Origin: Betaproteobacteria bacterium
Lineage (GTDB): Bacteria; Pseudomonadota; Gammaproteobacteria; Burkholderiales; SG8-39
Length of the DNA stretch: 41,106 bases
Direction of reading: 5' to 3'
NCBI GenBank assembly: GCA_005888925.1
Contig: VBCP01000068.1
Span: forward strand, 1-41,106
Notes under the pieces: generated by a model
Databases searched by the model: none
What the model was told of the DNA's origin: nothing
What the model saw: the letters and a program-made list of their open reading frames with translations, nothing else
Part shown: in pieces, positions 1 to 41,106 of the stretch
Layout of the letters: every line of letters begins with the position of its first letter
Position numbering within the stretch: position 1 is the stretch's first letter
Made by a program: the position numbers and the translations under genes

Positions 1-202
1 GCATGTCGAAGCGCAGCGCCACGTAGCCAAGCGCGGCGAAGAGCTCGGCCACCGTGCGCGAGGTAGTGCTGTCCTTGTTGCTGCCGAAGCCGTGCAGCAC
101 CATGAAGGCCGGCCGGCGCTCGCCCGACTTCATGTCGGCCGGAAGATGGAGGATGCCGGCGAGCTGCAGGCCGGCGCTGGAAAAGTGCACGCGTTGTTCC
201 AT
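1..202 (-). CDS. alpha/beta-fold hydrolase, N-terminal fragment (gene runs off the window start)
   Basis: Not in the ORF track. My translation of the reverse strand from ATG at 202 gives MEQRVHFSSAGLQLAGILHLPADMKSGERRPAFMVLHGFGSNKDSTTSRTVAELFAALGYVALRFDM. The 'vLHGFG' strand-turn is typical of dienelactone-hydrolase-like alpha/beta hydrolases. Confidence 0.55.
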   Translation of the reverse strand, partial: MEQRVHFSSAGLQLAGILHLPADMKSGERRPAFMVLHGFGSNKDSTTSRTVAELFAALGYVALRFDM

Positions 203-225
203 CGCGCCAGCATAAACTAGGGCCC

Positions 226-1129
226 ATGCGATGGCTCGTCCTCCTCCTCTACTGCGGGCTTGCGTGCGCGCAAGGCTATCCGTCCAAGCCGGTCAAGCTG
301 GTCACGCCCTTCCCGCCCGGCGGCTCAGCCGACGTGATCGCACGGCTGACGGCGCAGAGGCTCGCCGAGAACTTCGGCCAGCCGGCGGTGGTCGACAACC
401 GCGGCGGCGCGGGCGGGCTGGTGGGCACCGAATACGCGGCGAAGCAGCCGCCCGACGGCTACACGCTAGTCCTCATCACCGGCGCCTATCCGGTGCAGGC
501 GGCGATGCTGAAGTCGATGCCCTTCGATCCACCCGTTTGTCATCAGCGTGCGCGCCGATTCGCCGTTTCGCTCACTCGGCGACCTGATCGCCGCGGCGAA
601 GGCGCATCCCGGCAAGCTGAACTATCCCTCCTCGGGAATCGGCACGGTGCATCACCTGTCGGGCGAGCTGCTCAACGCCATGGCCGGCATCGACATGACG
701 CACGTGCCGTTCCGCGGCGGCGCGAGCCCGCTGACCGAGGTGCTCGGCGGGCGCGTCGACCTGCTGCTCGAGGCGATGACGCTGTCGATCGGGCAGATCC
801 AGTCGGGGAAGCTGCGCGCGCTCGCCGTCACCTCGCGCGAGCGCTGGAAGGCGCTGCCGAATGTGCCGAGCGTTGCCGAGACGGTGCCCGGGTATGAAGT
901 GAATTCGTTCATCGGCCTCGGCGCCAGCGGCGGCACGCCGCGCGAGATCGTCGAGCGGCTGAACGCCGAGGTGCGCAAGGCGCTCGCGAGCCCGGATACG
1001 CGCCAGCGCCTCGTCGATCTCGGCGGCGAGCCGGGCGCCTCGAGCCCCGACGAGATGAAGGGCTTCATCGAGCGCGAGATCGCCAAGTGGCGCGAGCTGA
1101 TCGCTGCCCGCCGCATCGAGAAGCAGTGA
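226..1129 (+). pseudogene. TctC/Bug-family periplasmic substrate-binding protein, frameshifted with a short internal deletion
   Basis: Frame A (226..) gives a signal peptide plus AQGYPSKPVKLVTPFPPGGSADV...KSMPFDP. Family similarity then continues only in frame B (FVISVRADSPFRSLGDLIAAAKAHPGKLNY...IEKQ, stop 1127-1129). The span is 904 nt, not a multiple of 3. About 13 aa between 'FDP' and 'VxVxxDSP' that intact paralogues here carry (e.g. FDPQGDFAPVTMVASAGQVLVVHPS at 5831..) are missing. Confidence 0.75.
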
Positions 1130-2028
1130 GATTTCGCCGGCTGGCCGTGCTCGCATCGACCGCGGTGACCGCCGCGTGGCTCGCGTTTCGCCGACGCCCG
1201 GCGCCGGGGCGGTTCACGCGGCGCATCTTCGTCGCGCGAGCCGGCACGCGCTTCTACCACCTGTACCTGCCAAAGGTGTATCGCGGCCAGTCGCTGCCGC
1301 TCGTCGTGATGTTGCATGGCTGCAAGCAGTCGCCCGAAGATTTCGCCGCGGGGACGCGCATGAACCAGGCGGCGGACGAGCTCGGCTTCATCGTCGCCTA
1401 TCCCGGGCAGGCCTGGCGCGCCAACGTCGAGCGCTGCTGGAACTGGTTCCGCGAGCGCGATCAGCAGCGCGATGCGGGAGAGCCCGCGATCATTGCCGGC
1501 ATCACCCGGCAAGTCCTTGCCCGCTTTAACGTGGATGTCCGGCGCGTGTACATCGCCGGATTGTCCGCGGGCGGCTCGATGGCGGCGATCATGGCCACGA
1601 CCTATCCCGAGCTGTACGCGGCGGTCGGCATCCATTCAGGTCTGCCCTACGCGTCGGCACGCGGCGCCGCTACGGCGGCCGCTGCGATGCGCTATAAGCG
1701 CCTCGGTGCAGCGGCGCCTCCCCCGGCGATCCCGACCATCGTGTTTCATGGTGACGCGGACACCACCGTGCATCCCAGCAACGGCCAGTACGCGACCGCT
1801 GGCGCCGAGGTGCACTCCGAGACCGGCGAGGCCGGTGGCCGCAGCTATACGCGCAGCAGGTGTCGCGGCGCGTCGCTGCTGGAGCATTGGCTGGTGCACG
1901 GCGCCGGCCATGCGTGGTCCGGCGGCGATGGCAATGCCTCGTTCGCCGATCCCAAAGGACCGGATGCGACCGGCGAAATGCTGCGGTTCTTCTTCCTAGC
2001 CCAGCGGCCCGAGGAACGGCTCGCCTAG
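1087..2028 (+). CDS. PHB-depolymerase-family esterase (alpha/beta hydrolase)
   Basis: 313-aa ORF with YHLYLP...PLVVMLHGCKQSPEDFAAGTRMN...GFIVAYPGQ...CWNWF...IAGLSAGGSMA (GxSxG nucleophile elbow), typical of the esterase/PHB depolymerase family. Start is uncertain: in-frame GTG at 1126 (overlapping the upstream TGA) or 1147 are alternatives to ATG 1087. Confidence 0.75.
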   Translation: MARADRCPPHREAVRFRRLAVLASTAVTAAWLAFRRRPAPGRFTRRIFVARAGTRFYHLYLPKVYRGQSLPLVVMLHGCKQSPEDFAAGTRMNQAADELGFIVAYPGQAWRANVERCWNWFRERDQQRDAGEPAIIAGITRQVLARFNVDVRRVYIAGLSAGGSMAAIMATTYPELYAAVGIHSGLPYASARGAATAAAAMRYKRLGAAAPPPAIPTIVFHGDADTTVHPSNGQYATAGAEVHSETGEAGGRSYTRSRCRGASLLEHWLVHGAGHAWSGGDGNASFADPKGPDATGEMLRFFFLAQRPEERLA

Positions 2029-3174
2029 GTACGTATCGCTCCGCGCTGGCGCCGACTCGGGCCAGCGGGCGTTATCGATCTTCGGCCGCTGCGATGCAGG
2101 CCGCGGCTTGCCGTCCCAGCCGATCTGCTCCATGTAGTAGTAGAGCTGGAACGCGAAGCCGTCCGGGTCGATGGCGAAGGCGCAGTAGTCGATGCCCGGG
2201 AAGAGCTCGGACGGCAGGTACTTGATCTCGGCGCCCTGGCCCTTGAGGAACGTGACAGCGTCCCGCAGTTGCCGGTAGCTGCCCATCTGCAGGCCGAACG
2301 ACATCAGCGTGGTATGCGCGCTCAGGCCAAGCTCGTCGCGCAGCGCGAGCGGATAGAGCGCCATACAGTGATGCTCGGTATTGGCGCGCAGGAACACGCA
2401 GCGATGCCCTTGGTATTCGACCTCCTCGGTGACGGTGAAGCCCAGATCGTCGCGATAGAACGCGAGCATGGCTTCCATGTTCTCCACGAACAGGCGCACC
2501 GGCCCATGCCGCACGATCTTGAACGGCCGCGCGACCTTTTCGATCGGGATGCCCTGCGCAGTCGCGTCGAGCACTTCGGCCAGCTCGGACTTGTGCGGCA
2601 GCTGCGGCGGCTTCGCGTAGCGCACGCCGTACATTTCGCGCGGCTTCGAATAGCCGTCCCAGCCGACTTGTTCGATGCCGTAGTAAAGCTCGTTGGTGTG
2701 CCCTTCCGGATCGGGCGGATAAAAGTGCCAGTTCGAGCCGGGCAGATCGCGTCCCGCGCGGCGGATCGGCTTGCCGCGTTTCGTGAACCAGTCGAAGGCA
2801 TCCGAGATTTCCTGCAGCGAACCGACCTGCCAGGTGATCTGATTAACGGTGCCTTGCGGCTTCGCCGCCCATGCGTTCACCGCGGCATAAGCGCCGCGTG
2901 GAAAGAACACGAACGAATGATGATCGGTGCCGTGGCGCGCGAAGTAACCGATGGTGGGCCCGACCTTACCGCGCTTGTCTTCGGGCAAGCGCGGCGTGAA
3001 GTCGAGCGGATCGGAAATGCGGAAGCCGAGCAAGCGGCAGTAGAAGTCCTTGCTGCGCTCCGGATCCGCAACGTTGAGGCCGAAATGGCCGAGGCGCCGG
3101 ATGCGGAACGGCCGCGGCCAGCGCACGCCGCCGAGGTCGAATTCACCCTGCTCTGCAGGCGAGTCGCGCTTCAT
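1996..3174 (-). CDS. two-domain VOC (glyoxalase / extradiol-dioxygenase-like) family protein
   Basis: 392-aa ORF with two repeats of the VOC module (RRLGHFGLNVADPERSKDFYCRLLGFRISD... and VRLFVENMEAMLAFYRDDLGFTVTEE...). Its 3' end overlaps the convergent esterase gene by 33 nt. Confidence 0.75.
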   Translation of the reverse strand: MKRDSPAEQGEFDLGGVRWPRPFRIRRLGHFGLNVADPERSKDFYCRLLGFRISDPLDFTPRLPEDKRGKVGPTIGYFARHGTDHHSFVFFPRGAYAAVNAWAAKPQGTVNQITWQVGSLQEISDAFDWFTKRGKPIRRAGRDLPGSNWHFYPPDPEGHTNELYYGIEQVGWDGYSKPREMYGVRYAKPPQLPHKSELAEVLDATAQGIPIEKVARPFKIVRHGPVRLFVENMEAMLAFYRDDLGFTVTEEVEYQGHRCVFLRANTEHHCMALYPLALRDELGLSAHTTLMSFGLQMGSYRQLRDAVTFLKGQGAEIKYLPSELFPGIDYCAFAIDPDGFAFQLYYYMEQIGWDGKPRPASQRPKIDNARWPESAPARSDTYLGEPFLGPLG

Positions 3175-3198
3175 GTCGCTAGTATAAGATCGCCTCGC

Positions 3199-4503
3199 AT
3201 GATCAGCGTCGAGCAGAACGAACTGATGACGCGCGTCGGGCCCGGCACGCCGTGCGGCAAGCTGCTGCGCCGCTACTGGCAGCCGGTGGCGCTCGCCGAC
3301 GAGATGAGCGGGCCGCGGCCGGTGAGGCCGGTTCGCATCATGGGCGAAAACCTGGTCTTATTCAGGCAGGAGAACCAGTACGGGCTGATCGAGCGCCAGT
3401 GTGCCCATCGCGGCGCCGATCTCGCTTATGGCCGCCTGGAAGACGGCGGACTGCGCTGCTCGTTCCACGGCTGGTTGTTCGACGTCAACGGCAGGTGCCT
3501 GCAGACGCCGGCTGAGCCCGCCGGCAGCCGGCTCTGCGAGCACGTGCGGCTACGCGCCTATCCGGTACAGGAAAAGAGCGGCATCCTCTTCGCCTATCTC
3601 GGCGAGGGCGAGGCGCCGGCGTTCCCGCACTTCGATGCCTTCGTCGCGCCCTCCGAGTACACGTTCGCGTTCAAGGGCTACTGGGACTGCAACTGGCTGC
3701 AGGCGCTCGAGGTCGGCATCGATCCCGCGCACGCTTCGTGGTTGCACAAATTCTTCGAGGACGAGGACCCGGCGGCGAGCTACGGCCGGCAGTTCCGCGG
3801 CCTGCCGTCGGACGCGCAGATCCCGATCTCCAAGCTGCTGCGCGAGTTCGATCGCCCCGAGATTCGCGTCGAGCGCACCGACTACGGCATGCGGCTGCAG
3901 ACGCTGCGCAAGCTGAGCGCTGCGCAGACGCACATCCGCGTCACCAACATTCTCTTTCCCCAGGCGTTCGTCATCCCGATGAACGCCGAGATGACCATCT
4001 CCCAGTGGCACGTTCCGGTCGACGACACCGGCTGCTACTGGTACTCGATCTTCACCAGCTTCGGCGCGCCGGTCGATAAGGACACGATGCGCAACCAGCG
4101 CCTGAAAACTTATCCCGCGCCGGATTACAAGCCTATTTTTGGAAGAAGCAATGGTTGGGGCTTCGACGCCGGCGAGCAGAAGTCGCAGACCTTCACCGGC
4201 ATGGGCTTCGACATCAACATCCACGACCAGTGGGCCTGCGAGTCGCAGGGGCCGATCGCCGACCGCAGCCGGGAGAACCTCGGCAGCACCGACAAGGGCA
4301 TCGTGCTCTATCGCCGGCTGCTGATAGAAGCGATCCGGAAAAACGACGCCGGCGAGCGGCCGCTGATGGTGCTCGATCAGCAAAAAGCGGTCGAGCTCAA
4401 GGGCCCGCCCGCGATCGACGGCATCGGCCCGACCGAAGGCATGGACGAGTACTGGAAGGTCGCGGACGAGAAGCGCCGCCGCCAGTCTGCCTGGGCGGCG
4501 TGA
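3199..4503 (+). CDS. Rieske [2Fe-2S] non-heme-iron oxygenase, alpha-subunit-only (phthalate-family-like) type
   Basis: The real start is ATG 3199 (MISVEQNELMTRVGPGTPCGKLLRRYWQPVA). The longer track ORF from 2269 is antisense to the VOC gene. Rieske motif CAHRGADL...(x)...CSFHGW lies at about 3400-3468. Mononuclear-iron motif E-x3-D-x2-H-x4-H is present (EVGIDPAHASWLH). Confidence 0.85.
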   Translation: MISVEQNELMTRVGPGTPCGKLLRRYWQPVALADEMSGPRPVRPVRIMGENLVLFRQENQYGLIERQCAHRGADLAYGRLEDGGLRCSFHGWLFDVNGRCLQTPAEPAGSRLCEHVRLRAYPVQEKSGILFAYLGEGEAPAFPHFDAFVAPSEYTFAFKGYWDCNWLQALEVGIDPAHASWLHKFFEDEDPAASYGRQFRGLPSDAQIPISKLLREFDRPEIRVERTDYGMRLQTLRKLSAAQTHIRVTNILFPQAFVIPMNAEMTISQWHVPVDDTGCYWYSIFTSFGAPVDKDTMRNQRLKTYPAPDYKPIFGRSNGWGFDAGEQKSQTFTGMGFDINIHDQWACESQGPIADRSRENLGSTDKGIVLYRRLLIEAIRKNDAGERPLMVLDQQKAVELKGPPAIDGIGPTEGMDEYWKVADEKRRRQSAWAA

Positions 4504-5864
4504 ACCTCCTCAAAGAGATCGAGAGCCGCGGCCTGAAGGCCGTGCGCTTCTCATTCGCCGACCAGCATGGCGTGCTGCGCGGCAAGACGCTCGCGGCGAG
4601 CGAAGCGAAGAGCGCGCTGGATCGTGGCGTCACGGTAACCAGCACCCTTCTGCTGAAAGACACGTCGCACCGGACCGTCTTCCCGGCTTTCACCCCGGGC
4701 GGCGGCGTCGGCATCCCCGAGCTGCAGGGCGCGGCCGATATCCTGATGATGCCCGACGCTTCGACGTTCCGCGTGCTGCCCTGGGCAGCGGACACGGGCT
4801 GGGTGCTGTGCGACCTGCGGCTGCAGGACGGCGGCGCGGTGCCGTTCGATTCGCGCGCCGTGCTGCGCGAGGCGCTCGAGAAGCTCGGCGACTACGAGTT
4901 CATCGCGGGCCTGGAGGTGGAATTCCACGTCTTCAAGATTGCGAACGCCCGCCTGCAGCCCGAAGACGCGGGGCAGCCGGGCACACCGCCGGACGTGGAG
5001 CTGCTCACCACCGGCTACCAGTACCTCACCGAGCAGCGCTACGACCTGATCGATCCGGTGGTCCAATTGCTGCGCGATGGATTGGCCGAGCTGCAGTTGC
5101 CGCTGCGCTCGTTCGAGGTCGAGTTCGGGCCGAGCCAGTTCGAATTCACGCTCGCGCCGCTCGGCGGGCTCGCGGCGGCCGACGCGATGGTGCTGCTGCG
5201 CAGCGCCGTCAAGCAGATCGCGCGGCGCCACGGCTACCACGCCACCTTCATGTGCCGGCCGAAGCTGCCGAACGTGATGTCGAGCGGCTGGCACCTGCAT
5301 CAATCGCTCGCGAAGGGCGGGCGCAATGCGTTCACGGCCGAGCGCGAGGATCTCTCGGAGACGGGAAAAAACTACCTGGCGGGCCTGCTCGCCCATGCGC
5401 GCGGCGCCTGCGCGTTCAGCACGCCGACGATCAACGGCTACAAGCGCTACCGGCCCTACTCGCTTGCGCCCGATCGCATCATCTGGGGCAAGGAGAATCG
5501 CGGCGCGCTGCTGCGCGTGATCGGCGGCCCGGGCAATCCCGCGACGCGCATCGAGAACCGCATCGGCGAGCCGGCGGCGAACCCGTATCTGTATTTCGCC
5601 TCGCAGATCTATTCCGGGCTCGACGGCATGGCAACGCGCCCCGGCCTGCCGCCTTCCGCCGACACGCCGTACGAGGCGAAGGCTGCGCTCCTGCCGCACA
5701 CCCTCGCCGAGGCCATCGCAGCGCTGCGCCTGGATAAGGCGCTGCGCGAGGGGATCGGTGAAGCGTTCGTCGACTACTACTGCAAGATCAAGGAGGCCGA
5801 GATCGCGCGCTTCAACCTGGAGGTCAGCGAATGGGAGCATCGCGAATACTTCGATCTCTTTTAG
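4500..5864 (+). CDS. glutamine-synthetase-family protein (gamma-glutamyl-amine ligase-like, PuuA/GmaS/IpuC/TdnQ type)
   Basis: GS-like sequence starts at VNLLKEIESRGLKAVRFSFADQHGVLRGK. An in-frame GTG at 4500 overlaps the Rieske TGA (GTGA). About 454 aa with GS catalytic-domain motifs (EVEFHVF, FEVEFGPSQFEF, MSSGWHLHQSL, ENRIGEPAANPYL). The track ORF start at 4155 lies inside the Rieske gene. Confidence 0.85.
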   Translation: MNLLKEIESRGLKAVRFSFADQHGVLRGKTLAASEAKSALDRGVTVTSTLLLKDTSHRTVFPAFTPGGGVGIPELQGAADILMMPDASTFRVLPWAADTGWVLCDLRLQDGGAVPFDSRAVLREALEKLGDYEFIAGLEVEFHVFKIANARLQPEDAGQPGTPPDVELLTTGYQYLTEQRYDLIDPVVQLLRDGLAELQLPLRSFEVEFGPSQFEFTLAPLGGLAAADAMVLLRSAVKQIARRHGYHATFMCRPKLPNVMSSGWHLHQSLAKGGRNAFTAEREDLSETGKNYLAGLLAHARGACAFSTPTINGYKRYRPYSLAPDRIIWGKENRGALLRVIGGPGNPATRIENRIGEPAANPYLYFASQIYSGLDGMATRPGLPPSADTPYEAKAALLPHTLAEAIAALRLDKALREGIGEAFVDYYCKIKEAEIARFNLEVSEWEHREYFDLF

Positions 5865-6805
5865 GCGCCGCGCTCGTCGCGGCCGCCGCCACGACCTGCG
5901 CGCAGACCTACCCGTCCAAGCCGATCCGTTTCATCGCGCCGTTCCCGCCCGGCGGCTCGAGCGATGTGCTGTGCCGGGTGCTCGGACAGAAACTCGCGGA
6001 TGTGGCGGGGCAGCCGGTGGTGGTGGAGAACCGCGCCGGCGCAAGCGGCAACATCGGCCACGAGTACGGCGCGAAGCAGCCGGCGGACGGCTACACGCTG
6101 CTGCTCTCGAACAATGCGGCACTCGCGATCAATCCGCATCTCTTCAAGCGCCTCGGGTTCGACCCGCAGGGAGACTTTGCGCCGGTGACGATGGTGGCGA
6201 GCGCGGGCCAGGTGCTGGTCGTGCATCCGTCGGTCGCCGCCACGAGCGTCCAGGAGCTGATCGCGCTTGCAAAGGCGCGGCCCGGGCAACTGCATTTCGG
6301 CTCGGGCGGCAAAGGCATTCCCTCGCATATCGCCGGCGAGACCTTCAAGGTCGCCGCCGGCGTCGACATCGTCCATGTCCCCTACAAGGGGACGGTGCAG
6401 GCCGTCGGCGATCTCGTGGGCGGCCAGGTGCAGCTCGTCTTCTCCGACATGGTGCCGGCGATCCCGCATATCAGGTCAGGAAAGCTGCGCCCGCTCGCGG
6501 TCACCGTCGCTCAGCGCTCGGCGGCGCTGCCCGAAGTGCCGACCATGGACGAAGCGGGCATGCCCGGATTCCGCTCGGTGGTGTGGTGGGCGGTGCTCGT
6601 GCCGCGCGGCACTCCCGGCGAGATCATCGCCCGGCTGAACGGCGTTTTCGGCCGCATCATGAAGCTGCCGGAGGTGCAGGAGCGCTATGCGTCGCTAGGC
6701 GTCTTCACCGAGCACAGCACGCCGCAGCAGGTCACCGAGCGGATAAAGTCCGACCTGCAGGAGTTCGCCAAGATATTGAAAGCGGCCGGCGTCGAAGCGG
6801 AATAA
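5831..6805 (+). CDS. TctC/Bug-family periplasmic substrate-binding protein
   Basis: 324 aa with a signal peptide then AQTYPSKPIRFIAPFPPGGSSDV...ENRAGASGNIG...HVPYKG, the hallmark Bug/TctC pattern. Overlaps the GS-like gene by 34 nt. Confidence 0.9.
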   Translation: MGASRILRSLLGAALVAAAATTCAQTYPSKPIRFIAPFPPGGSSDVLCRVLGQKLADVAGQPVVVENRAGASGNIGHEYGAKQPADGYTLLLSNNAALAINPHLFKRLGFDPQGDFAPVTMVASAGQVLVVHPSVAATSVQELIALAKARPGQLHFGSGGKGIPSHIAGETFKVAAGVDIVHVPYKGTVQAVGDLVGGQVQLVFSDMVPAIPHIRSGKLRPLAVTVAQRSAALPEVPTMDEAGMPGFRSVVWWAVLVPRGTPGEIIARLNGVFGRIMKLPEVQERYASLGVFTEHSTPQQVTERIKSDLQEFAKILKAAGVEAE

Positions 6806-6865
6806 GCGCGTTGCGCGAGTGATAATCGTGATCTGTCCCTGATTTTTCGCGCCTAAGGAGTTCCA

Positions 6866-7849
6866 ATGGAAATGCGCACCCTCGGCAAGAGCGGCATCAA
6901 GGTCTCTGCCGTCGGCCTCGGCCTGATGTCGATGTCGGGCATCTACGGCAATGCCAACGACGAGGAGTCGATCCGCGTGATCCACTACGCGCTCGACAAG
7001 GGCATCAACTTTCTCGACTCGGCCGACATGTACGGCTGGGGCCACAACGAGGAACTGCTCGGCAAGGCCCTGCGCGGCCGCCGCGAAGGCGTGGTGGTGG
7101 CGACCAAGTTCGGGCAGACCAAGAGCGCCGACGGAAGACAGGACGTGGACGGCAGCCCGGCGTACGTGCTGCGCGCCTGCGAGGCGAGCCTCAAGCGCAT
7201 GGGCATCGAGGTGATCGACGTCTACTACCAGCACCGCGTCGATCCCAAAGTGCCGATCGAGGAGACGGTCGGCGCGATGAAGCGCCTGGTGGAGGCGGGC
7301 AAGGTGCGCGCGCTCGGCCTGTCGGAGGCACGCCCCGACACCATCCGCCGCGCGCACAAGATCCATCCGATCGCCGCCGTGCAGAACGAATATTCCCTTT
7401 TGTATAGGAAAGATGGGGAAGAAACGCTCAGCGCAACGCGAGACCTCGGCATCTCGCTCGTTGCCTACGCGCCCCTCGGGCGCAGCATGCTCACCGGCTC
7501 GGTCAAGGGCAAGGCCGACCTGCCCGACGGCGACCGGCGCCTCGCGCATCCGCGCTTCCAGGGCGAGAACCTCGAGCGCAACGTCAAGATCGTGAAGCGC
7601 CTCGAGGAGATCTCGGTGGAGAAGAAGTGCACGCCGGCGCAGCTGGTGCTCGCGTGGCTCCTGGCGCAGGGCAAGGACATCGTCCCGATCCCGGGCACCA
7701 AGCGCAAGCAGCGCGTCGACGAGAACCTCGACGCGCTCGGGGTCAGGCTCTCGGCGCAGGACCTGAAGCGCATCTCGGAAGTGGCGCCGGTCGGCGCCGG
7801 CGCCGGCCCGCGCTACCCGGACGATGCGATGAAGCGGGTCTACCTGTAG
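6866..7849 (+). CDS. aldo/keto reductase
   Basis: 327 aa: MEMRTLGKSGIKVSAVGLGLMSMSG...FLDSADMYG...IDVYYQHRVD...LGLSEA. AAGGAG sits 5 nt upstream (6855-6860). Confidence 0.9.
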   Translation: MEMRTLGKSGIKVSAVGLGLMSMSGIYGNANDEESIRVIHYALDKGINFLDSADMYGWGHNEELLGKALRGRREGVVVATKFGQTKSADGRQDVDGSPAYVLRACEASLKRMGIEVIDVYYQHRVDPKVPIEETVGAMKRLVEAGKVRALGLSEARPDTIRRAHKIHPIAAVQNEYSLLYRKDGEETLSATRDLGISLVAYAPLGRSMLTGSVKGKADLPDGDRRLAHPRFQGENLERNVKIVKRLEEISVEKKCTPAQLVLAWLLAQGKDIVPIPGTKRKQRVDENLDALGVRLSAQDLKRISEVAPVGAGAGPRYPDDAMKRVYL

Positions 7850-7850
7850 C

Positions 7851-8708
7851 TTGACGCGTTCCGCCGCGGCCCGGTGGCTGCTGCTCGCCACCTTGTGGTC
7901 GCTGCAGTTCATCTTCATGCGCGTGGCCGTGCCCGTGTTCGGCACGGCGCCGGTGGCCGAAGCACGAGCGCTTTTTGCCGCTTGTTTTCTCCTGCCGTGG
8001 GCGCTGTGGATCGCGCGCCTGCAACTCGCGCCGCTCGAGCACTGGCGCGATTACCTGGTTGTCGGGCTTGCCAACAACGTCCTGCCCTTCCTCTGCTTCG
8101 CCTGGGCCGCGACCGTCCTGCCCGCCGGCTATATGGCGGTGATCAACGGCACCGTGCCGCTATGGACCGCGATCTTTTCGGCGCTGATCCTGCACGAGCG
8201 GCTGCGCGCCGCACGCGTCGTCGGCTTCCTCCTCGGCCTCATCGGTGTGGGCATGATCGTGAACCTCGGCCCACTGGAGCTCAGCTGGCAAATCCTTGCC
8301 GCCACCGCTGCGAGCCTCACTGGCGCCGCGCTCTGGGGGTGGGCCGGCGTGCTGATCAAGCAGCGCTACGGGCGCCTGCCGCCGATGGCCGTCGCCGCGG
8401 GCTCGGTCGCTTTCGCCGCCGCCATCATGCTGCCGCTCTGGACGCAGGCGCCACCGCTCGAAGCCTGGACGCCCGTCGCGACGGCCAACATGGTCGCGCT
8501 GGGGCTTCTCTGCACTGGCTTCGCTTACCTGCCCTTCTTCACCCTGATCCGCGATATCGGGCCCTGGCGCACGCTGAGCGTCGGCATGATCGTTCCGCTG
8601 CTCGGGATTTTCTGGGGCTGGCTGTTCCTCGGCGAAGCCGTGATGCTGGGCATGCTCGCCGGCGCGACACTGGTGCTCGTCGCGCTAGTGCTCGTGATGA
8701 AGCATTAA
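7851..8708 (+). CDS. DMT-superfamily (EamA-like) transporter
   Basis: 285-aa polytopic membrane protein with about 10 hydrophobic segments and two EamA-like halves. TTG start at 7851, 1 nt after the AKR stop. The first TM segment requires this upstream start. Confidence 0.75.
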   Translation: MTRSAAARWLLLATLWSLQFIFMRVAVPVFGTAPVAEARALFAACFLLPWALWIARLQLAPLEHWRDYLVVGLANNVLPFLCFAWAATVLPAGYMAVINGTVPLWTAIFSALILHERLRAARVVGFLLGLIGVGMIVNLGPLELSWQILAATAASLTGAALWGWAGVLIKQRYGRLPPMAVAAGSVAFAAAIMLPLWTQAPPLEAWTPVATANMVALGLLCTGFAYLPFFTLIRDIGPWRTLSVGMIVPLLGIFWGWLFLGEAVMLGMLAGATLVLVALVLVMKH

Positions 8709-9118
8709 GTGATGGCGCCGGTCCAGCGGACCCAGAGCGCGATCAGCGCCACATTGCTCGCCGCGTACGCGATGAGTCGATGGAACACCTTGGTGTATGT
8801 GAGATGAATCAAGCTGTGCAACGCGCGAAGCGCGACATAGGCCCAGGCGAGATATAGCGCACGCGCATCGACGGTCGCCGTCACGTAGAACCCGAGACAG
8901 ACCACGTAGAACAGGACCGGCAGCTCGAGCAGGTTCATCAGGTTGCGGTTAGGGAGGCTCACTTCGCCTGGCACGTGCGCCGATTCGCCATAGCGGAAAT
9001 CGCGCGACGTCACCTGCCCACGCGCGGCTGCCCTGAAGCGCGCGGCGGGGATGAGGAGCAGCACGACGAATGTCAGGCCCGCGAGCGCGACCATCGGGTA
9101 AAGGATCGCGGCTTTCAC
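8705..9118 (-). CDS. MAPEG-family small membrane protein (possible membrane glutathione transferase/isomerase)
   Basis: About 137 aa with 4 hydrophobic helices: VKAAILYPMVALAGLTFVVLLLIP...NRNLMNLLELPVLFYVV...HSLIHLTY. GTG 9118 overlaps the upstream TGA (GTGA); ATG 9094 is an alternative. The longer track ORF (to 9346) is out of frame with, and overlaps, the DUF2848 gene. Confidence 0.6.
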   Translation of the reverse strand: MKAAILYPMVALAGLTFVVLLLIPAARFRAAARGQVTSRDFRYGESAHVPGEVSLPNRNLMNLLELPVLFYVVCLGFYVTATVDARALYLAWAYVALRALHSLIHLTYTKVFHRLIAYAASNVALIALWVRWTGAIT

Positions 9119-9735
9119 CCTTCGACCGGCAGGACCGTGATGCGGTATTCGTGCGAAAGCTTGCGCTTGCGCACCGGATCTTCGAGCTCCATGCGGAATA
9201 CCTTGCCCGGGCGGATACCACCTTTTGCGGCGAGCGTGCCGCAGAACATCGCCCAGCCCGGCTTCAGCGGATGGCGGCCCATGAGATCTTCCGGCGAGCG
9301 CATCGCGGTGACCGGGCCTTCCTGGTAGAGCTCGCCGTCGGACCACGAGCGCAGCACGAGCTTCTCCCAGTGCGCCTTGACGTCGTCATAGCGCCAGGCC
9401 TCGCTGTACATGGGCTTCGCGCAGAGCTGCTTGGAGAGCGATACGCCGATGGTCTCGGCCTTGCGGTCGGTGTGATCCGATCCCACCGTGACCCAGAGGC
9501 CGTCGGGCTTTGCGAGCAGCACGAACTCGACTTCGCCGCTCGTGTCCGGGCCGGAGACCTGAATCTCGGCAGCCGTGGTGAGCAGGTTGGCCGAGACCCG
9601 GTAGAAGATCGGTGTCGTCTTCGGCGGCTTGACGCCGATCTCCTCGAGCTCCCGGATGTGCTTCCTGAGCGCGGCTTCATCGCGGCCGGTCCAGCCGGCG
9701 ATGACCAGCTCGTGAAACTCGCCGATGGCTTGCAT
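9115..9735 (-). CDS. DUF2848-family protein (unknown function)
   Basis: 206 aa: MQAIGEFHELVIAGWTGRDEAALRKHIRELEEIGVKPP...GEVEFVLL...VGSDHTDRKAE. This matches my memory of the DUF2848 signature. ATG 9735 shares one nt with the upstream TAA (TAATG). Confidence 0.65.
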   Translation of the reverse strand: MQAIGEFHELVIAGWTGRDEAALRKHIRELEEIGVKPPKTTPIFYRVSANLLTTAAEIQVSGPDTSGEVEFVLLAKPDGLWVTVGSDHTDRKAETIGVSLSKQLCAKPMYSEAWRYDDVKAHWEKLVLRSWSDGELYQEGPVTAMRSPEDLMGRHPLKPGWAMFCGTLAAKGGIRPGKVFRMELEDPVRKRKLSHEYRITVLPVEG

Positions 9736-11192
9736 TAGGCGACTTTGCGCTTCGCCGCCGGCGACGGGATGTCGTAGCTCGCCATGAGGTCGTCGACCAC
9801 GCGGTGGAACTCCGTCCACGGCGCTTCGCGGAAGCTGTGGTTGCGCACGATGAAGGACGCGCCGGCGTAGAACTTCTCGTACTGCAGGTGCCGGCCGGCG
9901 AACTCGGAGCCGATGAGATCCCAGACGAGCTTGTAGAGCTTCATGCGTTCGAGGGCCCCGAGCTGAGGCGTCTGCCAGTATTTTTCGAACAGCTCGCGCA
10001 GGTGACCGTCGTGCATCACCGAGACGTCCGCCGGCATCTGGAACACGCCGCCGCCGACCAGCTCGCGCAGCGCGTCGATGATCGACGAATGGCTCTCGGT
10101 GCACCAGTTGAGCGCCGCGTACATATAGCGCCGGTTGAACGTCATCCCGCCCTCGGGCCAGTCCTCGGCATCCTGGATCTGCCCGGCGATCATGCCGCCG
10201 AGCGCCGCCTCCAGCGCGGCGAAGCGGCCGAGCACCTCGCGTACCGCGGGCACTTCGTTGGCGCCGGAGGCCTGCGCGATCTTGCTCGCGAGACCCACGA
10301 TCAGCTTCAGCTTCTCGTGGAAGCGCACGTTCGACTGATGGTTGCCGTAGCAGTGCCCCGGCGTCTTGATGTAGATCTCGCGCGCGAGGATCGCGTCCAT
10401 ATGCACGAACACGCGCTCCCAGGGCACTTTCACGTTCTCGCACATCACCATCGAGTCGGTCTCGTCGAAGCGCCAGGTGAGCGGGTTCTCGAACTCGCAG
10501 CTCGCGTAGCGCTCGAAGGGCTTCCTCGACCAGAGCGTCACGCCCGGGGTGTTGACCGCGATCGCGCAGGTCACGGATTCGGCGAGCTGCGTCGGCGCGA
10601 GCGGCAGCAGATTGCCGATCCAGATCTCGTTCGCGAACACCGCGCCGGTGGCGAGCATCTTCATGCCGCTGATCACGAGGCCGTCGTCATCCTCGCGCAC
10701 CACGCGCAGCGAGGGCACCGGAAGGTTCTGCTTCTGGTAGAACTCGGGGTTGCGCGCCGCCTGCGGCGGCAGCACCGCATACACGCCGTAGACGTCCTCC
10801 TTGCGCATGTGCTCGTAGTAGCGCAGGAGGTTGCCGGCGTACTGGCCGAACACCGGCGCATTCATCGCCATGCCGGTGACGAAGCTCGAGACGTGGTCGG
10901 GCGAGCGCCCGAGCAGGCCATGGCTCATCGCCGCGATCGCCCGATGAAGATGGGTGCGCTTGGCCAGATCGTCCTTTGTCTTGGCGCGCAGGAAATAGGC
11001 GCTGTAGCGCTCCTTGCCCTCGGCGAAGCTGAACGCCGGATCGGCGCGCTTCAGGTCGTAGATCGCCGCCATCGAGCGCGCGGCGTTGCGAAAGCCCGGA
11101 TGCGTGGTGACGTCGTCGACGCGCTCCGAGCCGATGTAGACGACCCGGCCGTCCTTCAGCGATTCGAGGTGCTCAGCGCCGCTCTTTAGCAT
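9735..11192 (-). CDS. HpaB-family (4-hydroxyphenylacetate 3-monooxygenase oxygenase-component-like) two-component flavin-dependent aromatic hydroxylase
   Basis: 485 aa from ATG 11192 (MLKSGAEHLESLKDGRVVYIGSERVDDVTTHPGFRNAARSMAAIYDL), the typical HpaB/PheA1/TftD N-terminus. GGAAGGAGG lies upstream. The track ORF start at 11339 is an out-of-frame run through the cupin gene. Confidence 0.85.
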   Translation of the reverse strand: MLKSGAEHLESLKDGRVVYIGSERVDDVTTHPGFRNAARSMAAIYDLKRADPAFSFAEGKERYSAYFLRAKTKDDLAKRTHLHRAIAAMSHGLLGRSPDHVSSFVTGMAMNAPVFGQYAGNLLRYYEHMRKEDVYGVYAVLPPQAARNPEFYQKQNLPVPSLRVVREDDDGLVISGMKMLATGAVFANEIWIGNLLPLAPTQLAESVTCAIAVNTPGVTLWSRKPFERYASCEFENPLTWRFDETDSMVMCENVKVPWERVFVHMDAILAREIYIKTPGHCYGNHQSNVRFHEKLKLIVGLASKIAQASGANEVPAVREVLGRFAALEAALGGMIAGQIQDAEDWPEGGMTFNRRYMYAALNWCTESHSSIIDALRELVGGGVFQMPADVSVMHDGHLRELFEKYWQTPQLGALERMKLYKLVWDLIGSEFAGRHLQYEKFYAGASFIVRNHSFREAPWTEFHRVVDDLMASYDIPSPAAKRKVA

Positions 11193-11583
11193 GGCCTGCC
11201 TCCTTCCCGGAGGTCTCGTAATAGTGGATTTCGTGCAGGATGCACCCCCCCTTCGACGTGAAGGGGCCATGGTGCACGCCCGGCGGGCGGCAGGCGTAGG
11301 TCGGCGCGAAGCACTGCTCGCCGCCGCGTCCCTGCGCATCGTTGCCGACGATCAGGTCGCCGAGCACTACGTACACCTCCTCCCAATGATCGTGCACGAA
11401 GGGCTCGGTGGAAAACGCGCCCGGCTCGATCTTCAAGAGGCGCGTGCGGCTGCCTTTCTTCGCCGTCTCGTCGAGGTCCGATGCCAGGATCTTCTGGTAG
11501 AAGCCCGGCGGATAGCCCGGCGGGCGCTCCCAGCCAGTGTTGAGATCGACTCTTACGAACTCGAGATGCTGCTTGGGCTTCAT
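11173..11583 (-). CDS. small monocupin protein
   Basis: 136 aa with a cupin-type His/Glu cluster (FVHDHWEEVYVVLGDL...PPGVHHGPF). ATG 11583 shares one nt with the EthD TGA. The 3' end overlaps the hpaB-like start by 20 nt. Confidence 0.65.
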   Translation of the reverse strand: MKPKQHLEFVRVDLNTGWERPPGYPPGFYQKILASDLDETAKKGSRTRLLKIEPGAFSTEPFVHDHWEEVYVVLGDLIVGNDAQGRGGEQCFAPTYACRPPGVHHGPFTSKGGCILHEIHYYETSGKEAGHAKERR

Positions 11584-11951
11584 CAGGCACCCTCCTCGTT
11601 GCCGTCGATCCAGGGCGCGCGGAAAACCTCCTCCTGCGCCATCGCCTGGTGAACGACGCTTCCTTCATAGAGCGGAAACTGCTTGAAATCCTCGCGCGCC
11701 GCGGCGCGTGCCGGCGACGCGAACGCGGCTTCCATGGACTCGAGCGATTCGAACTCGAGCTGCGCGAGCAGCACCGTCTTGCCGCGGTTCACCGCAAACG
11801 GGTCGTGCCAGTCGAGGGCGGTGTGCAGCACGACGCGCCGCATGCCGGGCCAGCGCGCGAGCAGCGGCACATGCAGCTCGCGGTAGCGCTCGACGAAACT
11901 CTCGGCGTCGACACCCGTGACGTCGTAGCGCACGAAGTAAGAAACGCTCAT
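11583..11951 (-). CDS. EthD-domain (dimeric alpha/beta-barrel) protein
   Basis: 122 aa from ATG 11951: MSVSYFVRYDVTGVDAESFVERYRELHVPLLARWPGMRRVVLH...LLAQLEFESLESMEAAFASPA. This is an EthD/TIGR02118-like pattern. ATGA overlap with the MarR stop. Confidence 0.65.
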   Translation of the reverse strand: MSVSYFVRYDVTGVDAESFVERYRELHVPLLARWPGMRRVVLHTALDWHDPFAVNRGKTVLLAQLEFESLESMEAAFASPARAAAREDFKQFPLYEGSVVHQAMAQEEVFRAPWIDGNEEGA

Positions 11952-12511
11952 GCCGCCTTCGTGTCGTGCAGCATGAACTGCAGCATCGCCACCGCGCGGT
12001 CGCCGGAGGCCACCAGATCGCGTGCGAGCAGCCGCAGCTGGCGGAAGCGCCGCGCGTCGAGACGCTCGAACAGCACATCGTTCACGCGGCGCTGGAACGG
12101 CGCGAGGCGCTCGAGCAGCTCGCGGCTCTTGAGGTTCGCCCTGAGGAGCACCCGGCGCCCGTCGGCCGGGTCGGCGACCTTCTCGAGGATGCCGCTCGCC
12201 ACGAGCTTGTTGGCCTCGATGGTGATGAAGGCGCCCGAGCGATGCAGCCGCCCCGCCACTTCGCCGACCGCCAGCAGTCCTTCGGCACGCGAGACCAGCA
12301 TCAGGATCTCGTACTGCGCCCCCGAGATGCCGACGATCGCCGCAAACGCATCGCGACAGGTATCCAGGCGATGCCCGTAGGCGATCAGGTCGTGGATCAG
12401 CCCGCGGAACTCGGCGTCGGAGCCTTCGACCAGCAGCGCCGCTCGCGAGACGGTGACCGGAGGTACCGCGTTGAATACGGGAGCGGGTTTGCGGCGGCGG
12501 GGCCGGGCCAT
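11948..12511 (-). CDS. MarR-family transcriptional regulator
   Basis: 187 aa with a winged-HTH core: ISGAQYEILMLVSRAEGLLAVGEVAGRLHRSGAFITIEANKLVASGILEKVADPADGRRVLL. First gene of the six-gene overlapped operon. Confidence 0.85.
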   Translation of the reverse strand: MARPRRRKPAPVFNAVPPVTVSRAALLVEGSDAEFRGLIHDLIAYGHRLDTCRDAFAAIVGISGAQYEILMLVSRAEGLLAVGEVAGRLHRSGAFITIEANKLVASGILEKVADPADGRRVLLRANLKSRELLERLAPFQRRVNDVLFERLDARRFRQLRLLARDLVASGDRAVAMLQFMLHDTKAA

Positions 12512-12570
12512 TGACCGCAGGATTCTGGACCCGCAGAATTAGCTTTGTCAATTAGCTTTCTCATCAAAGC
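12512..12570. promoter_or_regulatory. 59-bp divergent control region between the MarR operon and the FAD-monooxygenase operon
   Basis: This is the only non-coding DNA of the locus. It contains CCGCAGGATT / CCGCAGAATT (12515-12524 / 12531-12540) and a tandem AATTAGCTTT x2. TTGACA lies on the minus strand at 12546-12551, with CAGAAT 18 nt downstream on that strand, ending about 10 nt before the marR ATG. Promoter assignment is tentative. Confidence 0.4.
12537..12559. repeat. tandem direct repeat AATTAGCTTT (2 copies, 13-bp register); candidate MarR operator
   Basis: Read directly: gAATTAGCTTTgtcAATTAGCTTTctc. Confidence 0.5.
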
Positions 12571-13728
12571 ATGAGCGTCTTGATTGCCGGCGCGGGCCCG
12601 GTGGGGCTCGCCGCGGCCAACGTGCTCGCCGATGCCGGCATCGCGGTGAGCGTGCTCGAGGCCGAGCCGCGGCTGCCCGAGAACCTGCGCGCCTCGACCT
12701 TCCAGCCGCCGACGCTCGACCTCCTGGCGCGCTTCGGCGCCAGCGCTCGGCTGATCGAGATGGGGCGCGTCGCGCGCAAGGTGCAATACCGCGACCGCGC
12801 CGGCTGGATCGCCGAGCTCGACTTCGGCGTGCTGCAGGCGGACACGCAGCATCCCTACCGCGTGCAATGCGAGCAGTACCGGCTCAATCAGGTGCTCGCC
12901 GCACGGCTGAAGGCGTTGCGGTTCGGCGCCGAGGTCACGGCGCTCGACCAGGATGCCGATGGCGTCACGGTGACGATCAACGGCGGCGAAAAGCTGCGCG
13001 GCGACTGGCTGATCGGCGCCGACGGCGGCCGCAGCCGGGTGCGCGAGACGCTCGGCATCCCGCTCGAAGGCTTCACCTGGCCGGAGCGCTTCCTCGTGGC
13101 GAGCACGCCGTTCGATTTCGCGCAGGCGATCCCGCGGCTCGCCGAGGTCAGCTACTTCGCCGACCCGCAGGAATGGTTTTTCCTGCTGCGGGTGCGCGAC
13201 GTCTGGCGCGCGATGTTCCCCGCGAGGGCGGAGGAAACCGAAGCCGACATTCTTTCGGACGCGTCCATCGAGCGGCGGCTACAGCGCGTGCACGCCAAAT
13301 CCGGCCGCTACGAGATCGCGCACCGCACCCTCTACTCGGTGCATCAGCGCGTCGCGCAGAGCTATCGCCGGGGGCGCGTGTTCCTGGCGGGCGACGTGGC
13401 GCATCTCAACAATCCGCTCGGCGGCATGGGGATGAACGGCGGCATCCATGATGCCTTCAACCTGGCGGAAAAGCTCGCCGGCGTGATCCGCGGCGAAAAA
13501 CCGCCCGAGGAGCTTGAGCGCTACGAGCGCCAGCGCCGGCCGGTCGCGCTCGAGTACGTGAACACCATTACCATCGCCAACAAGCGCCACCTCGAGATGC
13601 GCGACGCCGAGGAGCAGCGGCGCTGGCGCGCCGAGCTCTCGCGCGCGATGGCCGACCGCACGGCCGAGCGCGAGTACATGCTCAAGCTCTCGATGATTGC
13701 CAGCCTGAGGAAATACGCATGCGCATGA
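12571..13728 (+). CDS. FAD-dependent (class A flavoprotein) aromatic monooxygenase
   Basis: 385 aa with the N-terminal dinucleotide fold MSVLIAGAGPVGLAAANVLADAGIAVSVLE, then DGGRSRVR and GDVAHLNNPLGGMGMNGGIHDAFNL motifs. Confidence 0.85.
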   Translation: MSVLIAGAGPVGLAAANVLADAGIAVSVLEAEPRLPENLRASTFQPPTLDLLARFGASARLIEMGRVARKVQYRDRAGWIAELDFGVLQADTQHPYRVQCEQYRLNQVLAARLKALRFGAEVTALDQDADGVTVTINGGEKLRGDWLIGADGGRSRVRETLGIPLEGFTWPERFLVASTPFDFAQAIPRLAEVSYFADPQEWFFLLRVRDVWRAMFPARAEETEADILSDASIERRLQRVHAKSGRYEIAHRTLYSVHQRVAQSYRRGRVFLAGDVAHLNNPLGGMGMNGGIHDAFNLAEKLAGVIRGEKPPEELERYERQRRPVALEYVNTITIANKRHLEMRDAEEQRRWRAELSRAMADRTAEREYMLKLSMIASLRKYACA

Positions 13729-14678
13729 CGAATATTCTTCTGGCGATGGCGCTGATCCCGCTGGTCGCGGGAGCACAAACGTTCCCATCGCGGCAGATCA
13801 CCATCGTCGTGCCCTACTCTCCGGGCAGCACCTCGGATCTGCTGCCGCGGGCGATCGCGCCGCTGATGTCGCAAGCGCTCGGCGTGCCCCTCATCGTCGA
13901 GAACGGCCCGGGCGCGGGCGGTAATGTCGGCGCCGCGATGGTCGCCAAAGCCGAAGCGAGCGGGCACACGGTGCTGATGGCGCCCTCGGCGATCCTCGCG
14001 ACCAACCAGTGGCTCTACAAGGATCTGCCGTACGACCCGCACAAGGACTTCACGCCGGTGATCAATGCCGCGACCACGCCCAACCTTTGGGTCGCCTATC
14101 CGGGCCTGCCGGTCAAAACGATGAGCGACGTCATCACGCTCGCAAAGGCGAAGCCCGGCTCGCTCAGCTTCGCCTCCGGCGGCGCCGGCACCACCAGCCA
14201 TCTCTGCGGCGAGCTGCTGAAAACCACCGCGCAGGTCGATCTCGTGCACGTGCCCTATAAGGGCCCGGCGCCGGCGGCGCAGGATCTCCTGGCGGGCCGC
14301 GTGCCGCTCATGTGCGACAACTTCTCCAACGTCATCTCGCACGTGCGCGCCGGCAGGCTGCGCGCGATCGCGCTCACCGCCATGAAGCGGCATCCGCAGG
14401 CGCCGGACGTGCCCACCGCGGATGAGTCGGGGCTTCCAGGGTTTGAGGTGAACGTCTGGTACGGCTTCGCCGTGCCGGCGGCGACGCCGAAACCGGCGGT
14501 GCAGAAGCTGAATGCCGAGATCGGCCGGGCGCTGCGCAATCCCTCAGTCGCCGAGCGCCTGGACGGCCTCGGCCTTGCCATCGTCGCCGATACGCCGGAG
14601 GAATTCGCCCGCTTCGTCGCGGCCGAGTCGGAGAAGATGCGCCGCCTGGTGCAGGCGTCGGGCGCGCGGGTCGATTAA
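13719..14678 (+). CDS. TctC/Bug-family periplasmic substrate-binding protein
   Basis: 319 aa with a signal peptide then AQTFPSRQITIVVPYSPGSTSD...HVPYKG. ATG 13725 (ATGA overlap with the upstream stop) is an alternative start. Confidence 0.9.
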   Translation: MRMTNILLAMALIPLVAGAQTFPSRQITIVVPYSPGSTSDLLPRAIAPLMSQALGVPLIVENGPGAGGNVGAAMVAKAEASGHTVLMAPSAILATNQWLYKDLPYDPHKDFTPVINAATTPNLWVAYPGLPVKTMSDVITLAKAKPGSLSFASGGAGTTSHLCGELLKTTAQVDLVHVPYKGPAPAAQDLLAGRVPLMCDNFSNVISHVRAGRLRAIALTAMKRHPQAPDVPTADESGLPGFEVNVWYGFAVPAATPKPAVQKLNAEIGRALRNPSVAERLDGLGLAIVADTPEEFARFVAAESEKMRRLVQASGARVD

Positions 14679-14681
14679 TTC

Positions 14682-14933
14682 ATGGCGCTGAGCCGTGCCC
14701 AGCTAAGCAAGGCCGTCGCGCACATGGAAGCCGGCGATTGGCACGCGGCGCATGAGATCGTTCAGCGCGATGAAGACTCGCCGCTCGCGTGCTGGGCGCA
14801 CGGCATTGTCCACATCATGGAGGGCGACCTGCCTAACGCGCGCTACTGGTACGCCCAGGCGAAGCGTGCGTTTCCATCGAAGCCCACGGCGGCTGGCGAG
14901 ATCCGCGCGCTAAAAACTGAATTAAGTACCTGA
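14682..14933 (+). CDS. small conserved-looking hypothetical protein (83 aa)
   Basis: ATG lies 3 nt after the TctC stop. Sequence is non-repetitive with normal composition (GDWHAAHEIVQ...CWAHGIVHIMEGDLPNARYWYAQAKR), unlike the spurious R/A-rich ORFs. No family recognised with certainty. Confidence 0.45.
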   Translation: MALSRAQLSKAVAHMEAGDWHAAHEIVQRDEDSPLACWAHGIVHIMEGDLPNARYWYAQAKRAFPSKPTAAGEIRALKTELST

Positions 14934-17900
14934 CCCCGATTTCCTGGAGCGCGGGCGCGCGCCGAGGCGGCGGCGGGTCGTGCCGGCGGCGGCGCCGAGG
15001 CGCGCGGCGATCAGCGCGCTGAATTCCTCGGCTGGCATCGGCCGCGCGAAGAGGAAGCCCTGGGCCTGCTCGCAGCCGAGCGTGCGCAGGAACGCGGCCT
15101 GCGAGTCGAGCTCGACGCCTTCGGCGATCACGGTGAAGCCAAGGGTGTGCGCCATGTCGACGATGGTGCGCACGATGGTGGCGTCGGCCTCGTCGTCGAG
15201 CACGTCGGCGACGAACGAACGGTCGATCTTGAGCGAAGCGAGCGGGAAGCGCGTGAGGTAGGCCAGGCTCGAGTAGCCGGTGCCGAAGTCGTCGATGGCG
15301 ATGCGCACGCCCGCGGCGCCGAGCGCACGCAGCACCTGGATCGCGTGATCCGGATCGTGCATCAGCTGGCTCTCGGTGATCTCGAGCTCGATCAGCGAGG
15401 GGTCGATGCCAGCCGCCGAGACGATGGCGCGGATGCGCTCCTCGAGGTCGTGCTGCCGGAACTGGCGCGCCGAGAGGTTGACCGCCACCGGCATCGCCGG
15501 TGCGCCCAGGCGCTGCCAGCTCTTCAGGTCCTCGCAGGCGCGCTTCAGCACCCATTCGCCCACGGGCACGATGAGCCCGGTCTCCTCGAGCACCGGGATG
15601 AATTCGACCGGCGCGACGCGCCCGCGCTCGGGATGGTTCCAGCGCAGCAGCGCCTCCGCGCCGCAGGGCAAGCCGTTCGTGAGATCGATCTTCGGTTGGT
15701 AATGAAGGCTGAACTCGCGCCGCTCGAGCGCGCGGCGCAGCTCGAGACCCATCTGCGCGCGCGCGCGGGTGCGCTGGTTGATGTCGGCGGTGAAGAACTG
15801 GAAGGCGTTGCGCCCGGACTGTTTGGCGCGGTACATCGCGGCGTCGGCCGCGCCGAGCAGCGTCTCGGCGTTGTCGCCGTCGGCGGGGAAGGTGGCGATG
15901 CCGATGCTCGCCGTGACCACGACTTCCTGGCCCTGGATGATCGCCGGCGCGGCGAGGCGGTCGATGATCTTCTGCGCCACGAGCGCGGCATCGTCCGGGC
16001 GCGCCAGGTCGCCGAGGATGACGGCGAACTCGTCGCCGCTGATGCGCGCCACCGTGTCGCCGTCGCGCAGCGCCGACTGCAGGCGCTTCGCCGCCTCCTG
16101 CAGGAGCTCGTCGCCCGCGGCATGGCCCTGGGTGTCGTTCACCAGCTTGAAGTCATCGAGGTCGATGAAGAGGACCCCGAGCGACACGCCGCGCCGGCGC
16201 GCCTGCACGATCATCAGCGAGAAGCGGTCCGAGAGCAGCGTGCGGTTGGGCAGCCCGGTGAGTGGGTCGAACTGCGCGAGGTAGGCGAGCCGCGCCTCGC
16301 TGTCCAGGCGATGCAGCGCCGCCGACACCATGCTCGCGGCGGCCGTCAAGAAGCGCGTTTCCTCGGGGCCGAAGGAGCCGGGCGCCTCGGCAACGGCGCA
16401 CACCACCCCGCGCGGACCGCCGTCGGCCGGCACCGGCACGGCAGCGAGCGCGCCGTAGCGGCGCAGCCATTCGAAGGGCAGCGGCAGTCCCTCCTTCCAG
16501 GGACCGTTGAGCACCACGGGCTCGGAGGCTTCCAGGAGCGGCGCGAGCGGGCTGTCGGCGTCGATGCGCGCCACCGCCGAGTCGGTCGAGGTCGAAGCAA
16601 GGCCGGCGACGCGGCGCAGCACCACTTCGCGCTCGCCGCTGCCGCGCTCGAGATAGGCGACGGCGCCGCCGCCGAGGCCCTCGAGCACGCTCTGCACCGC
16701 CTTCGCGACCAGCTCGGCCGGGTTGCGCTTGGAGAGCGCTGCCTGACCGAGGCGCGAGATCTTCTTCTGGTAGCGCGCCTGCGCGGCGCGGCGCTTCTCC
16801 GCGCTCATGCGCTCGGAGAGGTCGCGCGAATTCACCACCAGCACGCGGCCCTGCGGCGTGTCGAGCAGGCTCCTGCGGCTCTCCACCGGGAAGGTGCTGC
16901 CGTCCTTGCGCCGGTACTCGGTAATGACCGTGTTGGTCCGCCCGGCGACGCCAAGGAGCTCCGCGGTCTCGGTGCGCAGCGTGCCGGTCGACGCGTCGGG
17001 CCGGATGTCCCTCGCGCGGAGCTTCAGCAGCTGCGGCCGCGTGTAGCCGAGCTGCTTGCAGGCCGTCTCGTTGAAATCGAGCAGCCCCCCTGCGTTGAGG
17101 TCGAAGAGGAACACCATGTCGGCCGAGGAGTCGAGCGCCGTGCGAAAGCGCTGCAGCGCGGCCTCCTTCTCCTTCCTCTCGGTGATGTCCTCGATGATCG
17201 CGATCTCGTGCTGCGGCTCGCCGTGCGTGTTGCGCGCGAGCGCGACCGTGAGATTGACCCACACCACGGTGCCGTCCTTGCGCAAGTAGCGCTTCTCGAA
17301 CTGCACCGAGGCGAGGTCGCCCGAGCGCATGCGCGCGCGCTCATCATCGGTCTTGTCCCGGTCGTCGGGATGCGAGATGTCCTTGACCGAGCGGCCGATC
17401 AGCTCCGCCTCGGCGTAGCCGAGCATCTCGCAGAGCTTGCGGTTGACGTCGGTGAAGTGCCCCGCGAGGTCGACGTGCGCGATGCCGGAGGCGGCGAGCT
17501 CGAAGGTCTGCCGGAAGCGCGCCTCGCTCTCGGCAAGCGCGGCCTCGGCATGCTTGCGGGAGAGGAACTGGCCGATCTGCGCGCCGACCAGCAGCATGGT
17601 GCGCATCAGCCGCTCGTCGGGCTGCCGCACGATGCTGCTCGAGATGGAAAGCACGCCGACGACGCGGCCTTCGAAGGTCACCGGGAAGACGAGAGCGCCG
17701 TGCACCCCCGCCTCGCGCACGCGTGCGACCGGTGCCGAGCGCGCGTCGCGGCTCACGTCGGAACTCCACACCGGCGCGCCGCTCGCCCAGACGTGGCCGA
17801 TCAGCCCCTGGCCCGGCGGGATGCCGGCGCCGCGCGAGCTCTCGGCGAATTTCGCGAGCGGCCCGACGCCGCTCGACCAGATTTCCTCGCAGCGCATGAC

Positions 17901-18893
17901 GTTCGCCGCCTCGTCGAGCTGGAAATAGCGCCCGCAATCCCAGTTCTCGGCCTGACAGATCGCCTGCATCACCGCGCGCAAGGCGTCGGGGATGCTCTTC
18001 GCGTCCGCGAGATCGCGCGCCACGGCGTGCTCGAGCGCGACCAGGCGCTCCTCGCGCCGCCGCTCCGTGAGTTCGCGTCCGACGCCGCGGTAGCCGAGGA
18101 ATTCGCCGCTCGCTCCGTAGACCGGCTCGCCGCTGACCGACAGGAAGCGCACCTCACCGTCGGGGTCGATGCGGCCCATCTCGAAATCGCGGAACGGCTT
18201 TCGAGCCTCGAGTGCGGCGCGGTGCGCCGCCCAGCCGGCGGCGTCCGGATGGATTGACGGCCGGTCCCAACGTGCTTTGCCGAGCACCGGCTCGCTTGCC
18301 GGGCGGTGCTTCTCGGCGTGCGTCGTGCGCGTGATGCGGTGCTCGGCGTCGGTCTCCCAATAGAAGTCCGACGACAGCTCGACCAGGCTGCGGAAGCGCT
18401 CCTCGCTGTCGCGCATCACGGCTTCCGCCTGCTTGCGCTGCACGAACTGGCCGAGCTGGCGTGCGATCACGCCCATCGCCCGCAGCAGGCGCTCGTCGGG
18501 TTCGCGGGCGTTGCGCGAGGTCAGCGCGATTACGCCGATCGTGCGCGCGTCGGATATGACCGGGCAGAGAAAAGAGCCGCGCGACCAGCCTTTCGGCGCG
18601 AGCAACGCGCGCGCGTCGTTCTGCGTGTCGGGCACCCAGAGCGGCTCGCCGCTTGCCCAAGTGGTGCCGACCAGGCCCGCGCCCGGCGTCAGCGCGAGGT
18701 GCTGCGAATCGGCGACGAAGCGCTCCACTTCCGGGGTACCCCCCGACCACGACTCCTGCATGCGCATCACGCCGCCGCCCGTGTCGAGGCCGAAGTAACG
18801 CCCGCAGTCCCAGCCTTCGGCCTGGCAGATCGCCCGCAGTACTCCCTGCAGCGCCGAAGACACGCTGTCGGCTTCGGCGAGAACGCGCGTCAC
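14922..18893 (-). CDS. multidomain c-di-GMP signalling protein: GAF-PAS-GAF-PAS-PAS-(degenerate GAF)-GGDEF(SGDEF)-EAL
   Basis: 1323-aa ORF starting at GTG 18893. Two ICQAE(G/N)WDCGRYF-type GAF domains. PAS modules include SEERFRSLVELSSDFYWETD... and IIEDITERKEKE. The DGC domain has an RDGD I-site and RISGDEF (16026-16040). The EAL domain carries AEALLRW, ELEITE, DDFGTGYSSL and QGFLFARP. Confidence 0.85.
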   Translation of the reverse strand: MTRVLAEADSVSSALQGVLRAICQAEGWDCGRYFGLDTGGGVMRMQESWSGGTPEVERFVADSQHLALTPGAGLVGTTWASGEPLWVPDTQNDARALLAPKGWSRGSFLCPVISDARTIGVIALTSRNAREPDERLLRAMGVIARQLGQFVQRKQAEAVMRDSEERFRSLVELSSDFYWETDAEHRITRTTHAEKHRPASEPVLGKARWDRPSIHPDAAGWAAHRAALEARKPFRDFEMGRIDPDGEVRFLSVSGEPVYGASGEFLGYRGVGRELTERRREERLVALEHAVARDLADAKSIPDALRAVMQAICQAENWDCGRYFQLDEAANVMRCEEIWSSGVGPLAKFAESSRGAGIPPGQGLIGHVWASGAPVWSSDVSRDARSAPVARVREAGVHGALVFPVTFEGRVVGVLSISSSIVRQPDERLMRTMLLVGAQIGQFLSRKHAEAALAESEARFRQTFELAASGIAHVDLAGHFTDVNRKLCEMLGYAEAELIGRSVKDISHPDDRDKTDDERARMRSGDLASVQFEKRYLRKDGTVVWVNLTVALARNTHGEPQHEIAIIEDITERKEKEAALQRFRTALDSSADMVFLFDLNAGGLLDFNETACKQLGYTRPQLLKLRARDIRPDASTGTLRTETAELLGVAGRTNTVITEYRRKDGSTFPVESRRSLLDTPQGRVLVVNSRDLSERMSAEKRRAAQARYQKKISRLGQAALSKRNPAELVAKAVQSVLEGLGGGAVAYLERGSGEREVVLRRVAGLASTSTDSAVARIDADSPLAPLLEASEPVVLNGPWKEGLPLPFEWLRRYGALAAVPVPADGGPRGVVCAVAEAPGSFGPEETRFLTAAASMVSAALHRLDSEARLAYLAQFDPLTGLPNRTLLSDRFSLMIVQARRRGVSLGVLFIDLDDFKLVNDTQGHAAGDELLQEAAKRLQSALRDGDTVARISGDEFAVILGDLARPDDAALVAQKIIDRLAAPAIIQGQEVVVTASIGIATFPADGDNAETLLGAADAAMYRAKQSGRNAFQFFTADINQRTRARAQMGLELRRALERREFSLHYQPKIDLTNGLPCGAEALLRWNHPERGRVAPVEFIPVLEETGLIVPVGEWVLKRACEDLKSWQRLGAPAMPVAVNLSARQFRQHDLEERIRAIVSAAGIDPSLIELEITESQLMHDPDHAIQVLRALGAAGVRIAIDDFGTGYSSLAYLTRFPLASLKIDRSFVADVLDDEADATIVRTIVDMAHTLGFTVIAEGVELDSQAAFLRTLGCEQAQGFLFARPMPAEEFSALIAARLGAAAGTTRRRLGARPRSRKSGSGT

Positions 18894-18914
18894 GGCGTGC
18901 TCCAGCCGCAGCCG

Positions 18915-18917
18915 CTA
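18915..18917 (-). other. single in-frame TAG separating the REC-PAS-PAS ORF from the GAF...GGDEF-EAL ORF
   Basis: Both ORFs are in the same frame (20093-18893=1200). The minus strand reads ...GAG CAG AAG CGC GCG GAG TAG CGG CTG CGG CTG GAG CAC GCC GTG ACG... Confidence 0.9.
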
Positions 18918-20093
18918 CTCCGCGCGCTTCTGCTCGGTGATGTCGCGCCCGATGCCGCGGTAGCCCTTGAACTGGCCGTCCGCATCCAACACCGGCTCGC
19001 CGCTGATCGAGAGCCAGCACGTGCTGCCGCCGGGCGCCGGACGCTGCATCTCGAAATCGCGGAACGGCTCGTGGCGCTCGAGCTGCGCGCGGTGCTGCGC
19101 CCAGTCGCCGTCGCTGAGGTTCAGCGCCGGCTGGTCCCAGCGCCGGCGGCCGAGATAGGCGGAAGCATCGAGCCCGGTCCTTTCGCCGAGCGGGCTCGAC
19201 ATGAACGCCAGGCGAAACTCGGCATCCTGCTCCCAGTACCAGTCCGACGAGAGCTGCGTGAGCTTGCGGAAGCGCTCCTCGCTCGCCTGCAGGGCCTGCT
19301 CGGCAAGCCGCTGCGCGCTGATGTCGCGAGTGATGCCGAGCACGAGATTCTCGCCGTTCGCATCGTCGCGCAGCTGCACGACGCGCGTTTCCATCCACCG
19401 GCGCGTGCCGCGCAGGCCGACGATTTCGAACTGCAGGCTGCCCCGCTCGCCCGCTGCCGCGCGGCGCGTGAGGCCGCGGAAGGCCTCGCGGTGTTCCGCG
19501 ACAACCAGGTCGAGCACGCAGCGTCCGCGCACCACCTCGAGGTCGTCCGCCTCGATCATGCGCAGTCCCGCCGGGTTCATGTCGATGAGATTGGCTTCGG
19601 CGTCGAGCAGCTTCACGCACTCGGGCTCGGCATTCACGATGGCGCGCAGCCTTGCTTCGCTCGAGCGCAGCGAATGCAGCGTGCGCGCCTGCAGGGCGGC
19701 AAGGCGCACCGGGCGCTCGAGCGAGCCGTCGGCGAGCTGCCCTTTGAGGAGGTAGTCGTAAGCGCCGCTCTGAACCGCGCGGGCACGCAACTCCGCGCTC
19801 TCGTCGACCGTCAGCGCGATCACCGGGTGGTCGCAGACGCGCACCAGTGCGGCGATGGTCTCGGCCGCCGCCGAGTCGGGCAGATGCAAATCGGCGATGA
19901 CGAGGTCGTAGCGCTCGCGCGAGAGCCGCTCGAGCGCTTCGGCGAGCGTCGTCGCGATCTGCGTGCGGCACTGGACCGACCTGATCGCGGCGAGGTGCCC
20001 CTCGACCATCATGGCCGAGACGCGTTCGTCCTCGACCAGCAGGACGCGAACGCTGCCCAGGACCTCCCCTTGCGCTGCCGCACTCCCTCCCAT
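18915..20093 (-). CDS. response-regulator receiver (REC) plus two PAS domains
   Basis: 392 aa. REC: VRVLLVEDE...YDLVIADLHLPDS...LTVDES...YDYLLKG. PAS 1: SEARLRAIVNAEPECVKLLD. PAS 2: SEERFRKLTQLSSDWYWEQD...GIGRDITEQKRAE. It has no output domain of its own. Confidence 0.8.
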   Translation of the reverse strand: MGGSAAAQGEVLGSVRVLLVEDERVSAMMVEGHLAAIRSVQCRTQIATTLAEALERLSRERYDLVIADLHLPDSAAAETIAALVRVCDHPVIALTVDESAELRARAVQSGAYDYLLKGQLADGSLERPVRLAALQARTLHSLRSSEARLRAIVNAEPECVKLLDAEANLIDMNPAGLRMIEADDLEVVRGRCVLDLVVAEHREAFRGLTRRAAAGERGSLQFEIVGLRGTRRWMETRVVQLRDDANGENLVLGITRDISAQRLAEQALQASEERFRKLTQLSSDWYWEQDAEFRLAFMSSPLGERTGLDASAYLGRRRWDQPALNLSDGDWAQHRAQLERHEPFRDFEMQRPAPGGSTCWLSISGEPVLDADGQFKGYRGIGRDITEQKRAE

Positions 20094-20229
20094 GTTTAGG
20101 AGGATACCGTGGCTGGCAGCGTCCCGGAATGACTCGGGTTCCTGCGGCTCACAGAATCTTGCGTATCGCGCGGCAATGTAAGGAATACACGCCGGCGCCG
20201 TGTGCGTTAATGCCTGCGCCGCCCTCGGC

Positions 20230-21135
20230 TCAGGGAATCAGGCCCGGCTCGAGCCGATAGCAGAATTCGGCGATCTCTCGAGGGCGCGTCCACCACACCC
20301 GAGCGGCCCCCGCGTGGCCGAGACAATGCCGCAAGGCGGCGCGCAAGCGCCGCAGGCGGAAGGGCTGACCGAAGATGTAGCTGTGGATCGAGACGTTCAT
20401 CACGAGCGGATGGCGCTCGCACTGCTCGAGCATCTCGTCGAACTGCTCGACCAGCATGTCGCAGAAGTCCGCCGCGTCCTGCTTGCGGTGCACGATCGCC
20501 TGCGAATCGTTGAGCTCGATCGGATAGGGCATCGCGAGGAGCGGCCCGGCGCGCGTGCGCAGCCATACCGGCTGGTCGTCCATCGGCCAGTCCATCAGGT
20601 ACTTGTAGCCGAGCTCCTTCAGGAGGTCGGGCGTGTGCGCTGTCTCGTAGGCGCCCGAGCCCATCCAGCCGGCGGGCGGCGCGCCTTCGTGGCGCGCGAT
20701 CGTCTCGGTCACTTCGCGCAGGATGCGCTCCTCGTCGGGCTGCCACAGGCCGCGCAGGTTTTCGGCATTGGTGCGGCCATGCGCCACCACCTCATCGCCG
20801 CGCTTGCGGATCGCCGCCATGACCTGCGGCGCGTACTCGTAGACCAGGCTGTTGGTGTTGTGTGCCGCCGGCAGCGCAAGCTCGTCGAAGAGCTCGAGCA
20901 GTCGCCACACGCCGATGCGGTTGCCGTAGTCGCGCCAAGAATAGTTGCGATGGGTCTGCGGCTCGCCGGTCTTGGCCGGATCGTGTCCGAGGCCGGCGCC
21001 GAAAGCGAACCACTCGACATTGGTGGTGATGACGAACGCGAGTCGCTTGCCGTCCGGCCAGCTGTAGTCGCGCCGCTCCGGCAGCGGCACGTAGTCGTAC
21101 CGGCTGTGCTGGGGCAGCAGCGCGCGTTTCTCCAT
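20230..21135 (-). CDS. polysaccharide-deacetylase-family protein (PuuE-allantoinase-like)
   Basis: 301 aa: YDYVPLPERRDYSWPDGKRLAFVITTNVEWF...NYSWRDYGNRIGVWRLLELF...HGRTNAE...YLMDWPMDDQP. This resembles metal-independent PuuE-type deacetylase-fold amidohydrolases. Confidence 0.75.
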   Translation of the reverse strand: MEKRALLPQHSRYDYVPLPERRDYSWPDGKRLAFVITTNVEWFAFGAGLGHDPAKTGEPQTHRNYSWRDYGNRIGVWRLLELFDELALPAAHNTNSLVYEYAPQVMAAIRKRGDEVVAHGRTNAENLRGLWQPDEERILREVTETIARHEGAPPAGWMGSGAYETAHTPDLLKELGYKYLMDWPMDDQPVWLRTRAGPLLAMPYPIELNDSQAIVHRKQDAADFCDMLVEQFDEMLEQCERHPLVMNVSIHSYIFGQPFRLRRLRAALRHCLGHAGAARVWWTRPREIAEFCYRLEPGLIP

Positions 21136-21137
21136 AC

Positions 21138-22343
21138 CTAGAGATTCATCTCCAGCGCGTAGAGGCCGCCGGCATGGCGGTCGACGGCGAACACGATGCC
21201 GCGGTCATCGACGAACACGTCGTTGATCTGCACCGCGCCGACGTGGGACCCCTCGGGCGCCGGCGGCACGAAGTAGGCGATCTCGCGCGGCTCGAAAGGA
21301 TCGCGCACGTCGTAGGCCCGGACGCCCGCGTTGAAGAAGGTGCCGAGCACGATGTCCTCGGAGCGCCACGCGCCCATGGCCGGCGGATTCTCGTGCACGT
21401 TGTGCGCGCCGCAGCGCCCGCCCTGGTGCAGCAATGGCTTGACGCCCGCCACCGGCAGCGTGCCGATGCTGACGAGATTGCGCTCGTCGCGCGCATCCAG
21501 CAGCCAGACGAGCTTCGGCCAGTCGGCGCCGTCGTTCTGGATCGACTCGTCGGTGACCACCAGCAGCTCGCGGCTGAAGAGCGGCAGCACGGTATGCGTG
21601 AAGCCGTTGTACGGCGGCGAATTCGCCCAGCGCGAGACGAGCTGCGGCCGGCTGCGGTCGGCAATGTCGAGCACCATCATGCCGCCGTCGAGATAGCCGA
21701 GATAGCAGCGATCGGGCCGCTCGGGATAGACGTTGGTGTTGTGCGCGCGGAATCCAGCGTCGTGTTTGGCCGCGAGGCGCCGCGGCGGCGGCGCCTCGTC
21801 GCCTTGCATCGTTCCGGGCAAGTGCCAGCGCCCGAGCGCCACCGGCTTTGCCGGGGTGCTCACATCGACGATGCGGTAGATCTGATCGTCCTTCAGATCG
21901 CGCGGCTTGAGCTCGGGATCGCCGCAGGCCATGTGCACGGTCTTGCCGTCGACGAACCACAGCGCGTGGCAGCCGCGCGAATGCGGCCCGGACGCATCGA
22001 ACATCGCGATCGAGCGCGGACGCTCCGGCTCGGAGATGTCGAACAACTCGAAGCCGGCGGGCTTGAGCCCCCACTCGCTCACCTGATAGGCCACCGCCAT
22101 GAGCTCGCCCGAGACCTCGAGGGAGTTCGAGCGCATCTTTGCGTGCGGCAGGTCGGTCTGCACGATGACCCGGGGCTTGCGCGGATCGGTGACGTCGACG
22201 GCGGTGAAGTTCTTCGGCGCGCTTTCGTGCGCGAGCCACAGTACGCGGCGGCCGCCGCGCGCGAGCTGCAGCGACATGCCTTCGCCCATGCCGCCGTAGC
22301 CGTTGAGCCGGTGCTGCGAGATGAGCTTCATGTTCGATTGCAT
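21138..22343 (-). CDS. LVIVD-repeat beta-propeller protein (unknown function), no signal peptide
   Basis: 401 aa with repeated short beta-strand motifs ending in D/A followed by turns (FTAVDVTDP, FELFDISEP, YRIVDVSTP, MMVLDIADR, VRAYDVRDP, LYALEM), characteristic of LVIVD repeats. 2-nt gap to the downstream deacetylase gene. Confidence 0.65.
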   Translation of the reverse strand: MQSNMKLISQHRLNGYGGMGEGMSLQLARGGRRVLWLAHESAPKNFTAVDVTDPRKPRVIVQTDLPHAKMRSNSLEVSGELMAVAYQVSEWGLKPAGFELFDISEPERPRSIAMFDASGPHSRGCHALWFVDGKTVHMACGDPELKPRDLKDDQIYRIVDVSTPAKPVALGRWHLPGTMQGDEAPPPRRLAAKHDAGFRAHNTNVYPERPDRCYLGYLDGGMMVLDIADRSRPQLVSRWANSPPYNGFTHTVLPLFSRELLVVTDESIQNDGADWPKLVWLLDARDERNLVSIGTLPVAGVKPLLHQGGRCGAHNVHENPPAMGAWRSEDIVLGTFFNAGVRAYDVRDPFEPREIAYFVPPAPEGSHVGAVQINDVFVDDRGIVFAVDRHAGGLYALEMNL

Positions 22344-22364
22344 GGAGCGCTACCATAGCAGACG

Positions 22365-22457
22365 ATGAAACGAATTCTCGCCGCCGCGCTCGTGACGTTC
22401 GCAACCGCCGCGCCCGCGCAAAGCTGGCCCGCCCGCCCCGGCGCCAAGGCCGCATAG
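22365..22457 (+). pseudogene. 30-codon stub of a TctC/Bug gene (signal peptide plus first mature residues only)
   Basis: My translation: MKRILAAALVTFATAAPAQSWPARPGAKAA*. It matches Bug N-termini up to the AQ(S/T)(W/Y)P(A/S)(R/K)P box, then terminates. TAG at 22455-22457 lies 1 nt before the next gene's GTG. Confidence 0.45.
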
Positions 22458-22458
22458 C

Positions 22459-23232
22459 GTGGAAACCGTTCTCGTCGGCCCTGCCCCGCGCATCGCGGTC
22501 TCGTTCGCGGGCAGCGGGCCGCTGGTGCTGTTCCTGCACGGCATTCGCGGCAACCGGCGCAACTGGTTCGGGCAGATCGAGGCCTTCTCGGCGGCGAACT
22601 TCACCGCCGCCGCCTGGGACGCGCGCGGCTACGGCGAATCCGACGACTACGCCGGAGGGCTGCAGTTCGATCATCTCCCCGGCGATGTCCTCAGGGTGGT
22701 CGAGCATTTCGGCGCCCGGAAGATCCATCTCGTGGGCCTGTCGATGGGCGGGCGCATCGCACGCAACGTCGCGCTGCGCTTTCCCGAGCGCCTGCACTCG
22801 CTCACCCTCGTCGCCACGACCCCGGGCTTCGACGCGCTTTCGGCCGACGCGGTGCGCCGCTTCGTCACCGAGCATCGCACGCGCACCGCGGAGACCGTGC
22901 GGCGCCTGATCGGCAGCCGCGCGCGCCCGGAGACGTTCGAAGAGCTGGCCGACAGCCTGGCGCGGGTGCGCGAGGAGTCCTACCGCAAGACGCTCGTGGC
23001 GTCGGTCGCGCAGGATCGCGACGCGCCGATCGAGAAGATCCGCGTCCCGACGCTGGTCGTTGCCGGCGACGAGGACAAGGTCTACCCGCTGCAGCTCGCG
23101 CGCGAACTGGCGCAGCGCATCCCCGGCGCGGAGCTGGTCATCATGAAAGGCGCCGGCCATCTGCCGAACATCGAGCGGCCCGAGCGCTTCAACGAGATCC
23201 TGCTCGACTTTCTCAAACGGAGATCCTCATGA
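22459..23232 (+). CDS. alpha/beta hydrolase
   Basis: 257 aa from a GTG start: [17 protein letters not shown]...[10 protein letters not shown] (GxSxG)...[15 protein letters not shown]. Confidence 0.85.
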
Positions 23233-23984
23233 GCTCGCAGAAAAGAGTCGCAGTCGTCACCGGCGCCGGCACCGGCATCGGCAAATCCGCCGCGCTCGCC
23301 CTTCTCAAGGACGGCTACCACGTAGCGCTCGTCGGGCGGCGCAAGGAGCTGCTGGAGAAGACAGCCGTCGATTCGGGCGCGAAAGAGCGCGCCATGGTGC
23401 TGCCTGCCGATATCACCCGGCCCGAGAATGTCCACTCGGTGTTTGCGAAGGTCAAGGACCAGTGGGGCCGGCTCGACGTCCTCTTCAACAACGCCGGCAT
23501 GGGCGCGCCGGCGGTGCCGATGGAAGAGCTGCCGCTCGAGACCTGGCGCGCCGTGGTGGAGATCAACCTCAACGCGATGTTCATGTGCACGCAGGAGGCG
23601 ATCCGCATCATGAAGGCGCAGGATCCCAAGGGCGGGCGCATCATCAACAACGGCTCGATTTCGGCGCACGCGCCGCGGCCGCTGTCGGTCGCCTACACCG
23701 CGACCAAGCACGCGGTCACCGGGCTCACCAAGTGCATCTCGCTCGACTGCCGCAAGCACGACATCGCCTGCGGCCAGATCGACATCGGCAACGCCGCGAC
23801 CGAGATGACCGAGCGCATGACCAAGGGCGTGCCGCAGCCGAACGGCAGCACCATGGTCGAGCCGCGCATGGACGTGAAGCACGTCGGCAGCGCGGTGCTC
23901 TATATGGCCAGCCTGCCGCTCGATGCCAACGTGCAGTTCATGACCATCATGGCCAGCAAGATGCCGTTCGTCGGGCGCGGCTGA
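23229..23984 (+). CDS. SDR-family oxidoreductase
   Basis: 251 aa with [16 protein letters not shown] (TGxxxGxG), NNAG and YTATKHAV (YxxxK). ATGA overlap with the hydrolase stop. Confidence 0.9.
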
Positions 23985-23990
23985 GGAGCG

Positions 23991-24021
23991 CCCCGCCGGC
24001 GGGCATACAATGCCCGCGGGG
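23991..24021 (+). terminator. GC-rich imperfect hairpin after the SDR gene (no T-tract)
   Basis: CCCCGCCGGCGGGCA-tacaa-TGCCCGCGGGG. There is a 7-bp perfect stem (GCGGGCA/TGCCCGC) plus an imperfect extension. A Shine-Dalgarno sequence follows immediately, so the function is doubtful. Confidence 0.2.
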
Positions 24022-24037
24022 AAGGGAGGATAGTCGC

Positions 24038-27000
24038 CTGCAGCTTGGCGGAACCGATTTGCGCCAGTGGCTGCGCCAGCCGGCCGCGTGGACGATTCTC
24101 GGCATCGGCGCCGTGGTGTCGCTCTTCGCCTGGCGCTCGCTCACCACTGAAGTCGAGCACGCGGCGCGCGCGAGCTTCAACGCGGTCGCCGCCGAATCGC
24201 GCAACGCGATCCAGTCCCGGCTGCGCGACTATCGCGTCATCCTGCTCGGCCTGCAGGGCCTGCTCGAGGCGAAGCCCGACCTCGACCGCGTTGGTTTCGA
24301 GCGCTATATCGAGAACCTGACCTCCGCGCACAGCGCGGGCCAGGTGCGCTCGTTCAGCTATGCGCGGCGCGTGCCGCGTGCGTTGAAAGACGAATACGAG
24401 AAGGCGGTGCGCGCCGACACGAGCTTGCATCCGGCGGGCTACCCGCAGTTCGCGGTGCGCCCGCCGGGAGCGCGCCACGAGTACGTGGTGATCCACTACG
24501 TCTCGCCGTACAAGGGCAACGAAAGAGGCTTGGGGCTCGACCTGATGGCCGATCCGGAAAGGCGCCAGGTCGTCGAGCGCACGCGCGACACGGGCGAGAT
24601 CGTCGCCACCGGACCGATCACCCTCGTCTCCACGGGCGAGCGCGCGGTGAGCATGCGCCTCGCCGTGTATCGCACCGACGCCATGATCACCAGCCTCGAC
24701 CTGCGCCGCGAGATGTTCGGCGGCGTCGCCAACATCACGTTCAGCGTGCGCGACGTCGCCGCCGACATCGTCGCGCGCCACGCTTCGTCCGCGCTGCAGC
24801 TGCGCGTACTCGACGGCGGCGAGGCGCTGTACGAAAGCAGCGCTGCGCCGGCGGCCGCGGGCGCGTTCCGCGTCACGACGCCGCTGGAAGTCGGCGGCCG
24901 CGAGTGGCGGCTCGAATTCAGCGCGCCGCCGGAGCGCTTCCGCACCGCGGGCGACGCGCTGATGCCCTGGCTCGCGCTCATCGGCGGACTCGCCATCAGC
25001 GTGCTGCTGGCGGGACTGGTGGGCTCGCTCGCCACCTCGACGCGGCGCGCGCGCCGCATCGCCCGCGAGATTACGGAAGACCTGCGCCAGAGCCAGGCCG
25101 AACTGCTCGAAGCGCAGCGCAAGACGGAGCTGCTCATTGAAACGCTGCCCAATCCGGTGTTCTTCAAGGGCATCGACGGGCGCTACCTCGGCGTCAACAG
25201 GGCCTGGGAAGTCTTCTTCAAGCGGCCGCGGGCCTCGATCATCGGTCGCCCGGTGCACGATCTCTATCCGCATGCGCCCGAGATCGCCCAGCGTATGCAC
25301 GCTGCCGACCAAAGCCTGTGGGCCGAGCCGGGCACCCAGACCTACGAGGCCTCGCTGACGCTGCCCGACGGCACGCAGCGCGACACGATCTACTACAAGG
25401 CGACCTTTACCGGTCCGCAGGGCGCCGTCGCCGGCCTGATCGGCACGATCATCGACATCACCGAGCGCAAGCAGGCGGAAAAGCGCCAGGCGATGGAGCA
25501 TGCCGTCACGCGCCTGCTCGCGAGCGCCGACACTTCCGGTGCCGCGCTGCCGCAAGTGATCCGCATCATCTGCGAATCCGTAGGCTGGACCTGCGGCGCG
25601 CTCTTGCGTCCGGAGCCGCAGTCCAAGCAACTGCGTTATGCGATCGGCTGGGGCGCGGAGTCGGCCGAAATCCAGCAACAGCTAATGGCGGCGGCGAGGG
25701 ACAAGGTTGACGGCGCCATCAGCTTCCCGCTCCTGCTTGGCACCGAGGTGCTGGGCGTGCTCGCCTTCCTCGGCGCGGCGCACGCGCCGGACCCGCAGCT
25801 CATGGCGATGATGCAGTCGATCGGCAGCCAGGTCGGCCAATACCTGCAGCGCAAGCAGGCCGAGGATGCGCTGCGCTTCGTCGCCACGCACGACTCGCTC
25901 ACCGGCCTGCCCAATCGCATCATGTTCGGACAGCGCCTCGATCACGCCTTGACGCAGGCCAAGCGCCACGGGCGGCGCCTCGCGGTGCTGTTCATCGACC
26001 TCGACCGCTTCAAGAACATCAACGACACGCTCGGCCACGAGTTCGGCGACACCTTGCTGCGCGACGTCGCCCAACGCCTCACGCAGAGCGTGCGCGCAAG
26101 CGACACCATCGGCCGCCTCGGCGGCGACGAGTTCGTGGTGCTGCTCGAAGAAGTCAGCGCGCCGATGCTCATCGTCGGCGTGGCGCAGAAGCTGATCGCC
26201 GCGCTCGCGCAGGGCTTCCCGCTGGCCGGCAAGGAATATCACGTCTCCGCCAGCATCGGCGTCAGCACCTACCCCGACGACGCGCAGGACGCCCAGGAGC
26301 TGCTCAAGAACGCCGATATCGCGATGTACCGCGCGAAGGAACAGGGCCGCAATACGTTCCAGTTCTACGCCGCACAGCACAACATCCACACGGTTGAGCG
26401 CCTGACGCTCGAATCGGGGCTGCGCCGCGCGCTCGAGCGCGGCCAGCTCGTGCTGCACTACCAGCCGCAGGTCGACCTCGCCAGCGGCCGCATCGTCGGA
26501 TTCGAGGCGCTGGTGCGCTGGCAGCACCCGGAGCTCGGCCTGCTGCCGCCGGCGAGCTTCATTGCGATTGCCGAGGAGACCGGCCTGATCGTGCCGATCG
26601 GGCAATGGGTGATGCATGCCGCCTGCGCCACGCAGCGCGCGTGGCGCGAAGCCGGCCACGCGCCGCTGCGCATGTCGGTGAACCTGTCGCCGCGCCAGTT
26701 CCTGCACAGCGGGCTGATCGACGATATCGCCGGACTGGTGCGCGCGAGCGCGGCAGACGCGGCGTTTCTCGAGCTTGAGATCACCGAAGGCATGGTGATG
26801 CAGGACCCGGAGCGCGCGGGCAGCCTGCTGCGGGAAATCCGCAACATCGGCGGCGTGCGCATCGCCATCGACGATTTCGGCACCGGCCATTCCTCGCTCG
26901 CCTACCTCAAGCGCTTCCCGGTGGACAACCTCAAGATTGACCGCTCCTTCATCGCCGATATCCCGGCCGACCGCGGCGACGCCGCGATCACCCAGGCGAT

Positions 27001-27202
27001 CATCGCCATGGGCCACAGCCTGGAGATGAAGGTGATCGCCGAAGGCGTCGAGACGCAAGCGCAGTACGACTTCCTCGTCGCCCAGGGTTGCGACGAGTAC
27101 CAGGGCTATTTCTTCAGCAAGCCGGTGCCCGAAGCGCAGGCGCGCGCGCTGCTGCCGGCCGCGGCGCTAGGCGAGCCTCAGATTCGCTTCACTGCGCGCT
27201 GA
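24038..27202 (+). CDS. membrane sensor c-di-GMP protein: TM-CHASE-TM-PAS-GAF-GGDEF-EAL
   Basis: The track ORF begins at 23462, but that part is an out-of-frame overlap with the SDR gene. The real protein starts just before TM1 (AAWTILGIGAVVSLFAW). CHASE-like periplasmic domain: YVVIHYVSPYKGNERGLGLDLMADPERRQVVERTRDTGEIVATGPITLV. TM2: WLALIGGLAISVLLAGLV. PAS ends in IIDITERKQAE. Then GAF (ICESVGWTCG), RASD I-site plus GGDEF, and EAL (FEALVRW, ELEITE, DDFGTGHSSL). Start is uncertain: CTG 24038 lies 7 nt after GGGAGGA; TTG 24059 is the alternative. Confidence 0.85.
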   Translation: MQLGGTDLRQWLRQPAAWTILGIGAVVSLFAWRSLTTEVEHAARASFNAVAAESRNAIQSRLRDYRVILLGLQGLLEAKPDLDRVGFERYIENLTSAHSAGQVRSFSYARRVPRALKDEYEKAVRADTSLHPAGYPQFAVRPPGARHEYVVIHYVSPYKGNERGLGLDLMADPERRQVVERTRDTGEIVATGPITLVSTGERAVSMRLAVYRTDAMITSLDLRREMFGGVANITFSVRDVAADIVARHASSALQLRVLDGGEALYESSAAPAAAGAFRVTTPLEVGGREWRLEFSAPPERFRTAGDALMPWLALIGGLAISVLLAGLVGSLATSTRRARRIAREITEDLRQSQAELLEAQRKTELLIETLPNPVFFKGIDGRYLGVNRAWEVFFKRPRASIIGRPVHDLYPHAPEIAQRMHAADQSLWAEPGTQTYEASLTLPDGTQRDTIYYKATFTGPQGAVAGLIGTIIDITERKQAEKRQAMEHAVTRLLASADTSGAALPQVIRIICESVGWTCGALLRPEPQSKQLRYAIGWGAESAEIQQQLMAAARDKVDGAISFPLLLGTEVLGVLAFLGAAHAPDPQLMAMMQSIGSQVGQYLQRKQAEDALRFVATHDSLTGLPNRIMFGQRLDHALTQAKRHGRRLAVLFIDLDRFKNINDTLGHEFGDTLLRDVAQRLTQSVRASDTIGRLGGDEFVVLLEEVSAPMLIVGVAQKLIAALAQGFPLAGKEYHVSASIGVSTYPDDAQDAQELLKNADIAMYRAKEQGRNTFQFYAAQHNIHTVERLTLESGLRRALERGQLVLHYQPQVDLASGRIVGFEALVRWQHPELGLLPPASFIAIAEETGLIVPIGQWVMHAACATQRAWREAGHAPLRMSVNLSPRQFLHSGLIDDIAGLVRASAADAAFLELEITEGMVMQDPERAGSLLREIRNIGGVRIAIDDFGTGHSSLAYLKRFPVDNLKIDRSFIADIPADRGDAAITQAIIAMGHSLEMKVIAEGVETQAQYDFLVAQGCDEYQGYFFSKPVPEAQARALLPAAALGEPQIRFTAR

Positions 27203-28148
27203 TCTTCGCGTCGCGAATCAGCCTGCCATAGCGCTCGAGATCCGCGCGGATCAGCGCGGCGAGTTCCTCGGGCGTGCCGGTGACGATATCGTTGCCGCCC
27301 TGCACGGCGATGCGCTCGTGCACGTCCGGCGCGCGCATCGCCTTCACGATCTGCGCATTTAGCCTCTGCACCACCGCGCGCGGCGTTCCCGCTGGGGCGA
27401 GCACCCCCTGCCATTGCGACATGTCGAAGCCGGCGAAGCCCGCCTCCTGCAGCGTCGGCACCTCGGGGAGGGACGACGCCCGCTTCGCGCTCGACACCGC
27501 AAAGGCGCGCAGCTTCCCGGCCCGCACATGCGGCACCGAGGTGATCACCGTGTCGAACATGAACGCGAGCTGCCCGCCGAGGAGATCGGCGAGCGCCGGC
27601 GCGCTGCCCTTGTACGGGATATGGTTGAAGCGCGTCCCGGTCGCGAGGCCGAAGAGCTCGGCGGCAAGATGGTTGCCGCCGCCGATGCCGGTCGAGCCAT
27701 ACGCTAGGCCGCCAGGTTTCGCCCGCGCCGCCGCGACCAAGTCCGCGATGGTTTTGTACGGCGCATCGGCGCGCGTCACCAGGACGTACTGGTACACGGC
27801 GCACTGCGCTACGGGCGCCAGATCGCGCACCGGATCGTAGGGCACCTGCGGATAGAGCACCGGGTTCACCACGATCGGCCCGCTCGCCACGGCGAGCAGC
27901 GTGTAGCCATCAGGCGCGCTCTTCGCTACGAAGTCGGTGCCGATGCCACCGTTCGCGCCGGGCTTGTTCTCGACCACGAAGCTCTGCTTCAGCGCCTCGG
28001 TGAGCTTCTGCGAGAGCGTCCGCGCCCAGATGTCCGCGTTGCCGCCGGCGACGTAAGGCACGACGACGCGCACCGGCTTGTTCGGAAAGTCCTGCGCCGC
28101 CGCCGGGCTCGCGACGAGCGCGAGAAACAGGATGAGCAGTGGTTTCAT
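27189..28148 (-). CDS. TctC/Bug-family periplasmic substrate-binding protein
   Basis: 319 aa: MKPLLILFLALVASPAAAQDFPNKPVRVVVPYVAGGNADI...HIPYKG. Converges on the CHASE-GGDEF-EAL gene with a 14-nt overlap. Confidence 0.9.
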   Translation of the reverse strand: MKPLLILFLALVASPAAAQDFPNKPVRVVVPYVAGGNADIWARTLSQKLTEALKQSFVVENKPGANGGIGTDFVAKSAPDGYTLLAVASGPIVVNPVLYPQVPYDPVRDLAPVAQCAVYQYVLVTRADAPYKTIADLVAAARAKPGGLAYGSTGIGGGNHLAAELFGLATGTRFNHIPYKGSAPALADLLGGQLAFMFDTVITSVPHVRAGKLRAFAVSSAKRASSLPEVPTLQEAGFAGFDMSQWQGVLAPAGTPRAVVQRLNAQIVKAMRAPDVHERIAVQGGNDIVTGTPEELAALIRADLERYGRLIRDAKISAQ

Positions 28149-28167
28149 CGGCGCTTATGATAGGCCA

Positions 28168-29026
28168 GTGCAAACGCTCGACCGCTCGCACCATGCGCCC
28201 GCGCAGCCGCTGCCGCCGCACGCGGCCGATTGCCACATGCATGTGTTCGAGCCTTTCGAGCTTTACCCGCTTGCGCCGGAGCGCGCCTACAACGTCTGCG
28301 AAGCGCCGCTCCCAGCGCACGAGCGCATGAAGCAGCAAGTGGGTCTCGAGCGCACGGTGTTCGTGCAGGCGAGCGGCCACGGTACCGACAACCGTGCAAT
28401 GCTCGCTGCGCTCGCCGAGCTCGGACCGCGCGGCCGCGGCGCGGCGGTGGTCGCGCCGCAAACGCCGCTCGCCGAGCTGCAGCGCTTGCACAAGAGCGGC
28501 GTGCGCGGCCTGCGGCTCAACCTCTATACCTTCACCGGGCGCCACGTCGGAGAACCGGCGGTGCTGCTGCGAACCTACGAGCGTCTCGTCGCCCCGCTCG
28601 GCTGGCACCTGCAGCTCTTCTGCGATCCCGCTACGCTCACCACGCTCGCTTCGCCCATCGAGCGCTGCAGCGTACCGGTGGTCATATCAGCCGGTGTTCC
28701 AGACGGTGCTCGCGCTCGCGTCCACCGGGCGCGCGTGGGTCAAGCTCGCGGGCGCCGACCGCATCACGCGCAGCACCGCCCGCCTTGCCGATGCCATCCC
28801 CTTCATGCGCGCGCTCGCGCAATCGACGCCGCAGCAGCTGGTGTGGGGCACGGACTGGCCGAACATCGGCTTCCATGCCCGCCAGCAGGTGCACGACGAC
28901 CAGGTGCTGGCGCATCGCCAGCTCGACGCGGGCGAGCTGCTCGATCTGCTGGCCGAGGCCGTTCCCGACGCCGGGGTGCGCCACGCAATCCTGGTGCACA
29001 ACCCCGAGCGGCTTTACGGTTTCTAG
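28168..29026 (+). pseudogene. amidohydrolase_2 (LigI / 2-pyrone-4,6-dicarboxylate-hydrolase-like) gene, frameshifted with an internal deletion
   Basis: Frame A gives ...AADCHMHVFEP...VFVQASGHGTDNRAMLAAL...GVRGLRLN...GWHLQLF...CSVPVVI. Similarity then continues in another frame: QPVFQTVLALASTGRAWVKLAGADRI...LVWGTDWPN...ILVHNPERLYGF (stop 29024-29026). The expected 'DH(M/F)G...' segment after PVVI is absent. The 859-nt span is not a multiple of 3. The N-terminal start (GTG 28168) is a guess. Confidence 0.7.
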
Positions 29027-29391
29027 TCTTCGATGCTCTGGTAAGCCTCGGGACGAAAGCGCGGCGTGCAGATCGCGAAGAACACCAGGTCGTGCTCGCC
29101 CAGGTTGGTGATGCGCTGCCGGCAAAGCGGCGGAATCAGCACCACGTCGCCCGCGCTCACCTCATGCGCCGGCAGCTCGCCGACCTCGACACGCCCGCGC
29201 CCCTCGAGAATTACATAGCGCTCGGTCGTCCCCACCAGCCGATGCCACCGCGTGGTGACGCCGCGCGAGACGCGGGCAAGCGCGATCGAGGCCTCCGGAT
29301 CCTCCGGCGTATTCGCGAGCTCGGTGATGTAACAGCGCTCGGGTGTGTAGAACTCGGCGCTGCGGTCGACCGGCCAGATGGTGGGCTTCAC
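29023..29391 (-). CDS. small cupin-domain protein
   Basis: About 122 aa from GTG 29391 (VKPTIWPVDRSAEFYTPERCYITEL...TTRWHRLVGTTERYVILEGRGRVEV...GDVVLIPP). The longer track ORF (to 29484) would overlap the upstream gene by 83 nt. Start is uncertain. Confidence 0.6.
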   Translation of the reverse strand: MKPTIWPVDRSAEFYTPERCYITELANTPEDPEASIALARVSRGVTTRWHRLVGTTERYVILEGRGRVEVGELPAHEVSAGDVVLIPPLCRQRITNLGEHDLVFFAICTPRFRPEAYQSIED

Positions 29392-29401
29392 GCGCCAAAT
29401 A

Positions 29402-30688
29402 TCATGGCAGGGCGCGTTTCGCTCCGCTACCTCGGCGCAGCTTCGCGGCGAGGTCGCCGCGCTCGCCGATTTCCACATGGTCAAGCTGCAGCCAGGCCCG
29501 CAGCTCTTGTAGTTCCTGCGCGAGCGCCGGGATGACGCGCCGCGCGTCGTGTCCCGGCTCGAGATGCGCGCTGCGCACCACCAGGACTTTTCGTTTGCGG
29601 TCGGCCTTGAGGTCGCAGCGCGCGACTAGCCTATCGGCGAGCAGGAACGGGAACACGTAGTAGCCGTACACGCGCTTCGCGATCGGCGTGTAGATCTCGA
29701 TCGTGTAATTCATCCCGAAGAGCCGCCGCAGGCGCCGACGATCCCAGACCAGGGAGTCGAACGGCGTGACGAACGCGCGCGCCTCGACGGTGCTCGGCGG
29801 CTTGACGCCGGGAAAGGCGTACGCCTGCTCCTTCCAGCCGTCCACGCGCGCGGGCACGAGCCGTCGCTCCTCCACTAGCTCGGACAGGAGCCGCGGGGCG
29901 ACCGGCTTCGCGCGCTGGCCGATCGCGCGAGCCCAGCGCCACGGCACGGGCCCGGAGCGATCGCTCCAGCCGTCGATGTAGAAGTAGCTGGTGAGATCAT
30001 CAAAGGTGCCCACGCCGCAAGCTTTTGCGGCGAGCACGATAAGCTGCTTCATCGCCTGATCGCGCGGCGGCGCCGGCGCTTCGCGCGTTTCCCGAGGAAT
30101 GACGCGCTCCGCGAGATCGTAGAGCCGCTCGAAGCCGCGCCGCCCGGCGATGGCGAGGAGCCCGGTGTCGAAGAGATGCTCGAGGGTTTTCTTGCCGATG
30201 CTCCAGCCCCACCAGCTGCCCCCGCGCTTGCCGGGACTGGAGAGCTCGGCGGCCGCGATCGGCCCGCGCTCGGCGACCTCCGCGTACACCCTCGCCATGT
30301 AGGCGCCGCGCCGCAAGCGCATGTATCGCTGCGTCCACTCGGCGTGCTTGTCCATGCGATAGCGCAGTAGCGGATAAAGCGAGACCGGCAGCAGGCACGC
30401 GGCGTGACCCCAGTACTCGAAAAGCTCGCGCTTCTCATAGACGAGTGCGTCGAGCGCCGCGACCGGATAAGGCCCCAGCCGCGCGAACGCCGGCACATAG
30501 TGCGCACGCGCGAGCACATTCACCGAGTCGATCTGGAAGGCGTGGATCTGCGCTGCGAGCCGGCGCAGATGGTCGATCGTCGGCTTGGCGGGCCTGGCAC
30601 CGAAGCCCTGTGATGCGACCGCGAGGCGCCGCGCCTCCGGCAGCGACAGGGTCAGTACGCGAGGCGCAGGCCGAGCAGACGTTCGCAC
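29402..30688 (-). CDS. winged-helix AlkZ/YcaQ-like protein (DUF1006/HTH_42; interstrand-crosslink DNA glycosylase family)
   Basis: 428 aa: LSLPEARRLAVASQGF...IDHLRRLAAQIHAFQIDSVNVLARAHYVPAFARLGPYP...LFEYWGHAACLLP...YGYYVFPFLLADRLVARCDLKADRK. This is the characteristic YcaQ/AlkZ family pattern. Confidence 0.75.
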   Translation of the reverse strand: MRTSARPAPRVLTLSLPEARRLAVASQGFGARPAKPTIDHLRRLAAQIHAFQIDSVNVLARAHYVPAFARLGPYPVAALDALVYEKRELFEYWGHAACLLPVSLYPLLRYRMDKHAEWTQRYMRLRRGAYMARVYAEVAERGPIAAAELSSPGKRGGSWWGWSIGKKTLEHLFDTGLLAIAGRRGFERLYDLAERVIPRETREAPAPPRDQAMKQLIVLAAKACGVGTFDDLTSYFYIDGWSDRSGPVPWRWARAIGQRAKPVAPRLLSELVEERRLVPARVDGWKEQAYAFPGVKPPSTVEARAFVTPFDSLVWDRRRLRRLFGMNYTIEIYTPIAKRVYGYYVFPFLLADRLVARCDLKADRKRKVLVVRSAHLEPGHDARRVIPALAQELQELRAWLQLDHVEIGERGDLAAKLRRGSGAKRALP

Positions 30689-31425
30689 TTTTCGATCACG
30701 TAGCGCACCTTGTCGCGCAACACTGGGTCGTTGGTGCGCTTGAGGTGCGTGGCGACAACGGCCGGCTCGAGGAGCAGCAACGCGAAGAGCTCGGCGCGCT
30801 CTTCATGCGGATAGGTTTCGGAATACGCGTTGAGGAAGCCGGGCCTGCCGCTGCCGATCGCCGAGCGATTCATGCGCTCGCCGTAGCTCTCGGCGTACCC
30901 GGCGCCGAAGCGCTGCCGCCATTGCGCATCCTCGTAAGTGTTGAAGCGATATTCGATCAGGTGATAGAGCTCGTGCAGAAAAAGGTGCTGCACATCCCCA
31001 GGGTTAGTGCCGCCCTCGCCCACGTCGAGCATCAAGAGGTCGAGCGGCGGCACCGGGATGCCACCGATCCTTTGCGTTCCGGCCATGGCACGGCTGCACA
31101 GGATGGCGTAGCGCAATCTCAGCCTGCGCAGCGAGGCATCCGGCAGCTTGGCGAACGCCGGGGCGATGCTGCGTGCGATGGCACGGCTTGCGTCGCGTGA
31201 CACGGCCCCGCAGAAATATCGTCCGCCGCCCGGCCGGGTATCCCTCTCGACATAGCCGATGTTGATGCCCAGCGTGCCGAGCCGCGGCTCCAGCGCCGCC
31301 GCATCGAGCAGGCGCAGGCTATCGATGTACGTCTCCTTCGCGGCCTGCTGCTCCGAGACGTTCTGCGCTTGGGCAACGCCGAGCGCGGCGAGCATGAGAG
31401 CGAGAAGGAGGGGCGCGGTCAACAT
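30652..31425 (-). CDS. secreted hypothetical protein with an HExxH (HELYH) motif; possible zinc metallohydrolase
   Basis: 257 aa with signal peptide MLTAPLLLALMLAALGVAQAQ. Single HExxH in VQHLFLHELYHLIEY. Composition is normal (not R/A-rich). The 3' end overlaps the AlkZ-like start by 37 nt. Confidence 0.55.
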   Translation of the reverse strand: MLTAPLLLALMLAALGVAQAQNVSEQQAAKETYIDSLRLLDAAALEPRLGTLGINIGYVERDTRPGGGRYFCGAVSRDASRAIARSIAPAFAKLPDASLRRLRLRYAILCSRAMAGTQRIGGIPVPPLDLLMLDVGEGGTNPGDVQHLFLHELYHLIEYRFNTYEDAQWRQRFGAGYAESYGERMNRSAIGSGRPGFLNAYSETYPHEERAELFALLLLEPAVVATHLKRTNDPVLRDKVRYVIEKCERLLGLRLAY

Positions 31426-31439
31426 GCGCCCACACTATC

Positions 31440-32321
31440 TCAGAGGTGGTCGCTCATCCAGGCGGCCGTGCGCACCGCGCCGCCGAAGCTGTAGAGGTGG
31501 ACGCCGACCACGTTGCTCGGCTCGCGGTTGCGGGTGTAGCGGGCGAGCGCGACGAGCTGGTCGCGCGGGTCGGTGTTGGTGACGAGCTTGGCGATGCCGC
31601 TGCCGAGGCTGCGCAGCGCGCGCAGCGACGCACTCACGCCGCAGCGCTGCGCATAGCGCAGCAGCGCGGCGGGATCGGCGGGGCCGGCGATGCCGACGTA
31701 GACCGGTAGGCTCGGCCACAGCCGGGCCAGCGTCGCACAATAGTCCACCACGCGCGCCGGGGCGAAGGAGAACTGGGTCAGGACGTAAACGCCGATCGAC
31801 TGCGCCGCGGCCAGCTCGAGCTTGCGCGCGAGCGCCTTCTCCAGGGCGTTGAGCGAGATGCGGGGGTGACCTTCCGGATATCCCGCGACACCGATCTCGC
31901 GCACGCCGCAGTCCGCGAGCAAACCCTCCTCGAGAATCTGCAGGCTGTCGACAAATGGGCCCTTCGGCCGCGGCTCGTCGCCGCCGAGGAGCAGCACTCG
32001 ATGGACGCCGTATTCGCTCGAAGCCCGGCGCAGGAAGGTCCGAAACTCATCGCGGTTGAGAATGCGCCGCGCCGAGACATGCGGCACCGGATCGAGGCCG
32101 GCGTCGCGGATCGCGGCGATCGCCTCGAGCGTGCGCGCGAGCGGCAGGCCGGGCAGCGATGGGATGTAGACGCAGCTGCCCGCGGGGAGCAGCGTGCCGA
32201 CGTCCTTCGCGCGGTGCAGCTCGCGCGGCGAGATCTCCACCGAGCCCGCCGCCACGAGCTCGGAGATCCTCGGATCCAGCCGTGGTTCAGTCGCGCTTGC
32301 GGGATACGACATAGGACTCAT
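31440..32321 (-). CDS. methylenetetrahydrofolate-reductase-like (MetF-family) protein
   Basis: About 293 aa from ATG 32321 (ATG 32312 is an alternative): VEISPRE...VYIPSLPG...VPHVSARR...VHRVLLLGGDEPRPKG...GVAGYPEGHP...VLTQFSF...GIAGP, the MTHFR TIM-barrel pattern. Overlaps the upstream gene's end by about 35 nt. Confidence 0.7.
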   Translation of the reverse strand: MSPMSYPASATEPRLDPRISELVAAGSVEISPRELHRAKDVGTLLPAGSCVYIPSLPGLPLARTLEAIAAIRDAGLDPVPHVSARRILNRDEFRTFLRRASSEYGVHRVLLLGGDEPRPKGPFVDSLQILEEGLLADCGVREIGVAGYPEGHPRISLNALEKALARKLELAAAQSIGVYVLTQFSFAPARVVDYCATLARLWPSLPVYVGIAGPADPAALLRYAQRCGVSASLRALRSLGSGIAKLVTNTDPRDQLVALARYTRNREPSNVVGVHLYSFGGAVRTAAWMSDHL

Positions 32322-33687
32322 CCTGGAACCAGAGGCTGCCGTGCTTCTGCAGCACTTCGCGCGTGGCGTCGAGGTAGCGGCTGTCGCGCAGCGCTTCGCC
32401 GAGGCGCAAGTCGTCGATCTGCGCGACATAGATCGCGGCGTTCCACGCGGCGAACAGCGTGGAGGTGCCGATGCTCGACGAGATCTCGGACGGCAGCGTG
32501 TGCATGTCGTAGCGGAAGATGGCGCGTGCGTCCGCGTAGGCGTTGAAGTTGTAGCGGCGCGCGTCGCGGCCGAGCTCGGTCTTCGTGGCGCGCATCAGGT
32601 CGTGGCGGCTCTGCGTGAACGGGTTCTCGCCCGGCCAGACCTGCTGCACGATTTCCAGGCCGGGGTCGTGCCCGTAGGAATGGATGCCGAGCAGCCGCCC
32701 GCCTTTGCCGAGCGCACGCACCAGCGGCGTCACGACCTTCTGCGCCTTGAACTCGAGCGGCGCGCGCGCGCGGTAGGGCTGCGAGGCGATGACCATGTCG
32801 TACTCGGCTTTGCCCTCACCGCGCTTCGGGATCACGTTCTCGAGCAGGAATCGATAGTCTTCCCGGTACAGGACCAGCGCGGTGGGGTGCTCGTAGATCG
32901 GGTTGCCGCTCTTCGGGCTGTGCCGCGCCTGCCAGTTCTTGGCGAGGAACGGCTCGAGCGCCGCGATCTGCTCGCTGAAGTCGTGCGACGTCGTGCCGGT
33001 GAGCGCGGCCTCGTGCCATACCATGGCGGTGGCGTGCTCGACGGCGCGCGGCTGCAGCCACGGCGCCTCGCTGTAATACATGTTGGTGACGACGAGCACC
33101 GTGGCGGGATGCTCGAAGAACCGATCGGCCATCTTGCGCAAGCTGAGGCGCACGTCCTCGAGGCTGATCTCCTTGCCGACGATGTAGAACGGCACGGTCG
33201 GAAAGCGCCGGTGCATCTCGCGCATGACGCGCGCGAGCACGGTGCCATCGCCCATGCCGGCGTCGAACAGGCGCACCGCCGGCGGCCGCGGGTGGATCTG
33301 GCCGAGCTCGAGCCCGACGCGGCGCGCGATGACGTCCTTCTCGCTGCAGGTGTTGACGAACAGGAGATACTTCTGGCGGTTGTCGAAGAAGCGGAAATTG
33401 GTCTCGGGATCGGCTTTCTGCGCCGGCGCGCTCGTGCGGCGCACGGCCCCGGCGTGGATCAGCGGCATCAGCTCGGGCGGCGACTCGCCCGCTCCGCTCG
33501 CGCCGTGCTTCACCATGAAATCGTTGACGCGCGTCAGCGTCTCCGGCGTGACGCGCGCGCCGTCGCGCAGGCGCGCGACGAACTTGCCGTCGTTGACCGC
33601 GCGTCGGCCGAAAGTCGACTCCGCCATGCCGGTGCGTCGGCAAAAATCAGAGATGCTGCCGAGTAGAGTCCCGCCTCCTGCCTGCAC
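32287..33687 (-). CDS. uncharacterised protein: N-terminal HTH-like segment plus class-I SAM-methyltransferase-like fold with a large insertion
   Basis: HTH-like: SISDFCRRTGMAESTFGRRAVNDGKFVARLRDGARVTPETLTRVNDFM. MTase motif I-like: VRLFDAGMGDGTVL. Post-I acidic residue: IVGKEIS. Later motifs: YDMVIASQPY and LGKGGRLLGIHS. Start is uncertain: GTG 33687 lies 4 nt after GGAGGA. ATG 33798 (track) would abut the divergent CBS start, and ATG 33627 would cut the HTH. Confidence 0.5.
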   Translation of the reverse strand: MQAGGGTLLGSISDFCRRTGMAESTFGRRAVNDGKFVARLRDGARVTPETLTRVNDFMVKHGASGAGESPPELMPLIHAGAVRRTSAPAQKADPETNFRFFDNRQKYLLFVNTCSEKDVIARRVGLELGQIHPRPPAVRLFDAGMGDGTVLARVMREMHRRFPTVPFYIVGKEISLEDVRLSLRKMADRFFEHPATVLVVTNMYYSEAPWLQPRAVEHATAMVWHEAALTGTTSHDFSEQIAALEPFLAKNWQARHSPKSGNPIYEHPTALVLYREDYRFLLENVIPKRGEGKAEYDMVIASQPYRARAPLEFKAQKVVTPLVRALGKGGRLLGIHSYGHDPGLEIVQQVWPGENPFTQSRHDLMRATKTELGRDARRYNFNAYADARAIFRYDMHTLPSEISSSIGTSTLFAAWNAAIYVAQIDDLRLGEALRDSRYLDATREVLQKHGSLWFQDESYVVSRKRD

Positions 33688-33797
33688 TCCATCCTCCGTA
33701 ACAGGACTGCGGGAAAATGGTGCGCGCACTAGTGGTGGGACATCAACCACGCGCTGCGTCCCGTGAAAAGTGGGATGCTGCCCATTCTTAATAATCA

Positions 33798-35165
33798 ATG
33801 CCTTCCGTCCTAGAGCTGATAGGCAACACCCCGATGATCGAGGTCGCGCGCCTCGACACCGGCCGCTGCCGCCTGTTCCTCAAGCTCGAGAACCAGAACC
33901 CGGGCGGCTCGATCAAGGACCGCATCGCGCTGTCGATGATCGAGGCGGCCGAGCGCGAAAAGAAGATCCAGAAGGGCTCGCTGATCGTCGAGGCCACCGC
34001 AGGCAACACCGGGCTCGGCCTTGCGCTGGTCGCGGCGCAGAAGGGCTATCGCCTGCTCATCGTGGTGCCCGACAAGATGAGCCAGGAAAAGATCTTCCAC
34101 CTGAAGGCGCTCGGCGCCGAGGTGCAGCTCACGCGCTCCGACGTGACGAAGGGGCACCCCGAGTACTACCAGGACAAGGCGGCGCGCATCGCGCGCGAGA
34201 CGCCAGGGGCGTTCTACGTGAACCAATTCGGCAACGAGGCGAATCCCTGGGCGCACGAGCACACCACGGGGCCGGAGATCTGGGAGCAGATGGAGCACCA
34301 GCTCGACGCGATGGTTTGCGGCGTGGGCACCGGCGGCACCCTCACCGGCCTCGGGCGCTTTTTCGCCAAGGTGGCGCCGCAAGCCGAGATGGTGCTCGCC
34401 GATCCGCAAGGCTCGATCCTCGCGCCGCTCATCAAGACGGGTAAGGCGCCGGACCACGTCGGCAGCTGGCTGGTGGAGGGCATCGGCGAGGACTTCGTGC
34501 CGCCGGTGTGCGACCTGTCGCTGGTGAAGAAGGCCTACGCCATCCCGGATCGCGAGGCCCTGCTCACCTGCCGCGAGCTGCTGCGCAAGGAAGGCGTGAT
34601 GGCCGGCACCTCCACCGGCACGCTGGTCGCCGCGGCGCTGCGCTACTGCCGAGAGCAGACGACGGCCAAACGCGTGGTTACGCTGGTCTGCGACAGCGGC
34701 AACAAGTACCTCTCCAAGGTCTACAACGACTTCTGGATGCTCGACCAGGGCTTCGTCGAGCGCGAGCGCTTCGGCGACCTGCGCGATCTCATCAGCCGCC
34801 GGCACCACGACCATGCGGTGGCGACGGTCAGCGCCGACGAGAAGGTGCTCGCGGCGTACCAGCGCATGAAGCTCTACGACGTATCGCAGCTCCCGGTGCT
34901 GCGCGACGGCCGCATCGTCGGTATCGTCGATGAAGAGGACATCCTGCTCGAGGTGTACGACAATCCGCAGCATTTCAACGAGCCGGTGACCCAAGCGATG
35001 GCGAGCAACCTCATTACCGTCCCGCCGAGCGCCTCGATCGAGCAACTGATGGAGATTTTCAAGCGCGGCATGGTCGCGATCGTCGTCGACGGCGAGGAAT
35101 TTCTCGGCTTCATCACGCGTATCGACCTGCTGAACTGGCTGCGCCGCCGCTTGGACGACAAATGA
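33798..35165 (+). CDS. cystathionine beta-synthase-type PLP enzyme (CysK/CysM fold plus C-terminal tandem CBS domains)
   Basis: 455 aa: LIGNTPMIEV...KLENQNPGGSIKDRIA (PLP lysine)...ATAGNTGLGLA...GTGGT. The C-terminal ~130 aa hold two CBS motifs (YDVSQLPVLRDGRIVGIVDEEDIL; GMVAIVVDGEEFLGFITRIDLL). Confidence 0.9.
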   Translation: MPSVLELIGNTPMIEVARLDTGRCRLFLKLENQNPGGSIKDRIALSMIEAAEREKKIQKGSLIVEATAGNTGLGLALVAAQKGYRLLIVVPDKMSQEKIFHLKALGAEVQLTRSDVTKGHPEYYQDKAARIARETPGAFYVNQFGNEANPWAHEHTTGPEIWEQMEHQLDAMVCGVGTGGTLTGLGRFFAKVAPQAEMVLADPQGSILAPLIKTGKAPDHVGSWLVEGIGEDFVPPVCDLSLVKKAYAIPDREALLTCRELLRKEGVMAGTSTGTLVAAALRYCREQTTAKRVVTLVCDSGNKYLSKVYNDFWMLDQGFVERERFGDLRDLISRRHHDHAVATVSADEKVLAAYQRMKLYDVSQLPVLRDGRIVGIVDEEDILLEVYDNPQHFNEPVTQAMASNLITVPPSASIEQLMEIFKRGMVAIVVDGEEFLGFITRIDLLNWLRRRLDDK

Positions 35166-36307
35166 AATTCGACACCAAGGTGGTGCACGCCGGACAGGAG
35201 CCCGATCCGCGCACCGGCGCGGTGATGACGCCGATCTACGCCACCTCGACCTATGCGCAGGCGAGCCCCGGCGAGCATCAGGGCTACGACTACGCGCGCA
35301 CGCGGAACCCGACGCGCGATGCGCTCGAAGCCTGCATCGCCGAGCTCGAAGGTGGCGATACCGGCTTCGCCTTCGCGTCGGGCATGGCTGCGATCGGCAC
35401 CATCCTGGAAACCCTGGACGCGGGGTCGCATGTCGTGTGCATGCACGATCTCTACGGTGGCAGCTATCGCATCTTGGAGAAAGTCAGGAAACGCTCGGCG
35501 GGCCTGCAGGCGACTTTCATCGACCTCTCGGACAGCAAGGCACTGGAGCCGGCGATCCGCCCGAACACGCGCATGCTGTGGATCGAGACGCCCACCAATC
35601 CGCTGCTCAAGCTCGTCGACCTCTCCGCGGTGGCGGAGATCGCGCATCGCAAAAAGCTGGTCTGCGTGTGCGACAGCACCTTCGCCTCGCCATGGATCCA
35701 GCGGCCGCTCGAGCATGGCTTCGACATCGTGGTCCACTCCACCACCAAGTACCTGAACGGCCATTCGGACGTGATCGGCGGCGCCGCAGTGATTCGGAAA
35801 GACGCGGAGCTGAAGGAAAAGCTGGCCTTCCTGCAGAACGCGGTGGGCGGGGTGCCGAGCCCCTTCGATGCGTTCCTCACGCTGCGCGGCATCAAGACGC
35901 TCGCGCTGCGCATGGAGCGCCATTGCGGCAACGCCATGCACATCGCCGCGTGGCTCGAGAAGCATCCGCGGATCGAGCGCGTGATCTATCCGGGACTGGC
36001 GAGCCACCCCCAGCATCTGCTCGCGGCAAAGCAGATGCACCAGCGCTACGGCGGCATGGTCAGCGCAATCCTCAAAGGCGGGCTCGCGGCATCGCGGCGC
36101 TTTCTCGAGCGCTGCAAGCTCTTCACGCTCGCCGAGAGCCTGGGCGGCGTCGAGAGCCTGATCGAACACCCGGCGATCATGACGCATGCCTCGCTGCCCG
36201 AGGACGTGCGCGCGGGCCTCGGCATCAGCGACGGCCTGGTGCGACTCTCCGTCGGCATCGAGGACGTCGAGGACCTGATCGCCGAGCTGAAGTACGCGCT
36301 GGATTAG
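35162..36307 (+). CDS. cystathionine gamma-lyase / gamma-synthase family PLP enzyme (Cys/Met metabolism)
   Basis: 381 aa: YATSTY...YDYARTRNPTRDALE...FASGMAA...HSTTKYLNGHSDVIGG (PLP lysine)...RLSVGIEDVEDLI. ATGA overlap with the CBS stop. Confidence 0.9.
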   Translation: MKFDTKVVHAGQEPDPRTGAVMTPIYATSTYAQASPGEHQGYDYARTRNPTRDALEACIAELEGGDTGFAFASGMAAIGTILETLDAGSHVVCMHDLYGGSYRILEKVRKRSAGLQATFIDLSDSKALEPAIRPNTRMLWIETPTNPLLKLVDLSAVAEIAHRKKLVCVCDSTFASPWIQRPLEHGFDIVVHSTTKYLNGHSDVIGGAAVIRKDAELKEKLAFLQNAVGGVPSPFDAFLTLRGIKTLALRMERHCGNAMHIAAWLEKHPRIERVIYPGLASHPQHLLAAKQMHQRYGGMVSAILKGGLAASRRFLERCKLFTLAESLGGVESLIEHPAIMTHASLPEDVRAGLGISDGLVRLSVGIEDVEDLIAELKYALD

Positions 36308-36371
36308 CGTCTTTCTCCTTTCCACGGTCGTCGCCGCGATCGCGCTCGTCGCGCTCGCGATCTGGTACATC

Positions 36372-37226
36372 GTGGCGATGCCGGGCCACTCCCACGAGGG
36401 CGCGCTCAACTTCACCCCGGCGGAAACCGAGCTCGCCGCTCGATTGCGCGCGCACGTCGAGGCGCTCGCCGCCGGCGAGCGCAATGTCGATCTCGAGCGG
36501 CCCGCGCGCTATATCGAGCAGCAGTTCGGCGGCTCGCGCTCGCAGCAGTTTCAAAGCGGCGGCCGCTGGGTGCGCAACATCGAGGCCGGTGCCGGCCCGA
36601 TCGTGGTCGGCGCGCACTACGACACGGTGCCGGGCTCGCCGGGCGCCGACGACAACGCTTCAGGCGTCGCGGTGCTGCTCGAGCTCGCGCGCATGGGACT
36701 GCCGGCGCGCTTCGTCGCCTTTGCCAACGAAGAGATGCCGTATTTCCAGAGCGGCGAAATGGGCAGCCATGCCTGGGCGGCGCGCGCTCACCGCGCCGGG
36801 GACAAGATCAGCGCGATGCTGTCGCTCGAGATGCTCGGCTACTACCGCAACGTCCCGCGCAGCCAGGGCTACCCGCCGCCGCTCGGCTGGTTCTATCCCG
36901 ATCGCGCCAACTTCATCGCTTTTGTCGGGGATCTGGATGCCCGACGCCTGGTGCGGCACGCTGTTGGCTTCTTCAGAAAGTATGCGAAGTTTCCGGCCGA
37001 GGGTGTGGCCGCGCCGGCGGGCATTCCCGGCGTGACCTGGTCGGACCACTGGTCTTTTCGGAGCCACGGCTATCCGGCGATCATGGTCACCGACACCGCC
37101 TTCTATCGCTATCCCCACTACCACCTGCCGAGCGATACGCCGGAGAAGCTCGACTACATGCGCATGGCGCGCGTGACGCTGGGTTTGGCAGCCGTCATCA
37201 AGGAACTGGCCAATGAAAATCGGTGA
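36372..37226 (+). CDS. M28-family zinc aminopeptidase-like protein
   Basis: GAHYDTVPGSPGADDNASGVAVLLELAR and later LEMLG...HWSF...D motifs. GTG 36372 is the first canonical start, but an in-frame hydrophobic anchor is encoded upstream (see findings), so the true 5' end may be earlier. Confidence 0.75.
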   Translation: MAMPGHSHEGALNFTPAETELAARLRAHVEALAAGERNVDLERPARYIEQQFGGSRSQQFQSGGRWVRNIEAGAGPIVVGAHYDTVPGSPGADDNASGVAVLLELARMGLPARFVAFANEEMPYFQSGEMGSHAWAARAHRAGDKISAMLSLEMLGYYRNVPRSQGYPPPLGWFYPDRANFIAFVGDLDARRLVRHAVGFFRKYAKFPAEGVAAPAGIPGVTWSDHWSFRSHGYPAIMVTDTAFYRYPHYHLPSDTPEKLDYMRMARVTLGLAAVIKELANENR

Positions 37227-38028
37227 GCTCAACGTCAACCGCATCGGTTATGGCGCGATGCGGGTGATCGAGGATCCCAGTATCTGGGGTCCGCCGAAGG
37301 ACAAGGCGAACGCCCACCGGGTACTGCGGCGCGCCTACGAGCTCGGCGCGAACTTCTTCGACACCGCCGAGAGCTACGGACCGCACTACAGCGAGATCAC
37401 CATCGCGGAGGCCATGCATCCGTATCCGAAGGATCTCGTCATCGGCACGAAGTGCGGCCTTTCGCGCCCGAAGCCGTCGCGCTGGGACGAGGACGGCCAT
37501 CCGGAGAAGCTGCGCAAGGACTTGGAAGGCAGCCTCAAGCGCCTCAAGCTCGGGCGGATCGACCTCTACCAGCTCCATGCCCCCGACCCGAAAGTGCCGT
37601 TCGAGGACCAGATCGGCGCGCTCGCCGAGTTCCAGCGCGAAGGCAAGGTGCGGCACGTGGGCCTCTCGAACGTCACGGTGAAGCAGTTCGAGCAGGCGCG
37701 CAAAATCGTGCCGATCGTCTCGGTGCAGAACCGCTACAACCTCGGCGACCGCAGCTCCGAGGACGTGCTCAAGGCCTGCGAGCACCTGGGCATCGCCTTC
37801 CTGCCGTGGTTTCCGCTGGGCGACGGCGCCTCGCTCGATTCTGCCAGGGTGAAAGCGCTGGCCAAGAAGCTGGGCGCCGCGCCCTCGCAGGTCGTGATTG
37901 CTTGGCTGCTGCAGAAATCGCCGGTGATGCTGCCGATCCCCGGCACGGGCTCGGTCGAGCATCTCGAGGAGAACATGGCGGCTGCCAAATTGCGCTTGAG
38001 CGCTGCGGATATGGCTGCGCTGCAATGA
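37213..38028 (+). CDS. aldo/keto reductase
   Basis: 271 aa: IGYGAMRV...FFDTAESYG...IDLYQLHAPD...VGLSNV...IPGTGSVEHLEEN. Confidence 0.9.
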   Translation: MKIGELNVNRIGYGAMRVIEDPSIWGPPKDKANAHRVLRRAYELGANFFDTAESYGPHYSEITIAEAMHPYPKDLVIGTKCGLSRPKPSRWDEDGHPEKLRKDLEGSLKRLKLGRIDLYQLHAPDPKVPFEDQIGALAEFQREGKVRHVGLSNVTVKQFEQARKIVPIVSVQNRYNLGDRSSEDVLKACEHLGIAFLPWFPLGDGASLDSARVKALAKKLGAAPSQVVIAWLLQKSPVMLPIPGTGSVEHLEENMAAAKLRLSAADMAALQ

Positions 38029-39095
38029 GCGCACGCGACAGCGACGAAGTGTTCTATGCGCGCACCTTCGCGGTCGCCGCGCTCGCGCTCGTCGCCTACC
38101 TGCTCTACTCGGTCCTCGCCCCGTTCCTCGCGCCGATCGCCTGGGCGCTGTTCATCGCCTTCCTGCTCCACCCCGCGCAGAGCTCGCTCGTGCGGCGCCT
38201 GTCGGGCCGCGCGAACCTCTCGGCCGCCCTCCTAACTCTCGTGGCGTTCCTGATCCTGGTGGGACCACTCGCCGCCCTGGGTACCGCCTTTGCCAGACAG
38301 GCAGGCGAGCTGCTGCGCTATGCGCAGCAGTACGCCGCCGACCATCGCGTAGCGGCGCCGACCGATCTCGCGAGCGTGCCCTTCGTCGGCTCCGCTCTGG
38401 CGTGGCTCGAACAGAACATCGGCATCTCGCTCGAGCAGGTGCAGGACTGGGCGGTGGAGGCGGCGCGCACGGTGCTCGGCTTGCTCGCCACGCTCGGGCG
38501 CTCGGCATTTCTCGGCGCCCTGGGCACGCTGGTCGGCTTCCTCATCATGATGTTCATCCTGTTCTTCGCGATCCGCGACGGCGCGGCGCTGTTCGAGCGG
38601 CTGCGCGAGCTGGTTCCCATGCGCGACGAAGACAAGAAGCGGCTCTTCCGCCATCTCGGCTCGGTCACGCGCGCGATGGTCTACGGCACGGGCGTGACGG
38701 CCCTCGTGCAGGGCGCGCTCGTCGCCATCGGTTTCGCGGTGGCGGGTCTTCCCTCCCCGGTCGTGTTCGGCGTGCTGGCGGCGCTCTTCGCTCTCGTGCC
38801 CATGGCCGGCACCCCGGTGGTGTGGGTGCCCGCGGTCGTCGTGCTCGCGGTGCAGGGACGCGTCACCGCGGCGGTTCTGATGCTGATCTGGGGTGGCTTC
38901 GTCGTCACGATCGACAATTTCTTGCGGCCGATGCTCGTCTCGGGCAAGGCCGAGGTCGCCACCCTCACCGTGTTCATCGGCGTGCTCGGCGGCGTCGCCG
39001 CGTTCGGACCGATCGGCATCGTGCTCGGCCCGCTCGTGCTCGCGCTGGGGATCGCCCTGGTACAGTTCAAGCTCGACGAGCGCGCCGCGCGCTAA
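38025..39095 (+). CDS. AI-2E family (PerM/UPF0118) transporter
   Basis: About 356 aa from ATG 38025 (ATGA overlap with the AKR stop): MSARDSDEVFYARTFAVAALALVAYLLY...; 7-8 TM segments; C-terminal ...IDNFLRPMLVSGKAEV...LGGVAAFGPIGIVLGP, typical of the family. The track ORF start at 37452 is out of frame inside the AKR gene. Confidence 0.85.
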   Translation: MSARDSDEVFYARTFAVAALALVAYLLYSVLAPFLAPIAWALFIAFLLHPAQSSLVRRLSGRANLSAALLTLVAFLILVGPLAALGTAFARQAGELLRYAQQYAADHRVAAPTDLASVPFVGSALAWLEQNIGISLEQVQDWAVEAARTVLGLLATLGRSAFLGALGTLVGFLIMMFILFFAIRDGAALFERLRELVPMRDEDKKRLFRHLGSVTRAMVYGTGVTALVQGALVAIGFAVAGLPSPVVFGVLAALFALVPMAGTPVVWVPAVVVLAVQGRVTAAVLMLIWGGFVVTIDNFLRPMLVSGKAEVATLTVFIGVLGGVAAFGPIGIVLGPLVLALGIALVQFKLDERAAR

Positions 39096-39121
39096 CATAA
39101 AAAACTAGGAGGATGTGCCTC

Positions 39122-40081
39122 ATGCGTCTCGCTTCATGGATATTCATTTTCCTTTTCGGCATGGCGAGCGGTGCGCTCGCGCAGAGCGACTACCCGTCCA
39201 AGCCGATCCGCATCGTCGTCGGCTATGCCGCCGGCGGCGGCAACGACATCATCGTGCGCGTGATGCAGCCGGAGATGTCCAAGGGCCTCGGGCAGCCGGT
39301 GATCGTCGAGAACAAGCCCGGCGCGCAGTCGATCATCGCCGCCGAAACCGTGGCGAAGGCCGCGCCCGACGGCTACACCATCCTGATGGGGCCGAGCGGG
39401 CCGATGACGATCAACCCGGCCACCTACTCCAAGCTGCCGTACGACGCGCAGCGCGACTTCGCGCCGATCTCGCTCATCTGCCAGTTTCCGCTGATCGTCG
39501 CCGTCAACGCCGCGCTGCCGGTGCGCAGCGTGAAGGAGCTGATCGCCTACGCCAAGGCGAATCCCGGCAAGGCGAATTACTCCTCGAGCGCGGGAATTTT
39601 CCAGGTCACGACCGAGCTCTTCAAGCAGAAGACCGGCACGAGCTTCGTCATGATCCCTTACAAGAGCAGCGGCGAATCGGTGCAGGCGCTGCTCACCGGC
39701 GACGCGATGGTGACGTTCGTCGATCCGCCGCCCGTGACCGCGCCGCTCAAAGCCGGCACGGTCCGCGGGCTCGCCATCACGTCGGCGACGCGCCATCCTT
39801 CGTGGCCCAACCTGCCGACGATGGCGCAAGCCGGCGTGCCGGACATGGAAGTGCCGGTATGGACCGCGTTCTTCGCGCCGGCGAAGACGCCGAGCGCGAT
39901 CGTCGCGCGGCTGCAGAAGGAAGTGGCGCGTGTCGTGCACACCGCCGAGGTCAAGGAGCGCTTCGCCCAGATGGGCCTCGATCCGGTGGGCGGCACGCCG
40001 GATGAGCTGGCGAAGATCGTCGCGCGCGACCTCGAGAAATACACCGCCGTCGCGAAAGCCGCGAACATCAAGAACGACTAG
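39122..40081 (+). CDS. TctC/Bug-family periplasmic substrate-binding protein
   Basis: Signal peptide then AQSDYPSKPIRIVVGYAAGGGNDI...MIPYKS. AGGAGGA (39107-39113) is placed 8 nt before ATG 39122. The track start ATG 39113 lies inside the SD sequence. Confidence 0.9.
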   Translation: MRLASWIFIFLFGMASGALAQSDYPSKPIRIVVGYAAGGGNDIIVRVMQPEMSKGLGQPVIVENKPGAQSIIAAETVAKAAPDGYTILMGPSGPMTINPATYSKLPYDAQRDFAPISLICQFPLIVAVNAALPVRSVKELIAYAKANPGKANYSSSAGIFQVTTELFKQKTGTSFVMIPYKSSGESVQALLTGDAMVTFVDPPPVTAPLKAGTVRGLAITSATRHPSWPNLPTMAQAGVPDMEVPVWTAFFAPAKTPSAIVARLQKEVARVVHTAEVKERFAQMGLDPVGGTPDELAKIVARDLEKYTAVAKAANIKND

Positions 40082-40084
40082 GCT

Positions 40085-40696
40085 CTAGAGCGGCCGGATC
40101 TGCACCTTGCGCCACTTGATCGGGCCGCCTTCGACACCCTTCACGCCGGGTCCGTACTGCAGCGCGAATGGCCCGGACGCGTGCTTGCTGTCCTGCACGC
40201 TGACTGTCTGCACGCCGTTCAGCTTCACCGTGAGCTGGTTGCCCTTCGCGCTGATCTCGTAGGTGTTCCATTTGCCGCCCGCCTTGTTGACGATCGGCAC
40301 GGGAACGGCGGCGACGTCGACGATCGCGCCCGTACCGTACTTCGGCTCGGGGCGGATATCCCAGATGTTGACCTCGTAGCAGGTTGCGGCGCCCACTTTC
40401 GCCGGATCGGCGCAGCGGAGGAAAACACCGCTGTTGGTATCCGTCGCGGCCCAGAATTCGGCGCGGATCTCGAAATCCCCGTAGGCATTCTTCGAGACGA
40501 GATAGCCGCCCTTGCCTTTGTCGGCAACGATCGCGCCGCCTTCGGCGCGCCAGTTGGCGTCGCCCAAGCGGCTGAAATTCTCGAGGCCCTTGTCGCCGTC
40601 CACCAACGTCTCCCAGCCCATGCCCGGGATGCGCATCTGCGCGCAGCCCGCCACCGCAACGACGAACGCAGCCGCAGCGAAACCGTACCGTTTCAT
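40085..40696 (-). CDS. DUF1080 (3-keto-disaccharide-hydrolase-like, LamG-fold) lipoprotein
   Basis: 203 aa with lipobox VAVAGC. GWETLVDGDKGLENFSRLGDANWRAEGGAI...YGDFEIRAEFW...NSGVFLR...EVNIWD...LQY...KWRKVQIRPL is the DUF1080 pattern. GAGGAGGAGGGG lies upstream. Confidence 0.8.
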   Translation of the reverse strand: MKRYGFAAAAFVVAVAGCAQMRIPGMGWETLVDGDKGLENFSRLGDANWRAEGGAIVADKGKGGYLVSKNAYGDFEIRAEFWAATDTNSGVFLRCADPAKVGAATCYEVNIWDIRPEPKYGTGAIVDVAAVPVPIVNKAGGKWNTYEISAKGNQLTVKLNGVQTVSVQDSKHASGPFALQYGPGVKGVEGGPIKWRKVQIRPL

Positions 40697-40726
40697 GGTC
40701 CCCTCCTCCTCTGTGAAACGCTGATT

Positions 40727-41106
40727 CTAAGCCGGCTGATAGCGCGCGATGCGCTGGCGCGTCTCGCGCATGTCGTCGCCGCGCAGCTCCCGCAGCGCGT
40801 AGCCGACGAAGGCTGCGGTCACGTCCTTGCGCCAGTAGAGGTCGAGGTCGGCGTTGTCCATCGGCTTCGCCCGCGACGCAACCAGGCGCCCGGCTTCGGC
40901 GATCACCTCGTCCGTTAGTTGTTTGCCCTTGAGGAATTGGTTCGCCGAATCCACTAAAAAAGGCCGCGAGGCCACTGCACCGAGCGCGATGCGCGCATTG
41001 TCGTCGTGCATCGCGGCGGCGACGCCCAGCACCGGGAAGTCGAACGCGCCGCGGCGCCGCAGCTTCCAGTAGGTACTGGGCACGTTCTCGAACCGCACCT
41101 CGGTGA
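40727..41106 (-). CDS. FAD-binding subunit of a molybdopterin (xanthine/CO dehydrogenase family) enzyme, C-terminal part only (CoxM-like)
   Basis: The ORF is open to the window end: ...YWKLRRRGAFDFPVLGVAAAMHDDNARIALGAVASRPFLVDSANQFLKGKQL...DLDLYWRKDVTAAFVGYALREL. This matches the CO-dehydrogenase flavoprotein C-terminal domain. Confidence 0.7.
   Translation of the reverse strand, partial: TEVRFENVPSTYWKLRRRGAFDFPVLGVAAAMHDDNARIALGAVASRPFLVDSANQFLKGKQLTDEVIAEAGRLVASRAKPMDNADLDLYWRKDVTAAFVGYALRELRGDDMRETRQRIARYQPA

Follow-up and report, generated by a model that had tools for sequence, protein, structure and literature searches.

Organization of the locus

The window, by which we mean the whole stretch of DNA analyzed (41,106 nucleotides), contains six adjoining minus-strand genes and, across a short control region, a pair of genes on the plus strand (Table 1). 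The coordinates of the six genes were obtained from the listing of open reading frames (ORFs) and by direct reading of the minus strand; on rereading the sequence, all coordinates and overlaps given in an earlier sequence-only reading of this DNA were matched exactly.

Table 1. Genes and control region at the locus
Feature	Position	Strand	Details	Basis
MarR-family regulator	11948..12511	-	187 aa, first operon gene	ORF listing, MarR_2
EthD-family protein	11583..11951	-	122 aa	EthD, TIGR02118
Predicted single-domain metallocupin, Cupin_7-like	11173..11583	-	136 aa	Profile below cut-off, fold model
HpaB-family (group D, reduced-flavin-dependent) aromatic oxygenase component	9735..11192	-	485 aa	HpaB_N, HpaB
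DUF2848 protein, predicted divergent FAH-fold member	9115..9735	-	206 aa	DUF2848 profile, model
MAPEG-family membrane protein	8705..9118	-	137 aa, GTG start	MAPEG profile
Divergent control region	12512..12570	.	59 bp	Promoter-like sites, conserved repeat
Class A FAD monooxygenase	12571..13728	+	385 aa	FAD_binding_3, 217 bits
TctC/Bug-family periplasmic solute receptor	13719..14678	+	319 aa, 10-nt overlap with FAD monooxygenase gene	TctC, 223 bits

The genes are joined by ATGA at 11948-11951 (MarR/EthD), TGATG at 11581-11585 (EthD/cupin), a 20-nt overlap at 11173-11192 (cupin/HpaB), TAATG at 9733-9737 (HpaB/DUF2848), and GTGA at 9115-9118 (DUF2848/MAPEG), and the MAPEG stop codon overlaps that of a convergent EamA gene (TTAA). 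A scan of positions 8500-12700 revealed no promoter-like sites within the operon, and no internal terminator-like sites were found, with 2.0 expected by chance. These junctions and the absence of internal sites support the prediction that the six genes form a single tight transcription unit. The sequence-only reading had deduced strict co-translation; the tight unit stands, but strict co-translation goes further than the data, since (i) start and stop codons that overlap or abut are commonplace in the source genome (the FAD monooxygenase and TctC genes overlap by 10 nt, and an aldo-keto reductase-type gene, AKR, and EamA lie 1 nt apart), (ii) the closest relatives have 5 to 10 nt between HpaB and DUF2848 and between DUF2848 and MAPEG, and (iii) a separate GGAGG Shine-Dalgarno sequence for the HpaB start lies within the 3' end of the cupin gene. 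The sole junction that is constant among the closest relatives is the 20-nt cupin/HpaB overlap.

The control region holds two sigma-70-like promoters, one on the minus strand (TTGACA, 18-nt spacer, CAGAAT; 12551 to 12522) and one on the plus strand (TTGACC, 17-nt spacer, CAGAAT; 12511 to 12539), which are the only promoter-like sites between 8500 and 12700, where chance alone would yield 0.3. Overlapping the -35 element there is a 13-bp sequence repeated in tandem, AATTAGCTTTGTC / AATTAGCTTTCTC, at 12537-12562. It is exact in five relatives (L001, L003, L004, L006, and L014), in which the surrounding bases differ, and its two copies are the only ones in the whole window. The repeat is thus a candidate operator to which MarR would bind.

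The FAD monooxygenase and TctC genes, which the sequence-only reading had left out, are transcribed divergently from this common, conserved region. The closest solved relatives of the monooxygenase are PnpA (p-nitrophenol 4-monooxygenase; 6ain, 9e-57) and HspB (6-hydroxy-3-succinoylpyridine 3-monooxygenase; 7da9, 3e-42), the products of which are a para-quinone or para-diol. It shares their short, single-component class A architecture but scores far below all NCBIfam equivalog cut-offs; kinship and not orthology is claimed. In other genera, orthologues (44 to 66% identity) adjoin DUF2848 and/or the cupin at L040, L048, L061, L068, L073, L081, L083, and L086, and the monooxygenase-TctC pair recurs at L003, L006, and L081. 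The monooxygenase likely belongs to the regulon of the operon.

Proteins encoded by the operon

The regulator matches MarR_2 at 34.3 bits. The second protein matches EthD (27.6 bits) and TIGR02118 (46.4 bits; cut-off, 30.5), with an additional weak match to ABM; EthD proteins are dimeric alpha+beta-barrel proteins.

The HpaB-like protein carries, over its full length, both Pfam domains of the group D enzymes (HpaB_N, 229 bits; HpaB, 148 bits), such as the two-component 4-hydroxyphenylacetate 3-hydroxylase HpaB/HpaC and the chlorophenol/nitrophenol 4-monooxygenases, and its matches include solved 4-hydroxyphenylacetate hydroxylases (E of ~1e-56) and chlorophenol 4-monooxygenase (3e-53). It differs from them in scoring under the HpaB-1 equivalog cut-off (261 versus 480 bits) and in several residues. 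R100, Y104, and H142 of the Thermus thermophilus enzyme align to R96, H100, and Y138, so that the arginine is retained whereas tyrosine and histidine are exchanged, and S197/T198 align to Leu/Leu. As the sequence-only reading had stated, a flavin reductase partner is missing: a tblastn search of the 41-kb window found no Flavin_Reduct homologue. Unlike HpaB/HpaC, oxygenases of the window type had no nearby reductase at any of 17 loci, and 11 of these carried EthD; the other HpaB type was accompanied by a reductase at 19 of 21 loci and never by EthD. Among the HpaB loci compared, EthD and a flavin reductase were never seen together. The missing reductase is thus a trait of this HpaB clade, to which EthD is bound as an accessory. 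For HpaB oxygenases, unrelated reductases can serve as the source of free reduced flavin.

The cupin scores 23.8 bits on Cupin_7, below the cut-off of 27, and its fold is confirmed by a model (pLDDT of 90) except for a disordered tail of the last ~13 residues (<50), which is encoded over the HpaB ribosome-binding site. The best structural match is the acetylacetone dioxygenase Dke1 (3bal; E of 8e-7), followed by TM1459, KdgF, and DddK. Like these proteins, it consists of a single barrel and is of about their size, and its candidate ligands, H64, H66, and H105, fit the two-motif cupin pattern; identities, however, amount to only 16 to 24%, and the conserved WEEV, GNDxxGxGG, and RPPGxxHGPF segments mark a separate, uncharacterized cupin family. 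H64, W67, E68, E69, H105, E118, and H120 are invariant among relatives. Invariant His and Glu residues are thus kept on alignment, but at H66, which completes the HxH motif, many relatives have Tyr. Its modeled fold, like that of metal-dependent small cupins, and the invariant His/Glu residues indicate that the protein is a metallocupin. As a counterpoint to a role in ring cleavage, the nearest structures include the non-oxygenases KdgF and DddK, and the known dioxygenases of gentisate and homogentisate are far larger than this protein.

The DUF2848 protein (252 bits on its profile) gave a model with a pLDDT of 96.8, and all 50 of the 50 best structural matches listed belong to the FAH superfamily, including FAHD1 (E of 9.5e-10; TM of 0.69). 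The window protein itself does not match PF01557 (FAA_hydrolase), whereas relatives 86 to 88% identical to it score 25 bits (cut-off, 23.9). Conserved motifs are H26-x-x-E29, E68-x-E70, D87-H-T-D-R91, K102/K107, and G166-T167; in 76 diverse sequences, E68, E70, and D87 are conserved at a minimum of 90 to 100%. In alignments, TGTP of HpcE is the counterpart of the GT motif, and ExE corresponds, weakly, to HHEIELVV of 4maq (E of 0.37). By motif pattern and these weak alignments, ExE...D are candidate metal ligands; the meaning of the motifs we take to be that in FAHD1 and FAH. The comparison with the superfamily (FAHD1, HpcE/HpaG, maleylpyruvate/fumarylpyruvate hydrolases, the 4-oxalocrotonate decarboxylase NahK, and KDA dehydratase) reveals a common fold (TM of 0.6 to 0.72; E down to 1e-9) and, at the pattern level, the ExE...D triad, D-x-T-x-R, GT(P), and a first-helix H-x-x-E pair. 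It differs in an identity of just 12 to 19%, in escaping PF01557, and in an N terminus that in the window clade lacks ~20 of the residues that most DUF2848 proteins have. Model and motifs indicate that DUF2848 is a divergent homologue of FAH enzymes. The fold is thus clearly enzymatic, and the earlier idea of a non-orthologous FAH replacement falls, the protein being FAH-fold itself. Since the structural matches include decarboxylases, isomerases, hydratases, and dehydratases, the label "hydrolase" stays putative. We found no literature on DUF2848.

A module conserved across genomes

We compared 54 distant, species-level DUF2848 loci, counting neighbors within 8 kb. (i) The tightest partner is the cupin, found at 34 loci (25 within 3 kb), followed by an HpaB-like or FAD hydroxylase (31 loci), an amidase-signature enzyme (27 loci; 21 within 3 kb), MarR (21 loci), flavin reductase (18 loci), and isochorismatase-family hydrolases (7 loci). 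(ii) All three loci reached from the cupin side contain MarR, flavin reductase, HpaB, cupin, DUF2848, and an amidase or amidohydrolase. (iii) In both Alpha- and Betaproteobacteria, DUF2848 and the cupin are found together with an HpaB-like oxygenase and MarR, which bears out, for these four families, the neighborhood conservation on which the sequence-only reading depended. The operon is thus one copy of a widespread, unstudied module of regulator, ring hydroxylase, cupin, and DUF2848; it is a trimmed form, the module being present in hundreds of proteobacterial genomes, usually with flavin reductase, amidase, and transporter. Culturable carriers include Paraburkholderia dipogonis, Cupriavidus, and Bradyrhizobium. 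In some genomes DUF2848 occurs without the cupin, beside D-Glu-cyclase-like and TRAP transporter genes or MFS and amidase genes, so that its reaction may be more generic.

Another omission of the sequence-only reading was the amidase, present with the module in half of the other genomes; the window contains no amidase-signature or isochorismatase gene. The frequency of both as neighbors is a counterpoint to a ring pathway, as it suggests a nitrogen chemistry that is absent from the window operon.

The MAPEG gene (62.8 bits), to which the sequence-only reading had assigned a step of the pathway, was found at none of the 54 distant loci and is restricted to some close Burkholderiales relatives: L003-L006 have it, whereas L001, L008, and L009 do not. 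It is a clade-specific, recent accessory gene outside the conserved module.

Proposed pathway and alternative explanations

We give an even chance to the reading that the locus is a catabolic operon, repressed by MarR, for the breakdown of a hydroxylated compound with an aromatic or heteroaromatic ring. Families, folds, and co-occurrence support a catabolic-type operon with the order hydroxylase, cupin, FAH-type step, as had been proposed; from gene content, folds, and co-occurrence, all of them observed, we infer each chemical step. (i) The TctC receptor would aid entry of the substrate, which, given this receptor, probably bears a carboxylate. (ii) Hydroxyl groups would be added by the PnpA/HspB-like class A enzyme, by the HpaB-type oxygenase with reduced flavin supplied from elsewhere in the cell, or by both, giving a ring with two hydroxyl groups, which may be a para-diol like hydroquinone, gentisate, or 2,5-dihydroxypyridine. 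(iii) The metallocupin would cleave this ring with O2 or transform it otherwise. (iv) DUF2848, through its ExE...D motif, would hydrolyze, decarboxylate, or isomerize the resulting 1,3-dicarbonyl or enol-acid. MAPEG may handle electrophilic or quinone intermediates or a glutathione-dependent isomerization.

The gentisate and homogentisate routes are built around a cupin ring-cleavage dioxygenase (NagI/HmgA) and an FAH-family hydrolase (NagK/HmgB), with a hydroxylase ahead of them and a GST-type maleyl isomerase (NagL/MaiA) in between. The locus resembles them in the order of flavin hydroxylase, cupin, and FAH-fold enzyme, in the single regulator, and in the glutathione transferase attached in the close clade, which is either MAPEG or a soluble GST resembling MaiA. 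It differs in that the module cupins, of 126 to 136 aa, are single-domain proteins of another, Cupin_7-like family, the dioxygenases of those routes being much larger, in that the FAH-fold protein is of a family of its own, DUF2848, in that the window lacks a bona fide MaiA or NagL, and in the amidase found with the module in half of the genomes, which those pathways lack.

A less probable explanation, which we consider unlikely, is that cupin, DUF2848, and amidase form a trio degrading a nitrogen compound (an amide, lactam, pyridone, or aminophenol-type ring) and that the window operon is reduced, its amidase being encoded elsewhere; cupin and DUF2848 would then not have to be a ring-cleavage dioxygenase and a C-C hydrolase, and the former could be, e.g., an isomerase or deaminase, the latter a vinylogous beta-keto-acid decarboxylase. 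The amidase and isochorismatase counts given above and the amidase or amidohydrolase of the cupin-anchored loci argue for it, as do an Amidohydro_1 gene that follows the operon in L001 and L006, both close relatives, FAH-fold decarboxylases and isomerases among the DUF2848 matches (HpcE, NahK [5d2i], and FAHD1), and the non-oxygenase cupins. However, the operon is intact in the window without an amidase-signature or isochorismatase gene, the hydroxylases and the top cupin match Dke1 suit oxidative ring chemistry equally well, and no particular nitrogen-containing substrate can be named.

Quite improbable is the gentisate- or homogentisate-like route of the original hypothesis, in which the membrane protein MAPEG takes the place of the glutathione-dependent maleyl isomerase, and DUF2848, without homology to it, that of the FAH hydrolase. 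The latter half fails because DUF2848 is an FAH homologue. The isomerase idea survives at low probability since MAPEG is the last operon gene in the window and in L003-L006, while L008 and L009, which lack it, carry a soluble GST gene divergent from MarR, with maleylacetoacetate isomerase as its best NCBIfam match (78.5 bits); with both genes present in L006, two unrelated glutathione transferase families recur beside the operon. Against it stand the distribution of MAPEG described above, the GST score far under the maiA cut-off of 171, and the FAH-fold maleylpyruvate hydrolase (6jvw) among the DUF2848 matches, as direct hydrolysis does not require an isomerase. We know of no MAPEG protein acting as a maleyl isomerase.

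Very unlikely, finally, is a regulon that, under MarR control, would detoxify quinones or other electrophilic aromatics instead of supporting growth, in which hydroxylases, cupin, EthD, MAPEG/GST, AKR, and the EamA exporter jointly neutralize and export toxic (hydro)quinones: the regulator type, the relationship of EthD to the ABM quinol-monooxygenase fold, the likeness of the divergent monooxygenase to the benzoquinone-forming PnpA, the MAPEG or GST gene adjoining the operon within the clade, and the AKR and EamA genes, syntenic and convergent to the operon in close relatives, would fit, but AKR and EamA never occur beside DUF2848 at the 54 distant loci, and outside the close clade the module travels with ABC, TRAP, TctC, and MFS uptake systems, CoA ligases, and amidases, a pattern of nutrient catabolism.

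Operon organization and a shared control region

The six minus-strand genes at 8705-12511 run consecutively and are joined exactly as the sequence-only reading had described, as was seen when the minus strand was read directly. All of its family assignments were likewise borne out by Pfam and NCBIfam searches, that of the cupin only through a structure model. The zero-spacer layout turned out to be common, since overlapping or abutting neighbors on one strand occur elsewhere in the window as well: the genes for the class A FAD monooxygenase and the TctC/Bug receptor overlap by 10 nt, and the AKR and EamA genes are separated by 1 nt. Spacers of 5 to 10 nt replace two of the operon junctions in the closest relatives. 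The HpaB start is preceded by its own GGAGG ribosome-binding site, located inside the cupin 3' end.

Features of the operon, the divergent gene pair, and the neighboring block in the window
Feature	Coordinates	Strand	Junction, orientation, or basis
MarR	11948-12511	minus	ATGA with EthD, 11948-11951
EthD	11583-11951	minus	TGATG with cupin, 11581-11585
Cupin	11173-11583	minus	20-nt overlap with HpaB-like, 11173-11192
HpaB-like oxygenase	9735-11192	minus	TAATG with DUF2848, 9733-9737
DUF2848	9115-9735	minus	GTGA with MAPEG, 9115-9118
MAPEG	8705-9118	minus	final operon gene
Class A FAD monooxygenase	12571-13728	plus	divergent from MarR
TctC/Bug solute receptor	13719-14678	plus	divergent from MarR
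TctC	548-1129
PHB-depolymerase-type esterase	1087-2028
Two-domain glyoxalase/extradiol-dioxygenase-like protein	1996-3174	minus
Rieske/LigXa_C-type oxygenase	within 2269-4503		orthology to gene annotated in L003, a close relative
Glutamine-synthetase-like protein	within 4155-5864		orthology to gene annotated in L003

No internal promoter-like or terminator-like site was predicted within 8500-12700, and the only two sigma-70-like sites of this region lie in opposing orientation, facing one another, within the 59-bp gap that precedes MarR; the six genes thus fit a single transcription unit. Within the region 12512-12570, a tandem 13-bp repeat (12537-12562; AATTAGCTTTGTC and AATTAGCTTTCTC, with the shared form AATTAGCTTT(G/C)TC) overlaps the -35 element of the operon promoter. 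The repeat is base-for-base identical in five relatives, where the adjacent bases differ, even where the upstream neighbor differs, and no further copy was found anywhere in the window. The regulator has a winged-helix MarR domain (MarR_2, 34.3 bits), and with this conserved repeat it is a MarR protein with a candidate operator in its own promoter. Judged from the DNA sequence, the repeat is likely to be bound by MarR and would serve both the operon and the divergent pair.

The unit extends further on the side of this divergent pair and is looser on the MAPEG side. Orthologues of the FAD monooxygenase directly adjoin DUF2848 and/or the cupin in other genera (e.g., Pigmentiphaga, L081, and Herminiimonas, L048), which ties this enzyme functionally to the module. 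At the other end, the MAPEG stop overlaps that of the convergent plus-strand EamA gene (7851-8708) in the palindrome TTAA (8705-8708); no terminator was predicted between the two units, and the overlapping stops leave no space for one. Evolutionarily, the operon is fluid at its 3' end. Downstream of DUF2848/MAPEG, close relatives carry different genes, among them a DapA/HpaI-like class I aldolase (L008:8607-9485) and an Amidohydro_1 protein of about 555 amino acids (L001:11472-13151 and L006:11170-12837).

A conserved gene module around DUF2848 and the cupin

Among species-representative genomes, we found at least 599 DUF2848 loci, of which the best 80 were analyzed. Partner genes within 8 kb were counted in the 54 of these 80 loci that had less than 75% identity and at least 3 kb of flank (referred to here as distant loci). 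The cupin orthologue was present in 34 of the 54, in 25 cases within 3 kb and often directly adjacent. An HpaB-like oxygenase was found in 26 loci, an orthologue of the FAD monooxygenase of the window in 6, and either hydroxylase in 31. The remaining partners were an amidase-signature enzyme (27 loci), MarR (21 loci), Flavin_Reduct (18 loci), EthD (3 loci), and MAPEG (none). In a check anchored on three arbitrary cupin homologues located on long contigs, all three loci contained MarR, a flavin reductase, HpaB, the cupin, and DUF2848, together with an amidase or amidohydrolase and a transporter. These data define a conserved module in which a regulator, a hydroxylase (with its reductase), the cupin, and DUF2848 are joined by an uptake system and usually also by an amidase. 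Other neighbors catalogued across the loci include UbiD decarboxylase, OYE, AhpD-like, CoA ligase, and D-Glu-cyclase-like proteins, and the transporters are of the NMT1, TRAP, ABC, and MFS types.

The window operon is a trimmed version of this module, and tblastn detected no amidase-signature enzyme, UbiD, OYE, or isochorismatase in the 41-kb window. Outside the Burkholderiales, the genes most closely related to those of the window type (L012, L015, L022, L025, L029, and L079) are part of a larger cluster. Its fullest form, in L015, encodes a UbiD-family decarboxylase, an unassigned 214-amino-acid protein, MarR, EthD, an OYE flavin oxidoreductase, DUF2848, the cupin, GntR, an amidase, a second MarR, and HpaB. 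The window operon appears to derive from such a cluster by compaction.

Both core families are large: clustering at 50% identity divides DUF2848 into about 1,400 groups, with at least 599 matched stretches in species-representative genomes, and for the cupin partner there are over 7,000 clusters at 90% identity. We found no literature on DUF2848, on this cupin family, or on the gene combination. Homologues are named "hypothetical protein," "cupin," "DUF2848 domain-containing protein," or "ChrR-like protein with cupin domain," one is labeled, evidently in error, "biotin operon repressor," and no functional annotation for DUF2848 or the cupin was found among these names.

DUF2848 is predicted to be an enzyme of the FAH fold

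The AlphaFold model of DUF2848, built on an alignment of 76 diverse family members, has a pLDDT of 96.8. Each of the 50 PDB matches listed by Foldseek is a member of the fumarylacetoacetate hydrolase (FAH) superfamily (E values of 9.5e-10 to 2.6e-5, TM scores of 0.56 to 0.72). They include FAHD1 (E = 9.5e-10, TM = 0.69), YisK, HpcE, KDA dehydratase, diketo-deoxyrhamnonate hydrolase, maleylpyruvate hydrolase (6jvw), 4-oxalocrotonate decarboxylase (5d2i), and FAH itself. The model thus has the mixed beta-sandwich/roll of the FAH C-terminal catalytic domain, and the protein is predicted to be an FAH-fold enzyme. Evidence from sequence is weak and points in the same direction. (i) Relatives of 86 to 88% identity to the window protein score 24.7 to 25.5 bits (cut-off, 23.9) on Pfam FAA_hydrolase (PF01557) over profile positions 9 to 186 of 214; the window protein itself has no match, even at E values up to 10. 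(ii) Single-sequence and profile searches of the PDB gave only marginal matches, to HpcE (E = 0.09 to 0.9), so that recognition of the homology to FAH required the structural route and the PF01557 scores of close relatives. (iii) The GT motif aligns with TGTP of HpcE, and the E-x-E motif aligns, weakly (E = 0.37), with HHEIELVV of the FAH-family protein 4maq.

Among the 76 sequences, E70 and D87 are conserved in 100% and E68 in at least 90%; H26, E29, T89, R91, K102, K107, and T167 are also conserved, at levels of at least 90 to 100%. By analogy with FAHD1 and FAH, they look like a candidate Glu-x-Glu...Asp metal triad and catalytic residues. The sequence-only reading had proposed that DUF2848 replaces the FAH hydrolase nonorthologously. 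The type of function holds; the replacement would not be a nonorthologous one, since the predicted fold is that of FAH itself, an enzymatic fold. DUF2848 proteins of the window clade have 203 to 206 amino acids, versus about 225 to 235 for most family members, and lack roughly 20 residues at the N terminus; the confidence of the model is high nonetheless. The placement in the FAH superfamily and the candidate catalytic residues offer enzymologists a concrete start, as do the partners now defined (MarR, a hydroxylase of the HpaB-like or FAD type, either a flavin reductase or EthD, an amidase, and a transporter). With both in hand, the de-orphaning of a common proteobacterial catabolic pathway can be supported.

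The cupin resembles small metallocupins

The cupin scored 23.8 bits on Cupin_7, below the cut-off of 27, and its assignment required a structure model (pLDDT of 90, from a 50-sequence alignment). The disordered C-terminal tail of the model is encoded by the stretch that overlaps the HpaB start region. In structure searches the model matched small metallocupins, first the acetylacetone dioxygenase Dke1 (E = 8e-7) and then TM1459, KdgF, and DddK; a sequence search of the PDB gave nothing significant. Family members share 53 to 72% identity across classes, and H64, W67, E68, E69, H105, E118, and H120 are invariant, with H66 replaced by Tyr in many relatives. The His and Glu residues of a metal site, whose lack would have spoken against the sequence-only reading, are therefore present, and the model predicts a metal-dependent cupin, a small beta-barrel with His/Glu ligands from two cupin motifs. 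The protein may act as a dioxygenase. It is not a gentisate or homogentisate 1,2-dioxygenase, since it is a 136-amino-acid single domain with no NCBIfam match and only a weak match to Cupin_7. Neither dioxygenase occurs among the 50 structural matches listed.

Two hydroxylases, a missing reductase, and EthD

The HpaB-like protein matches HpaB_N (228.7 bits) and HpaB (147.6 bits) over its full length and 13 solved oxygenases at E values of 1e-36 or lower, and is a group D oxygenase component. It is not an HpaB equivalog (261 bits versus 480 and 205 bits versus 885 for the TIGR02309/TIGR02310 cut-offs). An exact look-up of this protein in public assemblies gave no record. In Thermus thermophilus HpaB, Arg100, Tyr104, and His142 touch the phenol and Ser197/Thr198 the carboxylate. 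Arg100 is kept in the window protein; Tyr104 is replaced by His, His142 by Tyr, and Ser197/Thr198 by Leu/Leu. These changes suggest a substrate that is probably phenol-like but not 4-hydroxyphenylacetate. Given the scores below cut-off and the residue swaps, we rejected the classical HpaBC pathway for 4-hydroxyphenylacetate; no extradiol dioxygenase or downstream hpa-type gene lies within or adjoining the operon. For the divergent FAD monooxygenase, the nearest relative is PnpA (9e-57), followed by HspB (3e-42). PnpA and HspB hydroxylate para to an existing hydroxyl group, with loss of a substituent, and by analogy a para-diol or quinone intermediate is suggested.

That the window lacks a flavin reductase, as had been read from the sequence, was confirmed by tblastn (no Flavin_Reduct homologue in 41 kb); a two-component HpaB/HpaC system with a dedicated reductase nearby is thus not what the locus encodes. 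This lack is a property of a whole HpaB clade. Window-type HpaB (at least 62% identity to that of the window) occurs at 17 loci, none with Flavin_Reduct and 11 with EthD, three of these also with an OYE flavin oxidoreductase, whereas the other type (about 36% identity) occurs at 21 loci, 19 with Flavin_Reduct and none with EthD; the counts are phylogenetically nonindependent, since 11 of the 17 window-type loci are from close relatives. The reductase-less pattern is common to at least two lineages, the Burkholderiales clade and several Alphaproteobacteria. Either the window-type clade relies on housekeeping reductases, or EthD aids the flavin supply, the latter being speculative.

EthD belongs to its family by score (EthD, 27.6 bits, cut-off 22; TIGR02118, 46.4 bits, cut-off 30.5), and its only match in a PDB sequence search was a weak one to BH0200. 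A decidedly improbable pair of linked ideas is that the cupin and DUF2848 form a new two-enzyme ring-opening cassette and that EthD is the functional partner of the reductase-free HpaB clade. The cassette may be widespread and may open and process the ring or ring-like enol of an abundant natural compound; EthD could supply reduced flavin, by delivery or by generating it, or could free the oxygenase from its need for a reductase in some other way. If true, this would be the first defined role for the long-orphan EthD family. The clean division of HpaB proteins into those with a flavin reductase and those with EthD gives a testable lead on EthD function, and the most intriguing one of this analysis.

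A proposed catabolic route and its alternatives

From gene organization, predicted folds, conserved residues, and co-occurrence, we infer a MarR-controlled catabolic route, to which we give an even chance. One or two hydroxylations would yield a dihydroxylated ring, possibly a para-diol; the cupin would open or transform this ring; DUF2848 would process the resulting dicarbonyl or enol-acid product; and EthD and MAPEG would be clade-specific accessories. The route shares the logic of hydroxylase, cupin, and FAH with the gentisate and homogentisate pathways but would use different, uncharacterized family members and different accessory genes. Anthranilate/3-hydroxyanthranilate, hydroxypyridines, pyrrole-2-carboxylate, gentisate, and hydroquinone were weighed as substrates and were not discriminated, and the gene contexts differ too much from locus to locus to point to a single compound.

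A pathway for a nitrogen compound, in which the cupin and DUF2848 carry out different chemistry alongside the amidase, is rather unlikely; the amidase recurs in half of the distant loci and is missing from the window. DUF2848 also occurs without the cupin. In L031, L043, L056, L057, L076, and L085, it stands at the end of a gene string with TRAP transporter genes (DctPQM), to which a D-glutamate-cyclase-like gene (DUF1445) is added in all but L057, which shows the TRAP genes only, and an amidase in L085. In Methylobacterium (L032, L034, L047, and L050), DUF2848 is accompanied by an MFS transporter and, in three of the four loci, an amidase. Given these contexts, the role of DUF2848 may be broader and its chemistry fairly generic.

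The sequence-only reading had assigned the isomerase step to MAPEG. The protein is a genuine family member (62.8 bits, cut-off 23.4, profile positions 1 to 126 of 129), for which a sequence search of the PDB gave no solved relative. The gene follows DUF2848 in the window and in its close relatives L003 to L006, and other genes take that place in the close relatives L001, L008, and L009; it was found in 2 of the 6 scorable close loci and in none of the 54 distant ones. The linkage is thus not conserved, MAPEG is an accessory gene rather than an integral part of the pathway, and it should not be annotated as a core component. A MAPEG isomerase is accordingly improbable. A soluble GST is divergent from MarR at the position of the FAD monooxygenase-TctC pair in L008 (4129-4743) and L009 (4614-5225), and L006 has a pair of GSTs (3863-5088) in addition to MAPEG. 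In NCBIfam, these GSTs match maleylacetoacetate isomerase best, at 72 to 78 bits versus a cut-off of 171, and tblastn detected no soluble GST in the window, which speaks against a MaiA/NagL (GST zeta) isomerase. The recurrence of two unrelated glutathione transferase families at different positions beside the operon hints at glutathione-linked chemistry in the close clade, either isomerization or quinone handling; it is drawn from a narrow clade in which shared ancestry is possible. A quinone detoxification regulon, with which such handling and the suggested quinone intermediate would agree, is very unlikely next to the catabolic route.

Neighboring genes of the window

The block at 548-5864, whose synteny is shared by close relatives, appears to be a separate module for the oxidation of an aromatic compound, perhaps an aromatic amine. 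On the other side, the locus is flanked at 14922-20093 by the gene for a 1,323-amino-acid protein and an adjacent one for a response-regulator/PAS protein (18915-20093). Synteny with the operon extends to the gene for the larger protein in L001, L008, and L009; in L001, the orthologue has 1,595 amino acids, with response-regulator, GAF, and PAS domains.

Follow-up and report, generated by a model that had tools for sequence, protein, structure and literature searches.

The question raised by this locus is whether two neighbouring open reading frames are two genes or one. In the window (the whole stretch of 41,106 nt that was analysed, contig VBCP01000068.1), an in-frame TAG parts a 392-aa REC-PAS-PAS ORF from a 1323-aa ORF that carries GAF and PAS modules and ends in GGDEF-EAL. 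The first-pass annotation had offered three readings: a very recent nonsense mutation or base-call error, a natural split into sensor and enzyme halves, and a leaky stop. We favoured the first. With a probability of about 0.8, the TAG is a very recent change from CAG in one genome, within a single giant gene, and it is either a real nonsense allele or a base error. The sequence alone fits both origins, and the real allele was judged more likely than a consensus base error.

Layout of the interrupted gene and its linker

Both ORFs shared one frame and together hold 1,723 sense codons, interrupted internally by one stop only. The earlier description of them as lying on the same strand, in the same frame, and seven sense codons apart was borne out by the sequence and the ORF coordinates (Table 1). 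These seven codons (18914..18894) encode RLRLEHA. Pfam also confirmed the domain contents given for the two halves. In the case of the N half, Response_reg (residues 17-118), PAS_4 (155-262), and PAS_9 (284-387) were found. In the case of the C half, three GAF stretches and several PAS domains were followed by GGDEF and EAL. If uninterrupted, the 1,723-aa protein has the order REC-PAS-PAS-GAF-PAS-GAF-PAS-PAS-GAF-GGDEF-EAL. We regard the gene as an ordinary member of a family of very large proteins for c-di-GMP turnover in Burkholderiales, normally encoded by a single ORF.

Table 1. Features of the interrupted gene and of related linkers, in window coordinates
Feature	Position	Strand	Remarks
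N-terminal fragment ORF	18915..20093	-	392 aa + stop, ATG start
REC	19740-20045	-	Pfam, above gathering score
PAS_4	19308-19631	-	Pfam, above gathering score
PAS_9	18933-19244	-	Pfam, above gathering score
Conserved PAS-to-GAF linker	18864..18956	-	GIGRDITEQKRAE, stop, RLRLEHAVTRVLAEADS; conserved in homologues
In-frame TAG	18915..18917	-	CAG (Gln) to TAG, one C>T transition (G>A on plus strand)
GGAG, Shine-Dalgarno-like	18900..18903	-	Leu-Glu codons CTG GAG
GTG, candidate re-initiation codon	18891..18893	-	Val of LEHAVT, 21 nt after stop; putative start
C-terminal ORF	14922..18893	-	1323 aa + stop, GTG start candidate
First GAF of C-terminal ORF	18435-18851	-	Pfam
GGDEF	15807-16277	-	Pfam, residues 873-1029
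EAL	15039-15743	-	Pfam, residues 1051-1285
Second linker copy, uninterrupted	17994..18086	-	GVGRELTERRREERLVALEHAVARDLADAKS, same gene
Paralogous linker	25448..25537		IIDITERKQAEKRQAMEHAVTRLLASADTS, CHASE-PAS-GGDEF-EAL gene

By the Pfam limits, the TAG lies past the end of a PAS domain and ahead of the start of a GAF domain. The linker between them is predicted to form a single unbroken helix that leads from the final PAS strand into the GAF domain. In the AlphaFold2 model of the intact orthologue P0016, this helix spanned residues 258-279 with a pLDDT of about 58-80; Gln265 matches the stop position and Val273 the candidate restart codon. The two uninterrupted paralogous linkers noted earlier were both present, one in the same gene and one in the CHASE-PAS-GGDEF-EAL gene. 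It had been stated that the stop sits where these linkers carry E/K. This held for the paralogous linkers, whereas the orthologues have Gln (CAG) exactly there.

We considered local causes for a stop at this place. An enrichment of pre-stop codons in the linker was rejected as a mutational cause, the fraction being 0.21 in the linker and 0.21 gene-wide, and the gene holds 92 other nonsense sites that are one transition away. Antisense ORFs across the stop site were set aside as well, being without a GC3 coding signature.

The stop position in orthologues

Orthologous DNA was compared using a degenerate linker pattern in which the first base of the tested codon was left free. CAG was found at the stop position in 15 of the 15 other DNA copies that matched the pattern (five genome loci and 10 of 11 metagenome contigs, L030-L040), and TAG in none of them. 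One further copy, L010, gave AAG. Among the DNA copies compared, TAG at this codon was found in the window only. The closest relative, L002, is syntenic and shows 90-94% nucleotide identity across window positions 14915-27204; it reads GAG CAG CGG where the window reads GAG TAG CGG. This meant that, as had been proposed, the stop is one substitution away from a sense codon of the orthologues.

The protein homologues were consistent with the DNA. Uninterrupted GIGRDITEQKRAEQRLRLEH was present in 11 of the 13 inspected (49-96% identity), among them the closest fragment, P0054, at 96% identity. Q occupied the stop position in P0001-P0009, P0016, P0054, and P0069. The relatives encode one unbroken protein of about 1,590-1,850 aa, with complete fused ORFs (1,586-1,850 aa) in L002, L004, L006, L030, L033, L034, and L036. 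Since the homologues read straight through the same sequence, the two ORFs were not juxtaposed by chance. Exact-sequence look-up of the 392-aa ORF and of P0054 found neither on record, and neither the genome of the window nor an independent assembly of the strain was found in the collections searched. Judged from the aligned codons, these comparisons showed that the ancestral state was a fused gene with CAG and that the change is specific to the window.

A long-standing arrangement of a sensor gene and an enzyme gene would explain two long ORFs, the second with a plausible ribosome-binding site and start. However, every orthologue spanning the site was one ORF, except for two deletion alleles of one population, and orthologous genes were thus fused rather than consistently separate. 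There was also no spacer, the 21 nt from the stop to the GTG encoding the conserved RLRLEHA, and no internal promoter-like or terminator-like site was found at the stop. As a conserved two-gene split, the second of the three earlier readings was refuted by the single ORFs of the orthologues and has a negligible probability; the part of it that concerned re-initiation at the GTG is still plausible.

A UAG that is read through or recoded in a programmed or regulated way, so that isoforms with and without the receiver arise, was judged very improbable. Several points speak for it. The TAG is followed by C, which is a weak fourth base for termination in E. coli. Near-cognate tRNAs insert Gln, Tyr, and Lys at UAG in E. 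coli (PMC4333366), and insertion of Gln here would recreate the ancestral protein. Readthrough of in-frame stops has moreover been argued to be common (Belinky et al. 2021, PMC7918605). However, the stop was conserved in no relative, and the local RNA fold at the stop did not surpass that of shuffled sequences (z 0.13). In the window, TAG serves as an ordinary terminator and ends 12 of 34 coding-like (GC3-supported) ORFs, and no tRNA gene was found there. Codon reassignment or pyrrolysine insertion was rejected on this TAG usage and on the lack of a tRNA in the window; Burkholderiales are not known to have pyrrolysine machinery. The leaky stop proposed earlier therefore gained no positive support. 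Low-level near-cognate readthrough may take place, and in that case tRNA-Gln at the UAG would restore the ancestral residue in a trace of full-length protein.

Condition of the two halves and origin of the TAG

Neither half had decayed. Between the window and L002, dN/dS was 0.21 in the N half and 0.09 in the C half. At otherwise invariant sites, window-specific changes numbered 4 of 162 (N) and 9 of 898 (C), which was equal to the L002-specific changes (3 of 161 and 9 of 898). Compared with orthologues, no second stop or frameshift was found within the gene, and none in the other window genes so compared. In a 494-kb screen, the TAG of the window was the only clear in-frame nonsense codon found.

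The domains were likewise intact. Response_reg scored 53.6 bits (cut-off 30.2), and the acidic pair (VEDE), the phospho-acceptor Asp (LVIADLHLPD), the Thr (ALTVD), and the Lys (LLKG) of the receiver were kept. GGDEF scored 165.9 bits (cut-off 23.8) and EAL 255.7 bits (cut-off 31.3). The RxxD I-site, SGDEF, EAL, DDFGTGYSS, KID, EGVE, and QG motifs were the same as in the orthologues, and all EAL-domain motifs were invariant among the orthologues compared. Because the A-site was SGDEF and not GGDEF in 8 of 8 sequences, the cyclase activity of the predicted GGDEF domain is uncertain. No NCBIfam equivalog was reached at cut-off (best DibA, 519 bits against 980), and similarity to the PvrR and PleD models was below threshold. 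No cognate histidine kinase was found among the neighbouring genes scanned. With no further stop, frameshift, or motif loss, the event must be very recent.

The same lack of any decay would also be expected from a base-call or assembly error, in which case the organism truly has CAG and makes the full-length protein. A single-base lesion where every relative has CAG or AAG is consistent with such an error. In addition, the relatives are all represented by metagenome-assembled genomes, and the same may be true of the window. Other assemblies break or go wrong at the conserved linkers of this family, as seen in chimeric Logan fragments (P0132, P0123, P0135, P0005) and in deletions in L011 and L041. 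However, assembly trouble at repeats shows up as breaks, chimeras, or indels rather than as a clean transition. The other window genes compared had no stop or frameshift, which indicated that the sequence is not error-prone, unlike that of the contig L035. As a prior, real nonsense alleles also outnumber consensus substitution errors in a genome assembled from short reads. An error was thus considered unlikely, and a real, very recent nonsense allele is the preferred origin. In sum, CAG in 15 copies, AAG in one, and uninterrupted proteins all favoured the first of the earlier readings.

Linker lesions and possible products

In a set of 24 orthologous copies (about 29,000 codons), no lesions were seen other than the TAG of the window and two different frameshifting deletions, of 56 nt in L011 (VBCM01000166.1) and of 8 nt in L041 (ERZ28573642 scaffold_5846). 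All three fell within the same linker of about 20 codons. Both deletion alleles have a GTG 4 nt past the newly created stop, and the ORF beyond it is unbroken (1,300 and 1,064 codons, respectively). In L042 (protein P0122), a REC-PAS-PAS homologue that is more distantly related, an in-frame TAA lies one residue away from the corresponding place in the linker, and coding sequence runs on past the TAA with 100% GC3. These cases raise the possibility that the linker is a recurrent break point of the family, at which fission is tolerated or adaptive, both halves are functional, and loss of receiver control is perhaps selected.

However, L011, L041, and the uninterrupted L031 share more than 99.5% identity and so represent one population, and the two deletions share their right breakpoint. 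The 'scaffold_N' names of L011 and L041 may point to one laboratory pipeline and perhaps to one class of artefact, and the two deletions may be assembly artefacts. The search that found L042 favours proteins that end at the junction. The clustering gave about 0.015 if L011 and L041 are one event and about 2e-4 if they are independent, a statistic that is fragile, given that the events number two to four at most. From the Pfam limits, we estimate that PAS-GAF linkers make up about 11% of the gene length. The window allele itself shows no sign of age, and the production of fragments from it is putative. Tolerated or adaptive fission was therefore judged quite unlikely. That the stop falls in an inter-domain helix is regarded as happenstance, the lesion being a recent nonsense mutation of the usual kind or a base error.

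Two further candidate lesions were rejected. L035 was not accepted as a third lesion near the linker; its single-base indels are scattered over 400 nt of an error-laden contig. A second nonsense lesion in the CHASE-PAS-GGDEF-EAL gene was a spurious ORF extension. The long ORF of L002 aligns from window position 22943, and this lesion was rejected because the stretch overlaps well-supported hydrolase and SDR genes.

If the nonsense allele is real, ribosomes would stop after REC-PAS-PAS and yield a 392-aa receiver fragment without an output domain. Some would re-initiate 21 nt further on, at the GTG behind GGAG. The GGAG was found 6 nt upstream of the GTG, as had been noted, and its duplex with the anti-Shine-Dalgarno sequence (-5.6 kcal/mol, spacing 5-6 nt) was like that of several real genes in the window, so re-initiation is plausible on sequence grounds. 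The product would be the 1,323-aa GAF...GGDEF-EAL enzyme, with its first GAF kept according to the Pfam limits and its covalent coupling to the receiver lost. Orthologues have CTGGAG or CTCGAG at the synonymous site of the GGAG. GGAG-N6-GTG also occurs in intact orthologues, as a by-product of the conserved Leu-Glu-His-Ala-Val codons, and for this reason it gives no evidence of adaptation. A search for proteins similar to the 337 aa that follow the stop was uninformative, as its matches were mostly of about 600 aa or less and included no split C-halves. The abundant matches of about 565 aa started with PAS and not GAF, and thus they did not demonstrate that a GAF-first architecture occurs naturally. 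Re-initiation, stability of both fragments, and any altered c-di-GMP output are putative.

Re-initiation after nonsense codons is known from E. coli lacI amber mutations, and 70S scanning and translational coupling are also known. The window resembles lacI in having a nonsense codon, an in-frame start with a Shine-Dalgarno-like sequence within tens of nucleotides, and a predicted N-terminally truncated product. Receiver-controlled c-di-GMP enzymes include PleD (REC-REC-GGDEF), RocR, PvrR, and VieA (REC-EAL), and FimX (REC-PAS-GGDEF-EAL). The interrupted gene likewise fuses an N-terminal phospho-acceptor receiver to GGDEF and EAL output. It differs from them in the seven PAS and GAF modules between receiver and output and in having no adjoining kinase gene.

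The closest parallel to an active split enzyme is found in Shigella flexneri, where the 'pseudogenes' dgcE, dgcQ, dgcN, dgcM, and pdeR are interrupted by nonsense codons (Ojha et al. 2024, PMC11327459). In dgcE, dgcQ, and dgcN, these precede GGDEF, and start codons are found close to the lesions; several proteins are expressed from each split gene, and c-di-GMP is still raised (PMC11327459), a precedent that favours functional fission. The window is similar in its premature stop upstream of an intact GGDEF-EAL and its nearby start codon. The Shigella events are also recent, in genes more than 97% identical to intact orthologues. In contrast, the window protein is far larger and receiver-first, its stop lies in a PAS-GAF linker helix, and it belongs to an uncultured soil-type Burkholderiales lineage known from sequence alone. 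Stops within the reading frames of bacterial genes are widespread, and most of them are short-lived (Belinky et al. 2021, PMC7918605). The window fits this class, with a lone nonsense substitution in one genome and flanks under purifying selection; that survey is statistical and makes no claim on domain linkers or re-initiation. The lesion is otherwise an ordinary, recent one of a single genome.

For annotation purposes, the pair of ORFs is best recorded as a single interrupted gene (a pseudogene or split allele) and not as a stand-alone REC-PAS protein and a separate GGDEF-EAL protein. It is a long shot that the PAS-to-GAF helix is a recurrent, selection-tolerated fission point at which the TAG, the 8-nt and 56-nt deletions, and the TAA, as independent lesions, uncouple the receiver from a re-initiated GGDEF-EAL enzyme. 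If true, such lesions would be a mutational on/off route that rewires c-di-GMP signalling in soil populations. Should the allele be real and its downstream half be made by re-initiation, the locus would be a natural case of a multi-domain c-di-GMP enzyme losing receiver control by one base change, comparable to the active nonsense-split cyclases of Shigella.

Layout of the interrupted gene

The first-pass annotation had described a giant receiver-controlled c-di-GMP enzyme gene split by one in-frame TAG. This was borne out in full, as both ORFs, the TAG, the GTG, the GGAG and two paralogous linkers were located. After the TAG, seven sense codons (RLRLEHA) were followed in the same frame by GTG at 18893..18891. 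The Pfam limits of both ORFs placed the stop within the approximately 20 residues separating the PAS end from the GAF start.

Features of the split gene, its surroundings and lesions in related loci (window coordinates unless a locus is named)
Feature	Position	Strand	Remark
N-terminal ORF, 392 aa	20093..18915	minus	terminated by TAG 18917..18915
N-terminal ORF domains	Response_reg 17-118, PAS_4 155-262, PAS_9 284-387 (aa)		Pfam
In-frame TAG	18917..18915	minus	only internal stop in 1,723 sense codons read straight through
GGAG	6 nt upstream of GTG 18893	minus	from sequence
C-terminal ORF, 1323 aa	GTG 18893 to 14922	minus	frame common to N-terminal ORF
C-terminal ORF domains	GGDEF 873-1029, EAL 1051-1285 (aa)		Pfam; also three GAF stretches, several PAS
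Paralogous linkers, two	17994..18086 and 25448..25537		both in the window
Two genes directly upstream of receiver gene	20230-22343	minus	same strand; weak profile matches
L011 (VBCM01000166.1)	8760-8810		56-nt frameshifting deletion in PAS-GAF linker
L041 (ENA ERZ28573642 scaffold_5846)	7040-7090		8-nt frameshifting deletion in PAS-GAF linker
L042 (protein P0122)	1500-1606		REC-PAS_4-PAS_9 homologue, 59% identical to window N-terminal half

The critical codon in relatives and the age of the change

A junction-spanning protein query retrieved many homologues in which a single chain carried both the receiver and the first GAF. The site read ...GIGRDITEQKRAEQRLRLEHAVTR... in 11 of 13 retrieved homologues (70-96% identical to the query), with Gln at the window's stop position, and the closest fragment (P0054, 96% identical) was among the 11. 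Scanning one genome per GTDB species gave 28 loci, of which 27 came from metagenome-assembled genomes of Burkholderiales or Betaproteobacteria; two of these were labelled 'uncultured Enterobacteriaceae'. L002 (DASXRW010000052.1) aligned collinearly with window 14915-27204, with 90-94% of nucleotides identical, and was therefore the true orthologous locus. Metagenome contigs were scanned with a degenerate linker pattern that allowed any base at the first position of the critical codon, which gave 11 more contigs. The codon and the fusion state in orthologous loci, a check proposed in the first-pass annotation, were then clear. The critical codon was CAG in 15/15 pattern matches besides the window and AAG in L010, a locus outside the pattern; TAG was found in none of these. 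Complete uninterrupted ORFs of 1,586-1,850 aa were present in L002, L004, L006, L030, L033, L034 and L036. These results indicated that the ancestral state was a single gene with CAG, from which, by sequence comparison, the window departs by one C>T transition.

The earlier proposal of a natural split, with sensor and enzyme halves made separately, was refuted as a conserved two-gene arrangement because relatives encode uninterrupted ORFs. In the window, the 21 nt from stop to GTG encode conserved linker residues and are not a spacer, and no promoter-like or terminator-like site was found between 18600 and 20400.

Compared with L002, the window had a dN/dS of 0.21 in the receiver half and 0.09 in the enzyme half. 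Of the sites that do not vary among all other sequences, 4/162 and 9/898, respectively, were replaced in the window, and the same measure for L002 gave 3/161 and 9/898. The receiver acidic pair, phospho-acceptor Asp, Thr and Lys were intact, as were the RxxD I-site, the SGDEF A-site and all EAL-domain motifs, the same as in orthologues. No second stop or frame change was found in the window copy, and no stop or frameshift in other window genes comparable with orthologues. A screen of all 494 kb of collected sequence gave no other clear in-frame nonsense. The low dN/dS, the intact motifs and the lack of further stops or frameshifts in gene and window showed that the lesion was isolated and very recent.

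A base or assembly error, with the TAG absent from the organism, was also considered. The window's own proteins and DNA had no copy in the collections searched. The rest of the window was clean in genes comparable with orthologues, and the assembly faults met at these linkers in other data sets took the form of breaks, chimeras and indels rather than clean transitions. A real allele was therefore favoured by roughly 4:1, and an error was considered unlikely. In the gene, 366 codons were one step from a stop; 92 of them, with the mutated codon itself left out, could become one by a transition. Pre-stop codons were not enriched in the linker (0.21 vs 0.21 gene-wide). Inter-domain linkers made up about 11% of the protein, as estimated from Pfam limits, so a lone nonsense codon in a linker was unremarkable by itself. 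The best explanation was that a receiver-PAS/GAF-GGDEF-EAL gene, normally a single ORF, recently underwent a CAG>TAG change specific to the window. This agreed with the first reading offered, a recent nonsense mutation or base error in one giant gene, given CAG in relatives and no decay.

Other lesions at the linker, modularity and neighbouring genes

We surveyed 24 orthologous copies (about 29,000 codons) for lesions. The sole ones besides the window TAG were a frameshifting deletion in L011 and another in L041, both inside the same linker. Each left a 270-282-aa REC-PAS ORF and, downstream, an intact ORF starting at a GTG 4 nt past the new stop, and could be either genuine recurrent fission or a pipeline artefact. 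A premature in-frame TAA in L042, a more distant homologue, lay in ...DITARKEA*AELRRAHDELARKAEELQRSNA, one residue from the equivalent position of a PAS linker; past it the coding frame went on, with 100% GC3, into an apparent histidine-kinase-type linker. The three cases would fit a linker that is a tolerated, recurrent fission point. However, L011, L041 and the intact allele L031 were >99.5% identical and thus one population, and the two deletions had a common right breakpoint. Both contigs were named 'scaffold_N' and may come from one laboratory pipeline. Short-read fragments and chimeras of this enzyme family likewise broke at these conserved linkers, and L042 came from a search favouring proteins that end at the junction. 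For these reasons, recurrent fission was considered very improbable.

A candidate pseudogene at L035:100-400 was rejected, as at least 6 single-base indels within 400 nt marked an error-laden metagenome contig.

The c-di-GMP enzyme family is modular, as seen in the window, L002 and loci L001, L003-L006, L011 and L041. The PAS_4 module (window 19308-19631, about 126 aa) was present in the window and L002 and missing from most orthologues; the N-terminal part of L038 was similarly long, and L002 had an extra 128-aa module (alignment columns 562-690). A tandem REC...GGDEF-EAL paralogue was directly upstream in many loci and absent from the window. The block of high similarity to it (about 82% nucleotide) stopped at 18911-18922, right at the linker. 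In short fragments, mostly without contig records (P0132, P0123, P0135, P0143, P0005), the first linker was fused directly to a later module (the next PAS, the second linker or the last GAF), or most of a PAS was skipped. Either modules were lost naturally in these fragments, or the assemblies are chimeras that jump between conserved linkers.

The two upstream genes had no confident family. The 301-aa product was weakly PuuE/polysaccharide-deacetylase-like, and the 401-aa product gave a weak LVIVD-repeat match. Both were on the same side of the receiver gene in most orthologous loci compared, adjoining it in L002 and L008, with the tandem paralogue intervening in several others. Before the conserved receiver ATG (MGG...), window 20094-20115 held no Shine-Dalgarno match and an anti-SD-like TCCTCC. 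Elsewhere, a mechanical ORF at 23462..27202 (CHASE-PAS-GGDEF-EAL) overlapped a well-supported short-chain dehydrogenase gene (23229..23984), so its true start was placed downstream of about 23984. The strong negative AT skew at 38025-39095 (-0.32) was explained by a gene for an AI-2E family transporter (Pfam 158.7 bits) with many T-containing codons for hydrophobic residues; the ATG of this gene overlapped the preceding stop (ATGA).

Translation at the stop and proposed products

The suggestion of a leaky or programmed stop giving isoforms found no positive support. The fold of 101 nt around the stop was no better than that of shuffled sequence (z 0.13), and no tRNA gene was found within the window. 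TAG terminated 12/34 window ORFs with a coding GC3 signature, and so was not reassigned. In E. coli, near-cognate tRNAs place Gln, Tyr and Lys at UAG (PMC4333366); since Gln is among these, rare readthrough could remake the ancestral protein.

AlphaFold2 was run on P0016, an intact orthologue that has the REC-PAS-GAF part (16-sequence alignment, mean pLDDT 65.8). A single continuous helix was predicted to lead from the final PAS strand into the GAF domain (residues 258-279, local pLDDT about 58 rising to 80), in which Gln265 matched the stop position and Val273 the GTG codon. Judged by the Pfam limits, a product begun at that Val would retain the first GAF and lose most of the connecting helix. 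GTG 18893 had a CUGGAG Shine-Dalgarno match (-5.6 kcal/mol, spacing 5-6 nt) in the range of real window genes. This ordinary strength, and a GTG just 21 nt past the stop, made termination followed by re-initiation plausible. Ribosomes may thus stop at the TAG and re-initiate at the GTG; the products would be a REC-PAS-PAS fragment on its own and a GAF...GGDEF-EAL enzyme lacking the receiver. The SD-GTG arrangement follows incidentally from the codons for Leu-Glu-His-Ala-Val and is no adaptation, because intact orthologues have it too.

In Shigella flexneri, dgcE, dgcQ and dgcN carry nonsense codons before the GGDEF domain with start codons near the lesion; several proteins are expressed and c-di-GMP is still made (PMC11327459). 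These genes are a published precedent for a re-initiated enzyme half, which is proposed here from sequence. Stops within the frame of bacterial genes have been reported as widespread, most of them not lasting long (PMC7918605). The CAG>TAG split adds one more instance of an already known type of event.
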